Assembly (NCBI GenBank): GCA_964441025.1
Contig: CAYTXG010000010.1
Span: 3,301-67,300 of the forward strand
Length of the DNA stretch: 64,000 nt
Direction of reading: 5' to 3'
Origin: an uncultured Syntrophomonadaceae bacterium
Lineage (GTDB): Bacteria > Bacillota > Dethiobacteria > DTU022
Shown here: positions 1 to 64,000 of the stretch, one piece after another
Position numbering within the stretch: position 1 is the first letter of the stretch
How the letters are laid out: each line of letters starts with the position of its first letter
The notes under the pieces: generated by a model
What the model was told of the DNA's origin: nothing
Database searches by the model: none
The model's input: the letters and a program-made list of their open reading frames with translations, nothing else
Position numbers and translations under genes: made by a program

Positions 1-133
1 TTCCCCCTGCGCTGGTCATGCTCATGCAGGAAAATCGCGCTCCGGGGCAAGATATAAAAGGCAGGGGGCAGGATTAAAGGAAGATCAATGGAATATCTTA
101 GCTTGGGAAATCCAACCAGGGAGGGTTGCTACT

Positions 134-1438
134 TTGGCAGATCAAAATATAAATATAATGCTGCCCAACGGGGTTCGGCTCACCTTTATCCGCACCTCTA
201 AATTCAAGACCATCAGCATGGCCCTGTTCATCCACCAGGAGCTTGCTGCAGGCAAGGCCGCGCTAACGGCGCTGCTTCCCGCGGTTCTGGAGCGCGGCAG
301 CCGGCAGTATCCGGACAATCTAACCCTGCGCCGGGCGCTGGAAGAGCTTTACGGCGCCGAACTCACCACCGATGTGCATAAAAAGGGGGAGCGGCATCTT
401 ATATCCTGTTCGCTGGAGATAATGCACGGCAAGTACGTGGGAGAAGGGGAGCAGATGCTGCGCCGGGGGCTGTCCATCCTCGGCGCGATCATCGGTGATC
501 CCCTGGTTATCGACGGCGGTTTCAAGGAGCCTTACGTGGTCCAGGAGAAGGAGCAGCTGGCCGATATTATCAGGGGTCTGATCAATGACAAGGCACTCTA
601 CGCCGTTGAAAAATGCCTGCAGGGCATGTGCGCAAAGGAGAGATTCGGCGTCTTCAGGTACGGATCCCTGGAGGGACTGGATGGAATCAGCCCCGTTTCC
701 CTCTGGCGCTACTACCGCGAGATCCTCTCCGCCAACCCGGTGGAACTGTACATAGTGGGCGATCTGGAGGCGCAGCAGGTGGAGGAGGCGGCCCGGGAGA
801 CGGTGCGCTTCCACCGCGGGCCGCAAACGGGGGCCCCGGGCCTGCCTGATACGGAGATCTATTTTGAACCTGCTGAAGTGAAATTTGTTGAAGAGGCGAT
901 GGCGGTGGGCCAGGCCAAGCTGGTTCTCGGCTACCGCACCAATATCGCCTACAGCGACCCGCTCTATTTCGCGCTGGTCATGTACAGCGGCATCCTGGGG
1001 GGTTTTCCCCATTCCAAGCTTTTTCTAAATGTTCGCGAGAAAGCGAGCCTGGCTTACTATGCCCATTCGCGCCTGGAGAGGCATAAAGGGCTCATGCTCA
1101 TTGCCGCCGGCATTGAGGGAGGCAGGTACGAGCAGGCGCGGCAGATAATCGAGCAGCAGGTTGAGGATATGGCTCGCGGGCGGATCAGCGAGGTCGAACT
1201 GGAGAACACGCGGCGGGGCCTGGTTGACCAGCTCCGCGCCGGGGAAGACAACCCCTACCAGTTTATCAACAGGCAGCTGGACGGCGGGATCGGCGGAAAA
1301 CAGTATACCACGGCGGAGATGATCCGGGCCATAGAAGAGGTCGGCCCGGGAGAGATCACAGCTGTAGCGGAGAAGGTCAGGCTTGATACCGTGTACCTGC
1401 TGCGGAGTGAGGAAGGGGTTGAAACCCATGGTCAATGA
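134..1438 (+). CDS. M16 family peptidase, non-catalytic-type partner (no HxxEH motif)
   Basis: The 434-aa ORF has insulinase-like fold signatures. It probably starts at TTG 134, preceded by GGGAGGG. Its 3' end overlaps the next M16 gene by 11 nt, a typical M16B pair arrangement. Confidence 0.7.
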   Translation: MADQNINIMLPNGVRLTFIRTSKFKTISMALFIHQELAAGKAALTALLPAVLERGSRQYPDNLTLRRALEELYGAELTTDVHKKGERHLISCSLEIMHGKYVGEGEQMLRRGLSILGAIIGDPLVIDGGFKEPYVVQEKEQLADIIRGLINDKALYAVEKCLQGMCAKERFGVFRYGSLEGLDGISPVSLWRYYREILSANPVELYIVGDLEAQQVEEAARETVRFHRGPQTGAPGLPDTEIYFEPAEVKFVEEAMAVGQAKLVLGYRTNIAYSDPLYFALVMYSGILGGFPHSKLFLNVREKASLAYYAHSRLERHKGLMLIAAGIEGGRYEQARQIIEQQVEDMARGRISEVELENTRRGLVDQLRAGEDNPYQFINRQLDGGIGGKQYTTAEMIRAIEEVGPGEITAVAEKVRLDTVYLLRSEEGVETHGQ

Positions 1439-2735
1439 CAGGAATAAAAGAGTGCGTGAATTTGCCGAGCTGCAGGAAACACTTGTTTGCTACACAATTT
1501 ACCCGGGGATGCCCCTGTACATCCTTCCCAAGCCCGGCTACCAGAAAAAATATGCCGCCTTTGCCGCCCACTTCGGCTCCATCGACAACCGCTTCCAGGT
1601 GGAAGGCGCCGCCGAACCGGTCACAATTCCGGAAGGGGTGGCTCATTTTCTGGAGCACAAGCTTTTTGAGGATGAGCGGGGGAATGTGTTCGACCGTTTT
1701 GCCGCCCACGGCGCCTCATCCAATGCCTATACCACCTTTACGCATACCAGCTACCTTTTCTCGACAACGGATCACTTTTCAGAATGCCTGGAGCTGCTTC
1801 TTGACTTTGTGCAGGAGCCCTATTTTACCGGGGAATCGGTGAGCAAGGAGCAGGGGATCATCGGGCAGGAGATCGGCATGTACCAGGACAGCCCCCAATG
1901 GCGGGTTTTCTTTGATCTTTTGCAGTCGCTTTACGAGCGCCACCCTGTGCGCGAGGATATCGTCGGCACGGTGGAGAGCATTGCCCGGATCACGCCCGAG
2001 CTGCTCTATCAATGCTACCGGCGTTTTTACCATCCGGGCAACATGGCCATGTTTGTTGTCGGCGATCTCGAGCCCGACGAGATCTGGAAGCAGGTCAGCG
2101 AGAATATCGAGCGTCACAATTACAGGGAACTTGCCCCCATCGCCAGGCTCTACCCCGAGGAGCCGGCAACGGTGCTGCGCCGGCGCACCAGCCGGGAGAT
2201 GGTTGTCTCCGAGCCGCTTTTTCACCTGGGCTTCAAGGATCCGGCGGCGGTGCGGCTTGAGGGGGAGGCGCTGCTGCGCCGCGAGAGCGCCATGGAGATC
2301 ATGCTCGATATTATCTTCGGCTCCAGCGAGGCGCTTTTCAACGAGCTATATGAAAATATGCTGATAGACGATCGCTTTGAAGCGGGCTACACCGCGGAGG
2401 CCGGCTATGCTTATATCCTCATCGGAGGGGAGACAAGGGACCCCGACCGGCTCTATGAGAGGATCATGGGCGCCATTGAAGAGGCGAAAAAAGCGGGATT
2501 CAGCGCCGGCCAGTTTGAGCGCCACCGGCGGGACCGCCTGGGCAGCTTCATGCGCCGCTTCAATTCCCTGGAATACATCGCCAACAATTACCTGGCCTAC
2601 CGCTTCCGCGGCAGCGACCTTTTCAACTATCCGGCTGTGTTGCAGCAGATTACCCTGGACGAGGTTTACTCCCTTGTTGAAGAGACGCTCATCCCCGAGA
2701 GGCACGCCGTCTCCATCATCACCCCCAAAAAATGA
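1428..2735 (+). CDS. M16 family zinc peptidase (inverzincin HxxEH motif HFLEH)
   Basis: The HFLEHKLFEDERG motif is near the N-terminus. ATG at 1428 is preceded by GAGGAAGGGG. The long ORF start at 1383 sits inside the upstream gene and is unlikely. The stop TGA at 2733-2735 is the first triplet of a REP element. Confidence 0.8.
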   Translation: MVNDRNKRVREFAELQETLVCYTIYPGMPLYILPKPGYQKKYAAFAAHFGSIDNRFQVEGAAEPVTIPEGVAHFLEHKLFEDERGNVFDRFAAHGASSNAYTTFTHTSYLFSTTDHFSECLELLLDFVQEPYFTGESVSKEQGIIGQEIGMYQDSPQWRVFFDLLQSLYERHPVREDIVGTVESIARITPELLYQCYRRFYHPGNMAMFVVGDLEPDEIWKQVSENIERHNYRELAPIARLYPEEPATVLRRRTSREMVVSEPLFHLGFKDPAAVRLEGEALLRRESAMEIMLDIIFGSSEALFNELYENMLIDDRFEAGYTAEAGYAYILIGGETRDPDRLYERIMGAIEEAKKAGFSAGQFERHRRDRLGSFMRRFNSLEYIANNYLAYRFRGSDLFNYPAVLQQITLDEVYSLVEETLIPERHAVSIITPKK

Positions 2736-2761
2736 GTCAAGGGGACGGAGGATTTGACTCA
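2733..2761. repeat. REP-like 29-bp palindromic element (variant TGAGTCAAGGGGACGGAGGATTTGACTCA)
   Basis: Direct reading; the outer arms TGAGTCAA/TTGACTCA are reverse complements. It supplies the stop codon of the upstream CDS. Confidence 0.9.
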
Positions 2762-3188
2762 CTCTGCCATGGGCTGCCGACCAGGGTCAAGGTGCGTTCC
2801 TCCGGGGAGTTAGGTTTATCTTACGGGACCAGTTTTACACCGGCTGCACAAATTCGGGCGACCTGTAGGTCGCCCCTTGTACACCGGCCAGACATGGGTC
2901 ACCCGGCACCGCCTGATCCATCCTGTTGCCGTATTCCCCGCAGAACCGGGTTCCAACGGGGCTTTTCGCCCTGCAGCATTCACATTTCAGCCCTTTTCCC
3001 TCCTATGCAGATCTTCTCCCGCTGCGCCAAGTATATCCTGCGATTAGAAAAGGTTGGCGAGCTATTCCCTTCGCTCCGGTTCACCACAGGCGAGGGTTTA
3101 ATAATTGCTTGCTCTTCAGAGGGAAAGCCGTTACAATAGTCAAAGAGCGTGTACACAAAATTGTGCACAAACAGCGGGGAGGAAAAAC

Positions 3189-5930
3189 ATGCATCCATTT
3201 ACTGAATATCTCAATCCTTACTTAGGCGATCTCCTGCAAAACATGGCCATGGATAAGAGCTTTGTGCGGGGGGATGGTTGCCATCTTTACGATGAATCCG
3301 GCAACCGCTATCTCGACTGCATAGCCGCTTACGGTGCGCTGCCCTTCGGGCATAACCCCCCGGAGATCTGGGAGGCGGTGACCGGTTTCCGCATCTCCGG
3401 GGAGCCCAATTTTGTGCAGCCCTCTTATCTCGACGCAGCGGGTTTGCTGGCGAAAGGGCTGGTGGAGACGGCTCCGCCTGGCCTGCGCTACGTCACCTTT
3501 ACCAACAGCGGCGCCGAAGCGGTGGAAGCTGCGCTGAAGCTCTGCCGCGCCGCCACCGGGCGTAAAGGGATCCTGGCAGCAGATAACAGCTTCCACGGCA
3601 AGACCCTGGGCGCGCTTTCCGCAACGGGGAACAGCGCCTACCAGGCGCCTTTTGGGACCCCGGTGGAGGGATTCGATTTTGTTAAATACGGGGATCCCGA
3701 TGCTTTGGAAGCCAAATTCGCGGCGGCGCCGCGGTTCTATGCCGCCTTTATCGCCGAGCCTATCCAGGGCGAGGGGGGGATTGTTGTGCCGCCGACGGAC
3801 TACCTTTCCCGGGTTAAAGAGATCTGCGCCCGCTACGGGGTTCTCCTGGTGGTGGATGAGATTCAGACCGGGCTGGGGAGAACTGGCCGTTTATTTGCCT
3901 GTGAAGAGGAAGGAGTTACACCGGACCTGCTGCTCCTGGCCAAAGCCCTGGGCGGCGGCCTTGTGCCCATAGGCGCCTGCCTAAGCACTGCAGAGGCATA
4001 CAGCGATCTCTTTGCGCTGAAGCATTCCTCGACCTTTGCGGGAAATTCACTGGCCTGCCGGGTGGGGCTCCGGGTGCTGGAGCAGCTTACTGCGGATAAC
4101 GGCGCACTGCTGCACCAGGTCCAAAAGCGGGGGCTGCTGTTGAAGGAGGGTCTTTACGCCCTGCAAGAAAAGTACCCGCACCTGATCAGTGCTGTGCGGG
4201 GGAGAGGTTTGATGCTCGGCCTGGAGCTGTCCATGGAGCGGCGCTCATATCCGGGCAGCCTTCTCGGATTTGCCGCCGAACAGGAGCTTCTGGCACCGGC
4301 TCTCTCCGCCTACCTGCTGAACCGGGAGCGGATTCGCGTGGCCCCCACGCTGAACGGCGGCGCCGTTATCCGTATTGAACCGCCGCTCATTATCACTGAC
4401 GCACAGTGCCGCCGAGCTTTGGAAGGCATTTCCGCCGCAATGGCGGTGCTGAACGAAGCAAATACGGCAAGATTCTTCTCATTTTTGGTTACAGATAAGT
4501 CGGAGCTGCGCGGACTCAAAGAACAGTTTTCTCCGGGCCCACCGGCGCCTGGCGGAGCGAAAACAGCAGCCGGCGGGCCTGTTCCGGCAGGTCAGCCGGA
4601 ACAAGCGGCAGCTGCCCCAACTGCCGGCGCCGCCGCCGCTTTCCCCGGTGCGGGTCGCTTTGCCTTCCTGCTTCATCCTCTTGACCTGCAGAGCTATTCG
4701 CAATTTGATAAAAGCCTGCTCCTTTTTAACGAGGATGAACTTGCCCGCCTGGCGAAAAGGTGGAGCAGCCTGATGGAGCCCTATGTGATCTCCCGGGTGG
4801 ATCTGGTATCAAAAGAGGGCGGCTGCGCCCGGGGTGAATTTATCGTTATACCGCGCACAGCCGTAGAGCTGTCCCGGATGCCCCGCGAAAAAGCACTGCA
4901 GGAGCTGCGGAAGGCGATGAATCTGGCCCGGGCGGGCGGCGCTGGTATTGTCGGTCTGGGCGCCTATACCGCCGTTGTCTCCATGGGCGGGCTCTACCTG
5001 AAAGACGAGAAAATCCCGCTGACCACCGGGAACAGCTACACCGTTGTCTCGGCGGCTGAAGCGGTTGGCGCCGCCTGCGGGAAGCTGGGGATACTGCCGC
5101 AGGGCAGCACCGTAGCGGTTATCGGGGGCGCCGGCTCCATCGGCAAGGGGGTGGCCCTGCTGCTTTCCGAAAGCGCGGGCGGGCTTATCCTGGTAGGGAA
5201 TCCTCACAGCAAAAAGAAGGCCTGCGGCGCTCAGCGGATGTGGGGGGTTGCTGCAGAGATCTACCGCTACCTGGCCCGGCTGCTGCAGGGGGGACGCCTT
5301 TTTCCCTGCGGCAGCATGGGTGATCGCCTGTCCCGCTGCGCAGCGCTGCCTTCGCCCGAAGCATCTCTGCAAGATTTCGTTGACTTTGCCCGCAGCGCTG
5401 CGCAACGGGGCGGGCCTATCCGGGTCGCTCTTTCCGCCAAAGAGGGGCTCGGCCGGGCAGGAATCGTGATCAGCGCCACCAGCAGCCGGGAAAAACTGAT
5501 CGGACCGGGCGATCTGCAGCCGGGAGCAGTTGTCTGTGATATCTCAAGGCCGCCCAATGTGAGCGAAGCGGTGGAGAACGAGCGCCCCGATGTCCTGGTT
5601 ATTGACGGCGGCGTTGTCGAGCTGCCCGGGCGCCCCGACCTGGGCTGGGATTTCGGATTCCCGCCGGGTCTGGCCTACGCCTGTATGGCCGAAACAATGA
5701 TGCTGGCCCTGGAGCGCCGCTACGAGCACTTCAGCCTGGGCTCCTCCGGGGTGAACCTGGATTCCATATTGCAGACCCGCCGGTGGGCCGGCCGTCACGG
5801 TTTCAAGCTGGCCGATCTGCGCAGCTTTGATCGCCCCTTGAGCAAAGGGCGCTGGGAGCAGCTGCTTGCCGCCCGCCGCGAACAAAAAACCGCCGTGAGC
5901 CACGGTGACAGTGAGTCAAGGGGACGGTGA
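3189..5930 (+). CDS. Fusion protein: class-III PLP aminotransferase (N-terminal ~440 aa) plus acyl-ACP reductase (AAR)-like NAD(P)-binding domain (C-terminal ~430 aa)
   Basis: ATG 3189 follows GGGGAGG with a 6-nt spacer. The N-terminal part has class-III aminotransferase motifs (NSGAEAVEAALKL, VVDEIQTGLGRTG). A Pro/Ala-rich linker follows. The C-terminal part resembles cyanobacterial aldehyde-forming acyl-ACP reductase (FAFLLHPLDL, GAGIVGLGAYTAVV, VAVIGGAGSIGKGVA, VIDGGVVE). The last codons (ESRGR-stop) are encoded by a REP element. Confidence 0.75.
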   Translation: MHPFTEYLNPYLGDLLQNMAMDKSFVRGDGCHLYDESGNRYLDCIAAYGALPFGHNPPEIWEAVTGFRISGEPNFVQPSYLDAAGLLAKGLVETAPPGLRYVTFTNSGAEAVEAALKLCRAATGRKGILAADNSFHGKTLGALSATGNSAYQAPFGTPVEGFDFVKYGDPDALEAKFAAAPRFYAAFIAEPIQGEGGIVVPPTDYLSRVKEICARYGVLLVVDEIQTGLGRTGRLFACEEEGVTPDLLLLAKALGGGLVPIGACLSTAEAYSDLFALKHSSTFAGNSLACRVGLRVLEQLTADNGALLHQVQKRGLLLKEGLYALQEKYPHLISAVRGRGLMLGLELSMERRSYPGSLLGFAAEQELLAPALSAYLLNRERIRVAPTLNGGAVIRIEPPLIITDAQCRRALEGISAAMAVLNEANTARFFSFLVTDKSELRGLKEQFSPGPPAPGGAKTAAGGPVPAGQPEQAAAAPTAGAAAAFPGAGRFAFLLHPLDLQSYSQFDKSLLLFNEDELARLAKRWSSLMEPYVISRVDLVSKEGGCARGEFIVIPRTAVELSRMPREKALQELRKAMNLARAGGAGIVGLGAYTAVVSMGGLYLKDEKIPLTTGNSYTVVSAAEAVGAACGKLGILPQGSTVAVIGGAGSIGKGVALLLSESAGGLILVGNPHSKKKACGAQRMWGVAAEIYRYLARLLQGGRLFPCGSMGDRLSRCAALPSPEASLQDFVDFARSAAQRGGPIRVALSAKEGLGRAGIVISATSSREKLIGPGDLQPGAVVCDISRPPNVSEAVENERPDVLVIDGGVVELPGRPDLGWDFGFPPGLAYACMAETMMLALERRYEHFSLGSSGVNLDSILQTRRWAGRHGFKLADLRSFDRPLSKGRWEQLLAARREQKTAVSHGDSESRGR

Positions 5931-5940
5931 CTTTGACTCA
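5912..5940. repeat. REP-like element, consensus TGAGTCAAGGGGACGGTGACTTTGACTCA
   Basis: Direct reading; contains the stop codon (5928-5930) of the fusion gene. Confidence 0.9.
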
Positions 5941-5958
5941 CATCTTATGCAATTAAAT

Positions 5959-5987
5959 AGAGTCGGAGGGACGTTTACCTTGACTCA
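5959..5987. repeat. Degenerate second REP copy (AGAGTCGGAGGGACGTTTACCTTGACTCA)
   Basis: It sits 19 bp after the first copy in the same orientation, with about 8 mismatches. Confidence 0.6.
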
Positions 5988-5995
5988 CCGGTCGC

Positions 5996-6766
5996 TCAAG
6001 CCCTTTGAATCATGTTTCTGTTTATCCCGGCGACGCGTTCTATTTGCCGGTGACTGACCCCCGGCAGGGCTTTTAACTTCCGCAGGAGCATGTTTCTTCT
6101 GTTAGCGGGCATTTTAAGAAGCTCCGCCGTTGATTTGCCGGCTAAAACCAGCTGGATCAACTGCTCTGCATGCCCATCTGTAGCCCTGGTAATATCGTTG
6201 ATATCCAGCAGATCCTCGTCGCCGCAAATTTTCAAGTGGAATTCGGCAAACTCCTGTTGCCCGCCGATGATCTCCAAAGCCAGAGCTGTATCTGTCAGGC
6301 TGGTGTCCACGCTTTCCGGTTTCATATAATCACGATAGCTGCTCCAGGGATAGCTTGCGCAATATTGCGTTATTCCAGCCTTCACAGGATTCTGATGGAT
6401 GTAGCGTAACGCCGTCAGCAGATATTCGTCCACATGAACAGGTTCACTGTGGAAGCGCCCCTGGAACAAATGTCCCACCCGATCGTGCTTCCGGTTATAC
6501 CAGTACACATAAGCGCTTCCCAGCCGTTTCATGATCTGGCTGACCGTTTCGATGATCTCGGCGATGAGCAAATGCACATGATTGCCCATCAGGCAATATC
6601 CATAAATCATGCATCTGCTGCGTTTTTTAACAGAATCGAGTATCTCCAAGAATCTGGTTCTATCTTCTTTATCTTGAAAGATGTTACGGCGGTTAATCCC
6701 TCTTAGTATTACATGATAGACACCGGTTTCGCTCCTTTTACGAGCTGTTCTGGGCATGCCAATCAT
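5996..6766 (-). CDS. IS200/IS605-like Y1 (HuH) transposase of the REP-associated type (RAYT), with a C-terminal HTH-like extension
   Basis: The HuH motif (GNHVHLLI) is followed by the tyrosine region (YVYWYNRKHDRVGHLFQGRF). REPs in opposite orientation flank the gene at 5912-5987 and 6889-6917. Confidence 0.8.
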   Translation of the reverse strand: MIGMPRTARKRSETGVYHVILRGINRRNIFQDKEDRTRFLEILDSVKKRSRCMIYGYCLMGNHVHLLIAEIIETVSQIMKRLGSAYVYWYNRKHDRVGHLFQGRFHSEPVHVDEYLLTALRYIHQNPVKAGITQYCASYPWSSYRDYMKPESVDTSLTDTALALEIIGGQQEFAEFHLKICGDEDLLDINDITRATDGHAEQLIQLVLAGKSTAELLKMPANRRNMLLRKLKALPGVSHRQIERVAGINRNMIQRA

Positions 6767-6888
6767 TCCTTTTCAGAAGATATTTGCATGGATTATTATA
6801 CCATAGCGGTAAGATTCTGAAAACAAGGTCTCAACAAGCAGCACTCCTGCTGCAGCGGTTGCCGGAGAATCCAGGGAGACGCTTCTGG

Positions 6889-6917
6889 TGAGTCAAAGTC
6901 ACCGTCCCCTTGACTCA
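6889..6917. repeat. REP-like element, inverted orientation (TGAGTCAAAGTCACCGTCCCCTTGACTCA)
   Basis: Exact reverse complement of the 5912 copy. Confidence 0.9.
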
Positions 6918-7033
6918 AAAAAGTACAGTCATTGGATACGTGTTTTGCCCTATAAATTTTAGTCATTTTTCAGTATAATATAGTTGTCGCGCTATTTGAC
7001 ACTATTGGAATGGTGAAGGAGGGGACCGAAGGA

Positions 7034-7654
7034 ATGAAAAAATGCAGAGCAGCGATGCTGCCGCTGCTGGCGGCTGTACTGGCGCTTTTCTTAGCCGGTT
7101 GTTCCGCCGGGGAGAGGGTGGATCCGGATCAGCCCAACGGCGGGGAGCGGGAGCAGCCCGGCTTGAGCCGCCCTCTGCCGGGTGATCCGGAGTACTGTGC
7201 GTCCATTCTGATACCCGACTTCTGGGGTGAAGGGGTTGTCCTGGAGGGAAACCCAAAAATGGGATACCTTATGCTGGGCTTTGGAGTTCCCGCCGGGGCG
7301 GCGCTTTACGCTCCCTTTGACGGCATGACCGCAGAGGTCAATCTTCAAGATTACAGCTCCGGCAAAGAAGATCAATTGAAAATTATCAAAGGGCGCTCCC
7401 TCTGTATGCCGGAAAGTTTAAACGGCTTTTCCGCGTACAATGTCACCGGCACATTGGAAGGGTCTGTCGGGAAAGGTGAAGTTTTTGCCGAGGTAAGCTC
7501 GGATCAACATATATTTCCAGAATACTATGGCAAGGTAAATTTAATTCTGGAATTTAATCTTTTCGATCTGGAGTCGGCGGAGTACGAAGAGCTGAAGGCT
7601 CTTTTTGGACAGGTATTTGACCGCCTTCTGAAAGAGGGGGAGGAGCCGTCCTGA
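7034..7654 (+). CDS. Lipoprotein, function unknown
   Basis: ATG 7034 follows GAAGGAGGGG. The signal peptide has the lipobox LAGC. The upstream ATG at 7010 lacks an RBS. Confidence 0.6.
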   Translation: MKKCRAAMLPLLAAVLALFLAGCSAGERVDPDQPNGGEREQPGLSRPLPGDPEYCASILIPDFWGEGVVLEGNPKMGYLMLGFGVPAGAALYAPFDGMTAEVNLQDYSSGKEDQLKIIKGRSLCMPESLNGFSAYNVTGTLEGSVGKGEVFAEVSSDQHIFPEYYGKVNLILEFNLFDLESAEYEELKALFGQVFDRLLKEGEEPS

Positions 7655-8676
7655 TGAGGCGCCAATACTGCCGGGCACATTCTCGCAAATACCGGCCGGC
7701 GGGGCCGGCCGCCGCTCTCCTCCTGGCTGTTTTTGCGCTGCTGACCCTCTCTTCCCTCTCTTGCGGCGTTCGGGAGCGGGCCGCCGTTGATGAGGAAAGC
7801 GGCGGTGCGATTGAAGAAGAGAAGAGCCTCCGGGAAGAGAATATTTCCTTCACGTTTTATCCCCCCTCGCCCGGACCCGGGGATTTTTCCATGCTTGCAG
7901 CAGGACCCTGTCCGGCAGACAGCAGCGTCAAGCTGGATACAGAGCCCGGACTGGCTCTCTCACCGCCTTATCGTCACGGAGATTATATTTACTTTATAGT
8001 TGGGATTGGCTTTCAAGTTGCTCCCGGGCCGCAGAGCCTGCTCCTCACCCTGGAGGGGCCGGGCGCCTATCGAGAAGAGGTTGCCGGAGAGCTGGAAATT
8101 GTCCACCTTGCCTTTGACACCTCGTACTTCAGCGTGCCGGTGAAGTGGAGCGGGGAGGAGGCCGACCGGAGAATCCCCGCAGAGCGGGAGATGGTCCGCC
8201 GGGCCCTCCAGACCACCGAACCGGCTCCCCTGTGGTGCCAGCCTTTCATCGTTCCCCTTGAATCCCGCATCAGCTCCCAGTACGGGGCTGTGCGGATCAT
8301 CAACGAAGCCCCGCCGCGGCGGCATACGGGGCTTGACATCGCCGCCGACAGGGGAGAGCCGGTGAAGGCGGCCAACGACGGGATCGTCAGGCTGGCTGCG
8401 TCGCTGCTGGCTCAGGGTAATATGGTGATCATTGATCACGGGATGAACCTGTCCAGCTCCTATCTGCATCTGGACAGCATCGAGGTTGACGAAGGCACCC
8501 ATGTCAAAAGAGGCGAGATTATCGGCCGCGTCGGGGAGACCGGCTTTGCCAACGGCCCTCACCTGCACTGGGAGGTGAACCTGGGCCAGACGCCGTTGAA
8601 CCCGCTGCAGCTGGTCCGGGGCGATCTTTTCTATCTGCCCACCCCCGCCCTTGAGTCGGAGGGACGGAGGATTTGA
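7654..8676 (+). CDS. M23/LytM family metallopeptidase with N-terminal signal peptide or anchor
   Basis: The C-terminal region has HTGLDIAADRGEPV...NGPHLHWEV. The stop and last 8 codons (LESEGRRI) lie inside a REP element. Confidence 0.8.
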   Translation: MRRQYCRAHSRKYRPAGPAAALLLAVFALLTLSSLSCGVRERAAVDEESGGAIEEEKSLREENISFTFYPPSPGPGDFSMLAAGPCPADSSVKLDTEPGLALSPPYRHGDYIYFIVGIGFQVAPGPQSLLLTLEGPGAYREEVAGELEIVHLAFDTSYFSVPVKWSGEEADRRIPAEREMVRRALQTTEPAPLWCQPFIVPLESRISSQYGAVRIINEAPPRRHTGLDIAADRGEPVKAANDGIVRLAASLLAQGNMVIIDHGMNLSSSYLHLDSIEVDEGTHVKRGEIIGRVGETGFANGPHLHWEVNLGQTPLNPLQLVRGDLFYLPTPALESEGRRI

Positions 8677-8680
8677 CTCA
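8652..8680. repeat. REP-like element (variant TGAGTCGGAGGGACGGAGGATTTGACTCA)
   Basis: Direct reading. Confidence 0.85.
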
Positions 8681-8828
8681 CTCCCTTAACCCTGACCCAG
8701 AGAATGAGATGGACTTATGTTTGAAATAGTAGCCTTGACTACCATGTGATGCAGGGACGGAGGCTGTGAACCTCTCCTGGAAATTAATGACATATCAGGG
8801 CATAACCTGAATAATCAGGGCCTTTGAC

Positions 8829-8857
8829 TGAGTCAAATCCTCCGTCCCCTTGACTCA
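8829..8857. repeat. REP-like element, inverted orientation (TGAGTCAAATCCTCCGTCCCCTTGACTCA)
   Basis: It forms an inverted pair with 8652-8680, separated by ~148 bp. The spacer carries a third partial copy (GGGACGGAGG at ~8753). Confidence 0.85.
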
Positions 8858-8860
8858 TTG

Positions 8861-10246
8861 CTATTTTGACGCCACCAGTTCCTCTCCCAGGGGGCGGAGC
8901 GCACCGTGGTGAAGCTCCTGCCTTAAGAATAAAAATAGGATAAGCGAGAGCAGCGTGGTGGCTATATCGGCAGCGGGCAGGGTCCAGACAAACCCGTCAA
9001 ATCCCCAGAGTGAACTGAATATGCTCAGGAAGGGGATGTAGAAAAATCCTTGCCTGCCCAGGGAAATGACCAGCGACTGGACTCCCTTGCCCAGAGCCTG
9101 GAACATGGACATGATGAGCATCTGAATCGCCAAAACAGGCATCCCCAGGGCAAAGCGTTTCATGATTATTGCACCCAGTTCAACAACGGTGGCATCATTG
9201 ATAAAAACCCTGATCCAGAAGTCGGAGAATAAAAAGAAAAGAAGGCCGAAAGCGGTGCACATGATCGTCCCGCTGAAGACAGACTTTTTTATTGTCTCCA
9301 GAAGACGTTTATGATTCTTGGCCCCGTAGCTGTAACCCATCAAGGGCTGGCAGCCTTGCCCCAGACCCATGGAAAGCATGACCGTGATATTGGAGATCCG
9401 CCGGGCCAATCCGTTGGCCGCTACAACCTCGTCACCGAAACCTACCGCATAGACATTGTTTACGGCAAAACCGGTGCTGTTCAGCAGCATGGCGATAGAG
9501 GCCGGAATGCCGATCTTGAAAATCTCTGCATAGACCTTCCGATCAAAGCGGAAATGGCTCCAGGATATTGAAACGACCCCTTTTTTCCTGGTGTAAAAAG
9601 AGAGACAGTAAGAGAAACCGACTATGTTGCCGATGACTGTGGCAATGGCGGCTCCGGCCACATCCATCTTCAGCAGAAAAATAAAAATGGGGTCAAGCAA
9701 TATATTCAACAGGGAGCCGCTGACCATGCCGATCATCGCTTCCTTTGTTGCACCTTCAGAGCGCAGCAGCCCGGCCATGGCCATTTTCAAGCCGATAAAG
9801 GGGCTGCCGATAAGCATGATGGATAAATATCTTTTACCAAAACCGAAGGTGTTCACGCTGGCGCCGGCAGACATGAGCACGGGTTTGATAAAGATGAGCC
9901 CGATGATGGAGACGGCGGTGCAGACAGCAGCAGCCGACCAGAAAGCAACAGCACCCGCCCTGCTGGCGCCCTCCCTTTCGCCCTGCCCCAGCAGCCGCGA
10001 AATAAGCGAGGCCCCTCCCACGGCAAAGATATTGCCGAAAGCCTGGATCATCATGAAGATAGGCATTGATATGGCGATTGCAGCGACCATGTTCGGCTCG
10101 TTCAGCTTTCCAATAAAAAATGTGTCTGTCATGTTATAAATTACCTGCACCAGCATGGCCATCATCGTCGGGATGGCCAGGGTCCAGATGGCCTGGTACA
10201 CAGGCATTGAGTCAAGAATATGAGTCCGTTCCAGCTTCTTTTCCAT
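8861..10246 (-). CDS. MATE family multidrug efflux transporter
   Basis: 461 aa with 12 predicted TM segments and MatE-type motifs. Confidence 0.8.
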   Translation of the reverse strand: MEKKLERTHILDSMPVYQAIWTLAIPTMMAMLVQVIYNMTDTFFIGKLNEPNMVAAIAISMPIFMMIQAFGNIFAVGGASLISRLLGQGEREGASRAGAVAFWSAAAVCTAVSIIGLIFIKPVLMSAGASVNTFGFGKRYLSIMLIGSPFIGLKMAMAGLLRSEGATKEAMIGMVSGSLLNILLDPIFIFLLKMDVAGAAIATVIGNIVGFSYCLSFYTRKKGVVSISWSHFRFDRKVYAEIFKIGIPASIAMLLNSTGFAVNNVYAVGFGDEVVAANGLARRISNITVMLSMGLGQGCQPLMGYSYGAKNHKRLLETIKKSVFSGTIMCTAFGLLFFLFSDFWIRVFINDATVVELGAIIMKRFALGMPVLAIQMLIMSMFQALGKGVQSLVISLGRQGFFYIPFLSIFSSLWGFDGFVWTLPAADIATTLLSLILFLFLRQELHHGALRPLGEELVASK

Positions 10247-10248
10247 CG

Positions 10249-10704
10249 CTATTGATTCCCTCTGTTCCTAAGTTTTTCAGTTGTTGCGGCGATAGTTTCC
10301 AGGGCTCTTTCCAGATCCCCCAGTTCCTGCCCTGTTAGCGGGTCAAGACTGGCGGCGACATGCTCCTTGAAACGGCAGTGGATTTCCCGGGCAGCCTTTT
10401 TCCCCTCTTCGGTGAGCACCAGGGCATACTTTCTGCGGTCATCGGGCCCCGAAACTCTTCCCACCAGGCCTTTTTCCTCCAGGCTGTCGGCCACTGTGGT
10501 AAAAGATCCCCTGGCCAGCCCCACCCTTTTGCTGTATTCCGTCATGGTGCCGCCCTCATGCTTGTGAATGTACATCAGCGTTTTTTCCTCGCTCATATTT
10601 AAACCGGCTGATGTCTTGATGTTGCTTCCCTCCAGCAGGGTTCCCATGAACATGGGCAGCTGCGCGATAAGCCCGGCAATAATCTCCTTTTTTTCATCAG
10701 GCAT
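10249..10704 (-). CDS. MarR family transcriptional regulator
   Basis: A winged-HTH MarR core is present. The start is moved to ATG 10704, which follows GAGAGGAG; the longer ORF start at 10728 has no RBS. Confidence 0.75.
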   Translation of the reverse strand: MPDEKKEIIAGLIAQLPMFMGTLLEGSNIKTSAGLNMSEEKTLMYIHKHEGGTMTEYSKRVGLARGSFTTVADSLEEKGLVGRVSGPDDRRKYALVLTEEGKKAAREIHCRFKEHVAASLDPLTGQELGDLERALETIAATTEKLRNRGNQ

Positions 10705-10918
10705 GCTGCTGCTCCTCTCACACGGCATATGCTTAGAATTCTAACATTTAGATTCCTAACCGTCAATTGACTCATTCAGAGGCATTTATCAAAGGTGCCA
10801 GGGGGATTTTGCAAAATCATTATTTCTGAGGATCCCGAAATACATACTTTGACGGATCCCCCTTTTGGACGCACCGATCTATGATCCAGGCAGATGATCA
10901 TCAGGAGGCGAAAATAAA

Positions 10919-11878
10919 ATGGACTCTCCGGCTGTTGAAGTAAAAGATTTGCGCAAGCGCTACGGGAAAGTTGAAGCTCTGGATGGGATCAGCTTCAGCG
11001 TTCGGCGCGGAGAAATCTTCGGGCTGCTCGGGCCCAATGGAGCAGGCAAAACCACCGCTCTGGAGTGCCTGGAGGGGTTGCGCCGGGCCGACAGCGGGGT
11101 GCTCAGGATCATGGGGATCGACCCGGCCCGTGAGCCGCGCCGCCTGAAAGCGCTGATCGGGGTGCAGCTGCAAACCGGGGCTCTGCCCGATTATATCTGT
11201 GTGGATGAAGCCATGCGTTTGTTCAGCGTATACCGGGGCGCCCCCCCGGACTATGGACTGCTGGAGAGGTTGGGTCTGGGCGGGAAGATGAGGGCGCAGT
11301 ATCATACTCTTTCCACCGGTCAGAAACGGCGCCTGGCCCTGGCATTGGCCGTGGTCCACCGGCCTCCGGTGCTCTTCTTCGATGAACCTGCCGCCGGATT
11401 GGACGCGGCCTCGCGGGCCGCCCTGCATGAAATGATTCGGGAACTGCGCGTCAGCGGCGCCGCCATCGTCCTTTCGACCCATGATCTGGCCGAGGCGGAA
11501 CAGATGGCAGACCGGGTGGCCATCCTGCTGCGGGGGTGCATCGCCGCAGCAGGCGCCCCCCGGGAGCTGACCGCCGCCGGGGAGGGGCTGACCAGGATCT
11601 CGGTGCGCACAGCCGGCGGCTGCCTGGCGGGCCTCTCCCTGAGCGGGGTGGTCAGGGCTGCCTGCCAGGATGATTATGCCGTCTATTTTACGGCTTCACC
11701 CGGTCCGGTGGTTGCAGAAATCATCGCTTTAATCGATGCCGCCGGCGACCGGTTGATCGACCTGCGGGTCGAGCGGCCCACCCTGGAGGAACGTTTCCTG
11801 GAACTGACAGGGGGCGTCCCCGCCCCGATGCAGGGGGAGGATCACAGGGAAGCGGCTGCACCCGGAACAATACTTTAA
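10919..11878 (+). CDS. ABC transporter ATP-binding protein
   Basis: Walker A GPNGAGKTT, the LSTGQKRRL signature and Walker B LFFDEP are all present. Confidence 0.9.
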   Translation: MDSPAVEVKDLRKRYGKVEALDGISFSVRRGEIFGLLGPNGAGKTTALECLEGLRRADSGVLRIMGIDPAREPRRLKALIGVQLQTGALPDYICVDEAMRLFSVYRGAPPDYGLLERLGLGGKMRAQYHTLSTGQKRRLALALAVVHRPPVLFFDEPAAGLDAASRAALHEMIRELRVSGAAIVLSTHDLAEAEQMADRVAILLRGCIAAAGAPRELTAAGEGLTRISVRTAGGCLAGLSLSGVVRAACQDDYAVYFTASPGPVVAEIIALIDAAGDRLIDLRVERPTLEERFLELTGGVPAPMQGEDHREAAAPGTIL

Positions 11879-11891
11879 GGAGGTTTTACCG

Positions 11892-12704
11892 GTGAAAGCT
11901 TTTGCCCTTCATTTTTCCTTTGAATTCCTGGCCGGCCTGCGCAACAAAACCCTGCTGCTGATGAATTACCTGCTGCCCCTTGGTTTCTTCGGAATCGTCG
12001 GCGGGATGATGTCCGCAATCAACCCCTCATTCGGAGAGCAGATGATCCCGGCCATGGTCACCTTTGCCGTACTTTCCGGGGCCATCCTGGGTTTGCCGGC
12101 GCCCCTTGTGGATGCCCGTGAAGCCGACATCCTGCGCAGCTTCAAGATCAGCGGGGTGCCGGCTATCTCACTGCTGGCTGTCCCGGCCCTCTCCACGGCG
12201 CTGCACCTGCTCACTGTCTCCGCCGTAATCACGGCTGCGGCGCCGCTCCTCTTCGCCTCGCCCCTGCCGGTAAACTGGCCGGCCTACCTGCTCATCTGCC
12301 TGCTTTTTCTCTTTACTTGCTGCAGCCTGGGCCTGCTTATCGGGGTGATCTCCGGCAGCAGCCGCTCCACCATCCTCTGGTCGCAGCTGATCTACCTCCC
12401 CTCGATGATCCTGAGCGGCATGATGGTCCCGGCGGAGATGCTGCCGCAAACCTTTATCCGGATCGGCCGCCTGCTGCCGGCCTCGTACGCGATGCAGTCC
12501 TTCCTGGGGCTGGCTTACGGCAGGGAGACAGCTTATCCCCCCGCTGCCGGCGTGCTGGTCCTGCTGGCCGGCGGGATCATTGCCTTCGGGATGGCCCTCT
12601 TCCTGTTCAACTGGGATCGACGCAGCAACAGCCGCCGCGGACACCCGGCCCTGGCTGTCCTGGCCCTTTTGCCCTATCTCCTGGGCGCCCTGCTGCCGGT
12701 TTGA
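11892..12704 (+). CDS. ABC-2 type transporter permease
   Basis: GTG start after AAGGAGG; 6 TM segments; sits directly downstream of the ATPase. Confidence 0.75.
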   Translation: MKAFALHFSFEFLAGLRNKTLLLMNYLLPLGFFGIVGGMMSAINPSFGEQMIPAMVTFAVLSGAILGLPAPLVDAREADILRSFKISGVPAISLLAVPALSTALHLLTVSAVITAAAPLLFASPLPVNWPAYLLICLLFLFTCCSLGLLIGVISGSSRSTILWSQLIYLPSMILSGMMVPAEMLPQTFIRIGRLLPASYAMQSFLGLAYGRETAYPPAAGVLVLLAGGIIAFGMALFLFNWDRRSNSRRGHPALAVLALLPYLLGALLPV

Positions 12705-12855
12705 GGCCGGGGCGGGGTGGAACAGGGGCAGGGGCAGGACTGGAGCGGACGGCTCCCGGCGCGAAACAAGAGGATTTCGGAGATGCATGGGGAAAAATAC
12801 TCCATAATAATGGTACCGGCCAATCAAACCGGGGATGGGACGAAGGGATCAGGTC

Positions 12856-13554
12856 ATGGATCAACCGAAAGTCACCCTGCTCATTGTAGACGATCATCCG
12901 CTGTTCCGGCGCGGCGTTCGCTATTTCCTTGAAACAGTGCCCGGCCTGGAGCCGGTGGGCGAGGCGGGAAAAGGGGAGGAAGCCCTGGCCTTTCTGGAGC
13001 GGCGGAGTGTTGACCTGGTTCTGCTCGACCTGCAGATGCCCGGCCTCGATGGAATTGAAACCACCCGGCGCCTGCTGGCCCTGCAGCCGGGGGTGAGAGT
13101 GCTTATCCTGACCTCCTTCGGCGGCGGAGAGCGCGTCCACGACGCCCTCAAGGCGGGAGCGGCCGGTTATGTCCTCAAGGACGCTGCGCCCGAAGAGCTG
13201 GTGGCGGCGATCAGGGCGGCAGCCGCAGGAGGCAGCTACCTGGGAGCGCGGGCCGCCGCGGAACTGATCGGGCAGACGGGCGGCGAAGGGCGGGGCGGGG
13301 GGGAAGAGGGGCGGCAGGGCGGAGACCCGCATGAGCCGCTCACCGCCCGCGAAAGGGAGGTCCTGGCGCTCATCGCCGGGGGTTTGAGCAACCGCGAAAT
13401 AGCGGGACGCCTCTACTTAAGCGAGACAACGGTGAAGAGCCACGTGGCCAATATACTGGGAAAACTGGGCTTGAGGAGCCGCACCCAGGCTGCCCTCTAT
13501 GCCATGCGCAAAAACTTGACGGGCGGGGTGGAGGAAAGTGACCCTGAAAAATGA
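12856..13554 (+). CDS. Two-component response regulator, NarL/LuxR family (with a Gly/Ala-rich insertion before the HTH)
   Basis: Receiver domain (LLIVDDHPLFR ... LDLQMPGLDG) followed by a LuxR HTH (LTAREREVLALIAGGLSNREIAGRLYLSETTVKSH). ATG 12856 follows AAGGGA. Confidence 0.85.
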   Translation: MDQPKVTLLIVDDHPLFRRGVRYFLETVPGLEPVGEAGKGEEALAFLERRSVDLVLLDLQMPGLDGIETTRRLLALQPGVRVLILTSFGGGERVHDALKAGAAGYVLKDAAPEELVAAIRAAAAGGSYLGARAAAELIGQTGGEGRGGGEEGRQGGDPHEPLTAREREVLALIAGGLSNREIAGRLYLSETTVKSHVANILGKLGLRSRTQAALYAMRKNLTGGVEESDPEK

Positions 13555-14656
13555 AGGGCAGTATATTAAGACATTTCTGCTCAGCAGCGGGGCCGGAGCC
13601 CTCTTCGGTCTTGCTGCCGCTATAGTTTTAAACCGGATGGGCCTGGTTCCCGACTCGGGGGGGGCCCTCTTTATTGCCGCGGTAACCCTGCTGGCCGGGT
13701 GTTATTCCGGACTGGCGGGGATGGGAGGCGCGTACCTGGATGAACGGCTGAGGCGCCGCGGCATGGAAAGGGTGCTGCCCCGGCTGGCGATCAGCTTCGG
13801 CGTCGTCGCCCTGCTCACGGCGGCCCTGGCCTGGCTGGGATTCACCCTTTTCGGTGCCGCCTCCTCCGGCCTGGAGATGCAGCGCATCGCTGCCGGGGGC
13901 ATTATCGCGGGGCTGATTTTTGGAGCCCTCTTCGCCCTGGGCAATTACCTGCTCTGGCGAAACAGGCAGAAGATGATCCTTCTGGAGATGGAGAACCGCC
14001 ACCTGGCGGAGCTTGCTTCCCGGGAAGAGCTGCTTCGTGAGGCGGCGCGCAACCTTGCTGTGACGGAGGAACGCAACCGCATGGCCCGTGAGTTGCACGA
14101 TACCATCTCCCAGGGGATGCACGGAATAGTCTATTCCCTGCGCTCACTCCATGATCTTCTCGACAGCAGCGAGCGGGGCATGAAGATTCTGGGCCACCTG
14201 GAGCAGACCGCTGACGAGACCATGCAGGAGCTGCATCGCCTGGTGGAGGAGCTTTCCCCCTCGCCCCTGGAGGATTACGGGCTGGCGGATGCCCTGCGTC
14301 GGCATTGCGATCTTTTCGCCCGGCGCTACGGGCTCGACCTTGAGCTGTGTCTTCATTACGACGGGGGGCTGCAGTCGGGACAGGAGGCGGCGATCTTCCG
14401 CATTGTTCAGGAGGCGCTGACCAATGCCTGGCGCCATGCGGGAGCAGCGCGGGTTTGCGTGGAGCTGATCGGCGGCCCCGGCGGTGCAGTTCTTGCCGTG
14501 CGCGATGACGGCCGCGGCTTTGACCCCGCCGCTGCGCCCCGCGGCCGCGGCCTGGAGAACATGGAGGCCCGCGCCCGCCGGAACGGGGGATATTTCGGCA
14601 TCATCTCCGCCCCCGGCACAGGCGCTGAAATAGAGGTCCGATTTCCGCAAAGCTGA
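13538..14656 (+). CDS. Sensor histidine kinase, HisKA_3 type (DesK/LiaS-like)
   Basis: N-terminal TM helices, an H-box (ERNRMARELHDTISQ) and an HATPase_c domain. The gene overlaps the regulator gene. Confidence 0.85.
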   Translation: MTLKNEGQYIKTFLLSSGAGALFGLAAAIVLNRMGLVPDSGGALFIAAVTLLAGCYSGLAGMGGAYLDERLRRRGMERVLPRLAISFGVVALLTAALAWLGFTLFGAASSGLEMQRIAAGGIIAGLIFGALFALGNYLLWRNRQKMILLEMENRHLAELASREELLREAARNLAVTEERNRMARELHDTISQGMHGIVYSLRSLHDLLDSSERGMKILGHLEQTADETMQELHRLVEELSPSPLEDYGLADALRRHCDLFARRYGLDLELCLHYDGGLQSGQEAAIFRIVQEALTNAWRHAGAARVCVELIGGPGGAVLAVRDDGRGFDPAAAPRGRGLENMEARARRNGGYFGIISAPGTGAEIEVRFPQS

Positions 14657-14853
14657 GCTGTTCAATGTCTGCCAAATTTAATCGTCAAGTTGCCGGGAAC
14701 CGGATCTGCCCGGCCGCTGTCATTAAGATAGAAAGAATATCCATGGGAGGGATGAGAGGTAAAACAAACATTTCAAAAACTGCCGAATATGAGGGCCGGC
14801 AAATCCGGCTTCATCGCCGGAATGGTAGTTATAAAAAAAGTAAGGGAGCGGCA

Positions 14854-16167
14854 ATGACAATGAAGCGTATAGTTTTGATCTTACTCACCTGTTTATTCCT
14901 TGTTTTTGTTTCCGGATGCGATTCTCTTTTCCATGCTGAGCCGGGGGACAAAGAGGGCCAGATCTATTCTGGTATCATCGAGGTGATCTATCCCCGGGCT
15001 TATGAGCTTGAAGACCGCGATGCGCAGTGGAAAGTTTTCGAGCAGAACCCCGTTGACGACCTCTTTATGGCTGCGCTCAGCGATTTTTCCTATAAAACAG
15101 GCGCCGCCATCCTCCGGGACGCCGGGGAAAACATGAATTACTCACCTCTTTCGCTCTATTATGCCCTGGCCCTGGCGGCCTCGGGGGCAAGGGGCGAGAC
15201 GGAAGCAGAGCTGCTGGCCCTGCTGGGCGTGCCTGACAGCCGCTTTCTTTCTACACAGTGCGGGAATCTCTACCGGATGCTGTACCGGGACAACGAAATC
15301 GGCAAGCTCAAGATCGCCAACTCCCTCTGGATGGACGACGACATGAACGGAGATCCCGTTGTCTTCAAGGAAGATTATGTTAAAGATTCGGCAGAGAATT
15401 TCTATGCCAGTTCACACAGCGTCGATTTTGCCGATGCCAAAGCGGGCCAGGCAATGGCTGATTGGATCGCGGCTCACACCAATGGCACGCTGTCTCCGGA
15501 GATTGAAACAGATCCCGATCAGATACTCTCCATCCTGAATACGGTCTATTTTTACGATCAGTGGATTGACCGTTTCGATGAGAGCAAAACCGCTGCAGAT
15601 CTGTTTCATCTTGCGAATGGCAGAGATGTAACCTGTGATTTTATGAACCAAACCTTTCTCTCGGCAAGTTTTGCAAAGGGGGAGCTCTATACCAGTGCGG
15701 CACTGGAGCTAAAAAATGGAGGCCGGATGATATTCGTGCTGCCCGACGAAAATGTCTCACCCTCTGAACTGCTCGGCTCTCCCGGGCAGATGCGGACACT
15801 ATTTGAGGGCGGGGAGCCCAGTTACGGTGAGATAGTCTGGAAAATACCCAAATTCGGTTTTGGATCAAAGCTTGAACTGGTTGATCTGTTAAAAGAGCTG
15901 GGCATTAGCGCCGCTTTTGCCGGTGATGCCGATTTTTCGGGCATTACCGATCACATCGCTTTTATTTCTGATGTGCACCAGGAAACGCATATTGCCGTCG
16001 ATGAAAAAGGCGTGGAAGCCTCGGCTTTTACCCAGATAGACTTTTGCGGCGCAGCGCCGCCTGAAAGCCGCGCTGAAATGATTCTCGACCGCCCCTTTCT
16101 TTACGCCATTACGGCGCCGGAGGGCAGCCTGCTCTTTGTGGGCCTGTGCGAGAATCCTACCGAATGA
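14854..16167 (+). CDS. Serpin (serine protease inhibitor) lipoprotein
   Basis: ATG 14854 follows AAGGGAG. The signal peptide ends in VSGC. Serpin motifs include NTVYFYDQW and the C-terminal hinge/RCL-proximal RPFLYAITAPEGSLLFVGLCENP. Confidence 0.75.
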   Translation: MTMKRIVLILLTCLFLVFVSGCDSLFHAEPGDKEGQIYSGIIEVIYPRAYELEDRDAQWKVFEQNPVDDLFMAALSDFSYKTGAAILRDAGENMNYSPLSLYYALALAASGARGETEAELLALLGVPDSRFLSTQCGNLYRMLYRDNEIGKLKIANSLWMDDDMNGDPVVFKEDYVKDSAENFYASSHSVDFADAKAGQAMADWIAAHTNGTLSPEIETDPDQILSILNTVYFYDQWIDRFDESKTAADLFHLANGRDVTCDFMNQTFLSASFAKGELYTSAALELKNGGRMIFVLPDENVSPSELLGSPGQMRTLFEGGEPSYGEIVWKIPKFGFGSKLELVDLLKELGISAAFAGDADFSGITDHIAFISDVHQETHIAVDEKGVEASAFTQIDFCGAAPPESRAEMILDRPFLYAITAPEGSLLFVGLCENPTE

Positions 16168-16564
16168 CCAGGGCGCAGACAAGGGCGATGATAGTGAGCA
16201 GCCCCGGCAGCCAGGCCAGGTATGTCTCCATGCTGATCACACTCTCCACATAACAGCTGTCCCGGAAAAGAATAAAGGGCAGCGACAGGATGAACAAGGC
16301 AATATTGATCATGAAAACAGCGAAGGCATAGCGGTTGATCGGTGAAAAGAATAACCCATCCGGCCAGGGCCGGCGCCGCAATGAAACCGCCCATTGTCTT
16401 CTTCTCCATGCAACCTACGATCCGGCGATTACCTCTACGAATTGTAGAAAACGTGATAAGGTGACAGGAGAACCGTCCCCGTGTCACCTTAAAAAATGTT
16501 TTCAACAAGGAAACTGCTGTCCATTGTTGAAAGAGGGGATGTAATGTAAAAGTGAGGTGGTCCC

Positions 16565-16963
16565 GTGCTCAAGGAGTTCAAGGAGTTTGCCATGAAAGGA
16601 AACGTGATGGACCTGGCCATTGCCGTCATCGTTGGCGGGGCCTTCGGTAAAATTGTGACCTCGCTGGTCAATGATATCCTTATGCCGGTCCTGGGGATCA
16701 TTCTGGGCAGGATCAACTTTGCCGATTTGAAGTTTGTGATTGCCCCGGCAAGCGGCGATGTGGTCGAGGCCGCTTTCAGGTACGGCGCCTTTATCCAATC
16801 CGTTATTGATTTCCTGATCATCAGTTTCTGCATCTTCATATTTGTCAAGCTAATCTCTTCATTCAAGAAGAAGGAACCGGCTAAGGATGACCCCGCTCCC
16901 GCGGAGCCCAGCAAAGAGGAACTGCTGCTTGCCGAGATCAGGGACCTGCTCAAAAAAGGATGA
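16565..16963 (+). CDS. mscL: Large-conductance mechanosensitive channel
   Basis: MLKEFKEFAMKGNVMDLAIAVIVGGAFGKIV matches the MscL N-terminus. GTG start follows AGGTGG. Confidence 0.9.
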   Translation: MLKEFKEFAMKGNVMDLAIAVIVGGAFGKIVTSLVNDILMPVLGIILGRINFADLKFVIAPASGDVVEAAFRYGAFIQSVIDFLIISFCIFIFVKLISSFKKKEPAKDDPAPAEPSKEELLLAEIRDLLKKG

Positions 16964-17206
16964 AAAATTTTTTCCTCATGGGACAGTCCCTGCAACCCTG
17001 CCCTTTTGCCTTTTACCGGCTGAAAAGGCGCAGTGCAGGCGGAGCGGCATTGAGAAAATAAGCCAGCCAGTGGTAAAGGAAGAAATATCTTTACCGAGAA
17101 TACTAAATATAAACCATGAGCGGTTATGTAATAAATGGAATTACAGGCTGCCGGCGCACCCGGTTTTAATTTGTCTTGCTACCATGCTGCGGGGAGTGGA
17201 TCACCA

Positions 17207-19420
17207 ATGGAAATTAGTGAAAATGCCAGGATAACCTATGAGAAAAGGTATTTGAAAAAGGACCTTCAGGGCAACCCCCTGGAGACACCCGAAGATCTGC
17301 TTAGAAGGGTAGCCAAAAATATGGCTGCGATAGAGCGGGAGTACGGCAAGGACGAGGCTGAAATCAAAAAAATCGAGGAGGATTTTTTTGAAGCCATGGC
17401 CGGCGCCTATTTCCTGCCCAATTCACCCACCTTGATGAATGCAGGCCGCGATCTGCAGCAGCTCAGCGCCTGTTTTGTTCTGCCCGTAGAGGATAGCATG
17501 GAGGGGATTTTCACCTCGCTTAAGCATATGGCCCTGGTGCAGAAAACGGGGGGCGGCACCGGTTTTGCCTTTGACCGGCTGCGCCCCGCCGGAGATCGGG
17601 TCCAGACAACCAATGGGGTGGCCAGCGGCCCCATCTCTTTTCTGAAGATTTTTGATGCAGCCACCGAGGCTGTAAAACAAGGCGGTACACGTCGCGGGGC
17701 CAACATGGGCTCGCTGCGCTTCGACCATCCCGACATCCTGGAATTTATCTGCTGCAAGGAAAAAGAGGGTGAGATCAGCAACTTCAATCTCTCTGTCACC
17801 GTCTCTGATGATTTCATGCGCAAAGCAACGGGGGAGGATCCCGATCCCTATTACCCCCTGCTCAACCCCCGCACCGGTGAACCCTATGCCGATCCCGAAA
17901 CGGGAAAGGCCGTGCAGCTGCACGCTGGCGAGGTCTTTGACCTCATCGTGGAAAAGGCCTGGGCCAAGGGCGATCCCGGCATTATCTTTATCGAGCAGAT
18001 GAACCGCTTCAACCCCACCCCGCACATCGGAAACTACGAGACGACCAATCCTTGCGGAGAGCAGCCGCTGCTTCCCTACGAAGCCTGCTGTCTGGCCTCG
18101 CTGAACCTGGGCAAATTCGTGACCGGTGACGGTGAGGTGGATTGGGAGCAGCTGCGCCGGGTGATCCGGACCGCCGTCCGCTTTCTCGACAACACCATAG
18201 ACAGCAGCAATTATGTTGTCGAGGAGATTGACAGGATGCACAAGGGCAACCGGAAGATCGGCCTGGGGGTGATGGGCTGGCACGATCTGCTGGTCCGTTT
18301 GGGCATCCCCTATGACAGCGAAGCGGCCCTGGAGAGGGCGGAGCAGGTGATGCGCTTCATCAACGAAGAGGCCAGGGATTGCTCCGTTGATCTGGCCTCG
18401 GAGCGCGGTGTATTCCCCAATTTTGAGGGAAGCATCTACGATACTGGAAAACCGGAGGAAAGGGTCCGCAATGCCACCCGCACCACCATCGCTCCCACCG
18501 GGACTATCTCCATTTTGGCCGGAGCCAGCAGCGGCATTGAGCCTTATTTCAGCATTGCCTTTTTGCGCAAGAACATCCTGGGCGGCGTGGATTTGCCCGA
18601 GGTGAACCCCCTTTTCCTGGAACTGGCCTCGCGCGGCGGTTTTTACTCCGAAGAGCTGATCCGTGATATTGCACGAACGGGGTATATTCCTGAAGATGAA
18701 GCGGCGGTGCCGGCCGCCATAAAAGAACTCTTTAAAACAGCCATGGAGATCGATCCGGAGTGGCACATCCGCCACCAGGCCCTCTTTCAAAAATACACGG
18801 ACAATGCCGTCAGCAAAACCATAAATCTCAGCCGTGAAGCCACGGTGGATGATATAAAGAGCGCCTATGTTTTTGCCTGGGAAAGCGGCTGCAAAGGTAT
18901 CACCGTGTACCGTGACGGTTCCAGGGAACAGCAGGTTTTGAATGTTGGCGTCGGCGTTGAAGAGAGCCTCAGGCCGAGCAGCCGTCCCGCAACTCTGACT
19001 GGACGGACAACCTGCATCAAAACAGCACTGGGCAATCTCTTCGTGACGGTTAATACCGCCGGGGGAAAGCCCTTCGAACTCTTCGCCCAGATCGGCAAGG
19101 CCGGCAGCGATGTGGTCGCCTTTACCGAGGCCATTGCCAGGCTGATCTCGCTGGCCCTGCGCTGCGGTGTTGGTGTGGAGGAGATCATCGCCCAACTTGA
19201 GGGGATTGGCGGCTACCGCTCGGTGGGTTTCGGCCCCAACCGGATCATGAGCGTTCCGGATGCTATCGGGCGAGCCCTGGCCCGGCTGCTCCAGGCGCGG
19301 CCCGGCGAAAACGGCAGCCGCTGCGATTCGCGGGAAATCTGCCCGGACTGCGGCAGTGCAGCCATGACCAGGGTGGAAGGCTGCGCCAAGTGCGAGGCCT
19401 GCGGCTACAGCGAGTGCTGA
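17207..19420 (+). CDS. nrdJ: Ribonucleoside-diphosphate/triphosphate reductase class II, adenosylcobalamin-dependent
   Basis: RNR active-site regions (NPCGEQPL, the SCNL region) and a C-terminal Cys-rich zinc ribbon (CPDCGS...CAKCEACGY). ATG 17207 follows GGGAGTGG. Confidence 0.85.
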   Translation: MEISENARITYEKRYLKKDLQGNPLETPEDLLRRVAKNMAAIEREYGKDEAEIKKIEEDFFEAMAGAYFLPNSPTLMNAGRDLQQLSACFVLPVEDSMEGIFTSLKHMALVQKTGGGTGFAFDRLRPAGDRVQTTNGVASGPISFLKIFDAATEAVKQGGTRRGANMGSLRFDHPDILEFICCKEKEGEISNFNLSVTVSDDFMRKATGEDPDPYYPLLNPRTGEPYADPETGKAVQLHAGEVFDLIVEKAWAKGDPGIIFIEQMNRFNPTPHIGNYETTNPCGEQPLLPYEACCLASLNLGKFVTGDGEVDWEQLRRVIRTAVRFLDNTIDSSNYVVEEIDRMHKGNRKIGLGVMGWHDLLVRLGIPYDSEAALERAEQVMRFINEEARDCSVDLASERGVFPNFEGSIYDTGKPEERVRNATRTTIAPTGTISILAGASSGIEPYFSIAFLRKNILGGVDLPEVNPLFLELASRGGFYSEELIRDIARTGYIPEDEAAVPAAIKELFKTAMEIDPEWHIRHQALFQKYTDNAVSKTINLSREATVDDIKSAYVFAWESGCKGITVYRDGSREQQVLNVGVGVEESLRPSSRPATLTGRTTCIKTALGNLFVTVNTAGGKPFELFAQIGKAGSDVVAFTEAIARLISLALRCGVGVEEIIAQLEGIGGYRSVGFGPNRIMSVPDAIGRALARLLQARPGENGSRCDSREICPDCGSAAMTRVEGCAKCEACGYSEC

Positions 19421-19827
19421 GCCCGGAAGCTGTCTCCACTCTTCAGGGCTGCATGAATACAAACGGGTGTCATTCTGAGCGCAGCGAAGAATCTCCTTAA
19501 TAAGCATAAGCAGTTCTTCCGCTTCCTGTATTGCAGCACGGGCGCTAAGATGCTGTGAAATTACTCCGCCGCGCGCAACAATTTCTGAAGAAAGCTATCT
19601 TTTCACAGGCTGCCCCCGGTCTTTTTTTTTGCTTCAAAGTGGGACAAGAAGGAGAGTCCCCCTTGCCCTACCTGGCAAAAAATAGGACCATTTAAAAAAA
19701 GAAATGGGGCTATTCCCATTTTAATGATTTTGTGATAGTATTAGCCTTTGGATTGATCTGTTAAAAAGAAGACAAGTGGTTAAAGTCTAATTTTACCACG
19801 TAGAGCACAATAACATACTATCAGGAA

Positions 19828-22800
19828 ATGAGGGCACGGGTAGTGAAAAAAAAGAATAGACGATTGCTCTTGAATCTGGCGATGGTGTTGATGATGTTGG
19901 TAAATCTCTTTCCCTTAGGACTGGTCCATGCCGGTGGAACAGGGACTGACAAAACCTCTGTGCTCACCGACATTGTGACAGCTGTCAGCCAGGGGGGAGC
20001 GGCCATTGCCCCGGGCGGCACATTGACAAGCACAGAGCCGATCACAGTAGAGATTTCGTTTGGGGTGCCTGTTGAAGGCGACGAGCCTACCCCCGCAAAT
20101 CCCGTCCGAAAAGGAGATACTGCAACTTTTCAGCTAAGCAACGCCTTCAGCCTGGCTTCGGGTTATGTGATAGATTTGAAAGCGAGTGACGGCACCCCTG
20201 TCGGGCATGTTGCCATAGAAAAAGATCCCGCAACGGAAATGGTCTATGCTCACGTAACTTTTGACGGTGCAGATGAGGTCTTTGATGGAACATTCAATAC
20301 TGTGAGTTGCGGGTTTATGGCTGAATTTGAATATGACGGCAGCGGCGAAGCGGGCCATCCCGGTGATCACGAGGTGATCATCCTCGAAAAAACATATATC
20401 GTGAATGTGCCCCCCGCTGAGATCATGTACGAGGTAACCAAATCAGGGGTAGCCAACGTGGCGGAGAAATACATCGAGTGGACTGTGAGGATTATTGCTA
20501 CCCAGGATGATGAGCCGGTAGATCTGGCCGGCTACATATTCTCCGACGATCTGTCAGCTGTTGGGTCTTATGTGGACGGCTCCTTTACAGTCGGTGGGAC
20601 AGCCGATACCCCGACTAAGGATGACAGCAAGATCAGTTATGTTTTTCCTGACAACTCCACCAGTCCCCAGACAATTACCTTTAAAACTGAGATATCAGAC
20701 GATGCTTACTATGCTGCTTCGCAGCAAAACGTGACCAATACAGCGCAGCTTCTGGACAGCGAAGAAGAACTAATTGAAGAGGGCGGAATCACGGTAAGAT
20801 TCACGCCCCAATGGATCGAGAAAACCGGCGAACTCATTGGAGAGTACATCAACGGAGTTTATAATTCGACTGACCGAACCATCACCTGGACCGTTATCGC
20901 CAACCAGATGGAGGCGGCTCTGCAAAATGTGGTGATCACCGATGTTATGCCCGTGGGGCTGGAGTTCGGTTCGGCCTACTGGGAAAAGTGGGACAGTAAC
21001 GAGGAAAAATGGATCGAAAAAAAAGAGTTCACCGAATATCCCACGGGGGGAAAATATGAGCTCGGCGATATTGATACCCGGGTCCGGCTGACCATTGTGA
21101 CAGGTGTGCCCGATGAGGATTACACTGCAGGCATCACAACGTACAGCAATTCGGCAAGCATCAGCTGGGACGGGCTGCCGGGAACGGCGCCGGGGGACAG
21201 CGAAGGTATCGGGGTGGGTTATGTTCCCATTACGAAGTCGGGCAAAGTGGAGGATACCGCCAAAGGGATCATCACCTGGACAGTGACTGTTAAGCCCAGG
21301 GGGCAGATCATCCCTGACCTGAAGGTCTATGATCTTCTTGTTTACGGCAGCAGCACAAGCGGGTTCAGTCTTTCAGGCTCCACGGGATTCCCTGGGGGCC
21401 TTGATCCACAGATGTTAACCCCCCGCTATGACCAAAAATATATCGACGAAACGTTTATCGGTACAGATCTCACCCTGAAGATTCACCCGATTACCCAGGG
21501 CGGGGAGCGGGTGGCCGATCTGCTGGAGATCACCGGGTTTGGCAATAATGAGGCATCTTTTACCTTCCAGAGCCGGATCACCAACCCCGGTATCTTTGCC
21601 GGAAACAAGAGCTCCACCCTGAGAAATACTGCTGTGCTCTTCAGCGGCAGCACCAGGCTGAACACGGCTTCAGGGTCGGTTACTTTTACCAGCAATACTT
21701 TGGCCAAAGAGATGCTGAAGCGCGGTCATCTGGATGATCCCTCATCGGGAGTAAATGATTACACCACCAGCGCCGGGGAGGGCTTCGATTATAAGGATAA
21801 ATCGGTGATCTTCCGTCTGAGCATCAACGCCGACGGCATCGACTTTACCGGGATGGAAGATGCTGCAGGAAATATACTGGGCAAAGCTACAGTAACTGAC
21901 ACCCTGCCCGCGGATTGGGAATTCGTAAATATTGCTGACGGGTCAAAGTACCTCATCTTTGCAGGTGAAAAATCGGGCAGTACGGTTAAAGCAACAGGTG
22001 CTCCCCTGGTTCCTGATAGTTCCGTAGGATTTAATGCAATATTCGGGGAAAGCGTATCCGGGCAGGCTACCGCCACCTTTACTTTTGAAAAGCTGGATCA
22101 GCCCTATGTGATCCTGGTCAAGGCAAAACCCAGCGACACCATCCTGGCCGAATATTTCAGCAAAAATGCAACGTGGAACGGGAGGAATACCCTCTCTTTG
22201 AAAGCAGAAAACTGGACGCCCGGGGTCTCCGTTTACCGCGATGTGACCATTGTCAGCAAATACCTGGATAAAACCCTGGCTTTTCCCGAGGCTGGTGTGC
22301 TCAAGTGGATCCTGGAATATCATCCCTATGATCTGCCCGGGGGAGGGACAAAGCTTTTCGATGAGCTTCCCGAAGGGGTGGAGCTGCGCACCGATTCCGG
22401 CGGAACATTGCTGCTCGATGGGAATATCACCGCCCATGAGCTGATCCTGCAGAGTGACGGCAGCTATAGCGAAGGGGATGAAGTCACCCTGATCATAGGT
22501 GAAAATATAACTTACGACAACGCCAAAAGAGAGCTCACCTTTTATATCCCTGATCAGAGCAAAGCTTATCGCTTTACCTATCTCACCGATATTACGGGAG
22601 AACCGGGAGAAATCACCAACAAAGTAGTGCTATGGGGCGAAACGGACGAACAGGGGAATACGGATAAAAACTACACGATCACGCAAAATGACGGCTGGGC
22701 CGCCATGGAGCGGAACGGCTGGATCGAGATCAAGAAAGTGGATGGAAGCACCGGTGAGTTTCTCGAGAAAGCAGAATTTACACTTTATACTTCCGACGGC

Positions 22801-24171
22801 GAGACCGTCCTTCGCAAGGGCTTTACCGGCGCCGACGGCACCCTCAAGTTCAAGGTTATACCCGACGGCGAATATATTTTGCGTGAAACGTCGCCTCCCG
22901 ATGGCTACACTGCCGAAGATCGGGAGCACAGGCTCTCCGTTAAAACGTCGGAAGGGGTTGTTTTTGCTTCCATTGACGGCAGGGGCGGAGCAGATGCCAA
23001 CAAGATCACCATAAAGAATTACCGGGAGGGTACTGCCGGAAACCTGACCATAACCAAAGTGACAGCCGGCAACGGCGCAGATATGACCGGGGGATTCGAC
23101 TTTACGGTGACTTTTAAAGGCACAATGGATAGCTACGACTATTTTGGCTCCGGTGGTGTCCCCGATGGTACCATTTCGAGCGGGGGTACCGTCACCCTGG
23201 CCCACGGCCAGAGCATCACCATCACCGGCCTGCCGAAAGGGACGGAGTACACCGTAAGTGAAGGGGATTACCGGTGGGAGGGCTATGTCACGGCAACAGA
23301 TGGCGGTGAAACCGGGGCCATCATTGCTGATGAAACAGCGGAAGTCACCTTTACCAACACCCGCAATGTGGGCAGTCTGACCATCAGCAAGGCCGTGGCC
23401 GGCAACGGCGCCGATAAAATGAAGGGGTTTGAATTCACAGTAACTTTTGATCCCCCTGAAGAAATGCCTGATAGCTATCCCTGCAGTGGAGCAGGTATTC
23501 CCGCAGGGGCTGTTATTACCAGCGGCGACATCATTACCCTGGCTCACGGTCAGAGCATCACCATCACGGAGATTCCCGAGGGGACAAAGTACCGCGTAAC
23601 AGAGGTGGATTACTCTGATGAAGGCTATATTACCGCCGTTGCGGGCGCAAGCGGGGTGATCACTGTTGGCGATGATGATGAACCTCCTGAATACTTTGCT
23701 GAATTTACCAATACAAGAAATGTGGGGCCCCTGGTTATCAGAAAAACAGTGGCCGGAGCCCTGGGAGATAAAGAGCGGCCCTTTACCTTTATTGTTTATT
23801 TCGAGGCAAGCGGCGGGTACCGCTACTGGGGCAGCAAGACCGGGACTATCGAAAGCGGCCAGGCCGTCACCCTGAAACACGGTGAATATATCGTTATTGA
23901 AGGACTTCTCGCCGGCACCTCCTACCGGGTTACCGAGGTGGAGGCCAATCGTGAGGGCTACTGCACGACCTGTTCCGGAATAGTGGGCGAGATCACCACC
24001 TCCGGCAGGACGGCGGATTTTGTTAATACCAAAGTAGATCTCCCCCGCACCGGGGCGAATGGCCTGAACACCACCTGGGGGATGCTGCTGCTGGGCGCAC
24101 TCCTCGTGCTCTTTACCGCAGGCGGGCCATATTTGCTTTTCCGCTACAGGAGAGGCCTGCGCAGTAACTGA
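19828..24171 (+). CDS. Sortase-anchored cell-wall surface protein with tandem Cna-B/SpaA-like (prealbumin-fold) repeats
   Basis: Signal peptide present. The C-terminus has LPRTG, a hydrophobic helix and an RYRRGLRSN tail. It has four Cna-B/SpaA-like ~100-aa repeats, including three tandem GNGAD-type copies (GNLTITKVTAGNGAD...YRVTEVD) and one SdrD-B-like copy (GWIEIKKVDGSTGEFL). Confidence 0.8.
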   Translation: MRARVVKKKNRRLLLNLAMVLMMLVNLFPLGLVHAGGTGTDKTSVLTDIVTAVSQGGAAIAPGGTLTSTEPITVEISFGVPVEGDEPTPANPVRKGDTATFQLSNAFSLASGYVIDLKASDGTPVGHVAIEKDPATEMVYAHVTFDGADEVFDGTFNTVSCGFMAEFEYDGSGEAGHPGDHEVIILEKTYIVNVPPAEIMYEVTKSGVANVAEKYIEWTVRIIATQDDEPVDLAGYIFSDDLSAVGSYVDGSFTVGGTADTPTKDDSKISYVFPDNSTSPQTITFKTEISDDAYYAASQQNVTNTAQLLDSEEELIEEGGITVRFTPQWIEKTGELIGEYINGVYNSTDRTITWTVIANQMEAALQNVVITDVMPVGLEFGSAYWEKWDSNEEKWIEKKEFTEYPTGGKYELGDIDTRVRLTIVTGVPDEDYTAGITTYSNSASISWDGLPGTAPGDSEGIGVGYVPITKSGKVEDTAKGIITWTVTVKPRGQIIPDLKVYDLLVYGSSTSGFSLSGSTGFPGGLDPQMLTPRYDQKYIDETFIGTDLTLKIHPITQGGERVADLLEITGFGNNEASFTFQSRITNPGIFAGNKSSTLRNTAVLFSGSTRLNTASGSVTFTSNTLAKEMLKRGHLDDPSSGVNDYTTSAGEGFDYKDKSVIFRLSINADGIDFTGMEDAAGNILGKATVTDTLPADWEFVNIADGSKYLIFAGEKSGSTVKATGAPLVPDSSVGFNAIFGESVSGQATATFTFEKLDQPYVILVKAKPSDTILAEYFSKNATWNGRNTLSLKAENWTPGVSVYRDVTIVSKYLDKTLAFPEAGVLKWILEYHPYDLPGGGTKLFDELPEGVELRTDSGGTLLLDGNITAHELILQSDGSYSEGDEVTLIIGENITYDNAKRELTFYIPDQSKAYRFTYLTDITGEPGEITNKVVLWGETDEQGNTDKNYTITQNDGWAAMERNGWIEIKKVDGSTGEFLEKAEFTLYTSDGETVLRKGFTGADGTLKFKVIPDGEYILRETSPPDGYTAEDREHRLSVKTSEGVVFASIDGRGGADANKITIKNYREGTAGNLTITKVTAGNGADMTGGFDFTVTFKGTMDSYDYFGSGGVPDGTISSGGTVTLAHGQSITITGLPKGTEYTVSEGDYRWEGYVTATDGGETGAIIADETAEVTFTNTRNVGSLTISKAVAGNGADKMKGFEFTVTFDPPEEMPDSYPCSGAGIPAGAVITSGDIITLAHGQSITITEIPEGTKYRVTEVDYSDEGYITAVAGASGVITVGDDDEPPEYFAEFTNTRNVGPLVIRKTVAGALGDKERPFTFIVYFEASGGYRYWGSKTGTIESGQAVTLKHGEYIVIEGLLAGTSYRVTEVEANREGYCTTCSGIVGEITTSGRTADFVNTKVDLPRTGANGLNTTWGMLLLGALLVLFTAGGPYLLFRYRRGLRSN

Positions 24172-24257
24172 TTTAAATTGATTTTATGAATAACTAAAGC
24201 GGGGCTGCCCTTAAAGGCGGCCCCGCCGTCATTTACAGCAGTTTTAGCTCACAGCGG

Positions 24258-24286
24258 TGAGTCAAAGTCACCGTCCCCTTGACTCA
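24258..24286. repeat. REP-like element, inverted orientation
   Basis: Exact consensus, reverse-complement form. Confidence 0.9.
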
Positions 24287-24396
24287 AAATTGTATGTGCA
24301 CATTAGCTTGCACTTGTAAGAGGTTTCGATATCAGTTATAGTTTAATAATAGTCATCTATATTACTATTTTAAATTTATATTTTGGAGGTGTTTTT

Positions 24397-26103
24397 ATGA
24401 AAGATATACCGCTATACGAGGTCAGGAAAATTCGGGATCTGCGGGACATGCTCGGGCAAAGCGCGGAGCTGTATGGTGACCGCACCGCCTTTATGGTCAA
24501 GAAGGAGCGCGGCGGTTCCTACATCGATGTGACCATGCGGCAGTTTTCCGATGATGTCGATGCCTTTGGCACGGCGCTGCTCCATAACACGCCTGCCGGA
24601 AGCCGCGTGGCCATCCTTGCCGAGACGCGTTACGAATGGTATGTATCCTACCTCAGTGTAACAAACGGCACCGGCATTGTGGTGCCGCTGGATAAGGAGC
24701 TGCCGGGCCAGGAGATCGCCGGCATGCTGAACCGGGCTGAAGTGGACGTCCTGATCTATTCCGCATCAAAACAGGGCCTTCTCGATGAAATCGCGGACAG
24801 CATCCCGGGAGTGAAGAAATATATCTGCATGGATCGCCCCGGCAGCGGTAAGGGGGTCCTTTTCTTCGGCGATCTGCTGGAAGAGGGGCGCAGGCTCCTG
24901 GCAGAGGGCGATCGCGTTTTCCTCGATGCGCCCGTTGATCCGGAGGCCATGACCATCCTGCTCTTTACCAGCGGCACCACGGACAAGGCCAAGGCGGTGA
25001 TGCTCTCTCAGAAAAATATCTGCGCCAATCTCGAGGGGATGTGCTCCATGCTCTACATCGGCCCGGGGGACAGGTTTCTCTCGGTGCTGCCGCTGCACCA
25101 CACCTACGAGTGCACCTGCGGCTTCCTCTGCCAGGTTTACCGCGGCTGCACTGTTGCCGTCTGCGAGGGTCTGCTTCAGATCACGCAGAATATAAAGGAG
25201 AGCAAGCCCACCATGATCCTGGTGGTGCCGCTCATGTTGGAGCTGTTCCACCGCGCCATCATGAAGAAGGCGAAAGCCACCCCGAAGATGGCCCGCAAGT
25301 TTGAGTTCGGGCGGAAGCTGACCAGGCTCCTGCGGCGCTTCGGGATTGATCTGCGGCGCAAAATATTTGCCCCGGTGCATGAGAATTTCGGCGGCAACCT
25401 GCGCATGCTCGTCTCCGGGGGCGCCTCTGTAGATCCGCAAATACTGAAAGACATGCAGGATCTGGGCATAGCCTGCCTCCAGGGTTACGGGTTGACGGAA
25501 TGTGCACCTATCCTGGCCCTGAACCGGGATGTGGACTTTAACGATCGCGCCGCCGGTCTGCCGCTGCCGGGTGTCGAGATAAGGATCATCGAAAAGGACG
25601 AAGAGGGCATCGGGGAAATCATCGGCCGCGGACCCAATATCATGCTCGGTTACTACAAGAACCCTGAAGCCACGGCCGAAGCTATCGATGAGGAGGGCTT
25701 CTACCATACAGGAGATCTGGGATACATTGACAAAAACGGGTTCTGTATTGTCACGGGACGGAAGAAAAATGTGATCGTATCGAAGAATGGAAAGAATATT
25801 TTTCCGGAAGAGATTGAATCGCTGCTGTCGCTTTCTCCCTATGTTGCCGAATCCCTGGTTTCCGGCGATAATAACGAGCATGACGATGTCATCATCACTG
25901 CGGAGATCTTTCCCGATATGGAAGCTGTGGTGGAACGGCTGGGACCAGATCCGGACAAGAACGGCATCCAGGCGCTGCTGGAGGAAGAAGTTAAAAAGGT
26001 CAATGAGCAGCTGGTTTCATACAAGCGCATCCGCAGGGTGCTCCACCGCGACAGCGAGTTCGAGAAGACAACATCCAGGAAGATCCGCCGGCAGTACAAA
26101 TAG
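24397..26103 (+). CDS. Long-chain fatty acid-CoA ligase (AMP-dependent synthetase/ligase)
   Basis: AMP-binding motifs (LFTSGTTDKAK, YGLTECAP, TGDLGYIDKNGFCIVTGRKKN). RBS GGAGGTG. Confidence 0.85.
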   Translation: MKDIPLYEVRKIRDLRDMLGQSAELYGDRTAFMVKKERGGSYIDVTMRQFSDDVDAFGTALLHNTPAGSRVAILAETRYEWYVSYLSVTNGTGIVVPLDKELPGQEIAGMLNRAEVDVLIYSASKQGLLDEIADSIPGVKKYICMDRPGSGKGVLFFGDLLEEGRRLLAEGDRVFLDAPVDPEAMTILLFTSGTTDKAKAVMLSQKNICANLEGMCSMLYIGPGDRFLSVLPLHHTYECTCGFLCQVYRGCTVAVCEGLLQITQNIKESKPTMILVVPLMLELFHRAIMKKAKATPKMARKFEFGRKLTRLLRRFGIDLRRKIFAPVHENFGGNLRMLVSGGASVDPQILKDMQDLGIACLQGYGLTECAPILALNRDVDFNDRAAGLPLPGVEIRIIEKDEEGIGEIIGRGPNIMLGYYKNPEATAEAIDEEGFYHTGDLGYIDKNGFCIVTGRKKNVIVSKNGKNIFPEEIESLLSLSPYVAESLVSGDNNEHDDVIITAEIFPDMEAVVERLGPDPDKNGIQALLEEEVKKVNEQLVSYKRIRRVLHRDSEFEKTTSRKIRRQYK

Positions 26104-26225
26104 CAAATAGCTGTCGCATATATATCTTCATGCTGCGAATGTAATGCATGGTCGCATGTCCGGCAACCCGCAGGGGCGGGTTCAACGGGCGGGCCCGATC
26201 CCCGCCCGCGGGTTACCCGAAACAA

Positions 26226-26250
26226 GGGGGCAACCACAAGTGTTGCCCCC
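26226..26250. terminator. Bidirectional stem-loop terminator between convergent genes
   Basis: GGGGGCAAC-cacaagt-GTTGCCCCC forms a perfect 9-bp GC-rich stem with an A/T-rich flank. Confidence 0.55.
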
Positions 26251-26344
26251 ATAAATGTTGAATGCAGCGGTGCAGGTCCGGTATTTCCAGGCAGAGCAAG
26301 TTTGCACCGGCATGCCCCGCCCTTACAGAAGGGTCTGCCCTGCC

Positions 26345-26776
26345 CTAGACGCTTTTATGAAACATCCCTTCGCCTGCTACAGCCATTTTAGCAGCAAGGT
26401 CGCCCAGCACGGGCAGCTTGTATTCTTTGTATTGAAAACCGTTAACGACAGCGATTATAGCCAGCACAAGAATGGCCAGAGAGAGAATTGTCCCGATAAA
26501 ACCGACGGCGCCGATGATGCCCAGGGCGGCGCCCGGGGAAGAGTATAACAGAGCGGGGGTGACCACCATAATAACCAGCTGGATCAATAAGCGCAGAATA
26601 AGACCGAGAATATTTAATGCGAAGCTCTGCATGGCATGAAAGCGGACAAACCCGCTCTCTTTTTCAAGGATAAATATTAACAGCGGCACCAGAAAAGCGA
26701 CATAACCGGCATAGGGGATCCAACTGATAACTACGCCTCCAAGGTAGGCAATGAGGACGGCGATATTCGCCTCCAT
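26345..26776 (-). CDS. DUF4870-type small membrane protein (Tic20-like fold)
   Basis: Four TM helices with an FHAMQS motif. The longer ORF start at 27094 overlaps the ald gene, so I took the internal Met (MEANIAVL). The start is uncertain. Confidence 0.55.
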   Translation of the reverse strand: MEANIAVLIAYLGGVVISWIPYAGYVAFLVPLLIFILEKESGFVRFHAMQSFALNILGLILRLLIQLVIMVVTPALLYSSPGAALGIIGAVGFIGTILSLAILVLAIIAVVNGFQYKEYKLPVLGDLAAKMAVAGEGMFHKSV

Positions 26777-27026
26777 GCCCAGGGAAGATTGATGGGGCTC
26801 AACGGTAACGGTCAAGCTAATCCCTCCAGGTAGTGAATTTGTTAATTGTATTATTCTCTGATCAGGTGCAGGTTCCTGCCGAAAAGCGATTATATCCGGT
26901 GAAGAGCCTGTCACCCTTTCCTGCCGTTGCGCAGGGGAAGGCGGTTCGATGCAAAAACCCTGCAGAAAAAAGATTGGCTTAATCCGTTGACTGCTTCTCT
27001 TTATGAGCCGATGCGCCGGCTGCCTG

Positions 27027-28142
27027 CTATCCCAGGCTTTCATATTCCAGGGAGAGCGCCTCCGCCACCGCCCTGTTGACAACCCGGCCGCCAATGATAT
27101 TCACGGCCCCACGGAGCGGCGCTTTTTCCGCGACAACCCGTTCCAGGCCTTTCCGGGCCAGCTCGAGGGCAAAGGGCAGGGTGGCATTGTTCAGTGCATA
27201 GGTGGAGGTCCGGGGTACAGCGCCCGGGATATTGGGGACGGCATAGTGGAGCACCCCGCAGCGTTCAAAGGTGGGCCGGCTGTGGCTGCTCGTATGGTCC
27301 GCCGTTTCAATGCAGCCCCCCTGGTCAATGGCCACATCCACGATTACCGTTCCCGGACGCATCGTCTCCACCATCCCCCTGGTGCAGAGCACAGGTGTCC
27401 GTCCGCCCGGGATGAGGACGGCGCCTATGAGCAGGTCGGCCCCGGCCACAGCCTGGGAAATATTCTGCGGATTGGAGTAAAGGGTCAGCAGCCTGCCTCC
27501 GTTTGCCCCGTCCAGGTAGCGCAGCCTTTCAACGCTGTTATCGATCACAGTCACCTTGGCCCCCATGCCCATGGCCACCCTGGCGGCATTCGTGCCCACG
27601 ATACCGCCGCCCAGGATCACCACATCGGCCGGGGTCACCCCGGGCACCCCGCCCAGGAGTATACCGATCCCGCCGTTTGATTTCTCCAGGAAATGAGCGC
27701 CAATCTGCGTGGCCATGCGCCCCGCTATCTCACTCATAGGCGCCAGCATGGGGATGGTCCCATCAACAACAACAGTTTCATAGGCCAGCGCCGCCACTTT
27801 TTTCTCCATGAGCACGCGGGCCACCTCCGGCTCGTTTGCCAGGTGCAGGTAGGCAAAGAGGATCTGCCCTTCCCGCAGCAGTCCGTACTCCTCCGGCTGG
27901 GGCTCTTTAACCTTGTAGATCATCTCTGCCCGCTCGTACAGCTCTTCAGGCCCGGAGACGATCTCGGCGCCCAAACGGCGGAATTCACCGTCATCAATGC
28001 CGCTGCCCCTTCCCGCCCCCTCTTCGATGAGCACCCGGTGCCCCCTGTTCACAAATGCCGTTACCGCACCGGGCGTAATGGCCACGCGATTCTCGTCAAT
28101 CTTGATCTCCCTCGGTACACCTGTAATCACTTTTCCGATCAC
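27027..28142 (-). CDS. ald: Alanine dehydrogenase
   Basis: N-terminus MIGKVITGVPREIKIDENRVAITP and a Rossmann motif VVILGGGIVG. Confidence 0.9.
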   Translation of the reverse strand: MIGKVITGVPREIKIDENRVAITPGAVTAFVNRGHRVLIEEGAGRGSGIDDGEFRRLGAEIVSGPEELYERAEMIYKVKEPQPEEYGLLREGQILFAYLHLANEPEVARVLMEKKVAALAYETVVVDGTIPMLAPMSEIAGRMATQIGAHFLEKSNGGIGILLGGVPGVTPADVVILGGGIVGTNAARVAMGMGAKVTVIDNSVERLRYLDGANGGRLLTLYSNPQNISQAVAGADLLIGAVLIPGGRTPVLCTRGMVETMRPGTVIVDVAIDQGGCIETADHTSSHSRPTFERCGVLHYAVPNIPGAVPRTSTYALNNATLPFALELARKGLERVVAEKAPLRGAVNIIGGRVVNRAVAEALSLEYESLG

Positions 28143-28314
28143 CTTTCCAGCAGATTTCTAATATTTTATCATAAGAGTCGCTGTTCCAGGACGTTATTTT
28201 TATCCATATGAGGCGGGGCCCCGCCGTTTGACAGTTTTTTGACTATTTTAAAGGGCCGCCCGCCGGGGGCAGCCCTTTTTGAAAACAGCAGGATAGTTAT
28301 TGACGAAGGACGGG

Positions 28315-28713
28315 CTAGCCCGCCGGATCAAACCACAAGCCCGCCACCCGCCGGTCCTCATCAAAGACAACACGAATGATGAGGGAGTCTTTCTCGAACT
28401 CCGAGGTTACAAAGACGACATCGTAACCGTCGACGACCTCCTCTCTGATGGAGGTTTCGCCCACGTACGAGCCGACCTGGGCCTGCAGATCACGCCACAC
28501 CTTTTCCAGCTTCCCGGCCTTCATGGCCCGTCCCATCTTGGTGTTGAAATAGCCGGTGCATCCCTCGTAATCACCTCCGGCCAGGCTGCTGATAAATGAC
28601 CGGGCCAGTTCGGCGGGCTCCCCTTCCAGCGGGGGCAGCTCCGCGGTGCTGCAGGAGACGGCGGCAAGGCAGAGCCCAAGGGCAAGGAGCAGCACAGTGA
28701 CATATTTGCCCAT
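28315..28713 (-). CDS. Lipoprotein, function unknown
   Basis: Signal peptide with lipobox AAVSC; 132 aa. Confidence 0.6.
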   Translation of the reverse strand: MGKYVTVLLLALGLCLAAVSCSTAELPPLEGEPAELARSFISSLAGGDYEGCTGYFNTKMGRAMKAGKLEKVWRDLQAQVGSYVGETSIREEVVDGYDVVFVTSEFEKDSLIIRVVFDEDRRVAGLWFDPAG

Positions 28714-28741
28714 TCATTTCCCCCCTTTCTTTTTCCAAAGT

Positions 28742-29398
28742 TTACAGATAGCCTTTTTTGTACATCACCCTGGCCGCGCCGAGGGCGATAAGCGCGCCCA
28801 CCGGCACCAGGATGCTGACGGAGCCGGTTAGCGAGGGCACCAGGATAAAGAGAACGAGCATGAACAGAATCGGCGCCACCGCGATCTTCCAGTTTTTCGA
28901 GATAAAGACCACGCCCAGCGCGCCGAAGAGAGCGGGGAGAATATTGGCAAAGGCCGGGGCCAGCTGCTCCGACTCCAGGATGGGCTGCAACTGGGCCAGC
29001 AGAAGCACTCCCAGGAAAATGATGGCAGTGGTGACGAAGGAGGATACGGCGATGGCTATGGTGGAGATGAGTTCCCCCTCCTCGCTGCCGGCCTTGACGC
29101 CGGCGATCTCCATGGCGTTAAGGGCGCAGGGGACTTTGAGGTTGCTCAAGTTTCCGGTAACAAAGCCCAGGTAGGAGCCCCCTGAACCGAGCATGGGCGA
29201 AAATGTAAAAGCCTCGATGATACCGACGGTCCAGTAGATCGGCACCACACCGGCCAGCCCTTGAAGCAGCAGGAGACCCTTGGGCCAGGCGCCGTAGTAA
29301 ATGCTTGCCGCTGCCGGGAAAAGCATAAACATGACCAGGGCCAGCGAGCACCAGATCCGGCCCCAGGTATGGATATCCTCGCTGTAAGATCTTTTCAT
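28742..29398 (-). CDS. Polytopic membrane protein (possibly DUF969/DUF979-type)
   Basis: About 6 TM helices. It sits in an operon with the next membrane protein and an M20 peptidase. Confidence 0.6.
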   Translation of the reverse strand: MKRSYSEDIHTWGRIWCSLALVMFMLFPAAASIYYGAWPKGLLLLQGLAGVVPIYWTVGIIEAFTFSPMLGSGGSYLGFVTGNLSNLKVPCALNAMEIAGVKAGSEEGELISTIAIAVSSFVTTAIIFLGVLLLAQLQPILESEQLAPAFANILPALFGALGVVFISKNWKIAVAPILFMLVLFILVPSLTGSVSILVPVGALIALGAARVMYKKGYL

Positions 29399-29408
29399 TT
29401 TTCTCCTC

Positions 29409-30155
29409 CTATCCCAGCAGGTTTGTGATCGGAATGGAGAGGGCCATGGCGCCCAGCATGCTTATGGGCAGTGCATAATCCTCCATCCACTTGACTTTGA
29501 GAACCTTGACGAAAAAGCCGCAGATAAGCATGAGCAGGGCGGAGATAATCATCACAAAAACGGGGATCCAGCCCTTGATGCCCGCGGTGATGTCGGCGAA
29601 GATCATCCCCAGGAAGGCCGAGATCATCCCCAGGAAAAGGGCATCTATGAAAATCTGCCCCCACCGGGCATCCCTTTTTTTCAGGCTCTCGATGCCTCCC
29701 TGGATCTTCTTCAAGAAAATGGTGATCACTATGAGCCCCGACATGATCCCCAGGGTCATGACCCAGGCGATGGTTGAGTAGGCCCGGGGGTCGGCCACCC
29801 CTTCGGATATGGGCGTTCCCAGGACCCCGGCGGCGATGCTGGCCGCAGGCAGTTCATAGGTCACCGCGCCCAGGACGCTCAGCCTGAGCCAGGGCAGCGG
29901 CAGCCCCAGGAACTTGGAAAGGGCGAACACCCCCATGAGAATGGCTATGGCCGGCGCCACGGTGAAGACGGCGCTGGCCCCGACCACCCTTTTCAACACT
30001 GCCGGGGCAAAACCCAGCGCCCTGGCCTGGCGCCAGGCCTTGTACAGAAAGAAAACTGATTGGGCCATGACAAAAAGAACGATAACTCCGGCGACAATAA
30101 ATAGAAACATGCTGTTAAGATCGAAGCCTTTCAAAGAAAACACCACCTTTCCCAT
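29409..30155 (-). CDS. Polytopic membrane protein, partner of the previous one
   Basis: The ORF-track start at 30206 lies inside a REP element (MSQSHRPP is REP-encoded). The likely start is the Met at 30155. Confidence 0.55.
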   Translation of the reverse strand: MGKVVFSLKGFDLNSMFLFIVAGVIVLFVMAQSVFFLYKAWRQARALGFAPAVLKRVVGASAVFTVAPAIAILMGVFALSKFLGLPLPWLRLSVLGAVTYELPAASIAAGVLGTPISEGVADPRAYSTIAWVMTLGIMSGLIVITIFLKKIQGGIESLKKRDARWGQIFIDALFLGMISAFLGMIFADITAGIKGWIPVFVMIISALLMLICGFFVKVLKVKWMEDYALPISMLGAMALSIPITNLLG

Positions 30156-30176
30156 ATTTGTTTTATTTCCAAACCA

Positions 30177-30205
30177 TGAGTCAGGGGGACGGTGACTTTG
30201 ACTCA
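30177..30205. repeat. REP-like element (TGAGTCAGGGGGACGGTGACTTTGACTCA) plus an extra TTGACTCAC half-site
   Basis: Direct reading. Confidence 0.85.
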
Positions 30206-30210
30206 TTGAC

Positions 30211-31674
30211 TCACGGGGTGAGGGGCCGGCTTTTCAACAGCTCCACGTAAAAGCGCACGCCCCGTTCAACATTCTCCAGCGAGAGCCGCTCATTGGTGCC
30301 GTGCATCCGCTCCAGGTCATCCTGGGAGATGAGCATGGGGGTAAACCTGTAAATCTGATCGCAGAGCGGTTCGTAGCGGATCGCGTCAGTTCCGCCCATT
30401 ACAATGTAGGGAACCGTTACCGCCTCGGGGAAGATGGCATAGACAGCCCGTTCGATAGTCTTGAACCCGCTGCCGTCAACGGGCGAAATTTTCGAAGGCT
30501 CCGTGGTGACCATGGGCTCTATCTTGATCTTTTCGCCCACCGCTTTCCGGACATGATCCAGCAGCTCCGGCACGCTTTCACCCGGCGCGATGCGGTAGTT
30601 GATCACTGCGCTTGCTTTGCGCGGCAGCACATTGGGCTCGCTGCCTCCTTCCAGGATTGTTACCGCTGCGGTGGTGCGCAGCAGCGCGTTGCCCGCCCGT
30701 GAGGATTTGAAAATCAGCTTGAATATGGGCCCGAAGAGCCACAGATTGGCCAGTATGATCCGCAGTCCGAATGTCATTTCCGGGCCGATATAGGCCAACA
30801 TCTCTTTCAAGTAGGGGCTGATCCTTGTTGGGCGCTGCCGTTTCTCCAGCGCAACCACGGCCTGCCCGATCATCCCCGCCGCTGTATGCATGGGCGGCAT
30901 GGAGGAGTGGCCCGCCTCGCCGTCAGCGGTGATCTTGATGTCGGCATAGCCCTTCTCGGCAATGCCCACCAGGGCAATGGGGCGCTCCACGCCGGGCATG
31001 GCCCCCACGGTGACGGCGCCGCCTTCATCGAGCACATACTCAAGGGTGATGCCGCGGGACTGCAGCAGCTCCGAAATCCTGAGTGCTCCGTCCTCGCCGC
31101 GCACCTCTTCGTCGTGGCCGAAAGCCAGAAAGAAATCGCGGGCCGGGGTGAATCCTTTCTCCAGAAGATGCTCCACCGCCTCCAGGATCAGGATGACCTG
31201 GTTTTTGATATCCATCGTCCCCCGGCCCCAGACAAAGCCTTCGGCGACAGCGCCGCTGAAGGGCGGGTGGCTCCAGTCCTGCTCCGTGCCCTTTTCCACG
31301 GGGACCACATCAATATGGGCCATGAGAAGCACAGGTTTCAGCCCTTCCTCGCTTCCTTTCCAGCGGTAGAGCAGGCTGTACTCATTGACGATTTCCCGCT
31401 CCAGGGCGGCATGGGCGGCGGGAAAGGCCTGCTCCAGGTATTTGATGAACTGCTCAAAAGGCGCCCGCTCCGCTTTTTTCGGGTCGGAAGCGGTAATGGT
31501 TGGGATCCGGACCGCCCCGGAGAGGCGCTCCGCAGCGCGGTCCACATCGATCTCGATGCCCTTTTCCCGCTCCGCCGCATAACGCCGGGAACGGAAAGCA
31601 ACAGCTCGCGTCAGGATCACGGCAGCCAGGATCAGGACCGCTGCCGGCAGCGCATAGTAAAGAAAATCAGGCAT
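30211..31674 (-). CDS. M20 family metallopeptidase with N-terminal membrane anchor
   Basis: M20 metal-binding regions (MAHIDVVP, GHDEE, HSSMP). The start is moved to ATG 31674, preceded by GGAGGTG. Confidence 0.8.
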   Translation of the reverse strand: MPDFLYYALPAAVLILAAVILTRAVAFRSRRYAAEREKGIEIDVDRAAERLSGAVRIPTITASDPKKAERAPFEQFIKYLEQAFPAAHAALEREIVNEYSLLYRWKGSEEGLKPVLLMAHIDVVPVEKGTEQDWSHPPFSGAVAEGFVWGRGTMDIKNQVILILEAVEHLLEKGFTPARDFFLAFGHDEEVRGEDGALRISELLQSRGITLEYVLDEGGAVTVGAMPGVERPIALVGIAEKGYADIKITADGEAGHSSMPPMHTAAGMIGQAVVALEKRQRPTRISPYLKEMLAYIGPEMTFGLRIILANLWLFGPIFKLIFKSSRAGNALLRTTAAVTILEGGSEPNVLPRKASAVINYRIAPGESVPELLDHVRKAVGEKIKIEPMVTTEPSKISPVDGSGFKTIERAVYAIFPEAVTVPYIVMGGTDAIRYEPLCDQIYRFTPMLISQDDLERMHGTNERLSLENVERGVRFYVELLKSRPLTP

Positions 31675-32009
31675 GTTCCACCTCCGTTGAAATATTTGCA
31701 ACACATCTCTTCACATTATACCTTAAACAGTTGCCCGGCGATGCCGGTAATTGTTAAAATTGCCTGAAATAGCCTTTGCATTTTGGAAGACCCTGTGTTA
31801 TCATGCATGTAATTTGAAGAAGGGAACTGCAGCATGTTACATATGAGCTTTGCAGCCGCCTATTTTTATTTTAGCTTTACCTATTTTTATGGTAAAGCCA
31901 ATAGCGGTTTGGCTGGCAGCTCATGAGAACCCGGTAACGTCCCTGATAAAACCATGAAGCCCTCAGCCGAACCGGCCGGGGGCTTCTCCATTTCTGGAGG
32001 TAAATGACA

Positions 32010-33023
32010 ATGATCGTGATTCTAAAAGCAAATCCCAATGAGAGTCAGCTGGAAAACCTCATCGCCTGGCTCAAGGAAAAAAACATTCAGGTGCATACCT
32101 CGATCGGCGAATCCCACATGATCCTGGGACTTGTCGGCGACACCTCCCATCTCGACATAGACCTCATCGAGGCGCTGGACATAGTCGAAGATGTGAAGCG
32201 CGTTCAGGAGCCCTACAAAAACGCCAACAGGAAATTTCACCCCGAAGCCACCGTGATCAGGGTGGGCGATATAGAGGTGGGAGGGGGCACGCTCACGATC
32301 ATGGCCGGCCCCTGCTCCGTGGAAAGCGAGGAGCAGATCATCACCGTGGCCAGGGCGGTCAAGGCCGCCGGCGCCACGATGCTGCGCGGCGGCGCCTTCA
32401 AGCCCAGGACATCCCCCTACTCTTTCCAGGGGCTCGGCTCCCTGGGCATCGAATTCTTGATCGAGGCAAAGCGGGAAACAGGCCTGCCCGTTGTCACGGA
32501 GATCATGGATGCCTCGCAGCTTGACTTCTTCGACGAAGTGGATATCATCCAGGTGGGCGCGCGGAATATGCAGAACTTCAACCTGCTCAAGGTGCTGGGC
32601 AGCCAGGAGAAGCCTGTCATGATCAAGAGGGGCATGTCCTGCACCTATGAAGAGCTGCTCATGAGCGCTGAATATGTGATGAGCCAGGGCAATGAAAATG
32701 TGATCCTCTGCGAGCGCGGCATCCGCACCTTTGAAACATACACCCGCAACACACTCGATATTGCGGCCATTCCGGTGCTGCGGCGCCTGACCCATCTTCC
32801 GGTAATTGTCGATCCCAGCCACGCCACCGGCAAAGCCTTTCTCATCCCGCCCCTGGCTGCCGCCGCCGTGGCCGGCGGTGCCGACGGGCTCCTCATCGAG
32901 GTGCACAACGCCCCGGAGCAGGCGCTCTGCGACGGCCCCCAATCCCTCAGGCCCGGGGATTTCGCCCAGCTGGCCGGCAAGCTGGCGGGGCTGCATGAGT
33001 TTATGAACGGCGGTGTCAGGTGA
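32010..33023 (+). CDS. aroF: 3-deoxy-7-phosphoheptulonate (DAHP) synthase, type I-beta, with N-terminal regulatory (ferredoxin-like) domain
   Basis: Catalytic-core motifs (IMAGPCSVES, RGGAFKPRTSPYSFQGLG). GGAGG lies 9 nt upstream of ATG 32010. Confidence 0.85.
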   Translation: MIVILKANPNESQLENLIAWLKEKNIQVHTSIGESHMILGLVGDTSHLDIDLIEALDIVEDVKRVQEPYKNANRKFHPEATVIRVGDIEVGGGTLTIMAGPCSVESEEQIITVARAVKAAGATMLRGGAFKPRTSPYSFQGLGSLGIEFLIEAKRETGLPVVTEIMDASQLDFFDEVDIIQVGARNMQNFNLLKVLGSQEKPVMIKRGMSCTYEELLMSAEYVMSQGNENVILCERGIRTFETYTRNTLDIAAIPVLRRLTHLPVIVDPSHATGKAFLIPPLAAAAVAGGADGLLIEVHNAPEQALCDGPQSLRPGDFAQLAGKLAGLHEFMNGGVR

Positions 33024-33025
33024 AA

Positions 33026-33862
33026 ATGAATATAGGCGTTGTGGGGCTGGGGCTCATCGGCGGATCCATGGCTAAAAGCATAAAATCGCGCACCCCGCAC
33101 ACTCTTTGGGGCAGCGATATCAACGGCGAAACGGAGACTGTGGCCCGCCTCTGCGGCGCCATTGACGGGCCCCTTGCAGACGACCGCATTGCACAGTGCG
33201 ATCTTATCTTTACCGCTATCCTGCCCGGGGCCACCATTGAATGGGTGCGCGAAAAGGGGCGCCGTATTTCCTGGAAAACTGTCCTTGTAGACCTCTGCGG
33301 CATCAAGCGCGTCGTCAGCGCCGAACTGGCGGCGACCGCCGCCAGCCATGGATTTACCTATATCGGGGGTCACCCCATGGCCGGCAAGGAGCAGTGGGGT
33401 TTTGCCCATTCCTCGGGGGACCTCTTTGACGGCGCTTCCATGATCCTGACGCCCGGCGGGGATGTGGAGCCGGCGCTTATGGAAAAGCTTGAACAGCTCT
33501 TCACGGATATCGGTTTTGCCGGCCTGACCGTGACCACGCCGGAGGAGCACGATCGGGTCATCGCCTACACCTCGCAGCTGGCCCATATCACCTCCAGCGC
33601 CTACGTGAAATCACCGCAGGCGCTGCGCCGCCGCGGCCTCTCCGCCGGCAGCTTTCGCGACCTGACCCGGGTGGCCCGGCTGGATCCGGAGATGTGGACA
33701 GAGCTGATGATGGGCAATGCCGATTATCTCGCTGAGCAGCTGGAGCTGCTCATCACCAACCTGGGCAAGTACCTTGTCGCGCTGCGCCGGGGAGATTCAG
33801 AAGAGCTGCGCCTGCTTCTGCAGGAGGGCTGCGAGAAAAAAGCCGCCGCGGGCGGCAGCTGA
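33026..33862 (+). CDS. tyrA: Prephenate dehydrogenase
   Basis: NAD-binding motif MNIGVVGLGLIGGS. GTG 33020 is an alternative start. Confidence 0.8.
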   Translation: MNIGVVGLGLIGGSMAKSIKSRTPHTLWGSDINGETETVARLCGAIDGPLADDRIAQCDLIFTAILPGATIEWVREKGRRISWKTVLVDLCGIKRVVSAELAATAASHGFTYIGGHPMAGKEQWGFAHSSGDLFDGASMILTPGGDVEPALMEKLEQLFTDIGFAGLTVTTPEEHDRVIAYTSQLAHITSSAYVKSPQALRRRGLSAGSFRDLTRVARLDPEMWTELMMGNADYLAEQLELLITNLGKYLVALRRGDSEELRLLLQEGCEKKAAAGGS

Positions 33863-33916
33863 CCAAACCAGCCACAGGGACGGGGGCTTTGGCTGGTCAA
33901 AGGAGTTTCCATAACC

Positions 33917-34990
33917 GTGAAAAATGATTGGGATAGAATACATGTCAGCGCCGGCGGGGGGTACGATGTCATTGTTGGCGCCGGGCTGCTGGAAAACTGC
34001 GGCGATATCGCCGCAGCCGCTGTGGAGCCCTGCCGCATCGCCGTGATCACCGACAGTGTGGTGGAGGGGCTTTATCTGGAGAATGCGGCCAAAAGTTTCT
34101 CCGGCGCCGGTTTCCAGGTGAGTTCTTTCTCCTTCCCCGCCGGGGAGAGCTCGAAGAATATGGGCACCCTTTCCCGCATTCTCGAATTTCTGGCCGGGGA
34201 GAGATTTACCCGCACCGACTGCCTGGCGGCCCTGGGCGGGGGGGTGGCCGGCGATATCGCCGGCTTTGCCGCCGGATGCTATCTGCGCGGGATCCGCTAT
34301 CTTCAGCTTCCGACAACGCTGCTGGCGGCGGTGGACTCCTCGGTGGGCGGCAAGACGGCGGTCAACCTGGAGGCGGGTAAGAACCTGGCCGGCCTCTTTG
34401 TGCAGCCCCGGGCGGTGATCTGCGACACCGGCTGCCTGGCTTCGCTGCCGCCCCATGTACTGGCGGACGGTGCAGCCGAAGCGATCAAGACGGGCATTCT
34501 GTCGGGAGAGGAGCTTTTCTCGATTTTTGAATCGGGCGGCATCAAAGAGAGGCTATCCGAAATCATTGCCCGCTGCGTGGCTTACAAGGGCCGTGTCGTC
34601 GAAGCCGATGAATTCGAGTCTGGCGCGCGCCGCATTTTGAACCTGGGCCACACCGTGGGCCATGCCATTGAGAAGTGCAGCGGCTATGCAATAGCCCACG
34701 GCCGCGCCGTGGCGGCAGGCACGGCCATCATTGCCCGCGCCTCTGCAAAACTCGGCCGCTGCAGCGAGGCGACGGCCGCCCGCATCGAGAGGGCGCTGCT
34801 GAAAAATGATCTTCCGGTAAGCACATCATTTTCCGCCGCGGGGCTTGCGGAGGCTGCGCTGGGCGACAAGAAACGCTCCGGCGGCGAGATCACGCTGGTG
34901 CTGCCCGGTGAGATCGGGGCCTGCTTTCTCTGGAGAATACCTGTGGCCGGACTCCGGGAGGTCATCAGCGCGGGACTGGAGGCAAGCTGA
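33917..34990 (+). CDS. aroB: 3-dehydroquinate synthase
   Basis: Motif GGGVAGDIAGFAAGCYLRGIRYLQLPTTLLAAVDSSVGGKTAVN. GTG start. Confidence 0.85.
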   Translation: MKNDWDRIHVSAGGGYDVIVGAGLLENCGDIAAAAVEPCRIAVITDSVVEGLYLENAAKSFSGAGFQVSSFSFPAGESSKNMGTLSRILEFLAGERFTRTDCLAALGGGVAGDIAGFAAGCYLRGIRYLQLPTTLLAAVDSSVGGKTAVNLEAGKNLAGLFVQPRAVICDTGCLASLPPHVLADGAAEAIKTGILSGEELFSIFESGGIKERLSEIIARCVAYKGRVVEADEFESGARRILNLGHTVGHAIEKCSGYAIAHGRAVAAGTAIIARASAKLGRCSEATAARIERALLKNDLPVSTSFSAAGLAEAALGDKKRSGGEITLVLPGEIGACFLWRIPVAGLREVISAGLEAS

Positions 34991-36246
34991 TGGATCTGCG
35001 CATATATCCCCGCCCCCTTCAGGGCACGGTGCAGGCCGTCTCATCAAAATCGGATGCACACAGGCTGCTCATCCTGGCCGCCCTGGCCGGCGGGGAGCCC
35101 ACGGAGATCGAGCTGCCGCAGATCTCCGGCGATATCGAGTGCACCCTGGCCTGCCTGCAGGCCCTCGGCGCAGTGATCGAGCGGAGCGGCGGCAGAATTG
35201 CCGTTACGCCTCCCTACAGGTACAACCCCGCTCCCGCACTTTACTGTGGGGAGAGCGGTTCCACGCTGCGTTTTCTCCTGCCGGTGGCGGCGGCGTTCTG
35301 CGGCGGCGGGAGCTTCAGCGGCGGCGGGAGACTGCCTGAGAGGCCGCTGGGCGAGCTGGTGCAGGCCATGAAAAAGCGCGGCGTTGCATTCTCACAGGAT
35401 CGGCTGCCCTTTACTATCTCCGGGAAGCTGCCGGCGGGGGAGTACGTTCTGCCCGGCAATGTGAGCTCGCAATATATCACCGGGCTCCTGCTGGCGCTGC
35501 CCGCGCTGTCCGGAGACAGCTTCATCCGCCTCACCGGCAGGCTGGAATCGTCGGCCTATGTGCAGATGACGCTGGCGGCGCTCCGCCGTTTCGGCATCAA
35601 TGTAGATCGCCTGGAGGGCGGCTTTGCCGTAAAGGGAGGGCAGGAATATATCTCCCCGGGAAGAGTGCGGGTGGAGGGCGACTGGTCAAACGCCGCCTTC
35701 TTCCTTGCCGCCGGCGCCCTGGGCGGCCCGGTGACCGTTGCCGGGCTGGACGGGGGCTCGCTGCAGGGCGACAGGGACATAGTCGGGCTCCTGAACCGCT
35801 TCGGCGCCCGCACAACCCAATCCGGCGCCGGTTTCACCGTGAACGGCGGCGGGCTCCGCGGATGCGGTATAGATGTAAGCGAGGTGCCCGATCTGCTGCC
35901 CGTGCTGGCGGCGGTAGCTGCCTGTGCCGGAGGGGAAACAGAGTTTACGGGATGCGCGCGCCTGCGCTTCAAGGAGAGCGATCGCATCCGCTCCACGGCG
36001 GCAATGGTCGGCTCCCTGGGGGGCAGTGTTGTGGAATCGCCCGGGGGGCTGCTCATCCGGGGCTGCGAGCCGGCCGGCGGCGTGGTGGACAGCTTCGGCG
36101 ATCACCGCATCGCCATGGCCGCTGCCGTGGCGGCGCTCCGCTGCACCGGCCCTGTGACCATACTTGGCGCCGGAGCTGTGGAGAAATCCTATCCCCTTTT
36201 CTTTAGCCACTACCGCGATCTGGGAGGTGTAGCGGATGTCATCTGA
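34990..36246 (+). CDS. aroA: 3-phosphoshikimate 1-carboxyvinyltransferase (EPSP synthase)
   Basis: 418-aa EPSP synthase fold. The start overlaps the aroB stop (TGATG). Confidence 0.85.
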   Translation: MDLRIYPRPLQGTVQAVSSKSDAHRLLILAALAGGEPTEIELPQISGDIECTLACLQALGAVIERSGGRIAVTPPYRYNPAPALYCGESGSTLRFLLPVAAAFCGGGSFSGGGRLPERPLGELVQAMKKRGVAFSQDRLPFTISGKLPAGEYVLPGNVSSQYITGLLLALPALSGDSFIRLTGRLESSAYVQMTLAALRRFGINVDRLEGGFAVKGGQEYISPGRVRVEGDWSNAAFFLAAGALGGPVTVAGLDGGSLQGDRDIVGLLNRFGARTTQSGAGFTVNGGGLRGCGIDVSEVPDLLPVLAAVAACAGGETEFTGCARLRFKESDRIRSTAAMVGSLGGSVVESPGGLLIRGCEPAGGVVDSFGDHRIAMAAAVAALRCTGPVTILGAGAVEKSYPLFFSHYRDLGGVADVI

Positions 36247-37324
36247 GTTTGGAAATCTTCTGCGGATATCGCTTTTCGGTGAGTCCCACGGCCGGGCTGT
36301 GGGGGTGCTTGTCGACGGCTTCCCCGCCGGAGAGGAGATCGACATGGAGGAGCTGCAGTGCTTCATGGAGCGGCGCCGGCCCGGCAGGGACAGCCTTTCC
36401 ACCGCTCGCAGGGAGGCGGACAAACCGGTTTTCCTCTCGGGAATAACGGGCGGCAGGACCAACGGCAGCCCCCTTTGCGCCGTCATCGAGAACAGCGATG
36501 CAAAGTCCTCCGACTACACGGAACTGGCCGATAAACCCCGGCCCGGGCATGCCGATTACACCGCCCATGTAAAATGGAAAGGCGCCGCCGATCTGCGCGG
36601 CGGCGGCCATCTCTCGGGGCGGCTGACGGCGCCCCTCTGCACAGCGGGGGGGATTGCGAGGCAGATCCTGGCCCGGCGGGGGATCTACACCGGAGCCCAC
36701 CTCGCCGCTGTCGCCGGCATCAGCGACGAGTCGCTCCCCCTGGTCCCGGGGAAGGAGCTTTTCGCAGAGCTCGCCGCAAAGCCCTTTCCCGTCATCGACG
36801 AAGGCAAGGGGCTGGAGATGCAGGCGCTCATCAAGGCGGCGGCGGCCGCGGGAGATTCTGTGGGAGGCGTTGTGGAATGCGCCGCTGCCGGCCTTCCCGC
36901 CGGCCTGGGCTCGCCGCACTTCGGCGGTGTGGAGAACCGCCTGGCTGCGGCTCTCTTCGGCATACCGGGGGTGAAGGGGATTGAATTCGGCGCCGGATTT
37001 GCAAGCGCCGCCCTGAGCGGCTCGCAGAACAATGACCTTTTCTATATTGATGAAGAGGGCGCCGTCAGGACAAGGAGCAACAACTGCGGCGGTATCCTGG
37101 GCGGGATCACCAACGGGATGCCCCTTCTCTTCCGGGCGGCCTTCAAGCCCACTCCTTCCATCGCTCTACCCCAGCAGACGGTGAGCCTGTCCCGGCGCGA
37201 GCCGGCGGTGATCACCGTAACGGGACGCCACGATCCCTGCATTGCGCACCGGGCGGTGCCGGTGGTGGAGGCCGTTGCCGCGGCGGTCCTCCTGGACATG
37301 CTCCTTGAGTCACGGGGACGGTGA
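36236..37324 (+). CDS. aroC: Chorismate synthase
   Basis: N-terminus LRISLFGESHG. The C-terminal LESRGR-stop is encoded by a REP. Confidence 0.9.
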   Translation: MSSEFGNLLRISLFGESHGRAVGVLVDGFPAGEEIDMEELQCFMERRRPGRDSLSTARREADKPVFLSGITGGRTNGSPLCAVIENSDAKSSDYTELADKPRPGHADYTAHVKWKGAADLRGGGHLSGRLTAPLCTAGGIARQILARRGIYTGAHLAAVAGISDESLPLVPGKELFAELAAKPFPVIDEGKGLEMQALIKAAAAAGDSVGGVVECAAAGLPAGLGSPHFGGVENRLAAALFGIPGVKGIEFGAGFASAALSGSQNNDLFYIDEEGAVRTRSNNCGGILGGITNGMPLLFRAAFKPTPSIALPQQTVSLSRREPAVITVTGRHDPCIAHRAVPVVEAVAAAVLLDMLLESRGR

Positions 37325-37334
37325 CTTTGACTCA
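37306..37334. repeat. REP-like element (TGAGTCACGGGGACGGTGACTTTGACTCA)
   Basis: Direct reading; provides the aroC stop codon. Confidence 0.9.
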
Positions 37335-37438
37335 TCCGCCCCGCCGAAATTGGGGGGGGGTGACAGGTTAACAGGACTCCTGCGGCGAGGCTGTCGCCGC
37401 GGCTGTACTTCTGGATATGATACTGGAGGGAAAAATCA

Positions 37439-38575
37439 ATGGAATTGGATGAGATGCGAACAAGAATTGACACCGTGGATGAGAAGATGCTGGGGCTGTT
37501 CCTGGAGCGAATGGAGCTTGCAGAGGAAATTGCATCCTACAAAAGAAAAAAAGAGCTGCCTATCCTGAACCGGGAGCGCGAGCGGGAGATACTGGCCCGG
37601 ATGACGGCTAAGTCGGGCCCGATGGAGAAATATGCTTATCACTTTTTTGAAACGCTGATGGGGCTTTCCCGGGCCCGCCAGATCGAGCTCGGCTCGGCGG
37701 CGTCGAATATCCGGGCCCGGATCGAGGCGGCTCTTGCAGGCGCCGGGGAGCTATTTCCGCAGACGGGGACCGTGGCCTGCCAGGGTGTTGAAGGGTCGAA
37801 TTCGCAGGCCGCCTGCGACCGCCTGCTGCCGCGGGGGCAGATTGTATACCTGAAGACCGTGGAAGCGGTATTTGATGCTGTGGAATCGGGGCTATGCAGG
37901 TTCGGGGTTCTCCCCATCGAGAACAGCACCTACGGCTCTGTTCGCGCCAATTACGACCTGCTGCAGAGAAAGCGCTGCTCCATCGTCCGCAGCGCCCGCC
38001 TCTATATCCGCCATGAACTACTGGCGAAACCGGGCACAAGTCTGGACCGGATTACCGAGATCTACTCCCATGAACAGGCTCTGGGCCAGTGCAGCCGCTA
38101 CCTGGGTTCCCTTTCGGGCGTGAAGATCATCCCCTGCGCCAATACAGCCATGGCGGCGAAGATGGTGGCTGAAACAGACAGGCCCGGCGCGGCGGCCATA
38201 TCCTCCCATTCCTGTGCCGCTCTGTACGGCCTTGAGGTGGCGGCTGCGGATATCCAGGACAGCGACAACAACTATACCCGTTTCATCTGCATTGCCCGGG
38301 AACCGGCCATCCATGCCGGCGCCAACAAGATCAGCCTGATCGTGGCCTGCGACAACAAGCCCGGGGCGCTCTACGAAATCCTCTCAAAATTTTCCGCCCT
38401 GCGCCTCAACATGAGCAAGCTGGAAAGTTGCCCCGTTACAGGGAGAAATTTTGAATTTATCTTCTTTATTGAGCTTGACGCCTCCGTCAAGGAACCGGGC
38501 GTTCTGCCCATGCTGGAGGATCTTGAGCGGAGTTACGAGAACTTTATCTTCCTGGGAAACTATGCAGAGGTGTGA
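37439..38575 (+). CDS. pheA: Bifunctional chorismate mutase / prephenate dehydratase (with C-terminal ACT domain)
   Basis: An N-terminal chorismate-mutase helix (MELDEMRTRIDTVDEKMLGLFLERMELAEEIASYK) is followed by the prephenate dehydratase and ACT domains. Confidence 0.85.
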   Translation: MELDEMRTRIDTVDEKMLGLFLERMELAEEIASYKRKKELPILNREREREILARMTAKSGPMEKYAYHFFETLMGLSRARQIELGSAASNIRARIEAALAGAGELFPQTGTVACQGVEGSNSQAACDRLLPRGQIVYLKTVEAVFDAVESGLCRFGVLPIENSTYGSVRANYDLLQRKRCSIVRSARLYIRHELLAKPGTSLDRITEIYSHEQALGQCSRYLGSLSGVKIIPCANTAMAAKMVAETDRPGAAAISSHSCAALYGLEVAAADIQDSDNNYTRFICIAREPAIHAGANKISLIVACDNKPGALYEILSKFSALRLNMSKLESCPVTGRNFEFIFFIELDASVKEPGVLPMLEDLERSYENFIFLGNYAEV

Positions 38576-38576
38576 T

Positions 38577-39821
38577 ATGGGCGGGAGAATTTACGGCCTC
38601 ATCGGCCGCACACTCAAACACAGCTATTCCGTGCCCATCCACAGGGAACTGGGCAACAGCGCCTACCGCCTCATCGAGCTTGAGCCGGAAGAGCTGGCCG
38701 CCTTCCTGGGGCGGGATGATCTGGGCGGGGTGAACGTGACTATCCCCTACAAGCGCGCAGTGGTCAGGCTCTGCAGCGTTCTCTCGGCGGAGGCGCAGGA
38801 AACAGGGAGCGTGAATACCATCGTGTGCAGGTCCAGGGGCGGCCTGGCGGGCTACAATACCGATGTCTGCGGCCTGGAATACATGGCCCGGCGGGTCGGG
38901 ATATCCTTCGGCGGCAAAAAAGTAGTCGTCTTCGGCAGCGGCGGCGCCTCGCTGGCGGCTCAGTATGCCGCCCGCAGGGGCGGCGCAGAAGAGGTGGTGG
39001 TGATATCGCGCTCCGGCAGTGAAAACTACGGCAACCTTCCCCGCCATTACGATGCCGGGGTGCTGATCAATGCCACCCCTGTGGGGATGTACCCTGATAC
39101 AGGCGCCGCCGCAGTGGATCTGACGCCTTTCAGAGAGTGCAGCGGCCTGCTGGAGCTGATCTACAATCCCCGCCGCACGGCTCTGCTCATGCAGGCCGGG
39201 CTGCTGGGCATTCCCCGCAGCGACGGGCTGCCCATGCTTGTAGCCCAGGCCGGTACCGCAGCGGAGCTTTTTTTCGGGAAAGCCGCTGAGGGTCCGGAAC
39301 TGGAGCGCATTATCGGCAAGCTGCGCCGCGAAATGACCAACATCGTTCTCATCGGCATGCCCGGCTGCGGCAAGAACACCGTGGGCCTGGCCCTGGCAGA
39401 GCTGACGGGGCGGGAGATCGTCGATTTGGATGCTGAAATAGTCAAAGAAGCCGGTTGCTCCATCCCCGAAATATTTGCCGCCTCGGGTGAGGCGGGATTC
39501 CGCCGCCTGGAGCGCGAAGCGGCGGCGGAGGCGGGGAGGGAAAGCGGCAAGATCATCATCACCGGCGGCGGGGTGGTTACGGATGAGCGGAATTATCCCT
39601 CGCTTCATCAAAACGGGCGGATCTATCATCTTCTGCGCGATGCGGCCCTGCTCCCCCGAGAGGGGCGTCCTCTTTCCGCGAAAACCGATCTGGAAGCCAT
39701 GCAGAGAGAGCGGTTACCGCTGTACGAGCGTTTTCGCGACGCCGCCGTGGAGAACAGCGGCACACCCGAAGAGGCCGCCGCCGCAATCTGGAGGGATTTC
39801 AATGCACATTCTGGTGATTAA
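38577..39821 (+). CDS. Shikimate dehydrogenase fused to shikimate kinase (bifunctional AroE-AroK)
   Basis: N-terminal AroE region (MGGRIYGLIGRTLKHSYSVPIH) and C-terminal kinase with Walker A LIGMPGCGKNTVG. ATG 38577 immediately follows the pheA stop. Confidence 0.8.
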   Translation: MGGRIYGLIGRTLKHSYSVPIHRELGNSAYRLIELEPEELAAFLGRDDLGGVNVTIPYKRAVVRLCSVLSAEAQETGSVNTIVCRSRGGLAGYNTDVCGLEYMARRVGISFGGKKVVVFGSGGASLAAQYAARRGGAEEVVVISRSGSENYGNLPRHYDAGVLINATPVGMYPDTGAAAVDLTPFRECSGLLELIYNPRRTALLMQAGLLGIPRSDGLPMLVAQAGTAAELFFGKAAEGPELERIIGKLRREMTNIVLIGMPGCGKNTVGLALAELTGREIVDLDAEIVKEAGCSIPEIFAASGEAGFRRLEREAAAEAGRESGKIIITGGGVVTDERNYPSLHQNGRIYHLLRDAALLPREGRPLSAKTDLEAMQRERLPLYERFRDAAVENSGTPEEAAAAIWRDFNAHSGD

Positions 39822-40233
39822 CGGGCCCAACCTGAACCTGCTCGGCATCCGCGAGCGGGAGCTGTACGGGCGGACCACTTATGCCGACCTTGTGGCCCTG
39901 ATCAAAGCGGAGGCCAAGAAACTGGGCCTGAAGACAGAGTTTATCCAATCCAACCATGAAGGCGAACTGGTGGAGGCTGTCCAGGGCGCCTACAGAAAAT
40001 TTGACGGCATCATCATCAACCCCGGCGCCTACACGCACACCAGTATCGCCCTTCTCGACGCCCTTAAGGCCGTGGGAGTGCCTGCAGTGGAGGTTCATAT
40101 CACTGACCCCGACAGCCGCGAAGAGTTCCGCCGCATCTCCTACATCCGCGCCGCCTGCATCGGCACCATCAAGGGCCGCGGCCTGCAGGGCTACCTCGAT
40201 GCCCTCCACCTCCTTGAGTCAAGGGGACGGTGA
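39802..40233 (+). CDS. aroQ: 3-dehydroquinate dehydratase, type II
   Basis: N-terminus MHILVINGPNLNLLGIRE. The C-terminal LESRGR-stop comes from a REP. Confidence 0.9.
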   Translation: MHILVINGPNLNLLGIRERELYGRTTYADLVALIKAEAKKLGLKTEFIQSNHEGELVEAVQGAYRKFDGIIINPGAYTHTSIALLDALKAVGVPAVEVHITDPDSREEFRRISYIRAACIGTIKGRGLQGYLDALHLLESRGR

Positions 40234-40243
40234 CTTTGACTCA
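40215..40243. repeat. REP-like element (consensus)
   Basis: Direct reading; provides the aroQ stop and a likely operon-end hairpin. Confidence 0.9.
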
Positions 40244-40398
40244 CTTCAGCTCAACCCGTTACCGGGCACCACAGCCAACCAGCTTCATCTCTGCCGCTTT
40301 TGGTGGAGGGCGGCGACTCAGACGGGCCGCTTTGAGATTATTTTCGGGTGCTGTCAGATAATCGGTTTAAGTGCGTCTTATGGGCAGGAGGTAAAAAT

Positions 40399-40884
40399 GT
40401 GGCGGAATTCGGGGAGATATATAACGCCTATTTTAAGGATATCTACCTCTATCTCTACAGCTTATCAGGCGACAGACATATCGCAGAGGATATCACTTCT
40501 GAAACATTTTTGAAGGCCCTTGAATCCATCGACGGCTTCCGGGGTAGCTGTGACCTCAGGGTATGGCTCTGCCAGATTGCCAAAAACAGCTACTTCTCTT
40601 ACCTGCGCAGGGAGAAGAAGTTTGTGGACATGGAAAAGATACCGGAAAAAGCCGCTGACCACGATGTAGAAAAAATAGCTATCCTCTCCGCAGAATCTCA
40701 GCAGGTTCACGATATCCTCCGTAATCTTGGCGAGCCCTACAAGGGAGTGTTTTCGCTGCGCCACTTTAATGAGTTAAGTTTTAAAAAAATTGCCGCCCTC
40801 TTCGGGAAAAGTGAAAACTGGGCTTGCGTGACCTACCACCGGGCCCGGAAGAAAATCAAAAAGCAGATGGAGGGGTACCGATGA
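40399..40884 (+). CDS. ECF-type RNA polymerase sigma-70 factor
   Basis: Region-2 and region-4 motifs are present. GTG 40399 follows AGGAGG with a 7-nt spacer. Confidence 0.75.
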   Translation: MAEFGEIYNAYFKDIYLYLYSLSGDRHIAEDITSETFLKALESIDGFRGSCDLRVWLCQIAKNSYFSYLRREKKFVDMEKIPEKAADHDVEKIAILSAESQQVHDILRNLGEPYKGVFSLRHFNELSFKKIAALFGKSENWACVTYHRARKKIKKQMEGYR

Positions 40885-41801
40885 AGATAACCTGCAATGT
40901 GATCAGAGACATTCTGCCCTTGTACGCGGAGAATATGGTCAGTGCGGATACGCGCAGGCTGGTGGAGGAGCATATCGCCTCCTGCCGGGATTGCAAAACC
41001 CATCTCGATGAAATGGGATTATCCACTGATCTGCCTTTGGATGTTGATACCGCCCCTTTAAGAAAAATAAAAATTACCTTGCGGAAAAATAAGCTCCACA
41101 TGGTTATCGCCGCGGTCATGTTTACCCTGGCTGCAGTTGTGGCTGCAGCTGTCTTCCTGACTGCACCAAGGTATATGCCTTACAGCGAAAACACTGTCAT
41201 CATAGAGAAAAAAGGCGACGGAACAGTGCTGGCCATGTTCAGCGAAGGGGTCTCCGGCTTCTATGCCGATCGCTCCACCGCCCAGATCGGTCCCGGCTAT
41301 TCCTACCATATTACCGCATGGGATAGCCTCTGGAACCGCTATATTTACAAAAATCCTCTGCGCAGCGCTGTTTTGAATGCTGATGGGGAAATTGTGGCCG
41401 CCGTTTATTACTACGACATTACCCGCAGGGTTGGCCCTGTCATTTCTGACGGAGCTTTTGATATCTTAATTTACGGCCAAAACCAGACTCCCAATGGCGG
41501 CGTGGCCACCCTGCCCAGGCTAGTTCTGGCATACTACGCCTTTTTTGCTCTGATCCTGGTGTTACTGTGCGCTATAGCCGCCTATCTGTTCCGCCGCCAT
41601 GCAAAAGCAGGAAAGGCCTTTCAAAAAACACTTCTATTGCCGCTTGCCTACCTCTTGGCCGGCCTGTGCATTAAAGGTTTTAACTTTGCATCATATTCGG
41701 CCACGCGTGACTTCCTTGCCATTCTGCTCCTGACGATACCGCTCTACATCCTTTTACTTTCCGGCACCTTCCTGATTAAAGAATATAGAAGGATTTCATG
41801 A
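40881..41801 (+). CDS. Membrane-anchored anti-sigma factor with N-terminal zinc-finger (zf-HC2) domain
   Basis: Motif H-x3-C-x2-C (EEHIASCRDCKTH), then TM helices. ATGA overlaps the sigma gene stop. Confidence 0.7.
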   Translation: MKITCNVIRDILPLYAENMVSADTRRLVEEHIASCRDCKTHLDEMGLSTDLPLDVDTAPLRKIKITLRKNKLHMVIAAVMFTLAAVVAAAVFLTAPRYMPYSENTVIIEKKGDGTVLAMFSEGVSGFYADRSTAQIGPGYSYHITAWDSLWNRYIYKNPLRSAVLNADGEIVAAVYYYDITRRVGPVISDGAFDILIYGQNQTPNGGVATLPRLVLAYYAFFALILVLLCAIAAYLFRRHAKAGKAFQKTLLLPLAYLLAGLCIKGFNFASYSATRDFLAILLLTIPLYILLLSGTFLIKEYRRIS

Positions 41802-42235
41802 ACCGGTAAGCCGGGGGGATGCTGCTCAGACTATTTTAGTTGACATTGGCGCCCGGCCTTGATGCCAACTGCCTTTTCAAAGTTCCGGATGCGGCAGGAT
41901 ATTTTATGCTATATGTTTAATAATAATAGTGCAGTGAAGATTCAGCCGCAGTTTTTCCCAAAGGGCGGCACAGAACCCTAAGCGTTATCCCAACATATAA
42001 TTGCTTGCCAGGAATCAGGCGAAATTGTGATGAAGACGGGACCCCATGCTTTTGCAATCTTACTCCGGCACCCTTTAGTCGTTCATGGTTAAATTTATAT
42101 TATCCATGGTGTTATGGCTGGTGAGATGATCAGTTTCTGCTGTCTCTACAGGGAGAAAGGGGGGATGCGGTGAAACCTGGCGGCGAGATCTGAAGCGCAT
42201 CTGTTCAACGAAGAAAAAGAATGGAGGTTGCTGGA

Positions 42236-43414
42236 ATGGCGGATATGGCTAAGCTTGCTGAGGAGAGGAAGAGAAGATACCTGGCGGCGCTGAATCTGGA
42301 AAAGCCGGACAGGGTTCCCATTCGCTTGAATTTTTCCGGGGAGTTTATCACCAGGGTGGCGGGCTATACATTTCAGGAGACCTACTATGATTGGGATAAA
42401 AACACCGATGCCACCAGGAAGATGCTCCAAAAGATAGAGGGCCTGGAAATGGTTATAGGGGGAGCCAACCTGTGGTGGGCCACCCTGCATGATGCCGTCG
42501 GTGCAAAGTACCTCAAATTCGCGGGCCGGGATCTCGATGTCGAGACCATGTTTCAGTATGTGGAAGAGGCCTACATGCTTCCCGAGGATTACGATGATTT
42601 CATCGCCAACCCCACGGAGTGGATCGCCACCAAATACCTGCCGCGAATTCATACGGAGCTGGCCGAGCCCGGCTCGTACCGCGCCACAATGGGCCTGATC
42701 AAAGGCGCTTTCGGGCTGGCCAACCAGTTTGCCGCCGGCGGGCAGGCGACAGCTTCCTATTTGCAGGAATTTGGGGTGATCCCTTCAATTGTAGGTATTA
42801 CCAAAGCACCCTTTGACACGCTGGCCGATACGCTGCGCGGGCTTTCGGGGATCATGATGGATCTTTACCACCGCCCCGACAAGGTTAAGAAAGCGCTGGA
42901 GGTGCTGGTGCCGCACAACATCTTTTACGGCATGGCCACGGCCCAGGGTGATACCGATTTTCCCGCGTTCATGCCGCTGCACCGCGGAGCCTATCCCTTT
43001 ATGAAGATGGAGCAGTGGGTGGAGTTCTACTGGCCCACGTTGAAACAGGTGATCGAAGGGCTGTGGAGCAACGGCAAAAGAACCATGTTCTACGCTGAGA
43101 ACATCTGGACGCCCTACCTGGAGAAAATTGCCGAGCTTCCCGACAAGAGCATCGTTTTTCATGTTGATCAGACCGACATGGATAAAGCCTACAAAGTCCT
43201 GGGCGGCAGGTTCTGCCTGAGCGGCAATGTGCCCAATTCCATGCTCGCTTTCGGCAAACCGGAAGAGATCAAGGAATATGTCAAGCAGCTTCTGGACAAA
43301 TATGCGCGGGACGGCGGCTTTATCATCGATGCCGGCGCGGTGATTTTAGATGATGCCAGGGAAGAGAATATCCGCGCCCTCATTGAAGCCGTTCATGAAT
43401 ATGGAGTCTATTAA
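42236..43414 (+). CDS. Uroporphyrinogen-decarboxylase-family methyltransferase (MtaA/CmuA/O-demethylase MT type)
   Basis: URO-D-like fold. GGAGG lies 7 nt upstream of ATG 42236. A corrinoid protein gene lies downstream. Confidence 0.65.
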   Translation: MADMAKLAEERKRRYLAALNLEKPDRVPIRLNFSGEFITRVAGYTFQETYYDWDKNTDATRKMLQKIEGLEMVIGGANLWWATLHDAVGAKYLKFAGRDLDVETMFQYVEEAYMLPEDYDDFIANPTEWIATKYLPRIHTELAEPGSYRATMGLIKGAFGLANQFAAGGQATASYLQEFGVIPSIVGITKAPFDTLADTLRGLSGIMMDLYHRPDKVKKALEVLVPHNIFYGMATAQGDTDFPAFMPLHRGAYPFMKMEQWVEFYWPTLKQVIEGLWSNGKRTMFYAENIWTPYLEKIAELPDKSIVFHVDQTDMDKAYKVLGGRFCLSGNVPNSMLAFGKPEEIKEYVKQLLDKYARDGGFIIDAGAVILDDAREENIRALIEAVHEYGVY

Positions 43415-43435
43415 TCAACACTGGAGGGTAGTTAA

Positions 43436-43606
43436 ATGAGTAAAAGCCTGATGTTTAAAAATCTGCCTCCGGCAGTCAGTGTGCCCTGGGAAGTGAAGGC
43501 AAAGGAGTTGGGGGAGATTAAGGGCGACGCCGGGCTCATCCAGCAGGAATGGGAGAAGCTTGATCTCTTTGGCTATCTCTATGTATGGAACTGGGTCCAG
43601 CGCTGA
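43436..43606 (+). CDS. Small hypothetical protein (56 aa) between the methyltransferase and corrinoid protein
   Basis: A strong RBS (GGAGGG, 7-nt spacer) precedes it. It is not in the ORF track because it is under 60 aa. It has no recognisable domain. Confidence 0.4.
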   Translation: MSKSLMFKNLPPAVSVPWEVKAKELGEIKGDAGLIQQEWEKLDLFGYLYVWNWVQR

Positions 43607-43657
43607 ACCTGTTGTCGGCCGAATTCATTTACGTTAAAAGGGAGGATTAACGGACAA

Positions 43658-44284
43658 ATGGGTAAGGATGAGCTGGCCGGCGCCATTGCCGGTCTGGATC
43701 GTGATAAAGTGTTCTCCCTGGTCAATGAGCAGCTGCAAGCCGGGAACGAAGCCATGCAGATCATCCACAGCTTGCAAAAAGGGATGACCGGGGTGGGCGA
43801 TCTTTTTGAAAAAGGTGAGTTCTTCATCAGTGAGCTCATTCTCTGCGGTGAAATAATGAAAGAGGCGATGGAGCTGTTGGAGCCCAAACTTGCAGCAGGC
43901 GGCCGCGAATACCGCGGTACTATCGTCATCGGCACCGTCAAGGGCGACATCCATGATCTGGGCAAAAATATTGTGATCATGCTGCTGAAAGGCGCCGGAT
44001 ACAAGGTTGTTGACCTGGGGGTGGATGTGGCTCCGGAGAAATTTGTCCAGTCGGCGGGAGAGACTAAGAGCCCCCTGGTGGCCATGAGCATGCTGCTGAC
44101 TTCGGCCATGGCCACAATGAAAGAGTGCGTGGAGGCGGTAAAACAGTCGGGCCTGGATGTCAAAGTGCTCATCGGCGGCCCCATCATTGATGACAAAGTG
44201 ATGGAGTTCAGCGGCGCCGATTACGGCAGCACCCTGGCCAGCGACGCCGCGAAGATTGCCGAAAAGGTTTTCGGGGCCGCCTAG
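43658..44284 (+). CDS. Corrinoid (cobalamin-binding) protein, MtaC/MtbC-like
   Basis: B12-binding motif GDIHDLGKN, Rossmann-like B12 domain and an N-terminal cap helix. Confidence 0.8.
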   Translation: MGKDELAGAIAGLDRDKVFSLVNEQLQAGNEAMQIIHSLQKGMTGVGDLFEKGEFFISELILCGEIMKEAMELLEPKLAAGGREYRGTIVIGTVKGDIHDLGKNIVIMLLKGAGYKVVDLGVDVAPEKFVQSAGETKSPLVAMSMLLTSAMATMKECVEAVKQSGLDVKVLIGGPIIDDKVMEFSGADYGSTLASDAAKIAEKVFGAA

Positions 44285-44298
44285 AAAAGATATCCCTT

Positions 44299-44505
44299 GT
44301 GAGAAAAAAAAGATTCGAGCTCACTGCCATGGGCACCATCATCGAGGGCGACCTGGACCTGATCCTGGCCCTGGCCCGCCGCCTGCACGAAGCCCCCTTC
44401 AAGCAGGGCGCCGCCCGGGTCACCACCACCATCCGCATCGATGACCGCCGGGATAAAGCCGGCTCCATTGCCGGTAAAATAAAAGCAGTGCAAGAAAAGC
44501 TGTAA
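44299..44505 (+). pseudogene. MTH1187/YkoF-family (UPF0045) protein, N-terminally truncated fragment
   Basis: The 68-aa ORF starts at GTG and matches only the C-terminal two thirds of the family (LTAMGTIIEGDLD...IDDRRDK...GKIKAV). The first ~30 residues of the fold are missing. Confidence 0.4.
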
Positions 44506-44575
44506 GGGATATTCCCCGGCTTTAGAGGCGGTCCTGAAAACCGATGGGGCAGCCCAAATGCAGGGGTTTGATTGT

Positions 44576-44601
44576 GGGGGCGGGCTCCCAAACCCGCCCC
44601 C
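44576..44601. terminator. GC-rich stem-loop between convergent genes
   Basis: GGGGGCGGG-ctcccaaa-CCCGCCCCC; there is no clear U-tract. Confidence 0.35.
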
Positions 44602-44657
44602 CGCTATCGGAAATAAGCTTACCGGTAAGTTGCGACAGAGCTTTGCCGAAAATCCCG

Positions 44658-45281
44658 TTATCTGCCGCCGCTCCTCTTGTAGGTAATGCCGGAGCGCACG
44701 GCATAGAACAGCGTGAAAATAAAAGCGAAAATAAGGGCGAGGGCGGGAAGTCCCCTGAGCAGGGCAAAGGGGGTCTCCAGGAGAAAAGCGCTCCAGAAAT
44801 CTGACGCTGTTTTCTCCCACAGCCCCGGGGTCTGGTAAAAGAGCCTGGGATCCAGTAATGCCCCGGGTTTAACGGCTCCGCAGGCCAGCATGGCAGCTAC
44901 CAGCGGTGCCAGGGCGCCGGCCATCGCCGAATAGAGGTTGGACAACCTCCGGTAACGCCCTGCCTTTGAAGCCTCATCGGAGAAGATGTCATCACCGGCG
45001 CTGTTGTTAATTCTTTTGAAATACTGTGCGCCCGAGTTTTTGCTGCCGCCGATGTGCCTCCAGCCGCTGTCCTCAAAAAGGACTTTGTAGTCTTCAAAAT
45101 CAGCCCCGCTTTTAAAAGTGCGGTAGTCGATCCGGATCAGGGCATCTTCGGGTTCGGAACGGCGAAATTGGTAGATGCCTGGAAAACTCCTGGAAACAAG
45201 CTCATATCCCTGCCCGGCCATTGCAGCCAGCCATCTCTCTTCCCTGTCAAAATCGTAGAAGAACCTCCGCTTCTTAATCAT
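44658..45281 (-). CDS. DUF2812 domain membrane protein (PadR-associated)
   Basis: The N-terminus matches DUF2812 (FFYDFDREERWLAAMAGQGYELV). It overlaps the upstream PadR gene. Confidence 0.7.
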   Translation of the reverse strand: MIKKRRFFYDFDREERWLAAMAGQGYELVSRSFPGIYQFRRSEPEDALIRIDYRTFKSGADFEDYKVLFEDSGWRHIGGSKNSGAQYFKRINNSAGDDIFSDEASKAGRYRRLSNLYSAMAGALAPLVAAMLACGAVKPGALLDPRLFYQTPGLWEKTASDFWSAFLLETPFALLRGLPALALIFAFIFTLFYAVRSGITYKRSGGR

Positions 45282-45600
45282 GCCGCCCCTCCTTTACCAG
45301 ATCCCTGGTCAGTGCAGTCATCTGCTCCATACGCCTGCAATCCTCCATCAGGATTTTCCTCCCCTGCGCGGTAGTCCGGTAGACCTTGCGGCGGGGATCA
45401 TCGCTTTCCACCGGTGAGATCAGCTTCCTTCCCGCCAGATTCTCAAAAGCGCCGTACAGCGTGCCCGCCGCAATCCTGACCTGGCCCCTGCTTAGCTCTT
45501 CCACCTTCTGCATCACGGCATAGCCGTGGGAGGGCTCCAGCAGGGCCAGCAAGATGTAGTAGGCGGTCTCCGTCAGCGGCAGCAGCTTGCTCCTCTTCAT
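45274..45600 (-). CDS. PadR family transcriptional regulator
   Basis: Winged helix YYILLALLEPSHGYAVMQKVEELSRGQVRIAAGTLY. Confidence 0.85.
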   Translation of the reverse strand: MKRSKLLPLTETAYYILLALLEPSHGYAVMQKVEELSRGQVRIAAGTLYGAFENLAGRKLISPVESDDPRRKVYRTTAQGRKILMEDCRRMEQMTALTRDLVKEGRHD

Positions 45601-45704
45601 CTGCAGCCTCCTTCCTATAAAGTTAAACTGTATAGTTAGATTATATATAGCAACACTGTATATGTCAACACAAATTTTTTAATCATGTTTTCAGGGGATG
45701 GGGC

Positions 45705-45971
45705 ATGGAGACGGTTCTTGGCAATGTCGACATGGCGCCCACGGCTGCGCTGAACGTCACGGGCGTTATTGCGCCGCAGGCGGACTTTGCCGCCGTTCAG
45801 GGGGTGCTCACGCAAGCGGTTTTCAGCCTTGCCTTTTCCCGGGAATACATGAAAGAGGCAATGGACCATATCCGGGCGACCGGCGAGGCCGCCCTTGCAG
45901 ACAATGCTGCCAGACAGGCGGTGTACGATGCGGCCAATGCTGCATGGGATGCCTACATACGGGGAGATTGA
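45705..45971 (+). CDS. Hypothetical small Ala-rich protein
   Basis: 88-aa ORF after GGGGATGGGG; the stop abuts a REP. No recognisable domain. Confidence 0.35.
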   Translation: METVLGNVDMAPTAALNVTGVIAPQADFAAVQGVLTQAVFSLAFSREYMKEAMDHIRATGEAALADNAARQAVYDAANAAWDAYIRGD

Positions 45972-45980
45972 TATCATCAA

Positions 45981-46009
45981 TGAGTCAAAGTCACCGTCCC
46001 CTTGACTCA
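45981..46009. repeat. REP-like element, inverted orientation
   Basis: Exact consensus reverse complement. It overlaps the yhaN stop region. Confidence 0.9.
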
Positions 46010-49000
46010 CTGACGGCTCAGGGTGATTACCTTGCTCCGGGGGGCGGTTTTTTGGGCCAGCCCCACAAGGCTCCGGTGGTGTGTAAAGAAAAGAACCTGG
46101 GTCCGCGCTGCAAACTCATCTAGAACTTTCAGGGTTTCGGCAGCCCTGGGATCATCAAAGTTTACCAGGAGGTCATCCAGGATAAAGGGAAGGGGCTCCC
46201 TTTGCTCCAGGAACCTCTCCAGGCTGGCCAGGCGCAGGCTCAGGTAGAGCTGATCCAGTGTGCCGTCGCTCATGCCTTCAACAGTCACCCTGTTATTGGC
46301 CGGACGCACGCCCTGCAGGATGGGATTATCCTTCTCATCGAAATCGATCTCAAGCCCACTGAAAGAGCCCCCTGTCAGGCGGGCAAAGAGCTTCCCGGCC
46401 AGCCGGATCACAGGGCTCTGGTTTTCCTCCCGGTAACGGTCGATGCTCCGGCGCAGAACAATGGAAGCCAGGCGCAGGCGCAGATATTGTTCAGTCTGTG
46501 TCCTCAGTTCAGCCAGCAGGCCCTGGGCCTCCTCCGCCGTCTCCAGCGCCTCCATGCTGCTGCCCTCGATCTTCTCCCTGTACCTGCTCTCAGTGATCCC
46601 GAAGGTGCGGTTCAGCTCATCCTGAGCCAGCCGGTTCCCGGCCAGCTCCTTTTCGATCTCTTCCAGCTTTCCGCGCAGGGTATCCCCGTCAACCCCCCTG
46701 GTTTCCTCTATGACCTTCTCCAGTGACAGCCCGCCGCCGTGGGAAAGCAACTGCTTTTCCAGATTGTCCAGTTCCCGGAGCAGCTCTTTTTGACGCTCCG
46801 TTTTCTCAATTACCTCCGGCAGCTCCCGCTCTTCGCTGCAGTGAGCCTGCTGCAGCAGTGCCTTTAGCTCCGACTCTGCTTCCGCCAGCTCATCTTCAGA
46901 TCTTTGGAGGCTCTTTTTCACCCGTTCGATCTGCACCAGCAAACTATCCTTTTTATCTTTGCTCCGAAGAGCCTCGCTCACCTGCCCCTGCAGCTGCACA
47001 GCGGCATAGTCCGCGGGCATCTCGATCAGATGGGGGGCCAGTTTTGTCACCAGCTTCTGCAGGCGCTCTTCAAAATCAACCATATATTTTTTGGCCCCAT
47101 CACGCTCCACCTGCCTGCGCTTCAGCTCTTCTTTCTTCTGGAAAAACCCTTCCAGCAATTTCAGATAGGCTGTTGCCGCTTTTACAGTGGTCCCTTCAGG
47201 AAGACCCGCTGTTGCCAGGATCGGGGCCCATTTTCCCCGCCAGTCAATAAGAGCGTTTTCTGCTTCATGATCGTGCCGCCGGGCGCTCTCCAGATCTTCC
47301 TCTATTTTCCCATACGTTTCCACGGCACTCTGCAGCTTTCTGGCTCTCTCGAGATGCTGTTCGGAGATCTCCTGAGCCCTGTCAAGCAGCGCTTCCAGGT
47401 TCTCCCCATCCTTTGCCCCCGCCTCGCCTGTTTTAAGCAGCTCCCGGTCAAGCTCTTCCCTGCAGGCGGCAATGCTTTGCGCTAACTCCTTTTCCCGCCT
47501 GCCGGAGTCGTTCAACTGCTCCAGCCCGCCCAGTATTTCCTGGCAGCGCTGCAGCCAGGCCAGCATCTCCGGGGGCGTCAGCGGAGTGAACTCACAGTTC
47601 TCCCAGAGGGCGGCCCATCTTTTGACCAGCTCTTCCTTCTCCGCAACCTTTTCTCTTTTTTCTGCAGAGAGCCGCTCCAGCTCCTGGCGGCACCGCTTTA
47701 TTTCTTCTTGCAAAAGGGCTGCCCGCTCCAGCTGCCCCGCCTCGTGGCGGAGCCGGTCCGCCAGGGTATCGGCCCGGGCGACACTCCGTTCATAGGCCAG
47801 GTGAAGGGGATATCCGGCACAGAAAGACTGCTCCTCTTTTTCATCGCGCTTCCCCTCAAGCCAGGCCCGGCGGACCAGATGCCAGCCCCACTGACGGTTT
47901 TTTCTGGCCTCTTCCAGTCGTTCCTCCCCGGCCCCGCCGCCCGCCTCTTCGCCGGCCAGCTGCTCCCGGTAACCCGCCAGTTTCTCTTCCTCTTTGGCCG
48001 TACTGTCATCAATCCGATCCAGCCGGTTCTGCAGCTTCTTAAAATTTGCTTCAAAGGTGCGCACTGTCTCCTCCAGGGGCAGCGGCAGCTGGGGCAGCTG
48101 CTGCAATGTGCCTTCCCAGGGAGCCAGGGCAATGAGCCTGTCCCTCAGTTTCTGCTCTGCAGCCGCCATTCCGGAGCGAATATTTGCCAGCTCGCTTTCC
48201 AGGCTGCCTTTTTTTCGCACCCTGTTCAGGGCCTTGTTGAGCCCGCTAACATCCTTTTGGGAGCCGCAGCTCTCTTTTTCCGCAGCCTGTCTCTCCAGGT
48301 CCCACTGCAGCTTTTTTACCCGCTCCTGACTGCGGGTGCGCTCCTGTGCCAGCAGCGGGTATTTTTCAGCCAGGTGGTTCATCTCTTCAATGGCGGCAAT
48401 GGGCAGCCTTAATGTCTCCGCCTGCTCCAGGGCGGTAAAAGAGGGTTGCACCCGGCGCAGCAGAGCCGCGGCTTCATGTTCAAGGCCGGCGATTTCCCCC
48501 TCCAGTGAGGGGACTTTTTCCCTGTAATTGCGGTATGTATCCAGCCGCTCCTGCAAGGTGGAGATCTCCCCGGCATACTCTAAAAGCCCTCCGGGAATAA
48601 CGATACTCTCCAATTCCGCCCTCAAGCCCTTCATCTCTTCTCCTGCTCTTTTCCCGTCCCGGGCGGCATCATTGCGCCTGCCTGTGAGCACCTGGTACCT
48701 CTCTTTAAAACCGGGGGAGAGCTGGGGAAGGCGCCCCAGCACCGCAATTTCCTTCTTGTTTTCATCCCGCCCGGCAACAAGGGGCAGCGTCTTCGTCAGC
48801 CGCCCGGTGCGGGCTTTATCTTTGAGCAGGCCTTTTTCAAGGTTTTTCAGCTGTTCCACCTTTTTCTTCTGATACAGGTAATCCTCTTCGAGCTCGCGCC
48901 ATTTGCGGGGCGCCAGGGAGAGCTCGGCAATTTTTCTCTTCTTCTCGGTATAGCTCTTGATGTTGGTATTTATCAGCGGCCTGCTCCCCGCCGGTTTAAA

Positions 49001-49513
49001 AAGATCGCCCGCCTCCCCTTCCAGCTTTTGAAGGAGCTCGCGCATGCCTCCCATGCCGGAGGCAGCCTCAAAAAGCGCCTCCCCAAGGGCGCCTTTTCCC
49101 TGCAGCAGCTCTTTTCCTCCCCGGCGCAGGCTCTCATGATTCATCCCGAACATCAGGGCAAAAGCCTCCCGATCAATGGCGCCCAGAAAGCGCTGCAAAA
49201 CATCCTCCTCCACCGGAAGGCCTTCCGCATCCAGCAACGTGTTCTTCCTTCCCTTGCGCCGCGTTAACCTCAGCTCCTGCCCCTTGGCGGTTTCAAGGAC
49301 TGCCGATATACGCAGATCGCCGGCGGGATGGAAGTAAGCATCGGTACTTCTAAAGGGGATACCGTACAAAAAATCCCGAATGGCGCGAAGAACAGTGGAC
49401 TTGCCCGCCTCATTTAAACCGTAAATCAGGGTCAGGCCACCGTCCCCGGCCAGATCAATCCTGAAATCGCTGAATAAACCGAAGGCCACCAGGTTGAGCT
49501 CTTGAATTTTCAT
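46007..49513 (-). CDS. yhaN: SbcC/Rad50-like AAA ATPase with long coiled coil (YhaN-like)
   Basis: N-terminal Walker A GLNEAGKST, ~900 aa of coiled coil, and a C-terminal signature/Walker B (LDDLLVNFD). It overlaps yhaO by 4 nt. Confidence 0.8.
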   Translation of the reverse strand: MKIQELNLVAFGLFSDFRIDLAGDGGLTLIYGLNEAGKSTVLRAIRDFLYGIPFRSTDAYFHPAGDLRISAVLETAKGQELRLTRRKGRKNTLLDAEGLPVEEDVLQRFLGAIDREAFALMFGMNHESLRRGGKELLQGKGALGEALFEAASGMGGMRELLQKLEGEAGDLFKPAGSRPLINTNIKSYTEKKRKIAELSLAPRKWRELEEDYLYQKKKVEQLKNLEKGLLKDKARTGRLTKTLPLVAGRDENKKEIAVLGRLPQLSPGFKERYQVLTGRRNDAARDGKRAGEEMKGLRAELESIVIPGGLLEYAGEISTLQERLDTYRNYREKVPSLEGEIAGLEHEAAALLRRVQPSFTALEQAETLRLPIAAIEEMNHLAEKYPLLAQERTRSQERVKKLQWDLERQAAEKESCGSQKDVSGLNKALNRVRKKGSLESELANIRSGMAAAEQKLRDRLIALAPWEGTLQQLPQLPLPLEETVRTFEANFKKLQNRLDRIDDSTAKEEEKLAGYREQLAGEEAGGGAGEERLEEARKNRQWGWHLVRRAWLEGKRDEKEEQSFCAGYPLHLAYERSVARADTLADRLRHEAGQLERAALLQEEIKRCRQELERLSAEKREKVAEKEELVKRWAALWENCEFTPLTPPEMLAWLQRCQEILGGLEQLNDSGRREKELAQSIAACREELDRELLKTGEAGAKDGENLEALLDRAQEISEQHLERARKLQSAVETYGKIEEDLESARRHDHEAENALIDWRGKWAPILATAGLPEGTTVKAATAYLKLLEGFFQKKEELKRRQVERDGAKKYMVDFEERLQKLVTKLAPHLIEMPADYAAVQLQGQVSEALRSKDKKDSLLVQIERVKKSLQRSEDELAEAESELKALLQQAHCSEERELPEVIEKTERQKELLRELDNLEKQLLSHGGGLSLEKVIEETRGVDGDTLRGKLEEIEKELAGNRLAQDELNRTFGITESRYREKIEGSSMEALETAEEAQGLLAELRTQTEQYLRLRLASIVLRRSIDRYREENQSPVIRLAGKLFARLTGGSFSGLEIDFDEKDNPILQGVRPANNRVTVEGMSDGTLDQLYLSLRLASLERFLEQREPLPFILDDLLVNFDDPRAAETLKVLDEFAARTQVLFFTHHRSLVGLAQKTAPRSKVITLSRQ

Positions 49514-50781
49514 CTTGAATCCGGCTCCTTTTCCAGGAGTCGGGAGAGAATCAGCTCTTCCGCCTCGGGCAGAAGCGCTTGCAGATATCCGGGATCTGCC
49601 GGATCCATCTCCCCTTTGACAAAGATGTCGGCAGGCAGCGCATTCCGGTCGCGCTGCAGCTCCGAGACAAGCTCTTCCAGCAGCTTTTCATCGCTGCTGA
49701 ATTCGCAGGCATACTGCAGCAAAGCGGCCAGGGGGCTTCCCGGCTCTATATCTTTCGCCGCACTCCCGGGCGCAGTCTTCAGCTGCACCTTTTCCACCCA
49801 GGCGCTGTCAGGCCCGCTTTCGGCAGCCAGCGAACGCAGATCCCCGTAGAGGCGGTCGCGTTTGCCCGCCAATTTGTGGTGAATGCCACCGGCGCCGGTA
49901 AAAACCAGGCGCAGGGCCAAAAGGCGCCCCTCGCTCCGGGCCAGCGCCTGATCAATGCTATTTTGAGCTGCCTCCAAAACCTGGTCATATGAGTGCAGCT
50001 CACCCACATCCACCCGGCAGAGATGCCAGCGCAAAACATCCAGCATCCTCTGCTCGGTGCTCCCTATTTGCCCCTCCCGGACCCGGACCAGCAGGCAGCC
50101 CTTGGCCCCGCTTTCCCTGATATGGCGGCCCTGGGTATTCCCCGGGAAAACAATCCAGGGTTCCTCGCTGATAACCTCTTTTTTATGGACATGGCCCAGG
50201 GCCCAGTAGCTGTAACCCTTGTTTTTCAGGTATCCGATGTCGCAGGGAGCATAGCTGTCATGCCCCTCCCTGCCGGTGGCGCAGGTATGGAGCAGGCCGA
50301 TATTGAAATAGCCCTGCAGCGGCTCGGGATACTGCCGGGAGAGGTCGTCAAGGACCGCCGGTTTAGGGAAGCCCCGGCCGTGAACGGCCACGCCCAGCTC
50401 CTCCAATATTTTTGTCTCGGGATGTTCCGTGGAAAGGTCGCAGACATTGTCGGGCAGGCGCAGCTGGCGGGTAATCTGGCTGGCTGCATCATGGTTCCCG
50501 CGAACAAGAAAGAGTTTTATGCCTGCCTCCCTGAGCCTGGCTGCCTGCGAGGTGAAAAAGAGCCCGGTGTTGGAGTCGCGCCAGTCGCCGTCGTAAAGAT
50601 CGCCGGCTATAAGTAAAAATTTCGCCTCTTCTTCCAGGGCCAGATCCACCAGGTTTCTGAAGGCCCGGCGCGTCGCCCCCCGGACATATTCCACCGGGGC
50701 TCCCTCGTAACGCTCCAGCCCCAAAAGAGGGCTGTCCAGATGAATATCGGCGGCGTGGATAAAGGTAAAGCCCGTCATCAC
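49510..50781 (-). CDS. yhaO: SbcD/Mre11-like metallophosphoesterase DNA repair exonuclease (YhaO-like)
   Basis: Calcineurin-like motifs (FIHAADIHLD, GDLYD, GNHD). Confidence 0.8.
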   Translation of the reverse strand: MMTGFTFIHAADIHLDSPLLGLERYEGAPVEYVRGATRRAFRNLVDLALEEEAKFLLIAGDLYDGDWRDSNTGLFFTSQAARLREAGIKLFLVRGNHDAASQITRQLRLPDNVCDLSTEHPETKILEELGVAVHGRGFPKPAVLDDLSRQYPEPLQGYFNIGLLHTCATGREGHDSYAPCDIGYLKNKGYSYWALGHVHKKEVISEEPWIVFPGNTQGRHIRESGAKGCLLVRVREGQIGSTEQRMLDVLRWHLCRVDVGELHSYDQVLEAAQNSIDQALARSEGRLLALRLVFTGAGGIHHKLAGKRDRLYGDLRSLAAESGPDSAWVEKVQLKTAPGSAAKDIEPGSPLAALLQYACEFSSDEKLLEELVSELQRDRNALPADIFVKGEMDPADPGYLQALLPEAEELILSRLLEKEPDSR

Positions 50782-50907
50782 AGTCCTCCCTGTACAGATG
50801 ATATTTCCAGAGGCAACAGCCGAAAACAGCGCTGCCGCCCTATAGCTCTATTTCGTCTTCAAGATCAAATAACCCTTTCTGCCGGCCGGCGAGCCGGCGA
50901 GCCAACA

Positions 50908-50936
50908 TGAGTCAAGGGGACGTTGACTTTGACTCA
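50908..50936. repeat. REP-like element (variant with GTTGAC)
   Basis: Direct reading; in the divergent intergenic region. Confidence 0.85.
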
Positions 50937-51132
50937 CTCCAGATACGGGGGGAGGGGGGCGGGAGCTCCGGCGATCGCCGCCCCGGCAGCTCCGGAGAGC
51001 CCGAAACATTAAGGGAACCTTTGCCATTCCCCGAAGGGGGGGTAGCAGCAGGAATCAGCCGCCCCAAAAGCCAAATCATAATCCAGCGCTGCTGCGCCCG
51101 CAGCGGCAGATCAAAACCGGAAAGGTGAAACC

Positions 51133-52413
51133 ATGACTGAAATGTTCATCGCTGATTTTCACATTCACTCAAAATACTCCCTGGCTACCAGTAAAGATAC
51201 AACTCCCGAAATACTGGATCTCTGGGCCAGGCGCAAGGGGATTGCTGTCGTCGGCACCGGCGATTTTACCCATCCTGCCTGGCGCCAGGAACTGGCTGAC
51301 AAACTACTTACGGCGGCAGAAGGTCTTTACACCCTGAAAGACAGCTGTCGCATTGAAGACCCCATTGCCGGATCTGCTTTACGGCCCCACTTTATCATTT
51401 CGGGTGAGATCAGCACCATCTACAAAAAGGGCGGCAGGGTGCGGAAGGTGCACCACCTGATTCTGCTGCCCGGCCTGGAGCAGGCCGCCTCCATTGCACG
51501 GCGCCTGGAGCGCATCGGCAACTTGCATTCCAACGGCAGGCCCATCCTGGGCCTGGACAGCCGGGAACTGCTGGCCATAGTCCTCGACCTCTGCCCGGAA
51601 GCTGTCTTGATCCCGGCTCACATCTGGACCCCCTATTTCTCGCTGCACGGCGCCTACTCCGGTTTCGACGACATTGAAGAGTGTTTTGGAGATCTGACGG
51701 GCCATATCCATGCGCTGGAGACAGGGCTTTCCTCGGATCCGCCCATGAACTGGCGGCTCTCCGCCCTGGACCGCTTTACCCTTGTCTCCAATTCCGATGC
51801 TCATTCCCCGGCAAAACTGGGTCGGGAGGCGAACATCTTCAGTACGGAGCTCTCCTACGGGCATATCCGACGCGCCCTGGAAAACAAGGAAAGCGGGGGT
51901 TTCCACGGCACCATCGAGTTCTTCCCCGAGCAGGGCAAATACCATTACGACGGGCACAGAAAGTGCAAGGTGTGCTTCAAGCCCTCAGAGACAATAGAGG
52001 CAGGCTGCATCTGCCCCCTTTGCGGCGGCCGCATTACCACCGGGGTCCTGCACCGCGTGGAGGCGCTGGCCGACCGGGACGAGGGCTTTATCCCCGCTGC
52101 GAAAAAACATTTTGAAAGCCTGGTGCCCCTGATTGATGTGATCAAAGCCTCCACCGGCTTTGGCACCGCCTGCAAGAAGGTCATGGACAGATACCATGAG
52201 CTGCTGCGTGAACTAGGCCCGGAGCTCTTCATCCTGCGACGGGCTCCGCTGAAGGAGATCGAGCGCATCGCCGGCGCACGCACCGCCGTCGGCATCAGCC
52301 GGCTGAGGAGCGGACAGCTGAAGATAGAGCCGGGTTATGACGGGGCCTACGGCAAGATCAATCTTGTGGATAAGGATGAGGGCAAAACCCGCCCGGGCAG
52401 GACGCACCGCTGA
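51133..52413 (+). CDS. PHP-domain protein with internal zinc finger, endonuclease Q-like (TIGR00375-type)
   Basis: N-terminal PHP motif DFHIHSKYS and a central C-x-C...C-x2-C zinc ribbon (CICPLCGG). Its ~420-aa size matches EndoQ. Confidence 0.5.
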   Translation: MTEMFIADFHIHSKYSLATSKDTTPEILDLWARRKGIAVVGTGDFTHPAWRQELADKLLTAAEGLYTLKDSCRIEDPIAGSALRPHFIISGEISTIYKKGGRVRKVHHLILLPGLEQAASIARRLERIGNLHSNGRPILGLDSRELLAIVLDLCPEAVLIPAHIWTPYFSLHGAYSGFDDIEECFGDLTGHIHALETGLSSDPPMNWRLSALDRFTLVSNSDAHSPAKLGREANIFSTELSYGHIRRALENKESGGFHGTIEFFPEQGKYHYDGHRKCKVCFKPSETIEAGCICPLCGGRITTGVLHRVEALADRDEGFIPAAKKHFESLVPLIDVIKASTGFGTACKKVMDRYHELLRELGPELFILRRAPLKEIERIAGARTAVGISRLRSGQLKIEPGYDGAYGKINLVDKDEGKTRPGRTHR

Positions 52414-52944
52414 TATTCCAATATCCGGCGAGCAGCAAATTGAAGAAGAGCTCTTCCCGCCTACAGTTTTTCGCAGATGCCGCAGCAGGAAAGCAGTCCG
52501 CCGAAGACTCCCATGACACGGCCGTGTGTCCTGTTAATCCCCGGGTCAAGTCAAATCTCCGGCCATGTCGGCCGCCAGGAATACAGCGGAATGAAAAAGA
52601 CGGCCCTGTCGTATGGGCGGCCCGCTGTTCCCTTTGCCGTCCCCGTTGCTTCACAATTCATAATATTTGTACTATAATTTATAAGCAGAGCACAATTCCC
52701 CAGGTCAATTCTTCCTGCCTTCATATTTAGATCAGGGCAGCCGGATATGCCTGTCGCTGAAAAAATTCTTCCCTACCCCCCAACAGATTCTGCAATTGCA
52801 GGCAGGCGGTAAGGCGGGCAGGATCCTTGTGCAGCGACTGCTGCGCGCCACAAAATATGGGGCAAAGGGGGTGCCCGGCCCGGACAAAAAAATGTAATGT
52901 CGCCTTCCGGTTCATAAAAATAAAAACCGTAAGGAGGAGTCTGT

Positions 52945-54684
52945 ATGAGCAGGGTGGTAAGAGTGTACATGTCCGAGAAGAAAGTGGTTGTCGGGCCTCT
53001 GCCCGATAAATATGCCGGCAAGGGCGGGCGCTGGTTGACCTCGCTGATGGTCAGCGATGAGGTTCCTGCGGGCTGCCATCCCCTGGGGCCCAACAACAAG
53101 CTCATATTCGCCCCCGGTATCCTCAGCGGCACCAGTGCGCCCAACACCGGACGGATCTCGGTGGGGGGCAAGTCGCCGCTTACCGGGGGAATCAAGGAAT
53201 CCAACGCCGGCACCCCCTTCCCCCAGCAGCTGGCCCGCATGGGCTACGCAGCCCTGGTTGTGGAAGGGACCGCCGGCGACGACGGCCGTTGGCTGCTGAA
53301 GCTGGGCACAGACGGCGGCGAGCTGGTCCCCGCGGATGAGCTGAAATGGAAGGGAACCTACGAAGCAGCAGCCGCCCTAAAGGAAAGTTACGGGGCTAAA
53401 ACCGACTTCATGCTCATCGGCCCCGCCGGCGAGGCGAAGATGGCCATGGCCGGCATCGCCTTCAATGATAAAGAGGGGCGCCCCACCCGTTATGCCGGAC
53501 GCGGCGGGCTGGGTGCGGTTCTGGGCAGCAAGGGGCTGAAAGGCATCGTCCTCGACGGCGCCGGCGCACCCGGGATTAAGCCGGTAGATGAAGGCCTCTT
53601 CAAGGAGGGCCGGGAAAAGCTGGCCGATGCCATTCAGTCCCACGATGTGACCAAAAAGGGCGGCGCCCTGAACAGTTTCGGCACCGCGGTGCTGGTCAAC
53701 ATCCTCAACGAAGCCGGCGGCCTGCCCACCAGGAACTTCAGTTCCGGTGTCTTTGAAGGAGCTCAGGAGATCAGCGGCGAAGCCCTGGCCGAGGCGGCAA
53801 AGGAGCGGGGCGGCGCCGGAATGATGGGGCATACCTGCCATCCCGGCTGCCTCATCGGCTGCTCCAATGTCTACGCCCGGGAAGACGGCAGCGAGCATGT
53901 CTCCTGTATCGAATATGAGTCCAGCTGGGCTCTGGGGGCCAACTGCGGCATAGACAACCTTGACCACGTGGCCGAGCTGGTCCGGATGTGCAATGACTTC
54001 GGCATCGATACCATCGAGGCGGGTGTTACGCTGGGCGTGGCCATGGAGGCAGGGCTGGCGGAGTTCGGCGACGGTCCGGCGGCGATCAAGTTGCTCGGTG
54101 AGATCGGAGCCCGCACCCCCCTGGGCCATGTCCTGGGGCAGGGCGGCCATTTCACCGGAAAAGCCTACGGCGTGGTCCGGATCCCCACCGTTAAAGCCCA
54201 GGGGATGCCCGCTTATGACCCCCGGGCGGTTAAAGGCATCGGGGTAACTTACATGACCACGCCCATGGGGGCGGACCATACCGCCGGCTATACCATCGCC
54301 CCCGAGATTCTGGCGGTGGGCGGGCAGCAGGAGCCCCTTTCTACCAAAGACAAGGTGGCGCTTTCCAGGGCCTTCCAGGAAACCACCGCCTTTATCGATG
54401 CCACCGGCTACTGCCTTTTCATCGCCTTTCCCATTCTCGACATCCCCAGCGGTTTCGAAGGGGTTCTCCAGACCGTAAATGCCATGCTGGGGACCGGCTA
54501 CACCGGGGATGATGTGGGCGCCATCGGCAGGGAGATCCTGCAGATAGAGAAGGATTTCAACACCCGCGCCGGTATTACCGCGGCGGCGGATCGCCCGCCG
54601 GAATTCATGCGCTATGAAAAACTCCCGCCGCATAACCATGTCTTTGATATCACCGATGAGGAGCTGGACAGTTTCTGGAACTGA
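52945..54684 (+). CDS. aor: Aldehyde:ferredoxin oxidoreductase (tungsten/molybdopterin AOR family)
   Basis: N-terminal AOR domain (GGRWLTS...GPNNKLIFAPGILSGT) and a C-terminal domain with the Fe-S Cys ligands. RBS AGGAGG. Confidence 0.85.
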   Translation: MSRVVRVYMSEKKVVVGPLPDKYAGKGGRWLTSLMVSDEVPAGCHPLGPNNKLIFAPGILSGTSAPNTGRISVGGKSPLTGGIKESNAGTPFPQQLARMGYAALVVEGTAGDDGRWLLKLGTDGGELVPADELKWKGTYEAAAALKESYGAKTDFMLIGPAGEAKMAMAGIAFNDKEGRPTRYAGRGGLGAVLGSKGLKGIVLDGAGAPGIKPVDEGLFKEGREKLADAIQSHDVTKKGGALNSFGTAVLVNILNEAGGLPTRNFSSGVFEGAQEISGEALAEAAKERGGAGMMGHTCHPGCLIGCSNVYAREDGSEHVSCIEYESSWALGANCGIDNLDHVAELVRMCNDFGIDTIEAGVTLGVAMEAGLAEFGDGPAAIKLLGEIGARTPLGHVLGQGGHFTGKAYGVVRIPTVKAQGMPAYDPRAVKGIGVTYMTTPMGADHTAGYTIAPEILAVGGQQEPLSTKDKVALSRAFQETTAFIDATGYCLFIAFPILDIPSGFEGVLQTVNAMLGTGYTGDDVGAIGREILQIEKDFNTRAGITAAADRPPEFMRYEKLPPHNHVFDITDEELDSFWN

Positions 54685-54692
54685 TCAAAGTG

Positions 54693-54923
54693 ATGGTGGT
54701 CCTCTATGCCAACCTGGGAGAATACCATCCGCAGGGCAAGGGAAGTGAACCCTTTGCCCTTTACCTGCCCGGCGGCTCCACGGTCGACGACCTGCTGGCA
54801 AAGCTGGATCTGGTTCGGGGCGAGGCCAAACTGGTATTTGTGGAACATGCGGCGCGCCGCGGGGATTATATCCTGCAGGACGGCAGCAAGGCGGCAGTCT
54901 TTCCGCCCATCGCCGGTGGATAA
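54693..54923 (+). CDS. MoaD/ThiS-family sulfur-carrier protein (C-terminal Gly-Gly)
   Basis: 76-aa beta-grasp protein ending in ...PPIAGG. It is immediately downstream of aor. Confidence 0.7.
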   Translation: MVVLYANLGEYHPQGKGSEPFALYLPGGSTVDDLLAKLDLVRGEAKLVFVEHAARRGDYILQDGSKAAVFPPIAGG

Positions 54924-55014
54924 TGGCCGCCTGCGCAGCGCAGTTCATGGTGCGGCTAACTCGGCGGCAGCTTTCTATCTCTTTCCGCATGCGGCAGGGC
55001 GGCCCGGCCAAGGC

Positions 55015-55299
55015 CTACTCCTCTTTTGCAGCATAAAAACCCAGGTTGAAGCGGTGAATGCTGGGAATACCGGGTGGCACAAAAGCCACCCGGTCCCCTT
55101 TTTTCAACGGGGTGGAAAAGGGGCGGATCGAGTGGTTTACAAAGACCGCCTCAACATCTGCAGGAGGGAGCGCAAGTTTGTCGCGCAGCTCCCCGGCGGT
55201 TAAAGGAGTCTCCAGATCACAGGTGCCGGGATTGGGCCAGCCCCTTTCTTTGAACAGCATGGACAACTTCCCGAAGGCCCTGATTTCAATACCCGTCAT
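55015..55299 (-). CDS. MoaD/ThiS-like beta-grasp protein with a C-terminal extension beyond the usual Gly-Gly position
   Basis: Start ATG 55299, preceded by AGGAGG with a 9-nt spacer. It has the ...GDRVAFVPPG motif like MoaD but continues IPSIHRFNLGFYAAKEE. Confidence 0.55.
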   Translation of the reverse strand: MTGIEIRAFGKLSMLFKERGWPNPGTCDLETPLTAGELRDKLALPPADVEAVFVNHSIRPFSTPLKKGDRVAFVPPGIPSIHRFNLGFYAAKEE

Positions 55300-55775
55300 T
55301 ATGCTTAACCTCCTGATCCGGGCTTGCCCTGGACAGGGAGGAGGGACTCCTGCCCCGGCCCAGATATCCTTTCTTAAAAAAACCTCCAGGGAATACATTT
55401 TCTTTTTTCTCATATAGATTCCTTTAAACCGAAGTTCAGGGTGACCCCGATGTCTCTCAGGAGGTTACCTGGTCGGTGAGTGGAGCTTCAAGTGAGGATA
55501 CCCAGGTTGCCGCCAATGGCAATTTCGGTGTGGGGCGATGGCAAGTCTTAACTCGGTTTTTGCCAAAGTAGAGATATAACAACTTCAGGAATCACGTACA
55601 TTTACTGTTTTATGGTTGCCCCCTTTCACTTTTATAGTTAGAATAGGGTCAAAGGGCAGACAAATTCAGGTTATGCCCTAAATAACACTACCAGCCAAAC
55701 GCTGCAGCAATTTCTTCCGTATATACTTCAATTCTGTTTCGATCAACTTGCTAATTCCTGACGGAGGGACGACCA

Positions 55776-57887
55776 TTGTCCGGACTATTACTTTCCGACG
55801 AATTCAAGGCCACCCTCGATGATTGCCCGCAGGAACTGAGAAGCCGGGTCATGGATGCCATCCAGAGGCTGAGAGTGGATCCGGGACACCCCGGGCTCAA
55901 GGCCCACCGCATCAAGAACACCCCGGGCAAGTGGGAATGCTATGTGAACCAGGGCTGGCGGATTATCTATGACCGGGAGGGAGACATGCTACGCCTCTGG
56001 AGACTGGGCGATCACCGCATCATCGACCGGGCCCACCTCAGCGTTTTCTCACCGCAAACCGCTTTCAGCAGGCTGGAAGCGGGGTATACAGACGAAGCAG
56101 AAGCTGAGACCGCTGCCGCCGCAAGCAATAGCGGTGCATTACTTGTTCCACCGGCGCCTGAAGAAGAGGCGGACAACCCCTTTGTTCTCTTTTCCGCCAC
56201 CCACCTGCGCTTCCTGGGGGTACCCACTCACCTGGTAAAAAAGGTACAGCGAACCCGTCGTCTCGAAGATCTGGAGCGGATCGAGGGCCTGCCCCCGCAG
56301 AGCCTTGCCTGGATGCTGGACCTGGCCACCGATTGCGGGATGGAGCACGTTCTCTACAACCCCGACAGCCTTCTCTTTCGCACCACACTGGACCGGCTTC
56401 GGGGCTACTGCCGCGGCAGCCTGAAAAAGCTGATGCTCAACCTCGATCCGGAGCAAGCCCGCTATGTTGAATCCCGCCATGCCGGCGCCATGGTCCTGCG
56501 CGGCTGCGCCGGCTCGGGCAAGACCACCGTGGGCATTTACCGCGCCATCGAGCGGGCCGCCAAAGGCCGCCGGGTTCTTTTACTTACCTTTACCCGGACT
56601 CTGACCAGTGTCAACAAGACCCTCATTGAAGAGCTTATCGGCCCGCTGCCGGACAACCTGCAGGTAGACAGGATTATGAACTGGCTTGTCGAGTACCTGA
56701 AACAAGAACAGGGGTTTCAGGCAGACATAGTGGACGGCGCCCCGCAAAGTGAACTCTTGGAAAACGCGCTCCATCGGGCCAGGGAGATTTCAGGAAAAGA
56801 TTTTCCCGACCTTGTCCTGGATTTTTTAAATACCGAAATCCAGCAAGTGATCAAGGGAAATGGCATCGATACCCTGGAGCAATACCTGCAGGTGCGCCGT
56901 TTCGGGCGTAACACGCCCTTGACGCCGCGATACCGCAGGGCGGTCTGGTCTGTCTACACCTGTTACCAGGAGATGCTCGAAGAGGAGGGTCTCTGCGACT
57001 GGAGCGACATCCCCCTGCTGGGGCTGAAAAAACTCACCGAAACCCCCCTTGACGATCCCTACGATGATGTCATCCTCGACGAAGGCCAGGATCTAAGCCC
57101 CGTCCAGCTGCGCCTGACCAGGGCGCTGATCAAAGGCGCCGATCCCCGCTCCCGCCGCAGCTACATGGTCATGGCCGATGCCTCCCAGACCATCTACAGC
57201 CGCGGCTTCTCCTGGAAAGAGGCGGGCATTGAAGCGGTGGGCCGCACCTCCATATTACGCAAAAACTTTCGCAATACCAGGCAGGTAGCAGCAGCAGCCG
57301 CCCGCCTTCTCGAACATAATACGTTCCTAGAAAAGGAGCGCGAATTTATAGAGCCCATCTGGTCCCACCGCATCGGGGCCCGCCCCCGGGTGGTGACCTG
57401 TGATCTGACGGAGCGAGAGCTGCGCTTTGTCTGCGAAGAGGTGCTGGACCTTGTCGGTGGCGGCCATTTCCGACTCTCCGACTTCGCCGTGCTCTGCCCC
57501 ACCAACAAACTGTGTGAGCAGTACCGGGACGAGTTGAACAGACGTGGCATTCCCTGCGTTTTTCACAAGGACAGGACTTTCAACATCCTGGAGGAGACGG
57601 TCAAGGTAATGACCATCCATTCCTCCAAGGGGATCGAATTTCCCGTGGTCTTCGTGGCCGGTGTGCGCAGCGGACTGCTTCCCCGGCGTATTAACCGTTC
57701 CGGCCTTGACAAAGAAGAGGCACAGCTGGACCGTGAGCGCTTCCGCACCCTGCTCTACGTGGCCATGACCCGCGCCGCGGAGAACCTCTTCCTGATCACT
57801 ACCACCGGTAAAGAGTCGCCTTTCATCAAAGAGATTGCCGGCTTCGTTGACCGCGAAGAGTACTGCGGACCGGAATATACTGGATAA
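55776..57887 (+). CDS. RelE/ParE-fold domain fused to UvrD-like superfamily-1 helicase
   Basis: TTG start after GGAGGG. Residues 1-90 carry a RelE/ParE-like signature (PGKWECYVNQGWRIIYDREGDMLRLWRLGDHRII). Helicase motifs I (GCAGSGKTT), II (ILDEGQDLS), V/VI (TIHSSKGIEFPVVFV, YVAMTRAAENLFL) follow. Confidence 0.75.
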   Translation: MSGLLLSDEFKATLDDCPQELRSRVMDAIQRLRVDPGHPGLKAHRIKNTPGKWECYVNQGWRIIYDREGDMLRLWRLGDHRIIDRAHLSVFSPQTAFSRLEAGYTDEAEAETAAAASNSGALLVPPAPEEEADNPFVLFSATHLRFLGVPTHLVKKVQRTRRLEDLERIEGLPPQSLAWMLDLATDCGMEHVLYNPDSLLFRTTLDRLRGYCRGSLKKLMLNLDPEQARYVESRHAGAMVLRGCAGSGKTTVGIYRAIERAAKGRRVLLLTFTRTLTSVNKTLIEELIGPLPDNLQVDRIMNWLVEYLKQEQGFQADIVDGAPQSELLENALHRAREISGKDFPDLVLDFLNTEIQQVIKGNGIDTLEQYLQVRRFGRNTPLTPRYRRAVWSVYTCYQEMLEEEGLCDWSDIPLLGLKKLTETPLDDPYDDVILDEGQDLSPVQLRLTRALIKGADPRSRRSYMVMADASQTIYSRGFSWKEAGIEAVGRTSILRKNFRNTRQVAAAAARLLEHNTFLEKEREFIEPIWSHRIGARPRVVTCDLTERELRFVCEEVLDLVGGGHFRLSDFAVLCPTNKLCEQYRDELNRRGIPCVFHKDRTFNILEETVKVMTIHSSKGIEFPVVFVAGVRSGLLPRRINRSGLDKEEAQLDRERFRTLLYVAMTRAAENLFLITTTGKESPFIKEIAGFVDREEYCGPEYTG
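57738..57872 (+). repeat. Left copy of 135-bp direct repeat (3' end of helicase gene)
   Basis: Identical to 62140-62274 apart from 3 mismatches. Confidence 0.9.
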
Positions 57888-58096
57888 CGGAAGGCAGATT
57901 TAACCCTAATTGCTCAGAACTTCTAGGGTATCTGTCCCCGCCAGCCCACTTTCTTCTGATCCCATTTTCACACAGTCAACTTCTAAAGGGTTTTCTTTTG
58001 GCGTCAACGCCATCGAGCAGGACCCTAGGGAATAGTATATAATTGCAGGTTTAAAACACTTACTGATCCTATCTAATCCTAATTCCAGTTGTAGTT

Positions 58097-61000
58097 TTAA
58101 GATCTTGGGAATAAGGGTCTAAATGATTTCATTCTTTTTCCTGTCTTATAAAGGATAGGTAGGGAATTATTAGGACAATTCTCTTCAAAGACAACTAGTG
58201 CTTGTGTATCACCAAACCCTAGGGGTGCACGTGGCTCAAGTCTTTCTCCAAAAGATTGCGCAATTTCTTTTGCTGTATTACGCTCTACTTTAGATGACCA
58301 GATAATTGATGTATCCGAAAATGCTTTATCTGAATCCTTTAATTCATCAGCGCAGACAACGCGAGCGGAAGAAGAAAAACCTTGTTCCATTTCTTTTTCA
58401 ACCTTCATTAAGCCAACTTCCGTTCCGACAACAGCTACATACCACAGTTTTATTCCTTGATCATTAATTGCGCTAGGCAAGTCAGGGTATTTTGTTCTCA
58501 ATTTTCTTAAGAGTCCAGTGGCAGTTTTACCTGTACCAATAAAATCGTCAACAAATACCAGTGCAGCAATTTGTTTATCTTTAATAATGCGCTCGTAAAT
58601 TCCGTCTGGATTAATGCAATTATTGCGATAAATGTTATTTTCTTGTCTGTAAAGACGTGCCATAGTTGGGCCACTACTACCAGGTAGACCTAAATAGCTA
58701 ATTAAAATATCTCGGCGGCTTCTTTGCCCCTCTTCTATTTTGGTTACTATGCTTCTTTTTACTGATCTATGAGCCTGAAGGAACCTCTCTTTTACGATGT
58801 CATGCGAATAAAATTTTAAGTGCTGTAGCAACTTCAGCACTAATCTTTGATCTGTCGGATTTCCAAATTGCTTAATCCAGTCTCGCACTTCAGACTCTGT
58901 TCGCTTGCGAGATTGGTAAGGGCCCCATCTCTCAACCAACTCTCTTATTTCTGTACCTGTTATTGATTTTGATCGTTCATTGTCTAATTTCTCAGCTAAC
59001 TGGAGTTCCGAAGCGACCATGGCAGTTAGGTCCAAGTATCCCCGCTCTTTTAGCCATTCCTGAAATAGCCTGACCCGAAACCAATATTGTTCGTTATTGG
59101 AGATTATAATTCTTCGATCCTGAAAACCTCGCAATTGTCGTTCTGTATCTTGTGTCGTACATCGATAATGTAAAGCTCTTTCGATCAGCTGATCCTTTAT
59201 AATATAGCCCTCATTTAGCCGAAGGATATCAGCTGCAGCAAGAAGAAATCGGACACGCTCCGATCGTTTGGTAATGAATTCACTATCATCTAAATAAATT
59301 AGTCCATCGTCCCAATAATGGGCAAAACTATTCGCTTCAACCTCATTCAACGTACGACGTATACCTTCATGCACTTCCTCCTTTGTAATATGCGCATCAC
59401 GTCGTTCAATCATCAACTGAGCTAGCCGATTTGCAATTTCTTTAAGGAAATAGGGGTTACCAGCTGAATACTCCCATAACAACTCTATTGCCCTATCCGA
59501 AAATTCAAGCGGTGCACCCGGCCGGCGGACTAGTTCCAGAAAGGCATCCCATTCTTTATCCCGATCAAAGTAATCTATCCGTTCCGGGCGGTACATGTTT
59601 AAGCGCATGCCTTGGTCCCTAATTATAACCGGAATGCGTTCACCACCTACGAGTAGCACCCCCGATATTTTGTTTTCCCGCTAAACCCTTACCAAGGGTT
59701 TGGAAAAATGCGTCGGCTGTCCCACGGGCTTTATACAGTTCTACTGGCAGTTCATCGAACTCGTCAAGAATTATTATAAATTTATGCATTGGCTCAATTA
59801 TTGTTGCTTGTTCAAGGAACTCACTTAAAGGTGCTAGCGTTCCCATTGGATCCCGAATAGGTATACTAGCCAGTGCGGGTGTAATTCTCATTTGTTCGAT
59901 AAGGCGCAGGCACATCCTATTAATGGTATCTTCTGCAGTAACATCTCGAATTGTTTCTAAATATGCTACGCAGATTTGCTTATTATCTACGAGCCTTGCT
60001 GTAAGGGCTTTCGCAACAGAAGTTTTCCCAACGCGCTTTTGCCCCCATAAATATATAGAGCCAGGATTTGATCTAGAAAAAGTCGAGCTTAACCGTTTTA
60101 ATAACCGATCCCTGCCAACAAAGTCTTCCCCTATCGCTACCTCTAACGCGTAAGGCTGTTTTGACTCAAGTGCTTCCCAATCAATATTAGGATCCTGGCT
60201 TAGGATTTCAAGTTCAGTGGTAGAAGAATCAACGCTGTTATCGAAATTAGTCCACGAAGCAGTAACATGTAGAAAGGCTGATTCCCTTGATGCTATTACA
60301 GTAGCATTAGCATAGACTACACGGCTTTCATTTGCTTGCAAGTTACCCACAGGCAGATTTGTTATACAATGGATTGCTTGTTTTATTCCTTCAACAGTGA
60401 GGTGACAATTAAACGCTTTTCCTGTTCCATTATTCGACACCCGTATTCTTATAACCAGATCGGTTCCTACTAAATGAAGGGGGTACTTTTTAGGTTCCAA
60501 GTTCATTACAAGTCGAGCTGGATCGGTCAACCTTAGGTCCTTCATCTGGGCGCCAACCGCATCTTTAGCGGATCGAATTAGTTGTCCTAGGTGTTTAGCA
60601 TATTTTGTTGGAATTCTCAGCAGTACTTCAAGACAAGAATCGCACGCTTCAATCGAAGTATAGTACTCATCTAGAGCTTGAACTCCCTTGGCTTCGCTAA
60701 ATGCCTCGATTGCAGAGAAAGCGTTCTTTATGGCGTTGTTGACTGCTTGGCGTTCCATAAACGTAAACAGAAGACCAGCATTTGTTCTGGAATTTAAGCT
60801 GTTGAGAACCTGTCTAGTAAAATCTTTAAACACCGCAAGGCCGCAGAATTGGGTGGTTTCAAAAAATATCTTTTCAATTTGCGGCACTATACTACTTAGC
60901 TTTGATTCAACATCATGTGATTGTCTAGAAAAGTCTATTGAGTATACTTTTTTTAGCTCGTTGCCAAGTTCACGTTCGATAAAAGCAATGAATTTTGGGC

Positions 61001-61322
61001 GGAGATGTGCTGGTTTGGCCGGAAAAGAGCCATGGGATCCTAAATATCTTAGAAGTACCCATGATACAAGGCGCCTGTCACCCGGACTTATTTTATCCGA
61101 AACAAGCCCTGCGACCCCCTCTTCTCTATAAATATCCGAACCGTGAGGTAATACACGCAAAATATCTTTAGCAAATTTTGTAAATAATGATGTTTTACGA
61201 CTATCACTTGTTACTGATTGTTCTACTACCTGATCGGTTAGGTAACGTACATCGTCGTCTGATGATCCAGCAATGGACGGGCTTAAGGAACCTGCCCTAG
61301 CCTGTCCTTGAAAGTGGGTCAT
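58097..61322 (-). pseudogene. Frameshifted gene for a ~1075-aa protein: N-terminal unknown domain + Arch_ATPase/STAND-like P-loop NTPase + C-terminal phosphoribosyltransferase (PRTase)-like domain
   Basis: Two ORFs (59640-61322 and 58097-59659) overlap by 20 nt at a C5/G5 homopolymer. Walker A (GQKRVGKTSVAKAL) and Walker B (FIIILDEFDEL) are in the upstream ORF. The rest of the same ATPase fold (EYSAGNPYFLKEI) is in the downstream ORF. The C-terminus carries a PRPP-loop-like motif (ALVFVDDFIGTGKTATG). The whole region is low GC. Confidence 0.6.
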
Positions 61323-62139
61323 TGCTTGTCACTCTCCCCTTAGCTCCATAAACAAGCTTTGTTTTTGTATAAAGGTGTAGAGAGTAATTATGCTATGGTT
61401 GCTGTTCTTTGAACGGTGTGTGTTCTAGGGCGACAGTAATACCATTAGACAAATTAGGAATGAATTCCTTCTATTTCTCGGTAGTTCCGTGAAAATTTAC
61501 GCATCTTGCCTGCCAAGGATGTGATCATGAGTAGTTTCGATAATTACTGCGGCTATTTGTGCAGTGCTATCAGAACCAGCTTAGCCTGAAGTGGAAAAGG
61601 GTGCAGGTCCGGTTGGAGGTGTCGGGTGAGGGCGTCTCCGGTTTTTTGTTTAAGGGCTTAGGCTTGGGTTAGTCATGGGGTAATAGTCTGGGGAGTTGCG
61701 GATTCCTTCCGGCTGATGACATAGAATTAGGGGAACACATAGGGAATAAAGGAAGGGAGTCCCCATTCTCCTAAACAAAGAAATAGAACAATATAATCAG
61801 AATAAATCTTGCCTGGCCCTTATCAATATGTCAAATGCACAGAATTAATAAATAAGTAACAACCCAAGGAGTTGATATACCTACAGACCGCTGCCTAATA
61901 CCTTGGTGTAACAGGCTTTTTCTTGAAGATGCTAACACCGCTCCCATGGCATAAAAGATAATGTAACCGCCGCTTTTGTTGCGTACCTTTTTTGGGCTAA
62001 AATAAACCTAAAGCTGTCGCATGGGGGGACGCCCCCAGGTGGTGGCTGCAATCTGCTGGGTCGGCGTGTGCTACGGACTGTTCCTTTGTGCAATGTTCGT
62101 ACAGGCCTAGAAAAAGAAGAGGCCTGGCTGGACTCTGAA

Positions 62140-62274
62140 CGCTTCCGCACCCTGCTCTACGTGGCCATGACCCGCGCCGCGGAGAACCTCTTCCTGATCA
62201 CTACCACCGGTAAAGAGTCGCCTTTCATCGGAGAGATTGCCGGCTTCGTTGACCGCGAAGAGTATTGCGGACCG
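62140..62274 (+). repeat. Right copy of 135-bp direct repeat (duplicate helicase 3' end, still an in-frame ORF tail)
   Basis: 132/135 identity to 57738-57872. It encodes ...ERFRTLLYVAMTRAAENLFLITTTGKESPFIGEIAGFVDREEYCGP. Confidence 0.9.
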
Positions 62275-62550
62275 TTAAATGTGGTGTAAGGGATGTTTGT
62301 TTATAATTGGGCTTTTCAAAATTATTCTTTGTGAAAGCGACACACTTGTGTCACCGTGGTTTGTTATAATTATACAGGTTACACTTGGAATCGCCCTGTT
62401 GCCGGGCAAACAAAACAGGGGACGAAGGGACAGGGGCAAGTGAGCAGGCTATCAGAGGTATATTCCCCAGCCATTGAATATAGTTATCGGAAGGTTTGTT
62501 CATAATGACAGGAGAACAGGATGTCTGTCCTATGTACGAAGGGGTGCAAG

Positions 62551-63132
62551 ATGAAAATCATCACCTTGCCGCATAGACATACCAATGCCTTTTTAGTCAA
62601 GGGTGATTCCTGGCTGATGGTGGATGCCGGGTATCCTGAATCGTACCCTGCTTTCAAAACACATATGAAACAGCAAGGTGTTGATTGGTCCGATATATTT
62701 GCTCTGATGGTGACCCATTTTCATCCCGATCACGCCGGGTTGGTCCAGATCATTCGCGAGCATAATATCCCCCTGCTATTACATGAATCACAGGAAGGCT
62801 ACATTGACTGGATCAACAGCTTTTTTGAAAAGCATATCCACAAAAAATATGTTCCCACTAAACAGGAAGGTATCCGTTATATGAATTCTGGGGAAAGCAG
62901 GAGCTGCCTTAATGAACATGGATTAAAAGGTGAGATAGTCCCCACGCCCGGCCATTCCGAGGACAACGTGAGCTTGGTTATTGACGGCGACTGCGCTTTC
63001 GTTGGGGATTTGCAAAATTATCATATATTAAAAGAAGCGGCGCTGCCCATTGAAAGCAGAAGTTGGGACAATATCCTTTCCTTTGGCATAAAAATAGTCT
63101 ATCCCACACACGGCAACCCCTATCATGTTTAG
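62551..63132 (+). CDS. MBL-fold metallo-hydrolase (metallo-beta-lactamase superfamily)
   Basis: HFHPDHAG motif. ATG 62551 follows AAGGGGTG. Lower GC than the core genome. Confidence 0.7.
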   Translation: MKIITLPHRHTNAFLVKGDSWLMVDAGYPESYPAFKTHMKQQGVDWSDIFALMVTHFHPDHAGLVQIIREHNIPLLLHESQEGYIDWINSFFEKHIHKKYVPTKQEGIRYMNSGESRSCLNEHGLKGEIVPTPGHSEDNVSLVIDGDCAFVGDLQNYHILKEAALPIESRSWDNILSFGIKIVYPTHGNPYHV

Positions 63133-63502
63133 GAAGTTTGCTGCTACCAAAACCGGAAAAGGAATTTCCCGCGAACGAGCGGCATCCGCAGAACCAATAA
63201 GAGCATGGCGCCCTATCCAGCCGGGTTCGAATAGCTTCCCAAAATAGTTCCATTCTGGGGAGCCCGGCTGCATTCATGGATCAAGCCGATGAACATAGCT
63301 GAGTAATCTGAAAATTACAAGGGAATCACTGTCTCACTGTCGAAAGGTATTATCTACTTCCGCAAAAGAGGGTGTCTCATTGGCCAGATTTTACGGGATA
63401 GACGGTGATTTTGATGCAAGGGCGAACACCTTCGCCAACGCGTTGAAGGACCATCTGGATGAACGGTAAACCCTAAAAAGGTGGGTAAGGGGGAATCTTT
63501 TT

Positions 63503-64000
63503 ATGGAAAAGATAATTGACCTGATCCATTCCGGTTATCTATCTGATTGGAATCGGCGCAGTCAAGATGCCTTTGATGAACTATTTGGTTCTGCTGCAGG
63601 AAGATATCCAGAAAGGGCCAGGCAATCAATAACTCTGAGGGCACCTGAGTTCCGATCTGGCTCAGGTGGCGTCCCCTTTGCGGCATTGATTGATCCTTCT
63701 AATCCTGATTCGGGCGCATTTGGCGGCATGAGTTTTGTCATTTTCCCCATGGAAAGCCGACCGGCTTTACTAGGCATGGTTATCGGCACCCAGGGGCTTA
63801 GCCCTGATGAAGAGGTTCTTGCGCGTCCAGGCCATGGCCGCAAGGTGGTCGCCATCTGCAACTGGCTCAACAAACAACATGGCCAGGGGAAAATGGTGGC
63901 CTGGGCCAAGCAGGATCCAGCCCGCATTGATCTAGATATGCCTGGGAATATCAAGACCCTTTTTGCCGATTATCAGCCCATTTTTAATCGGTACGGCAGA
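63503..64000 (+). CDS. Hypothetical protein, 3'-truncated by window end
   Basis: The open frame runs from ATG 63503 to the window end (at least 166 aa) and is preceded by AAGGTGGGTAAGGGGGAA. No confident family assignment; moderate GC. Confidence 0.45.
   Translation, partial: MEKIIDLIHSGYLSDWNRRSQDAFDELFGSAAGRYPERARQSITLRAPEFRSGSGGVPFAALIDPSNPDSGAFGGMSFVIFPMESRPALLGMVIGTQGLSPDEEVLARPGHGRKVVAICNWLNKQHGQGKMVAWAKQDPARIDLDMPGNIKTLFADYQPIFNRYGR

What the first reader, a model, noticed from the sequence alone, without database searches (positions are those of the whole stretch)
3189..5930. Natural fusion of a class-III aminotransferase to an aldehyde-forming acyl-ACP-reductase-like domain
One 913-aa polypeptide has an N-terminal PLP transaminase of the acetylornithine/GABA/omega-aminotransferase class and a C-terminal domain aligning along its length with cyanobacterial acyl-ACP reductase (AAR), including the GxGxxG NAD(P) site. 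The two are joined by a Pro/Ala-rich linker. The chemical logic is tight: a thioester is reduced to an aldehyde, which is transaminated to a primary amine. This two-step reductive amination normally needs separate enzymes. A fused version could make fatty or other alkyl amines, run in reverse in amine catabolism, and would channel a reactive aldehyde. I do not know of a characterised member. It sits just downstream of an M16 peptidase pair and is abutted by REP/RAYT elements.
Basis: partly seen in the sequence, partly recalled or inferred. Interest (0 to 1): 0.7.

Follow-up and report, generated by a model that had tools for sequence, protein, structure and literature searches.

The report
TamH-like transaminase–thioester reductase fusion enzyme
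The gene is a real, intact fusion of a PLP transaminase to an acyl-ACP-reductase-like domain, but this design is already characterised (TamH, and PigE in the reverse order), so it is an uncharacterised Bacillota relative of a known enzyme type and not a new one.

Summary
ORF 3189..5930 (+) encodes 913 aa. It has an N-terminal class-III aminotransferase (Pfam E 1e-88, Lys252), a disordered 44-aa Pro/Ala/Gly linker, and a C-terminal domain whose best fold match is cyanobacterial acyl-ACP reductase (TM 0.78-0.80). The NAD(P) loop G646xxG649xxG652 and the catalytic Cys832 are both conserved. It is not an assembly artefact: at least 120 full-length homologues (54-82% identity) exist in independent Bacillota assemblies.

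The thioester to aldehyde to amine logic is sound, but the claim that no member is characterised is wrong. PtTamH of Pseudoalteromonas tunicata has the same TA-then-TR order and was shown in vitro to convert C12-ACP to dodecylamine (PMC9594044). PigE has the same two domains in reverse order (PMC8341465). The window protein aligns colinearly with TamH (26% identity, E 3e-65).

What remains open is the substrate. This clade is strongly conserved across anaerobic Bacillota, looks monocistronic, and has no ACP, adenylating enzyme or biosynthetic cluster nearby. More distant relatives are fused to ANL or ANL-ACP modules, which points to carrier-bound acyl thioesters. Verdict: new member of a known kind, with modest interest.

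The parts
3176..3182 (+). Shine-Dalgarno-like GGGGAGG, 6 nt before the ATG
   Evidence: Read directly from the sequence.
3189..5930 (+). Whole TA-TR gene, 913 codons plus the TGA stop
   Evidence: ORF list and translation. 100% match to database protein P0001, and 120 full-length homologues.
3189..4508 (+). Class-III PLP aminotransferase (omega-TA) domain, aa 1-440
   Evidence: Pfam PF00202 E 1.1e-88. PDB PigE TA E 5e-85 and YgjG E 1.6e-80. Foldseek gives 35-39% identity at TM 0.81-0.83.
3942..3944 (+). Codon of Lys252, the predicted PLP Schiff-base lysine (LLAK252ALGGG)
   Evidence: Invariant in 44 homologues. Aligned with the Lys of TamH LAKSLGGG (K340 in the paper) and of PigE LSKSLSGG.
4509..4640 (+). 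Pro/Ala/Gly-rich interdomain linker, aa 441-484
   Evidence: Composition 14 A, 8 P, 8 G of 44. pLDDT below 50 over aa 441-483. About 26 aa longer than in more distant homologues.
4641..5927 (+). AAR-like NAD(P)H thioester reductase (TR) domain, aa 485-913
   Evidence: TIGR04058 E 5e-18 and PigE model positions 1-363 at E 1e-43. PDB 4ppm and 6jzq. Model pLDDT 91 with top fold hits AAR 6jzy/6jzq at TM 0.78-0.80. TamH TR 96 bits.
5124..5144 (+). Dinucleotide-binding loop G646-G-A-G649-S-I-G652
   Evidence: G646, G649 and G652 are invariant. Aligned with AAR 162-GATGDIG-168 and TamH GAAGNIG.
5682..5684 (+). Codon of Cys832, the predicted acyl-enzyme nucleophile (YAC832MAET)
   Evidence: Invariant. 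Aligned with AAR Cys294, PigE Cys296 and TamH Cys887.
5912..5941 (.). REP palindrome overlapping the last 19 nt of the ORF; it supplies the last five codons, one base of the codon before, and the stop (SESRGR*)
   Evidence: Repeat family D1/I1 and 12 copies in the window. The C-terminus is about 10 aa longer than in the 76%-identical P0008.
2733..2762 (.). REP copy at the stop of the upstream M16 gene, at the start of the 450-nt upstream spacer
5959..5988 (.). Second, diverged REP copy between the gene and the RAYT
5996..6766 (-). RAYT (IS200-like Y1 transposase), convergent with the TA-TR gene. Context only, not part of the enzyme.
   Evidence: Pfam Y1_Tnp E 7e-17. Flanked by inverted REPs at 5912-5941 and 6888-6917, which are 100% complementary.
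134..2735 (+). Upstream pair of M16 peptidase genes (ORFs 134..1438 and 1383..2735). Synteny with the TA-TR gene is conserved in part of the clade.
   Evidence: Pfam. The same pair lies upstream in L002, L003, L005, L085 and L089 but not in L001, L004, L006, L086, L087 or L088.

Best explanation
The gene encodes a bifunctional TamH-type enzyme.

Proposed mechanism: the C-terminal AAR-like domain takes an acyl group from a phosphopantetheinyl thioester (acyl-ACP, possibly acyl-CoA) onto Cys832. It reduces that acyl-enzyme with NAD(P)H bound at the G646xxG649xxG652 loop and releases an aldehyde. The N-terminal class-III PLP transaminase (Lys252) then converts the aldehyde to a primary amine, using an amino acid donor such as L-Glu or L-Ala. 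The enzyme probably works as a TA-mediated homodimer, with a flexible Pro/Ala linker tethering the reductase.

Shown here: the domain identities, folds, catalytic motifs, domain order, integrity and wide conservation.

Inferred: the activities (by homology to TamH, PigE and AAR), the direction, the cofactor and the substrate.

The most likely substrate class is a hydrophobic, fatty-type acyl thioester. Because no dedicated carrier or ligase is encoded nearby, the donor would be the cell's general acyl-ACP or acyl-CoA pool, or a partner encoded elsewhere in the genome.
For: Domain, fold and motif evidence.

Homology to the characterised enzyme: colinear alignment with PtTamH over 838 aa (26% identity, E 3e-65), with the PLP Lys, the GxxGxxG loop and the Cys all aligned.

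Experimental precedent: TamH converts C12-ACP to aldehyde to amine using NADH and L-Glu (PMC9594044). PigE has thioester reductase plus transaminase activity (PMC8341465). AAR works through a Cys294 acyl-enzyme mechanism (PMC7089970).

Fused relatives: among the 150 best 50%-cluster relatives of the TR domain there are 66 TA-TR, 10 TA-TR-ANL and 7 ANL(-ACP)-TA-TR proteins, at up to 50% identity in the TR domain. These link the di-domain to carboxylate activation and carrier loading.

Acyl pocket: positions aligned with TamH's predicted alkyl pocket are hydrophobic or aromatic and largely invariant. My hand mapping of the alignment onto the residues named gives F493, P497, L498, Y503, F506.

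Selection on both halves: both domains are 52-80% identical across Bacillota homologues.
Against: No ACP, ANL ligase, PPTase or biosynthetic cluster lies within 10 kb in any of 13 loci examined. The only ANL gene in the window (24397-26103) is 18 kb away, behind unrelated genes.

Identity to every characterised relative is low (TamH TR 25%, AAR 22-23%), so substrate and cofactor cannot be transferred from them.

The window protein is below the curated NCBIfam cutoffs for PigE, AAR and putrescine aminotransferase.

TamH itself rejected acyl-CoA, so an orphan enzyme without a dedicated carrier is not a straightforward analogue.

No experiment exists for this clade in the literature searched.
Confidence: 0.7

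Rival explanations
1. Same two catalytic domains, but run physiologically in the catabolic direction. A primary amine (for example a diamine, polyamine or alkylamine) is transaminated to an aldehyde, and the AAR-like domain oxidises that aldehyde with NAD(P)+ onto Cys832 and passes it to CoA or ACP. This would be a CoA-acylating aldehyde dehydrogenase analogue useful to anaerobes.
For: After PigE, the closest solved TA relatives are the catabolic putrescine aminotransferase YgjG (E 1.6e-80, 35-36% identity) and ornithine/GABA aminotransferases. The gene sits among housekeeping genes, not in a biosynthetic cluster. The hosts are anaerobic fermenters; the window also encodes an aldehyde:ferredoxin oxidoreductase and alanine dehydrogenase. 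From general knowledge, acylating aldehyde oxidation is thermodynamically favourable.
Against: All characterised members of the AAR/TamH/PigE family work in the reductive direction. Fused relatives carry ANL and ACP modules that make thioesters, not ones that consume them. No amine transporter or downstream acyl-CoA genes are linked.
Confidence: 0.12
2. It performs the reductive two-step chemistry, but on a small polar primary-metabolic thioester and not a fatty acyl chain. Examples would be succinyl-CoA to GABA, malonyl-CoA/ACP to beta-alanine, or a glutamyl thioester to a diamino or amino acid. That would make it a housekeeping amino-compound synthase.
For: Conservation is unusually strong for a secondary-metabolism enzyme: 54-82% identity across Dethiobacteria, Limnochordia, Halanaerobiales, Clostridia and Tissierellia-type genomes. 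The gene has a monocistronic, core-genome context with no dedicated carrier. The TA domain belongs to the ArgD/OAT/GABA-AT/putrescine group, which handles polar omega-amines. The AAR fold is distantly related to glutamyl-tRNA reductase, which feeds a class-III aminomutase.
Against: Residues aligned to the TamH and AAR acyl tunnel are hydrophobic or aromatic, not charged. No riboswitch, T-box or pathway neighbour points to a specific metabolite. This is pure inference with no positive test.
Confidence: 0.1
3. The C-terminal domain is not a reductase. It would be a TAD-like (terminal amidation domain) or otherwise non-reductive NAD-binding member of the AAR superfamily, so the pair does something other than reductive amination.
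For: The carmabin TAD structures are the second-best fold match (E 4e-17 to 2e-14, TM 0.65-0.72). TADs share the Cys and the NAD site, and one TAD cluster consists of discrete non-BGC proteins.
Against: AAR scores better than TAD (E 3e-21, 22-23% identity, against 16-17% for TAD). At the sequence level the domain matches the functional reductase domains of PigE and TamH. TADs sit at NRPS C-termini and are not reported fused to a transaminase. A fused omega-transaminase makes chemical sense only with an aldehyde.
Confidence: 0.03
4. The fusion is an artefact: a frameshift or mis-assembly merged two adjacent genes.
For: None found. The only oddity is that the 3' end, including the stop codon, lies inside a REP element.
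Against: 120 full-length homologues share the same architecture in NCBI, ENA, JGI and Logan assemblies. There are 66 or more distinct 50%-identity clusters with the TA-TR order. The whole-protein model is confident (pTM 0.81). Characterised TamH has the same layout.
Confidence: 0.005

Closest known systems
PtTamH (Pseudoalteromonas tunicata tambjamine YP1 pathway; UniProt A4C5V8; PMC9594044)
   Same: Same architecture and order: an N-terminal class-III PLP omega-transaminase, a linker of about 50 aa, and a C-terminal AAR-like thioester reductase. The PLP Lys, the GxxGxxG loop and the catalytic Cys all align, and the alignment is colinear over 838 aa (E 3e-65). By phmmer score it is the closest characterised TR domain (96 bits).
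   Different: Only 26% identical overall (TA about 30%, TR about 25%). TamH has an insertion of about 80 aa in its TA domain. TamH sits in the 19-gene tam cluster and needs the ANL-ACP protein TamA as acyl donor, whereas the window gene has no carrier, ligase or cluster nearby and belongs to a Bacillota-wide conserved clade. Cofactor and chain length cannot be inferred from TamH.
PigE (Serratia prodigiosin MAP pathway; PDB 4PPM; NCBIfam NF053554; PMC8341465)
   Same: Same two domains and same chemistry (thioester reduction, then transamination). It is the best NCBIfam hit (536 bits) and the best PDB sequence and fold hit for the TA half (E 5e-85, 38-39% identity). The TR half hits the PigE N-domain at E 4e-24 with the Cys aligned.
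   Different: The domain order is reversed (TR then TA in PigE). The score is below the 850-bit equivalog cutoff. There are no pig genes (PigD/PigB) or any pyrrole pathway nearby.
Cyanobacterial acyl-ACP reductase AAR (TIGR04058; PDB 6JZQ/6JZY; PMC7089970)
   Same: Best fold match for the C-terminal domain (TM 0.78-0.80 over about 400 columns). Same three-subdomain layout, an N-terminal FxxLxH motif (His496 aligns with AAR His7), the dinucleotide loop and the Cys294 equivalent.
   Different: 22-23% identity, and 65 bits against a 449.7-bit cutoff. AAR is a stand-alone protein partnered with ADO to make alkanes, whereas here the domain is fused to a transaminase. The aligned residues for two of the three Arg residues that hold the NADPH phosphate in AAR are Asn671 (for R189) and Ser852 (for R314), by my reading of the alignment.
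TAD, putative terminal amidation domain of CarI (carmabin; PDB 9E4S and others; bioRxiv 10.1101/2024.10.28.620694)
   Same: AAR-superfamily fold with NAD bound next to an invariant Cys that a carrier-bound substrate can reach. It is the second-best fold match.
   Different: 16-17% identity. TADs sit at NRPS C-termini, their function is unproven (amide formation), and they are not fused to a transaminase.
GluTR-GSAM (HemA-HemL) and discrete TR/TA pairs (CpkC TR + CpkG; TabE + TabA)
   Same: Same logic: an activated carboxyl is reduced to an aldehyde and passed to a class-III PLP enzyme. Channelling has been proposed for GluTR-GSAM.
   Different: These are separate polypeptides. The reductases are of different families (tRNA-dependent GluTR; SDR-type TR; ALDH-type TabE).

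Membership tests
TamH-type TA-TR bifunctional enzymes | N-terminal class-III PLP transaminase with the Schiff-base lysine | tested here: met
   PF00202 E 1.1e-88. Lys252 is invariant and aligns with TamH K340.
TamH-type TA-TR bifunctional enzymes | C-terminal AAR-like reductase with a GxxGxxG loop and a catalytic Cys | tested here: met
   G646/G649/G652 and Cys832 are invariant and align with TamH G707/G710/G713 and C887. AAR is the top fold hit.
TamH-type TA-TR bifunctional enzymes | Domain order TA then TR on one polypeptide, joined by a flexible linker | tested here: met
   The alignment with TamH is colinear.
TamH-type TA-TR bifunctional enzymes | Dedicated acyl donor (an ANL-ACP protein such as TamA) and a natural-product gene cluster context | tested here: not met
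   No PP-binding or ANL gene within 10 kb in the window or in 13 homologous loci. The window holds core genes only.
TamH-type TA-TR bifunctional enzymes | NADH-dependent acyl-ACP to aldehyde to amine activity | not testable with these tools
   Needs enzymology. Only the precedent from PMC9594044 is available.
PigE (NF053554 equivalog) | Whole-protein score at or above the curated 850-bit cutoff, with TR-then-TA order | tested here: not met
   536 bits. The N-half matches profile positions 382-730 and the C-half matches positions up to 363, so the order is swapped.
Cyanobacterial AAR (TIGR04058 equivalog) | Score at or above the 449.7-bit cutoff; a stand-alone protein of about 340 aa | tested here: not met
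   65.5 bits, and the domain is fused.
Cyanobacterial AAR (TIGR04058 equivalog) | AAR fold with the catalytic Cys at the junction of the NAD cleft and the acyl tunnel | tested here: met
   Foldseek TM 0.78-0.80 to 6jzy/6jzq, with the Cys aligned in sequence. The 3-D position of the Cys was not inspected.
   Shikimate_DH scores 19.7 bits, below its 24.3 cutoff, over only 47 residues of the Rossmann core. No such structure is among the top fold hits. The Cys is present.
Putrescine aminotransferase (NF008570 / TIGR03372), the name some databases give to homologues | Score at or above the curated cutoffs (612 and 658.65 bits) | tested here: not met
   325.9 and 297.5 bits. The Oxobacter homologue P0117 is labelled putrescine aminotransferase.

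The most novel reading that the evidence does not exclude
This is not a natural-product tailoring enzyme. On this reading, the Bacillota clade is a vertically inherited, core-metabolic thioester-to-amine enzyme that draws directly on the general acyl-ACP or acyl-CoA pool without a dedicated carrier. It would make a so-far unrecognised cellular amine in anaerobic Firmicutes, for example free or lipid-bound fatty amines, or a small amino compound.
Probability: 0.25. Interest if true: 0.6.

Novelty: new member of a known kind. Interest (0 to 1): 0.3.

Why it matters
The enzyme type turns a carboxylic thioester into a primary amine in one protein. That is of practical interest for making fatty or alkyl amines biocatalytically, and TamH has already been promoted for this use. 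The window protein adds a large, well-conserved and apparently partner-independent clade from anaerobic Bacillota, with at least 120 sequences at 54% identity or more. Its natural substrate and product are unknown. If it accepts general acyl-ACP or acyl-CoA, it would be a simpler catalyst than TamA/TamH and would point to an unrecognised amine metabolite in these bacteria. As a discovery about enzyme architecture it adds little, because the fusion and its mechanism are published.

Tried and rejected
1. Exact look-up of the window protein's contig found nothing on record. The organism was instead inferred from homologues as Dethiobacteria-like Bacillota.

2. The genome-contig scan with the family alignment was swamped by the generic aminotransferase motif EPIQGEGG. 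Only about 5 of the 80 loci were full-length relatives.

3. I searched for a riboswitch or leader upstream that could name the metabolite. There was no Rfam hit in the window, and none upstream of six homologues.

4. Promoter and terminator scans near the gene were uninformative.

5. I searched for partner genes by tblastn with ANL and ACP modules from fused relatives. The only hit in the window was an ANL gene 18 kb away, and nothing turned up near the homologues apart from one ANL-like match about 8 kb downstream on the opposite strand in L007.

6. Pfam annotation of about 40 window ORFs found no cluster.

7. Literature searches for this clade in Clostridia/Bacillota found nothing.

8. The full-length fold search returned only TA-domain hits, so the TR domain had to be modelled separately.

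9. The afdb50 fold library was unavailable.

10. NAD versus NADP preference cannot be decided from sequence. TamH keeps the AAR R189 equivalent yet is NADH-specific.

11. I considered and rejected PigE orthology (order and score), AAR orthology (score), a shikimate-DH-like fold, a TAD-like function, and an assembly artefact.

12. The TamH sequence was taken from machine-read supplementary text. It is 936 of 941 residues with a few OCR errors, so identities to TamH are approximate.
Full report
**1. The observation**

The + strand ORF listed mechanically as 3105..5930 has an ATG at 3189, 6 nt after GGGGAGG. From there it encodes 913 aa ending at TGA 5928-5930.

- **N-terminal half.** Pfam finds Aminotran_3 over aa 25-417 at E 1.1e-88. 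The closest solved relatives are the transaminase domain of PigE (E 5e-85), putrescine aminotransferase YgjG (E 1.6e-80) and acetylornithine aminotransferases.
- **C-terminal half (aa 485-913).** It has no Pfam family above threshold; Shikimate_DH reaches 19.7 bits against a 24.3 cutoff and covers only 47 residues. It does match NCBIfam's acyl-ACP reductase model (E 5e-18), the N-terminal part of the PigE model (E 1e-43), PDB 4ppm (E 4e-24) and AAR 6jzq (E 1.6e-15).
- **Fold.** An AlphaFold model of this half built on 44 homologues is confident (pLDDT 91, pTM 0.89). Its seven best Foldseek hits in the PDB are all AAR chains (E 3e-21 to 2e-18, TM by target 0.77-0.80, about 400 aligned columns). 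The carmabin TAD comes next, and generic Rossmann dehydrogenases follow only at E around 1e-6.
- **Motifs.** The dinucleotide loop G646-G-A-G649-S-I-G652 and the Cys of YAC832MAET align with AAR GATGDIG/Cys294 and PigE Cys296. Both are invariant in 44 homologues.
- **Linker.** The two halves are joined by aa 441-484, with 14 Ala, 8 Pro and 8 Gly of 44 residues. This stretch is the main low-confidence segment of the full-length model (pLDDT below 50 over 441-483; whole model pLDDT 85, pTM 0.81); the only other one is the last six residues.

**2. Not an artefact**

A search of 5.8 billion proteins returned a 100% match. All 120 listed best hits are full length (858-916 aa) at 54-82% identity, with the same architecture. 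They come from NCBI, ENA, JGI and Logan assemblies. Where named, they come from Dethiobacteria, Dethiobacter, Limnochordia, Halanaerobiales, Oxobacter pfennigii, Caldisalinibacter kiritimatiensis and unclassified Bacillota. Both halves are conserved: TA 62-80% and TR 47-76% in 13 loci.

**3. What is already known**

NCBIfam's top hit for the whole protein is the PigE model (536 bits). The N-half matches profile positions 382-730 and the C-half matches positions up to 363, so these are the same two domains in swapped order.

The literature shows that both orders are characterised.

- **PigE (TR then TA).** It was shown to reduce a thioester intermediate before transamination. Its N-domain was modelled on AAR with Cys296 as the nucleophile (PMC8341465).
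- **PtTamH (941 aa).** It has exactly the order seen here, with an N-terminal PLP omega-transaminase, a linker of about 50 aa and a C-terminal AAR-like reductase (G707xxG710xxG713, C887).
  - The purified enzyme is a homodimer and binds PLP.
  - It transaminates C7-C14 aldehydes with L-Glu or L-Ala.
  - Together with the ANL-ACP protein TamA, ATP and NADH, it converts dodecanoic acid to dodecylamine through a detectable aldehyde.
  - It does not accept C12-CoA (PMC9594044).

I recovered a machine-read TamH sequence from that paper's supplement (936 of 941 residues). The window protein aligns with it colinearly over 838 residues (26% identity, E 3e-65), and Lys252, the glycine loop and Cys832 are in register with K340, G707-G713 and C887. 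By phmmer score the TR domain is slightly closer to TamH (96 bits) than to PigE (88.6) or AAR (60). The TA domain, in contrast, is closer to PigE, YgjG and ArgD (35-40% identity) than to TamH (about 30%), whose TA domain carries an insertion of about 80 aa.

**4. How big the family is, and what it is fused to**

An exhaustive HMMER scan of 1.84 billion cluster representatives with the TR domain found 1,933 clusters at E ≤ 1e-10 and 466 at E ≤ 1e-30. I classified the best 150 with local phmmer:

| Architecture | Count |
|---|---|
| TA-TR | 66 |
| TA-TR-ANL | 10 |
| ANL(-ACP)-TA-TR | 7 |
| TR only (many probably fragments) | 67 |
| TR-TA (PigE order) | 0 |

Pfam confirmed AMP-binding, PP-binding, Aminotran_3 and TR in a 1,599-aa protein whose TR domain is 50% identical to the window's. 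It also confirmed a 1,423-aa TA-TR-ANL protein, and a 2,624-aa protein that additionally carries an alpha-oxoamine-synthase-like domain. The few named examples come from a hydrothermal-vent metagenome and an uncultured Sphingomonas. These fusions are the best computational evidence that the TA-TR unit normally receives an acyl group that has been adenylated and loaded on a carrier.

**5. Context of the window gene**

Nothing of that kind is nearby. The gene lies between the M16 peptidase pair (134-2735) and a convergent RAYT (5996-6766). Beyond those are an M23 peptidase, a MATE exporter, MarR, an ABC transporter, a two-component system, a serpin, a ribonucleotide reductase and a surface protein. 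There is also an ANL ligase at 24397-26103, 18 kb away and 23% identical to the fused ANL modules. Further genes include alanine dehydrogenase, an aromatic amino-acid operon and an aldehyde:ferredoxin oxidoreductase.

In 13 homologous loci the gene looks monocistronic with changing neighbours. The M16 pair is upstream in L002, L003, L005, L085 and L089 (0.15-4.8 kb away) but absent in L001, L004, L006 and L086-L088. ProRS follows the gene in two loci. No ACP or ANL gene adjoins the gene in any of these loci; the one ANL-like match lies about 8 kb downstream on the opposite strand in L007. No Rfam element precedes the gene.

The clade is thus a strongly conserved, orphan version of the TamH design. 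I found no paper on it.

**6. Mechanism proposed, and its limits**

- **Shown here:** two intact, conserved catalytic domains with all motif residues, an AAR fold, a disordered tether, and wide vertical-looking conservation.
- **Inferred by homology:** acyl transfer to Cys832, hydride transfer from NAD(P)H, aldehyde release, PLP-dependent amination at Lys252, and dimerisation through the TA domain.
- **Substrate:** residues aligned with the alkyl pocket predicted for TamH (F550, L554, I555, L560, I563) are F493, P497, L498, Y503 and F506 here, and most of these are invariant. This mapping was done by hand. It favours a hydrophobic acyl chain, perhaps shorter than C12 given the bulkier aromatics, but it is weak evidence.
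- **Cofactor:** it cannot be called. The residues aligned with two of AAR's three phosphate-binding arginines (R189, R314) are Asn671 and Ser852 by my reading of the alignment, which hints at NADH. However, TamH keeps one of these arginines and is still NADH-specific.
- **Rivals that remain open:** the catabolic direction, and a small polar thioester substrate. A TAD-like non-reductive role is unlikely, and an artefact is excluded.

**7. Verdict**

This is a correct observation of an enzyme type that is already described. It is a new, uncharacterised member of the TamH/PigE TA-TR family, with an unusual partner-less, core-genome context in anaerobic Bacillota. Interest is modest: the open question is the substrate and product of this clade, not the architecture.

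Noticed in passing
window 2734, 5913, 5960, 6890, 8653, 8830, 24259, 30178, 37307, 40216, 45982, 50909 (27-nt cores): A REP family (core GAGTCAAGGGGACGGTGACTTTGACTC, an imperfect palindrome) has 12 copies in 64 kb, giving 24 strand-matches against 1.2 expected. Several copies overlap ORF 3' ends (ORF ends at 2735, 8676, 37324 and 40233). For the TA-TR gene the REP demonstrably supplies the last residues SESRGR and the TGA stop, which makes its C-terminus about 10 aa longer than in close homologues.
   Followed up: partly
window 5996-6766 (-), with REPs at 5912-5941/5959-5988 and 6888-6917: A RAYT-type Y1 transposase (IS200-like, E 7e-17) is bracketed by inverted REP copies that are 100% complementary over 30 nt. 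This is the classic REP-RAYT arrangement.
   Followed up: partly
window 134-2735; L002 7248-9849; L003 4705-7306; L005 2619-5175; L085 1-2264; L089 3078-5676: A pair of M16 peptidase genes (one with only the inactive M16_C domain detected, one with M16 plus M16_C) lies upstream of the TA-TR gene in six loci of the clade but not in the others. I could not tell whether this is a functional link or just inherited synteny.
   Followed up: partly
proteins P0159 (1599 aa), P0167 (1423 aa), P0170 (2624 aa), P0176 (1535 aa): Metagenomic mega-enzymes fuse the TA-TR unit to ANL-ACP (in effect TamA and TamH in one chain), to a C-terminal ANL, or to ANL + alpha-oxoamine-synthase-like + ANL-ACP modules. 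The TR domains are 42-50% identical to the window's. I found no description of these in the papers I read.
   Followed up: partly
window 14665-16167 (+): A 500-aa ORF with a full-length serpin domain (E 1e-64) lies downstream of a LuxR-type two-component system.
   Followed up: no
window 58097-61322 (-): Two adjacent genes, one with a PRTase-CE domain (E 1e-50) and one encoding an AAA_16 ATPase, may form a defence-type module. Nearby are a large AAA_27/SMC-like ATPase with a metallophosphoesterase (46007-50781, -) and a UvrD-like helicase (55776-57887).
   Followed up: no
window 38451-39821 (+): In the aromatic amino-acid operon (32004-39821), one ORF combines a shikimate dehydrogenase N-domain with shikimate kinase. 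As listed, it overlaps the preceding chorismate mutase/prephenate dehydratase ORF by about 125 nt, so its true start is probably later.
   Followed up: no
L001 13348-13545 (+): A T-box leader (114 bits) lies about 0.7 kb downstream of the Oxobacter pfennigii TA-TR gene, ahead of a 56-aa called ORF. It is not upstream of the TA-TR gene itself.
   Followed up: no
L007 859-3727: In the 47%-identical UBA8346 homologue, the TA-domain match is split (query aa 1-162 and 211-430, about 420 nt apart). This suggests an insertion or a frameshift in that assembly.
   Followed up: no

Follow-up and report, generated by a model that had tools for sequence, protein, structure and literature searches.

What kind of genetic module arises where the gene of a HuH/Y1 nuclease lies between inverted copies of a hairpin that is also dispersed over the neighbouring chromosome? 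A locus in the 64-kb stretch of DNA analysed here (the window) raises this question, and the original prediction had read it as a REP-RAYT module in a Gram-positive-like host. According to our analysis the module is most probably of the REP/RAYT type and belongs to the TIRYT / TnpA-REP subclass 2.1 branch, here in a Bacillota chromosome. The class closest to the module is known under three names, since TIRYT with its "TIRtron" is the same as TnpA-REP subclass 2.1 and as RAYT Group 1.

The RAYT-like protein and its active site

The RAYT-like gene is an open reading frame of 256 aa on the minus strand (5996..6766). As homologs begin with MPR and the motif AAGGA is located 10 nt before the second ATG, translation likely starts at M4 (ATG at 6757), resulting in a predicted protein of 253 aa. 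A promoter-like site at 6795..6823 (minus strand) is composed of TTTTCA, a 17-nt spacer, and TATAAT with a TG extended -10, fits 10 of 12 consensus positions, and contains TATGGTATAAT, which recurs upstream of a 73%-identical Syntrophaceticus homolog. This site is a consensus match only, and the same applies to a terminator-like hairpin with a T-run at 5889..5906 (minus strand), just past the outermost downstream repeat. In a profile search the open reading frame matches Pfam Y1_Tnp (7e-17). Its N-terminal HuH/Y1 catalytic domain (aa 1–145; nt 6332..6766, minus strand) carries the expected HVH motif as H63-V64-H65 (nt 6572-6580, minus strand). The catalytic tyrosine had been placed in the sequence YVYWYNRKH; the candidate is instead Y122 (nt 6401-6403, minus strand), which is part of the invariant RYIHQNP together with N126. 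H63, H65, Y122, and N126 are unchanged in 39 of 39 aligned homologs (45–87% identity). In E. coli TnpA-REP the active-site positions are H59/H61, Y115, and N119 (PMC3479197); the window residues H63/H65, Y122, and N126 correspond to these by position, as also seen in a profile match to 4er8, and RYIHQNP contains the class-2 signature "Y---NP."

Such invariance of both His, the Tyr, and the Asn down to 45% identity is expected of an active enzyme. It thereby argues against a protein that is catalytically retired and acts as a DNA-binding regulator, with a helix-turn-helix (HTH) binding the duplex repeat and the HuH domain as mere scaffold. The C-terminal HTH is conserved in the family, and at 19 of 47 homolog loci the -35 box of the promoter coincides with the foot of the upstream hairpin, an arrangement suggestive of binding as a repressor; however, catalysis and autoregulation can coexist, and we consider a retired regulator hardly credible.

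The AF2 model of the window protein (pLDDT 90) has its best PDB match in E. coli TnpA-REP (4er8_A; E 4.6e-7, TM 0.71 on target), and the structural alignment extends over 159 columns compared to only ~100 for the TnpAs of IS608, ISDra2, and IS200. The NCBIfam profile REP_Tyr_transpos (146 positions) yields 73.8 bits, just below the curated RAYT cut-off of 80 bits, and its match stops at aa 142; transpos_IS200 yields 22.5 bits versus a cut-off of 55. The catalytic core is followed by the additional C-terminal HTH-like domain that had been predicted with ~100 aa, here a helical extension of ~110 aa (aa 146–256; nt 5999..6331, minus strand; AF2 helices) ending in an HTH (aa ~221–256; nt 5999-6106, minus strand). 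The last 60 aa are modeled as helices with a pLDDT >90, and weak matches to HTH_23, HTH_28, HTH_7, and Sigma70_r4_2 are present in up to 14 of 39 family members. A Foldseek search of the helical domain against the PDB returned no significant fold match. The nearest relatives of the protein are found in Bacillota (Syntrophaceticus, Syntrophomonadaceae, Desulfotomaculum, and Sporomusa), in agreement with the Gram-positive-like host. Homologs of ~250 aa number more than 7,000, and the long HTH-bearing form, which has been described as TIRYT, subclass 2.1, or Group 1, is the usual one in Bacillota and hence no peculiarity of the window protein.

Hairpins at the gene and across the window

The window hairpin, TGAGTCAA-GGGGACGGTGACT-TTGACTCA, comprises ~29 nt and folds as single-stranded DNA, as anticipated, into a stem of 8–11 bp and a loop of 9–13 nt. 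As the putative cognate DNA of the protein it is described by a stem of 8–9 bp (TGAGTCAA/TTGACTCA) and a purine-rich loop consisting of GGGGACGG and 5 variable nt. The GTAG tag of classical REPs is absent from the window repeat. The upstream flanking hairpin (6889..6917, minus strand; 31.3 bits, E 1.7e-7) is located 122 nt from the start of the open reading frame, and its G-rich loop strand is the sense strand of the gene. Downstream, the outer repeat (5912..5941, plus strand), a perfect copy detected by pattern search and covariance model, is antisense to the gene; the convergent aminotransferase-fusion gene (3105-5930) takes its final 5 codons and its stop codon from this repeat. The proposed bracketing by inverted repeats is exact, as 5912-5941 (plus strand) and 6888-6917 (minus strand) form an inverted pair of 30 nt with 100% complementarity. 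The tandem arrangement described for 5912-5987 is likewise present, its second copy being degenerate (AGAGTCGGAGGGACGTTTACCTTGACTCA; 5959..5987, plus strand; 66% identity, 24.4 bits, E 3.6e-5) and starting 9 nt past the stop codon of the RAYT-like gene.

When a pattern allowing 3 mismatches at most was searched for, 9 copies were obtained in 64 kb versus 0.00 expected (100 shuffles). The covariance model run without filters found at E ≤ 2e-4 12 copies with the GAGTCA stem, the number counted originally, at a chance expectation given as 0. Besides the three copies at the module, nine are dispersed over the window. The copy at 2733..2761 (plus strand) has the loop variant GGAGGAT, and an M16 peptidase gene terminates at the first TGA of this copy. 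The copy at 8652..8680 (plus strand) holds the stop of an M23 peptidase gene and is the inverted partner of 8829..8857 (minus strand), which lies 4 nt beyond the stop of a MatE gene. Two copies detected by both searches are positioned between genes, one at 24258..24286 (minus strand) and one in a divergent intergenic region at 50908..50936 (plus strand), and another one between two minus-strand genes (30177..30205, plus strand) is followed by an extra half-stem (TTGACTCAC). Chorismate synthase and type II dehydroquinase genes obtain their last codons and stop from the copies at 37306..37334 and 40215..40243, respectively (both plus strand), and the first TGA of the copy at 45981..46009 (minus strand) is the stop of an SbcC-like gene. 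Solo hairpins are spaced about every 5–6 kb at gene ends, every copy lies either at the end of a housekeeping gene or in the space separating two of them, and the 64-kb window has no further transposase close to, or flanked by, hairpin copies. The unfiltered search returned two further hairpins with the family loop and other stems, the next match having an E of 0.76. The hairpin at 16457..16491 (minus strand; 31.1 bits, E 1.9e-7), with the loop GGGGACGGTTCTC and a different 10-bp stem (TAAGGTGACA), represents another repeat class without cognate gene in the window, and the one at 33867..33897 (plus strand; 20.9 bits, E 5e-4), with the loop AGGGACGGGGGCT and a third stem (ACCAGCCA), is intergenic inside an aromatic amino-acid operon.

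Linkage of gene and hairpin across the family

Across the family, homolog genes are flanked by the hairpin upstream in sense and downstream in antisense orientation. In 80 metagenomic homolog loci the best 150 matches of the hairpin model R1 were scored by position and strand: 57 sense versus 1 antisense match were located upstream within 200 nt, 48 antisense versus 4 sense downstream; the genes themselves had none, and the other 298 kb contained 40. This corresponds to a ~55-fold enrichment next to the genes, the median distance being 47 nt on the upstream and 11 nt on the downstream side. As R1 was built from hairpins of these same 80 loci, match detection is partly circular, which does not apply to the statistics on orientation and position; a model match on a given side was obtained for no more than about 60% of the metagenomic loci (44/73 upstream, 39/74 downstream). 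Both flanks are present in six of six loci left out of model building, i.e., those of a Syntrophaceticus MAG, Sporomusa sphaeroides CP146991, S. termitida CP036259, Desulfotomaculum defluvii, Desulforamulus putei, and an Acetivibrionales MAG. Across homolog loci GGGGAC[G/A]G is retained as the loop and the stems vary between loci yet stay paired, with 90% of cells paired and 207 cells altered on both sides compared to 59.5 in shuffled and at most 54 in slid controls. The two flanks of one locus have matching stems, those of different loci differing ones.

These observations bear on the possibility that the hairpins serve the host in the first place as regulatory elements, i.e., mRNA 3'-end stabilizers, terminators, or sites for host proteins, between two of which the nuclease gene landed by chance. 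Most copies are located at gene 3' ends, in 7 of the 9 copies at such ends it is the same strand that appears on the mRNA, the stop codons of six open reading frames fall within the repeat, and mRNA stabilization is a known role of classical REPs. Accident, however, explains neither the ~55-fold, orientation-specific flanking at more than 50 unrelated loci nor stems that match within a locus and differ between loci, which makes a primarily regulatory nature of the hairpins very improbable; a secondary function for the host would be compatible with the main explanation.

The inverted repeats bracket the gene tightly at fixed distances, as in a transposon, and the module might be an autonomous IS200/IS605-like insertion sequence or "TIRtron" transposon, selfish and not a domesticated REP system, with solo hairpins as its non-autonomous miniature derivatives or abandoned ends. 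The GAGTCA stem also occurs in Actinomycetota and Caldisericia genomes, which points to spread by horizontal transfer, as in insertion sequences, and among the matches listed the same stem and loop are present in distant phyla, with Mobiluncus, Eggerthellaceae, Caldisericia, and Lachnospiraceae. Subclass 2.1.2 has a patchy distribution resembling horizontal transfer (Quentin et al., 2018; PMC6006769), and Group 1 is second only to Group 6 in IS-likeness among RAYTs (Bertels et al., 2017; PMC5581495). The module shares with the TnpAs of IS608, ISDra2, and IS200 the HuH/Y1 fold, subterminal hairpins as single-stranded substrates (here putative), and likely the chemistry, but these class-1 enzymes are dimers of ~130–150 aa without the HTH of the window protein, and their elements are multi-copy with distinct hairpins in direct orientation as ends, whereas the window flanks are identical and inverted. 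In addition, the transpos_IS200 score is below its cut-off, the fold is nearer to TnpA-REP, and the RAYT-like gene is present in 1 copy versus 12 hairpins in the 64-kb window. In a related MAG the syntenic site is occupied by a decayed copy of the gene, now a pseudogene, the chromosomal context is stable, with one homolog found in an unchanged neighbourhood in each of three independent samples, and homologs are very rare in plasmid (30/72,556) and phage (1/50,697) records. All these points make an autonomous element unlikely. The repeat pattern was absent from the 2.9 M viral contigs searched.

Relation to known systems and proposed mechanism

The REP/RAYT reading was borne out in its main claims, among them the dispersed, inverted flanking repeat and the TnpA-REP type of the protein; a repeat without GTAG and a protein just below the curated RAYT cut-off make TIRYT/subclass 2.1 a better home than the canonical proteobacterial RAYTs. 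On either side of TIRYT genes, at constant distances, lie inverted repeats with GGGGWSAS in common, and some of these repeats are self-complementary and occur in moderate numbers (Di Nocera, De Gregorio & Rocco, 2013; PMC3733652). Subclass 2.1, equated with RAYT Group 1, has HTH_23/HTH_28/DnaA_C-like C-termini (Quentin et al., 2018; PMC6006769), and Group 1 is found in Clostridia (PMC6006769; PMC5581495); the cited publications on this branch give no Bacillota example by name. The window module resembles this class in that its RAYT-like Y1 protein is long and carries an HTH of the HTH_23/HTH_28 type at the C-terminus, and in its inverted G-rich flanks at short fixed distances (GGGGACGG here, GGGGACAG in relatives). 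It differs in the hairpin with covarying stems on each flank, present in the window and most relatives, and in its 12 copies in 64 kb, compared to only ~12 occurrences of flanking 16-mers per replicon for Group 1 (Bertels et al., 2017; PMC5581495).

E. coli TnpA-REP (RAYT Group 2 / subclass 2.2; 4ER8) is the best structural match with its HuH and Y---NP site, and like the REP/BIME system the window module has a chromosomal, single-copy gene (by window count) inside inverted copies of a dispersed extragenic hairpin. However, in E. coli REPs the stem is imperfect and bulged, the loop is small, and a 5' GTAG guide is present, while the window repeat has a perfect stem, a large conserved loop, and no GTAG. 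The E. coli protein of 165 aa ends in an autoinhibitory tail of ~25 aa (E161), where the window protein has its unrelated ~110-aa helical/HTH domain, and the sequences of the two proteins have little in common, with 18% identity when aligned structurally (profile E 1e-4). The Pseudomonas REPIN-RAYT systems (RAYT Group 3 / subclass 2.5) show similarly dense dispersal, with some of the repeats paired as inverted doublets, and their genomes contain more than a single repeat class, as is the case here. They differ in that the window copies, which lack the GTAG tag, are mostly singletons or tandem pairs, 8652/8829 being the only inverted pair (spacer ~148 nt), and in that the protein belongs to a different subclass.

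By analogy to E. coli TnpA-REP and the IS608/ISDra2 TnpAs, the RAYT-like protein may perform hairpin-guided cleavage of single-stranded DNA and strand transfer. The repeat would fold once DNA becomes single-stranded, e.g., on the lagging-strand template, and the enzyme would recognize the conserved loop and the helical stem, cut at the hairpin foot via a 5'-phosphotyrosyl link to Y122, and rejoin the strands, which may copy, move, or maintain hairpin copies. The loop would be the family-wide recognition element, and the stem would be lineage-specific with pairing as its only requirement. The HTH domain probably makes a second DNA contact, either to the stem or duplex form or to the gene's own promoter, the latter leading to autoregulation. 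As the GTAG guide of E. coli TnpA-REP is missing here, its mode of recognition is not simply transferable, and the cited publications contain no biochemical evidence on members of this branch.

The module is an example of a known, little-studied class and as such useful rather than surprising. New are the pattern of flanking hairpins and the loop conservation with stem covariation over 80 metagenomic and 6 independent genomic loci, and the presence of flanking hairpins across the family contrasts with the statement that no REP-like secondary structures exist beside subclass 2.1 genes (Quentin et al., 2018; PMC6006769).

The nuclease and its C-terminal domain

The nuclease gene at 5996-6766 (-) encodes a RAYT-like protein of 256 aa, whose true start is probably M4 (nt 6757), since the homologs begin with MPR and an AAGGA motif is placed 10 nt ahead of the second ATG of the open reading frame. 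Pfam Y1_Tnp matches the protein at 7e-17, and among the NCBIfam models REP_Tyr_transpos (NF047646) is top-ranked with 73.8 bits, which is below its curated cut-off of 80, the match covering aa 7-142 and all 146 profile positions; despite this sub-cut-off score of the window protein, some of its close homologs are named RAYT by NCBI and JGI. An AlphaFold2 (AF2) model built on 39 homologs (pLDDT 90) has its best PDB match in the Escherichia coli TnpA-REP/REP complex 4ER8 (E 4.6e-7 over 159 columns; TM 0.71, normalised on the target), and the IS608, ISDra2 and IS200 transposases rank behind it in the fold search with only ~100 columns. The structure 4ER8 was reached only by profile and fold searches, and a single-sequence phmmer comparison of the N-terminal domain with the PDB gave no match. 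In the 39 homologs (45-87% identity) H63 and H65 in NHVHLL are invariant, as are R121, Y122, H124, N126 and P127 in RYIHQNP. The active site of E. coli TnpA-REP consists of H59-M60-H61, Y115 and N119 (PMC3479197), and class-2 enzymes carry the tyrosine signature Y---NP (Quentin 2018, PMC6006769), which the window protein fits with Y122-I-H-Q-N126-P127. We therefore assign Y122 as the catalytic tyrosine, because RYIHQNP is invariant and agrees with both the E. coli residues Y115/N119 and the class-2 signature; the original prediction had wrongly placed the tyrosine region in YVYWYNRKH. Its description of a HuH/Y1 protein of REP-associated type is borne out by the Y1_Tnp match, the invariant H63, H65 and Y122, and the 4ER8 fold.

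The extra C-terminal HTH-like domain that had been proposed is also present, as the RAYT profile stops at aa 142 and the AF2 model continues into an all-helical region (aa ~146-256), which is confidently folded over the final 60 residues and finishes in a predicted helix-turn-helix (...GVSHRQIERVAGINRNMIQRA). Family matches in this region are weak, comprising HTH_23 in 14 of the 39 members and also HTH_29, HTH_28, HTH_7 and Sigma70_r4_2. With the isolated domain, Foldseek returned no significant PDB match, and a profile comparison with DnaA domain IV revealed no similarity. Matches to the staphylococcal protein A B-domain profile were discarded as spurious, being the sum of weak matches to a repeated three-helix bundle. 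Scoring of 8,000 candidates yielded at least 7,370 homologous proteins at E<=1e-3. Of the best 120, almost all are 248-260 aa in length and match PF01797 alone, and they originate from Syntrophaceticus, Desulforamulus, Desulfotomaculum, Sporomusa, Thermoanaerobacterales, Acetivibrionales and unnamed Bacillota; some already bear the labels 'REP element-mobilizing transposase RayT' or 'REP-associated tyrosine transposase'. Since the best homologs are nearly all of this length, the HTH-extended two-domain form is, judged from these 120 proteins, the norm in Bacillota and no oddity.

The repeat and its surroundings in the window

The gene is bracketed by a pair of 30-nt sequences at 5912-5941 (+) and 6888-6917 (-), which are 100% complementary, confirming the inverted flanking copies as originally located, and a second, degenerate tandem copy lies at 5959-5987. 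This arrangement bears on the possibility that the module is an IS200/IS605 element with a class 1 TnpA. Such elements have a left and a right subterminal hairpin that differ from each other and are directly oriented, and they occur in multiple identical copies, whereas the flanks in the window are identical and inverted and tblastn detects one copy of the nuclease gene in 64 kb. As the protein moreover scores 22.5 bits with the NCBIfam model transpos_IS200 (NF033573) against a cut-off of 55, membership in class 1 TnpA is unlikely. Folded as single-stranded DNA, the repeat forms the hairpin that had been predicted, with an 8-11-bp stem (TGAGTCAA/TTGACTCA) and a 9-13-nt loop (GGGGACGGTGACT).

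The 29-mer is found in nine copies in the window at up to 3 mismatches and in none of 100 dinucleotide-preserving shuffles. Run without filters over the window, R1, a covariance model of the family hairpin, yields 14 matches at E<=5e-4, the next match following only at E 0.76. Twelve of them possess the GAGTCA stem (2733+, 5912+, 5959+, 6889-, 8652+, 8829-, 24258-, 30177+, 37306+, 40215+, 45981- and 50908+), so that the count of 12 full-length or near-full-length copies given in the original prediction is right. The other two carry the family loop on different stems, namely TAAGGTGACA at 16457-16491 (-) and ACCAGCCA at 33867-33897 (+); they look like second and third repeat classes, the cognate genes of which, if any, lie outside the window. 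A relaxed hairpin detector that tolerated G-T pairs and one mismatch would report ~21 hairpins per 64 kb by chance, for which reason a strict detector, finding 15 hairpins in the window against 0.6 expected, was used together with the covariance model. A scan of the whole window at the Rfam gathering thresholds found no family for the repeat, which is thus not a described RNA motif. A CRISPR array was dismissed because the spacing is irregular and on the kilobase scale and copies lie on both strands, and intrinsic terminators because the hairpins are not followed by a T-run. The window also holds a direct repeat of 196 nt at 57696-57891 and 62098-62293, whose copies are 89% identical and 4.4 kb apart; it has no relation to the hairpins.

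All 12 copies are intergenic or lie at gene ends. Their neighbors include genes for M16, M23 and M20 peptidases, a class-III aminotransferase fusion, MatE, an acyl-CoA ligase-like gene, a chorismate/shikimate operon and SbcCD-like genes; no other transposase is located near any copy in the window, so that flanking of unrelated transposases by the repeat was not seen. In six host genes a repeat copy provides the stop codon together with as many as 8 C-terminal codons: the M16 peptidase (stop at 2733-2735), the aminotransferase fusion (5928-5930), the M23 peptidase (8674-8676), chorismate synthase (37322-37324), type II dehydroquinase (40231-40233) and the SbcC-like gene (46007-46009). The first TGA of the repeat is exactly the stop codon in two of these six genes. 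This suggests that the repeat inserts at gene 3' ends or that insertion there is tolerated. The strand with the G-rich loop is mRNA-sense in 7 of 9 copies at gene 3' ends, which with n=9 is not significant; an orientation bias of these copies, perhaps reflecting hairpins at mRNA 3' ends, is possible. The aminotransferase fusion itself (3105-5930) is a 941-aa protein with the class-III aminotransferase domain at aa 53-445 and a C-terminal region of ~450 aa, for which no Pfam match was obtained at 1e-5.

Sites in related genomes bear on the behaviour of repeat and gene. The intergenic site at 30152-30235 has an ortholog in a related Syntrophomonadaceae MAG (locus L090, 95-252) where the repeat copy is in opposite orientation, and an extra half-stem TTGACTCAC follows the window copy; the comparison speaks for turnover or inversion of the repeat at a site that has itself stayed in place. 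A frameshifted and N-terminally deleted remnant of the nuclease gene (locus L066, 2537-3030, from MAG JAAZIG01) is syntenic with 5996-6766, follows the orthologous aminotransferase gene and is adjoined by repeat copies, indicating long residence and decay of the nuclease gene at one chromosomal site. The aminotransferase fusion is conserved in this locus. The neighborhood of one homolog (P0032) is identical in three independent samples, and homologs were found in 30 of 72,556 plasmid records, most of these 30 being megaplasmids or chromids, as well as in 1 of 50,697 phage records.

Concerning the host, the window has a G+C content of 56% and can be aligned over kilobases, at 76-81% nucleotide identity, with MAGs that bear the labels Syntrophomonadaceae and Bacillota. 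It also encodes a 1,447-aa SpaA/DUF7601/collagen-binding surface protein (19828-24171), a type of protein typical of Gram-positives, which together with the nucleotide identity makes the earlier guess of a Gram-positive host reasonable. Tandem repeats of ~340 nt (70% identity) at 23044-23636 within this gene are repeated adhesin domains.

The hairpin at homologous genes

To follow the link between gene and hairpin, 80 metagenomic loci encoding homologs of 39-60% identity were fetched. Visual and scripted inspection showed a hairpin just upstream and another just downstream of the gene in most of them. In these hairpins the loop GGGGAC(G/A)G is conserved and followed by ~5 variable bases; the stems vary between loci yet agree between both flanks of one locus. 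Among the top 150 R1 matches in the 80 loci, those up to 200 nt upstream of the gene lie on the sense strand in 57 cases and on the other strand in one, those up to 200 nt downstream are antisense in 48 cases and sense in four, none falls within the genes, and 40 are distributed over the remaining 298 kb. The local enrichment at the gene flanks amounts to ~55-fold for a model trained on hairpins from these very loci, and hairpin and gene are separated by a median of 47 nt on the upstream side and 11 nt on the downstream side. Because of this training, six loci outside the training set were checked, from a Syntrophaceticus MAG, Sporomusa sphaeroides (CP146991), S. termitida (CP036259), Desulfotomaculum defluvii, Desulforamulus putei and an Acetivibrionales MAG. 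Each of these loci displays the upstream-sense and downstream-antisense matches and carries 1-3 further hairpin copies within +/-10 kb, about one per 9-10 kb.

In 111 distinct R1 matches, 90% of the stem cells are paired. Both-side-changed cells number 207 against 59.5 +/- 9 after shuffling and at most 54 with the partner column slid, in alignments that favour the structure by construction; several pair types are found at all six stem pairs, and a hand-picked hairpin set agrees. Even so, an invariant loop on interchangeable stems at a fixed genomic position would be difficult to account for unless the hairpin were the functional form.

A degenerate pattern of the repeat occurs in many genomes, among the matches listed mostly in those of Syntrophomonadaceae, Syntrophaceticus, Thermacetogenium and Bacillota MAGs, and also in Mobiluncus porci, Eggerthellaceae, Lachnospiraceae and one Caldisericia MAG; this occurrence in distant lineages hints at horizontal spread of the repeat/nuclease system. 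The pattern is absent from 2.9 million viral contigs. Many further copies with the GAGTCA stem and the GGGGACG loop, whose distal loop bases are specific to the lineage, are present in genomes of other phyla: in Mobiluncus porci (L015, L025, L032, L037, L038, L053, L064), Eggerthellaceae (L008, L017, L044, L046, L049, L054, L102, L108) and Caldisericia (L021, L034, L067, L105). Among these loci, a homolog lies within the fetched stretch only in L054.

Relation to known systems and significance

RAYT-like genes flanked by terminal inverted repeats (TIRs) instead of GTAG REPs were named TIRYTs/TIRtrons; the motif GGGGWSAS is common to many of the TIRs, which lie about equally far from the gene, and there are TIRs that are self-complementary and TIRs that are members of repeat families of moderate abundance (Di Nocera 2013). 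Twenty of 26 TIRYTs fall into TnpA-REP subclass 2.1, which contains the longest proteins, has C-termini resembling HTH_23, HTH_28 or Bac_DnaA_C, and equals the RAYT Group 1 of Bertels; automatic and manual searches found no REP-like sequences near subclass 2.1 genes (Quentin 2018). Group 1 is present in Clostridia, and a replicon contains the 16-mers that flank its genes only ~12 times (Bertels 2017). The window loop GGGGACGG agrees with GGGGWSAS at 7 of 8 positions and that of relatives, GGGGACAG, at all 8 (e.g., L121, L128, L139, L176, L192), the median distances of the homolog hairpins correspond to the similar spacing of the TIRs, and the long protein with its terminal HTH resembles those of subclass 2.1. 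On the strength of the loop, which conforms to the TIRYT motif, and of the domain structure, which conforms to subclass 2.1, we provisionally place the system there. The GTAG/CGTC-tagged REP super-families, by contrast, have an unpaired end tag and, in the CGTC families, a loop of 4-5 nt (Di Nocera 2013). The tetranucleotide CGTC is found here only on the complementary strand, within the repeat loop. No tetranucleotide is conserved in the sequences beside the 12 copies, and membership in these super-families was rejected as the repeat is without a terminal tag and its loop far exceeds 4-5 nt. Our literature search found no paper naming these Bacillota taxa in this context, and searches of supplements for matching taxa found none.

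By analogy with TnpA-REP and the TnpA proteins of IS608 and ISDra2, the nuclease would act on the folded single strand, reading the exposed conserved loop and the stem helix. It would cut at the hairpin foot via Y122, and rejoining of strands could generate and maintain hairpin copies, the HTH probably supplying a second DNA contact. As the repeat has no GTAG guide, recognition cannot work in the same way as in E. coli. At 19 of 47 homolog loci (within L110-L189), the upstream hairpin passes at its 3' foot into GACA, which gives a TTGACA -35 box; 14 of these 19 also have a suitable -10-like hexamer 16-19 nt beyond. Judged from these motifs, the promoter of the gene may often be built into the repeat, and autoregulation by binding at the repeat is plausible because the hairpin foot often forms the -35 box. 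The promoter-like site of the window gene itself, with a TG-extended -10, is at 6823-6795, 65 nt from the repeat.

The original observation is borne out, and its interpretation is supported once the corrections described are made. The module belongs to a known but biochemically uncharacterised kind, to which it adds a clear hairpin partner of subclass 2.1 genes throughout the family and a case of REP-like amplification in Gram-positives. A more general reading, whose chances we put slightly below even, is that subclass 2.1/TIRYT has a universal cognate hairpin with the loop GGGGAC[G/A]G and free stem covariation, and hence loop-directed instead of GTAG-guided recognition, forming a third REP super-family. 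It would have spread over Bacillota into Actinomycetota and Caldisericia, reaching ~1 copy per 5 kb in some Clostridia-like genomes and often supplying host stop codons.

To our knowledge, REP/RAYT biology derives almost entirely from a few proteobacterial systems with GTAG-tagged repeats, RAYT Group 1/subclass 2.1 is the largest RAYT group and has no known substrate, and reviews describe it as unaccompanied by any REP-like structure. The 29-nt hairpin, with its conserved loop and natural compensatory stem variants, is a candidate substrate for this group, and cultured carriers exist in Sporomusa and Desulfotomaculum. The repeat accounts for several odd gene 3' ends with stop codons inside it, and in Bacillota MAGs it gives rise to broken assemblies and annotation artefacts. 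The window and its relatives also show that such systems can attain REP-like densities in Gram-positive lineages.

Follow-up and report, generated by a model that had tools for sequence, protein, structure and literature searches.

The locus studied here lies in a window of 64,000 nucleotides (the whole stretch of DNA that was analysed) and raises the question whether a helicase gene and the ATPase-phosphoribosyltransferase (PRTase) gene inserted at its 3′ end form one defence system, as the earlier note on this DNA proposed, or owe their adjacency to the place in which they lie. The explanation that we favour, and hold to be probable, is that the locus is a defence-island hotspot and not a two-gene system, in which a standalone and inactivated gene, joining an NTPase switch to a PRTase effector, was inserted by recombination.

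Organization of the locus

The GC content falls from 0.589 in the helicase gene (0.561 in the whole window) to 0.421 in the insert, and a direct repeat together with the composition places the foreign DNA exactly at the helicase 3′ end, as the earlier note had read from the sequence (Table 1). The description of a sole insert gene, on the minus strand and frameshifted, also held, since the ORF list contains no further ORF of 80 aa or more in the insert and the reading frame is broken by an extra G. The insert gene is flanked by 205 nt on one side and by 775 nt of non-coding DNA on the other. No integrase or recombinase gene, tRNA, reverse transcriptase or Rfam RNA was detected in the insert (57892-62097); no tRNA was found in the window, no Rfam match at E ≤ 1 over 55-64 kb, and promoter and terminator scans remained at chance level.

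Table 1. Features of the helicase and ATPase-PRTase locus, in coordinates of the window
Feature	Position	Strand	Basis
RelE/YafQ-like + SF1A (UvrD/Rep-type) helicase fusion gene, resident, intact, 703 aa	55776..57887	+	
RelE/YafQ-superfamily N-terminal domain of the helicase, residues 1-95	55776..56060	+	profile + AF2
Left copy of 196-nt direct repeat, functional helicase 3′ end	57696..57891	+	
90-nt perfect core, identical to 62140-62229, putative crossover region	57738..57827	+	
Low-GC (0.421) inserted DNA with a single long gene	57892..62097	.	composition + ORF list
ATPase-PRTase gene, 1074 aa once repaired, two ORFs through a +1 frameshift	58097..61322	-	
PRTase-CE domain, residues 812-1073, PRPP loop LVFVDDFIGTGKTA at 58520-58561	58103..58888	-	
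ORC/Cdc6/Arch_ATPase-type AAA+ module with lid and winged helix, residues 382-750	59072..60179	-	
GGGGG run (gene strand) with the extra base	59659..59663	-	
Ig-like/CARDB-like beta-sandwich, residues 271-375	60198..60512	-	
N-terminal all-helical domain, residues 21-262, candidate sensor, poorly conserved	60537..61262	-	AF2 + alignment
Right repeat copy, truncated non-functional helicase 3′ fragment, residual ORF 62068-62289	62098..62293	+	
Original downstream flank, GC 0.472	62294..64000	+	
MBL-fold hydrolase gene, in downstream flank	62521-63132		
Partial ORF in downstream flank	from about 63470		

Probable recombination at the helicase 3′ end

The two copies of the direct repeat are 89% identical and spaced 4402 nt apart. 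Upstream of the core, the left copy, which now supplies the last codons of the helicase, is identical to a helicase relative (L010, 96% identical), and the right copy is diverged; the GG directly after the core of the right copy agrees with L010, and the assignment of the arms past the core depends on just 2-3 nucleotides. On the right side, weaker helicase similarity extends back to about 62030, and the end coordinate given in the earlier note, 62274, falls inside this second, truncated helicase 3′ end. Long repeats of this kind (196 nt, with a 90-nt perfect core) fit the insertion of a circle by a homologous single crossover, of which the direct repeat would be the signature; we infer the crossover from this one locus. 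By a Campbell-type single crossover within the 90-nt identical stretch, a 4.4-kb unit, consisting of a helicase 3′ fragment and low-GC DNA, would have entered the final 200 nt of the helicase gene; the result would be a helicase that is still intact, followed by the cargo and by a truncated second copy of the helicase tail.

Genomic islands that target the 3′ ends of tRNA, tmRNA or protein genes likewise carry repeats of the target 3′ end around foreign DNA and leave the target gene intact, but the element in the window has no integrase, its repeats are long and it was not found elsewhere. A site-specific integrative element with its own integrase was considered on account of the repeats and rejected, as 57892-62097 holds no recombinase ORF. 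It is unlikely that the 4.4-kb unit is an integrase-less mobilisable cassette using the helicase 3′ end as its att site and moved by a recombinase in trans, and not by general homologous recombination. The geometry is that of classic attL and attR sites with an element-borne surrogate gene end, the homology of relatives ends within the last ~15 helicase codons in two independent comparisons, and several different cargos occupy the equivalent place in helicase relatives; however, a recombinase is absent both in and beside the insert, duplication of the helicase tail was seen in none of the relatives fetched, searches for this exact element or for its ends elsewhere yielded no second copy (the best match at the protein level has 70% identity and lies between unrelated flanks), and some 180 nt of homology with a 90-nt identical core gives RecA ample substrate. 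The exact core had no match in a search of viral contigs, and the short contigs L001-L006 showed no terminal overlap, flank repeats or flank similarity to the window. A Logan contig of 4402 nt encoding a 1074-aa member was tried as the same element in circular form and rejected; its protein shares only 33% identity with P0001, and the size match is therefore due to chance.

Regarding the general homologous recombination that we prefer, its target lies at a site where relatives of the helicase carry other genes. Directly downstream, these relatives have an HNH_2 endonuclease (L010, which is 96% identical to the window through 57863 and then unrelated), HD_4/DUF6978/DUF1828/JetD_C/HNH_2 (L009 and L017) or a PLD-helicase, HIT and BREX brxA-B-C-pglX (L018 and L021), and all of this cargo is of low GC. 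Such varied cargos at an equivalent site liken the locus to defence hotspots between conserved genes. The spot gathers defence genes, and the helicase and the ATPase-PRTase gene are adjacent for that reason and not through joint function. The partial ORF of the downstream flank has a counterpart of 77% nucleotide identity in the relative L022, 8.7 kb past the helicase, and thus probably marks the right border of the variable hotspot. As a further possibility, the 3′ end of the RelE-UvrD helicase gene may be a dedicated landing pad at which defence cassettes are swapped, each with its own helicase tail.

The resident helicase gene

The fusion of a RelE/ParE-fold domain to a UvrD-like helicase, recognized previously from the letters of the sequence, is borne out by UvrD profiles, by a profile match to the HP0894 family and by the AF2 topology. 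Against Pfam, the helicase ORF matches UvrD_C (6.5e-26) and UvrD-helicase (3.3e-15). As a single sequence, the N-terminus matches YafQ_toxin (1.5e-3), RelE_StbE (4.9e-4) and ParE_like (1e-2), all below the Pfam/NCBIfam cut-offs, and YafQ_toxin (PF15738) is matched by 18 of the 29 helicase homologues. When a 17-sequence profile of residues 1-98 was compared with the PDB, it aligned end to end with solved structures of the YafQ-family toxin HP0894 (4ls4, 1z8m and 4ltt; E 5e-4 to 9e-4); the profile also aligns with the YafQ and YoeB toxins, the match spanning positions 2-81. The topology of this domain in the AF2 model is beta-alpha-alpha-beta-beta-beta, and H44, W53, Y56, R62 and H80 are invariant in the helicase family. 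Taken by profile and model, the helicase N-terminus is predicted to have the RelE/ParE (YafQ-type) toxin fold, with a putative RNase activity.

The SF1A core of the helicase also matches the PADLOC GajB models (3.5e-27) and the 'NERD+UvrD' C3a187 model (9e-40), and it is this core that the protein shares with Gabija GajB and UvrD-like defence helicases. In contrast to Gabija, the gene lacks a GajA/OLD-TOPRIM neighbour and the protein a NERD domain, its N-terminal domain being RelE/YafQ-like instead; membership of Gabija was rejected, as the neighbours of the gene are a ThiS-like gene and the insert, with no GajA. The helicase family counts 993 matches among the candidates scored, and a literature search for RelE-UvrD fusions turned up no account of such an architecture.

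The ATPase-PRTase gene

The upstream ORF of the inserted gene (59640-61322, minus strand, 560 aa) matches AAA_16 (7e-8) and ATPase_2 (4e-6), and the downstream ORF (58097-59659, minus strand, 520 aa) matches PF24390 PRTase-CE (1.1e-50; 173.3 bits against a cut-off of 27) over profile positions 1-253 of 253. The profile searches suggested as a check thus returned significant matches for both the PRTase and the P-loop. Deletion of one G from the GGGGG run yields a 1074-aa protein colinear with intact homologues of 1050-1080 aa, the closest of which has GGGG at the same codon. The gene is taken to be inactivated here by the extra G, an assembly error being less likely.

Regarding the domains of the repaired protein, the AF2 model behind the N-terminal helical domain has a pLDDT of 88.6, and in the family layout a long helix lies between the winged helix and the PRTase. 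The motifs quoted in the earlier note, namely GQKRVGKTS (the Walker A motif, at 60018-60044), DEFDE (Walker B), GNPYFL and LVFVDDFIGTGKTA, are all present. Its assignment of the NTPase to an Arch_ATPase/STAND type stood in part: the protein has a P-loop NTPase of the Arch_ATPase kind, but ORC/Cdc6, Arch_ATPase (PF01637), TnsC and BrxC score above Apaf-1, NLRs and Avs, which would place the module closer to ORC/Cdc6/Arch_ATPase than to STAND.

The C-terminal PRTase with an intact PRPP loop was confirmed by the PF24390 match, and this profile is a precomputed hit in all 18 homologues having the domain. Further C-terminal motifs are CPNNSLP and PLFPR. Residues D925, G931, P1050, N1051 and P1055 are invariant, and across 43 members, all of which have D925, conservation of D924 and G930 reaches at least 90%; the PRTase core of the AF2 model consists of alternating strands and helices (residues 872-1058), and adenine PRTases give a weak profile match at the PRPP loop. 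The domain is accordingly modelled as a type I phosphoribosyltransferase fold, with predicted catalysis.

Distribution and neighbourhoods of the ATPase-PRTase family

Exhaustive searching with the family profile returned 19027 matches at E ≤ 1e-3, of which 1991 reach E ≤ 1e-30; these ~2000 are 50%-identity cluster representatives. The search overturned the notion of a rare family that a word-indexed protein search (20 hits) had suggested. The best 150 hits (E ≤ 1e-249) are nearly all 1040-1080 aa long and cover profile positions 5-1059, and 43 members with 25-45% identity all retain the Walker A/B, PRPP-loop and CPNN.LP motifs unchanged. Most homologues are intact, with the copy in the window broken, and the gene is therefore not degraded everywhere. 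None of the family members checked is named, and a full-length member was not found in PHROGs, phage genomes or plasmids. The view that the system is undescribed is right in so far as PADLOC 2.0 and NCBIfam have no full-length model for the architecture and the literature search (PRTase-CE; PRTase with STAND/NLR/AAA) found no paper describing it, but the family is a large one and not a one-off.

Regarding gene neighbourhoods, no conserved neighbour was detected among L001, L007, L008, L014-16, L025-27, L031 and L032, and a homologue of the helicase was present in none of 11 homologue loci (tblastn), the sole match being a weak one of the P-loop to GajB of a Gabija pair. In these loci, the neighbourhood comparison that the earlier note had proposed speaks against co-occurrence of the ATPase-PRTase homologues with RelE-helicase genes. 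The homologue adjoins Gabija in L007, is surrounded by a KAP NTPase, an adjacent NADAR and IS110 in L014 (P0007), and lies near DUF4238 and an IS in L016, near an N6 methylase and an IS in L008, near a C5 methylase and an AAA_15/21 ATPase in L026 and at the tail/lysis end of a prophage in L025; a defence or mobile context is found in most homologue loci, and the genes of L015, L031 and L032 stand among housekeeping genes.

It is improbable that the family is a regulated enzyme of nucleotide metabolism or signalling and has no part in defence. The members among housekeeping genes and the lack of a match to any full-length PADLOC or NCBIfam defence model would suit such a role, but the PRTase domain groups with retron effector models, the gene is patchily distributed and here of low GC and horizontally acquired, members lie near Gabija, DUF4238, KAP NTPase, IS elements and prophage ends, and they are readily pseudogenised, which together with the patchiness and the context is typical of conflict genes. 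By analogy, the ATPase-PRTase protein is a plausible single-gene phage-defence protein.

Relation to known defence systems

PADLOC PRTase_III-A (retron) models match the PRTase at 8.5e-39 to 2.4e-15, and judged by sequence it falls within the retron type III-A effector clade. No other PADLOC model matched at E ≤ 0.1, and the PRTase is therefore not PsyrT/ShosT-like, PADLOC presumably containing models for both of these toxins. The motif reported for the retron PRTase-like effector clade is Gx14PNNxP (PMC12746101), and GFGDTQALVVFEENCPNNSLP is present in the PRTase studied here, with the spacing PNNxxP as against PNNxP in the clade motif. Retron type III-A PRTase-like effectors (e.g., Retron-Eco11; Mestre 2020, PMC7736814; PMC12746101) have a homologous effector domain with a canonical PRPP loop and a G..PNNxP-type motif (here CPNNSLP); the gene in the window differs in having no reverse transcriptase, msr/msd RNA or separate winged-helix partner, and its PRTase is joined C-terminally to an 800-aa AAA+ protein that presumably exerts the control instead. 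A complete retron III-A system was rejected for want of a second ORF of at least 80 aa in the insert and of an Rfam match over 55-64 kb, and the 330-nt 5′ flank of the gene, folded as RNA from either strand, showed no excess of structure (z about 0) and hence no sign of a retron-like RNA.

With Avs/AVAST, bNACHT and other STAND proteins, the ATPase-PRTase protein shares a single large polypeptide with a P-loop switch and winged helix, a variable putative sensor and an enzymatic effector, and its gene, too, stands alone in defence islands and at prophage ends. Unlike in these, the effector lies at the C-terminus and the putative sensor, helical and Ig-like, at the N-terminus, in place of C-terminal TPR-like repeats, and the Avs layout with an N-terminal effector and C-terminal repeat sensor was ruled out by the layout of the AF2 model. 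ShosT, which perturbs purine metabolism (PMC11961720), PsyrT and DS-32A (NADAR+PRTase) are also PRTase-fold effectors acting against phages, but the insert has no DprA, RecQ or NADAR partner as in ShosTA, PsyrTA and DS-32. Membership of ShosTA or PsyrTA was rejected, as only retron PRTase models match, a DprA or RecQ gene is missing and the UvrD-type neighbour is unrelated in origin; similarly, the DS-32 model (NCBIfam NF053875, DS32_1) scores 29.9 bits against a cut-off of 250, and there is no NADAR gene here.

Assembly artefact and two-gene system

We consider it quite improbable that the arrangement or the frameshift, or the two together, arose in assembly, from a free circle or a second strain that shares the 90-nt core with an empty site, and from a homopolymer miscall. 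The contig is probably MAG-derived, its closest genome hits being Syntrophomonadaceae/Bacillota MAGs, and assembly could therefore have mis-resolved a near-identical repeat of 177 nt; a chromosome path with a 4402-nt cycle through the core would give the same assembly graph as the integrated state, and other family members occur as split copies in long-read-style assemblies. Against this, the outer parts of the repeat copies differ in the pattern expected of true attL/attR hybrids, and the ten other genes of the window that were checked have full-length domain matches, so that the assembly is not generally prone to frameshifts.

That the RelE-UvrD helicase and the ATPase-PRTase constitute one toxin/helicase defence system of the PsyrTA/ShosTA kind is largely refuted and scarcely credible, for although the two genes are adjacent, convergent and about 200 nt apart, PRTase toxins with helicase or DprA partners exist (PMC9122126; PMC11961720), the retron PRTase effector is triggered by phage helicases and the homologue in L001 abuts the 3′ end of a different, DUF1998-like, putative helicase-type gene, the helicase is native and its neighbour foreign in composition, a recombination scar marks their junction, the two families are of very different spread, and with 0/11 homologue loci holding the helicase and other cargo beside its relatives the proposed functional partnership fails.

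Proposed function and significance

For the hotspot with a standalone defence gene, the reading preferred here, the N-terminal domains may, by analogy, detect an infection cue, upon which NTP-dependent switching or oligomerisation of the AAA+ module would release the C-terminal PRTase. The PRTase would then consume PRPP or otherwise disturb nucleotide pools and so abort the infection, with the ATPase as controller in the role held by the RT-msDNA complex for the homologous retron effector; the nucleotide-directed abortive-infection role put forward earlier is thus plausible. Tentatively, and with somewhat less assurance than we attach to the hotspot, the ~1060-aa family may be an undescribed single-protein antiphage system, in which an ORC/Cdc6-type AAA+ module with a helical and Ig-like sensor replaces the RT-msDNA over a retron-type PRTase, and depletion of PRPP or nucleotides kills or arrests the infected cell.

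The locus is a clean natural example of a defence gene dropped into a hotspot, through recombination in the tail of a conserved gene that is left intact, and of a newly acquired, probably toxic gene that was then quickly silenced. The RelE/YafQ-UvrD helicase, an uncharacterised fusion, is itself very common and is met time and again at the edge of defence islands. If the ATPase-PRTase family is defensive, it would represent a widespread new combination in modular bacterial immunity, a retron PRTase effector under an ORC-like ATPase switch, and would offer a simpler, RNA-free handle on the chemistry of a poorly understood PRTase effector.

The ATPase-PRTase Gene and Its Disruption

Base composition falls from a GC content of about 0.58-0.61 over the RelE/YafQ-like-UvrD fusion gene (the helicase) to 0.38-0.46 at 57.9-62.0 kb, with exact values of 0.589 for the helicase gene, 0.421 for the insert and 0.561 for the window; a low-GC insertion at the helicase 3' end had been described in the earlier note. 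The open reading frame map has one 703-aa frame for the helicase and two overlapping minus-strand frames in the insert (see table). Judged from their sequence, the two overlapping open reading frames of the insert are a single gene (the cargo gene), and all four motifs that had been quoted for its product were found there, which confirms that observation. Removal of one G from a GGGGG run gives a product of 1074 aa whose alignment with undisrupted homologues (1050-1080 aa) is continuous; GGGG stands at the equivalent codon in the closest intact homologue, and the alignment reads '...GKQNIGVLLVGGERIP...' in the window versus '...GKQNVGVLLVGGERIP...' in a homologue. The window copy is broken by one base and the locus is inactive. 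Domain coverage was complete in ten other window genes and the assembly is therefore not generally error-prone; the contig probably comes from a MAG, however, so both the integration and the one-base frameshift call for caution at the level of reads. Split family members are also found in public assemblies, in the cluster of protein P0149 (P0290 and P0294 on one 20-kb contig, P0291 and P0292 on one 57-kb contig; pairs of 564+496 aa and 278+786 aa), reflecting either recurrent pseudogenisation or long-read assembly errors.

Coordinates of features in the window, in the cargo protein and in loci of other genomes (L-numbers)
Feature	Location	Strand	Remark
Segment shared with L021	45474-45670		L021:108-304
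ORF, 426 aa	51133-52413		
ORF, 579 aa	52945-54684		Unannotated
Helicase, 703 aa	55776-57887	+	
RelE/YafQ-like domain	55776-56060		Alignment A5
Left repeat copy (core)	57696-57891 (57738-57827)		
Low-GC insert	57892-62097		
Paired motif	57906-57932; 58024-58036		
Cargo gene	58097-61322	-	
ORF, 520 aa	58097-59659	-	Overlaps 560-aa ORF
ORF, 560 aa	59640-61322	-	
GGGGG run	59659-59663		
Right repeat copy (core)	62098-62293 (62140-62229)		
MBL-fold hydrolase gene	62521-63132	+	Lactamase_B 2e-16
Partial ORF	63470-64000	+	Continues past window end; no Pfam match
Helical domain	Residues 21-262		AlphaFold model
Ig-like beta-sandwich	Residues 271-375		AlphaFold model
AAA+ module, lid, winged helix	Residues 382-750		AlphaFold model
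Long helix	Residues 751-785		AlphaFold model
PRTase-CE	Residues 789-1074		AlphaFold model
Helicase-type gene	L001:4014-4516	-	
NADAR-domain gene, 134 aa	L014:11345-11749	-	
Helicase remnant	L020:907-1169	-	
BREX genes	L021:2851-14693		

Domain Composition and Family

The AlphaFold model of the cargo protein, built from 19 homologues, is confident (pLDDT 88.6) and has five parts (see table). Pfam PF24390 'PRTase-CE' is matched over its full length by the C-terminal 262 residues (1.1e-50; 173 bits, cut-off 27), bearing out the PRTase domain proposed for this end of the protein. Five PADLOC 'PRTase_III-A' models also match (best 8.5e-39), models that describe PRTase-like effectors of type III-A retrons and not CRISPR proteins (Mestre 2020 PMC7736814; Retron-Eco11 PMC12746101), and the clade motif Gx14PNNxP reported in such effectors (PMC12746101) reads GFGDTQALVVFEENCPNNSLP in the cargo PRTase. 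No other PADLOC model matched the PRTase at E<=0.1, and the NCBIfam DS-32A model scored 29.9 bits, its cut-off being 250; the PRTase is therefore of the retron kind, its likeness being to the type III-A effector and not to PsyrT or ShosT. The domain calls of the earlier note were good overall.

Regarding family size, a word-indexed protein search returned 20 proteins, and the impression of a rare family was overturned by an exhaustive profile search across 1.84 billion cluster representatives, in which 19027 matches passed E<=1e-3, 9101 passed 1e-10 and 1991 passed 1e-30; the top 150 of the 1991 (E<=1e-249) are, with few exceptions, 1040-1080 aa long and span essentially the whole profile. Strict or near-strict conservation across 43 members of 25-45% identity extends to the Walker A (GQ..G.TS), Walker B (DEFD) and GGE motifs, the PRPP-loop aspartates and the CPNN.LP and F..R motifs of the C-terminus; selection therefore acts on both the ATPase and the PRTase module. 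No source name was attached to any member checked, plasmid and phage genome collections held solo PRTase-CE domains only, annotated 'hypothetical protein', PHROGs had no match for the PRTase half, and literature searches found no published description of the fusion. The large ATPase-PRTase fusion family of which the cargo gene is a disrupted member is uncharacterised; it shares the theme of NTPase-sensor/effector systems in a new form, its own feature being the retron PRTase effector.

Genomic Context

The earlier note had proposed a two-gene system of helicase and ATPase-PRTase. With the window helicase as tblastn query, 11 loci containing cargo homologues gave no match beyond a weak P-loop one to GajB, in the Gabija pair beside homologue P0003, and no neighbour of any kind is conserved across the 11. 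Their contexts include Gabija (L007), a KAP NTPase, NADAR and two IS110 copies (L014), DUF4238 and an IS (L016), an N6 methylase and an IS (L008), the end of a phage tail/lysis module (L025) and a C5 methylase with an AAA_15/21 ATPase (L026), all of which look like defence or mobile contexts, as well as ordinary genes (L015, L031, L032). Relatives of the helicase in turn have differing cargo directly downstream, always lower in GC than the helicase itself: L010 (a Syntrophomonadaceae MAG, helicase 96% identical) has an HNH_2 endonuclease plus unknown genes, L009/L017 have HD_4, DUF6978, DUF1828, a JetD_C protein and HNH_2, and L018/L021 have a PLD-ResIII helicase, HIT and BREX brxA-brxB-brxC-pglX. 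The region beyond the helicase 3' end is therefore a hotspot of variable content, mostly defence genes. On these three lines (tblastn, neighbours, alternative cargo) the helicase is rejected as functional partner, and the distribution of the cargo gene is a standalone one.

In L014 the NADAR-domain gene is convergent with, and immediately downstream of, the gene for homologue P0007, flanked by the two IS110 copies. Because the validated DS-32 system consists of NADAR and PRTase, a NADAR protein might by analogy be an occasional antidote or partner of this PRTase clade. On the short contigs that carry the 70%-identical cargo homologue (L001 among them), the homologue is convergent with the 3' end of a different helicase-type gene, with a C-terminal sequence resembling the DUF1998/MrfA zinc domain by eye.

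The BREX of L021 and L018 appears complete (BrxA, BrxB, a BrxC-like protein of 1222 aa and a PglX-like methylase) and follows the helicase directly, with the PLD-ResIII-helicase protein, the HIT protein and a DUF3427 fragment ahead of it. In L022 the helicase is separated, by other genes spanning about 8.7 kb, from a gene 77% identical (nt) to window 63486-63816; the window gene from about 63470 is probably the far (right-hand) border of the variable region. The MBL-fold gene just right of the repeat has an intermediate local GC of 0.47. To the left, the segment shared with L021 precedes the helicase by about 300 nt there and by 10 kb in the window, which therefore has about 10 kb extra, containing an SbcC-like AAA_27 protein (1168 aa), a metallophosphatase, the 426-aa and 579-aa ORFs and a ThiS-like gene; the helicase may thus be inside a larger variable region.

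The RelE/YafQ-UvrD Helicase

The RelE domain claimed for the helicase stands at family level, with PF15738 matched by 18 of 29 homologues, a profile of residues 1-98 (17 sequences) aligning over its full length to the YafQ-family toxin structure HP0894 (E 5e-4; next matches YafQ and YoeB) and a beta-alpha-alpha-beta-beta-beta layout in the AF2 model, and is weak from the single sequence (YafQ_toxin 1.5e-3, RelE_StbE 4.9e-4, ParE_like 1e-2, each under its own cut-off). H44, R62 and H80 are invariant and are plausible RNase residues; a tyrosine occupies the position of the catalytic His of YafQ. The fusion is very common, with 993 matches within the candidates scored, nearly all of about 700 aa, in Bacillota, Anaerolineae, Thermomicrobiales and others, and homologues carry the JGI label 'SF1 helicase/YafQ'. 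The window gene has native composition, and genes for aromatic amino-acid biosynthesis lie in the same stretch of chromosome. The remnant in L020 joins codons 4-24 straight to codons 635-700: the interior is deleted, the start remains, and the 3' end is the one that makes up the window repeat.

Repeats and Entry of the Insert

The cargo gene was acquired horizontally, and its insert lies between direct repeats (89% identical, spacing 4402 nt) with a perfect 90-nt core. The right copy, which has a stop codon of its own, is a truncated 3' end of the helicase gene, from which a fainter similarity to the helicase extends back to about 62030. Upstream of the core the left copy equals L010 exactly and the right copy has diverged; directly after it the right copy has 'GG', as in L010, and the left 'AA'. 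This is the pattern expected from a single crossover of a circle: a circular molecule with the cargo and a foreign fragment of the helicase 3' end would recombine once within the core (Campbell-type), leaving a hybrid yet intact helicase gene and a dead duplicate tail. There is no integrase, tRNA or transposase within the 4.4 kb, none of the relatives fetched has a duplicated helicase tail, and a protein search, the short contigs with a homologue and viral contigs yielded no further copy of the element; homologous single-crossover insertion is therefore favoured over a dedicated site-specific element. The similarity between window and L010 stops abruptly inside the last ~15 helicase codons, as a 'landing pad' for cargo at the helicase 3' end would have it, a reading of low probability. 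In the 205 nt from the left repeat to the cargo stop codon, the motif CCCTA...TAGGG / CCCTAGGG is present at two positions (see table).

Functional Implications

Analogy suggests a model with the N-terminal helical and Ig-like domains as sensor, the ORC-like module as transducer, through switching or assembly that depends on NTP, and the PRTase as effector; we give it roughly an even chance. The Retron-Eco11 effector, homologous to the cargo PRTase, is activated by phage helicases and lowers PRPP by about half (PMC12746101), and the more distantly related PRTase ShosT interferes with purine metabolism (PMC11961720). The cargo gene is very probably standalone cargo in a hotspot, and the recombination scar is the record of its entry into the defence hotspot at the helicase tail. 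The helicase fusion may be an RNase-helicase, and may itself be a defence gene that seeds islands. The ATPase-PRTase family is a good experimental target, while the context of the window copy is incidental.
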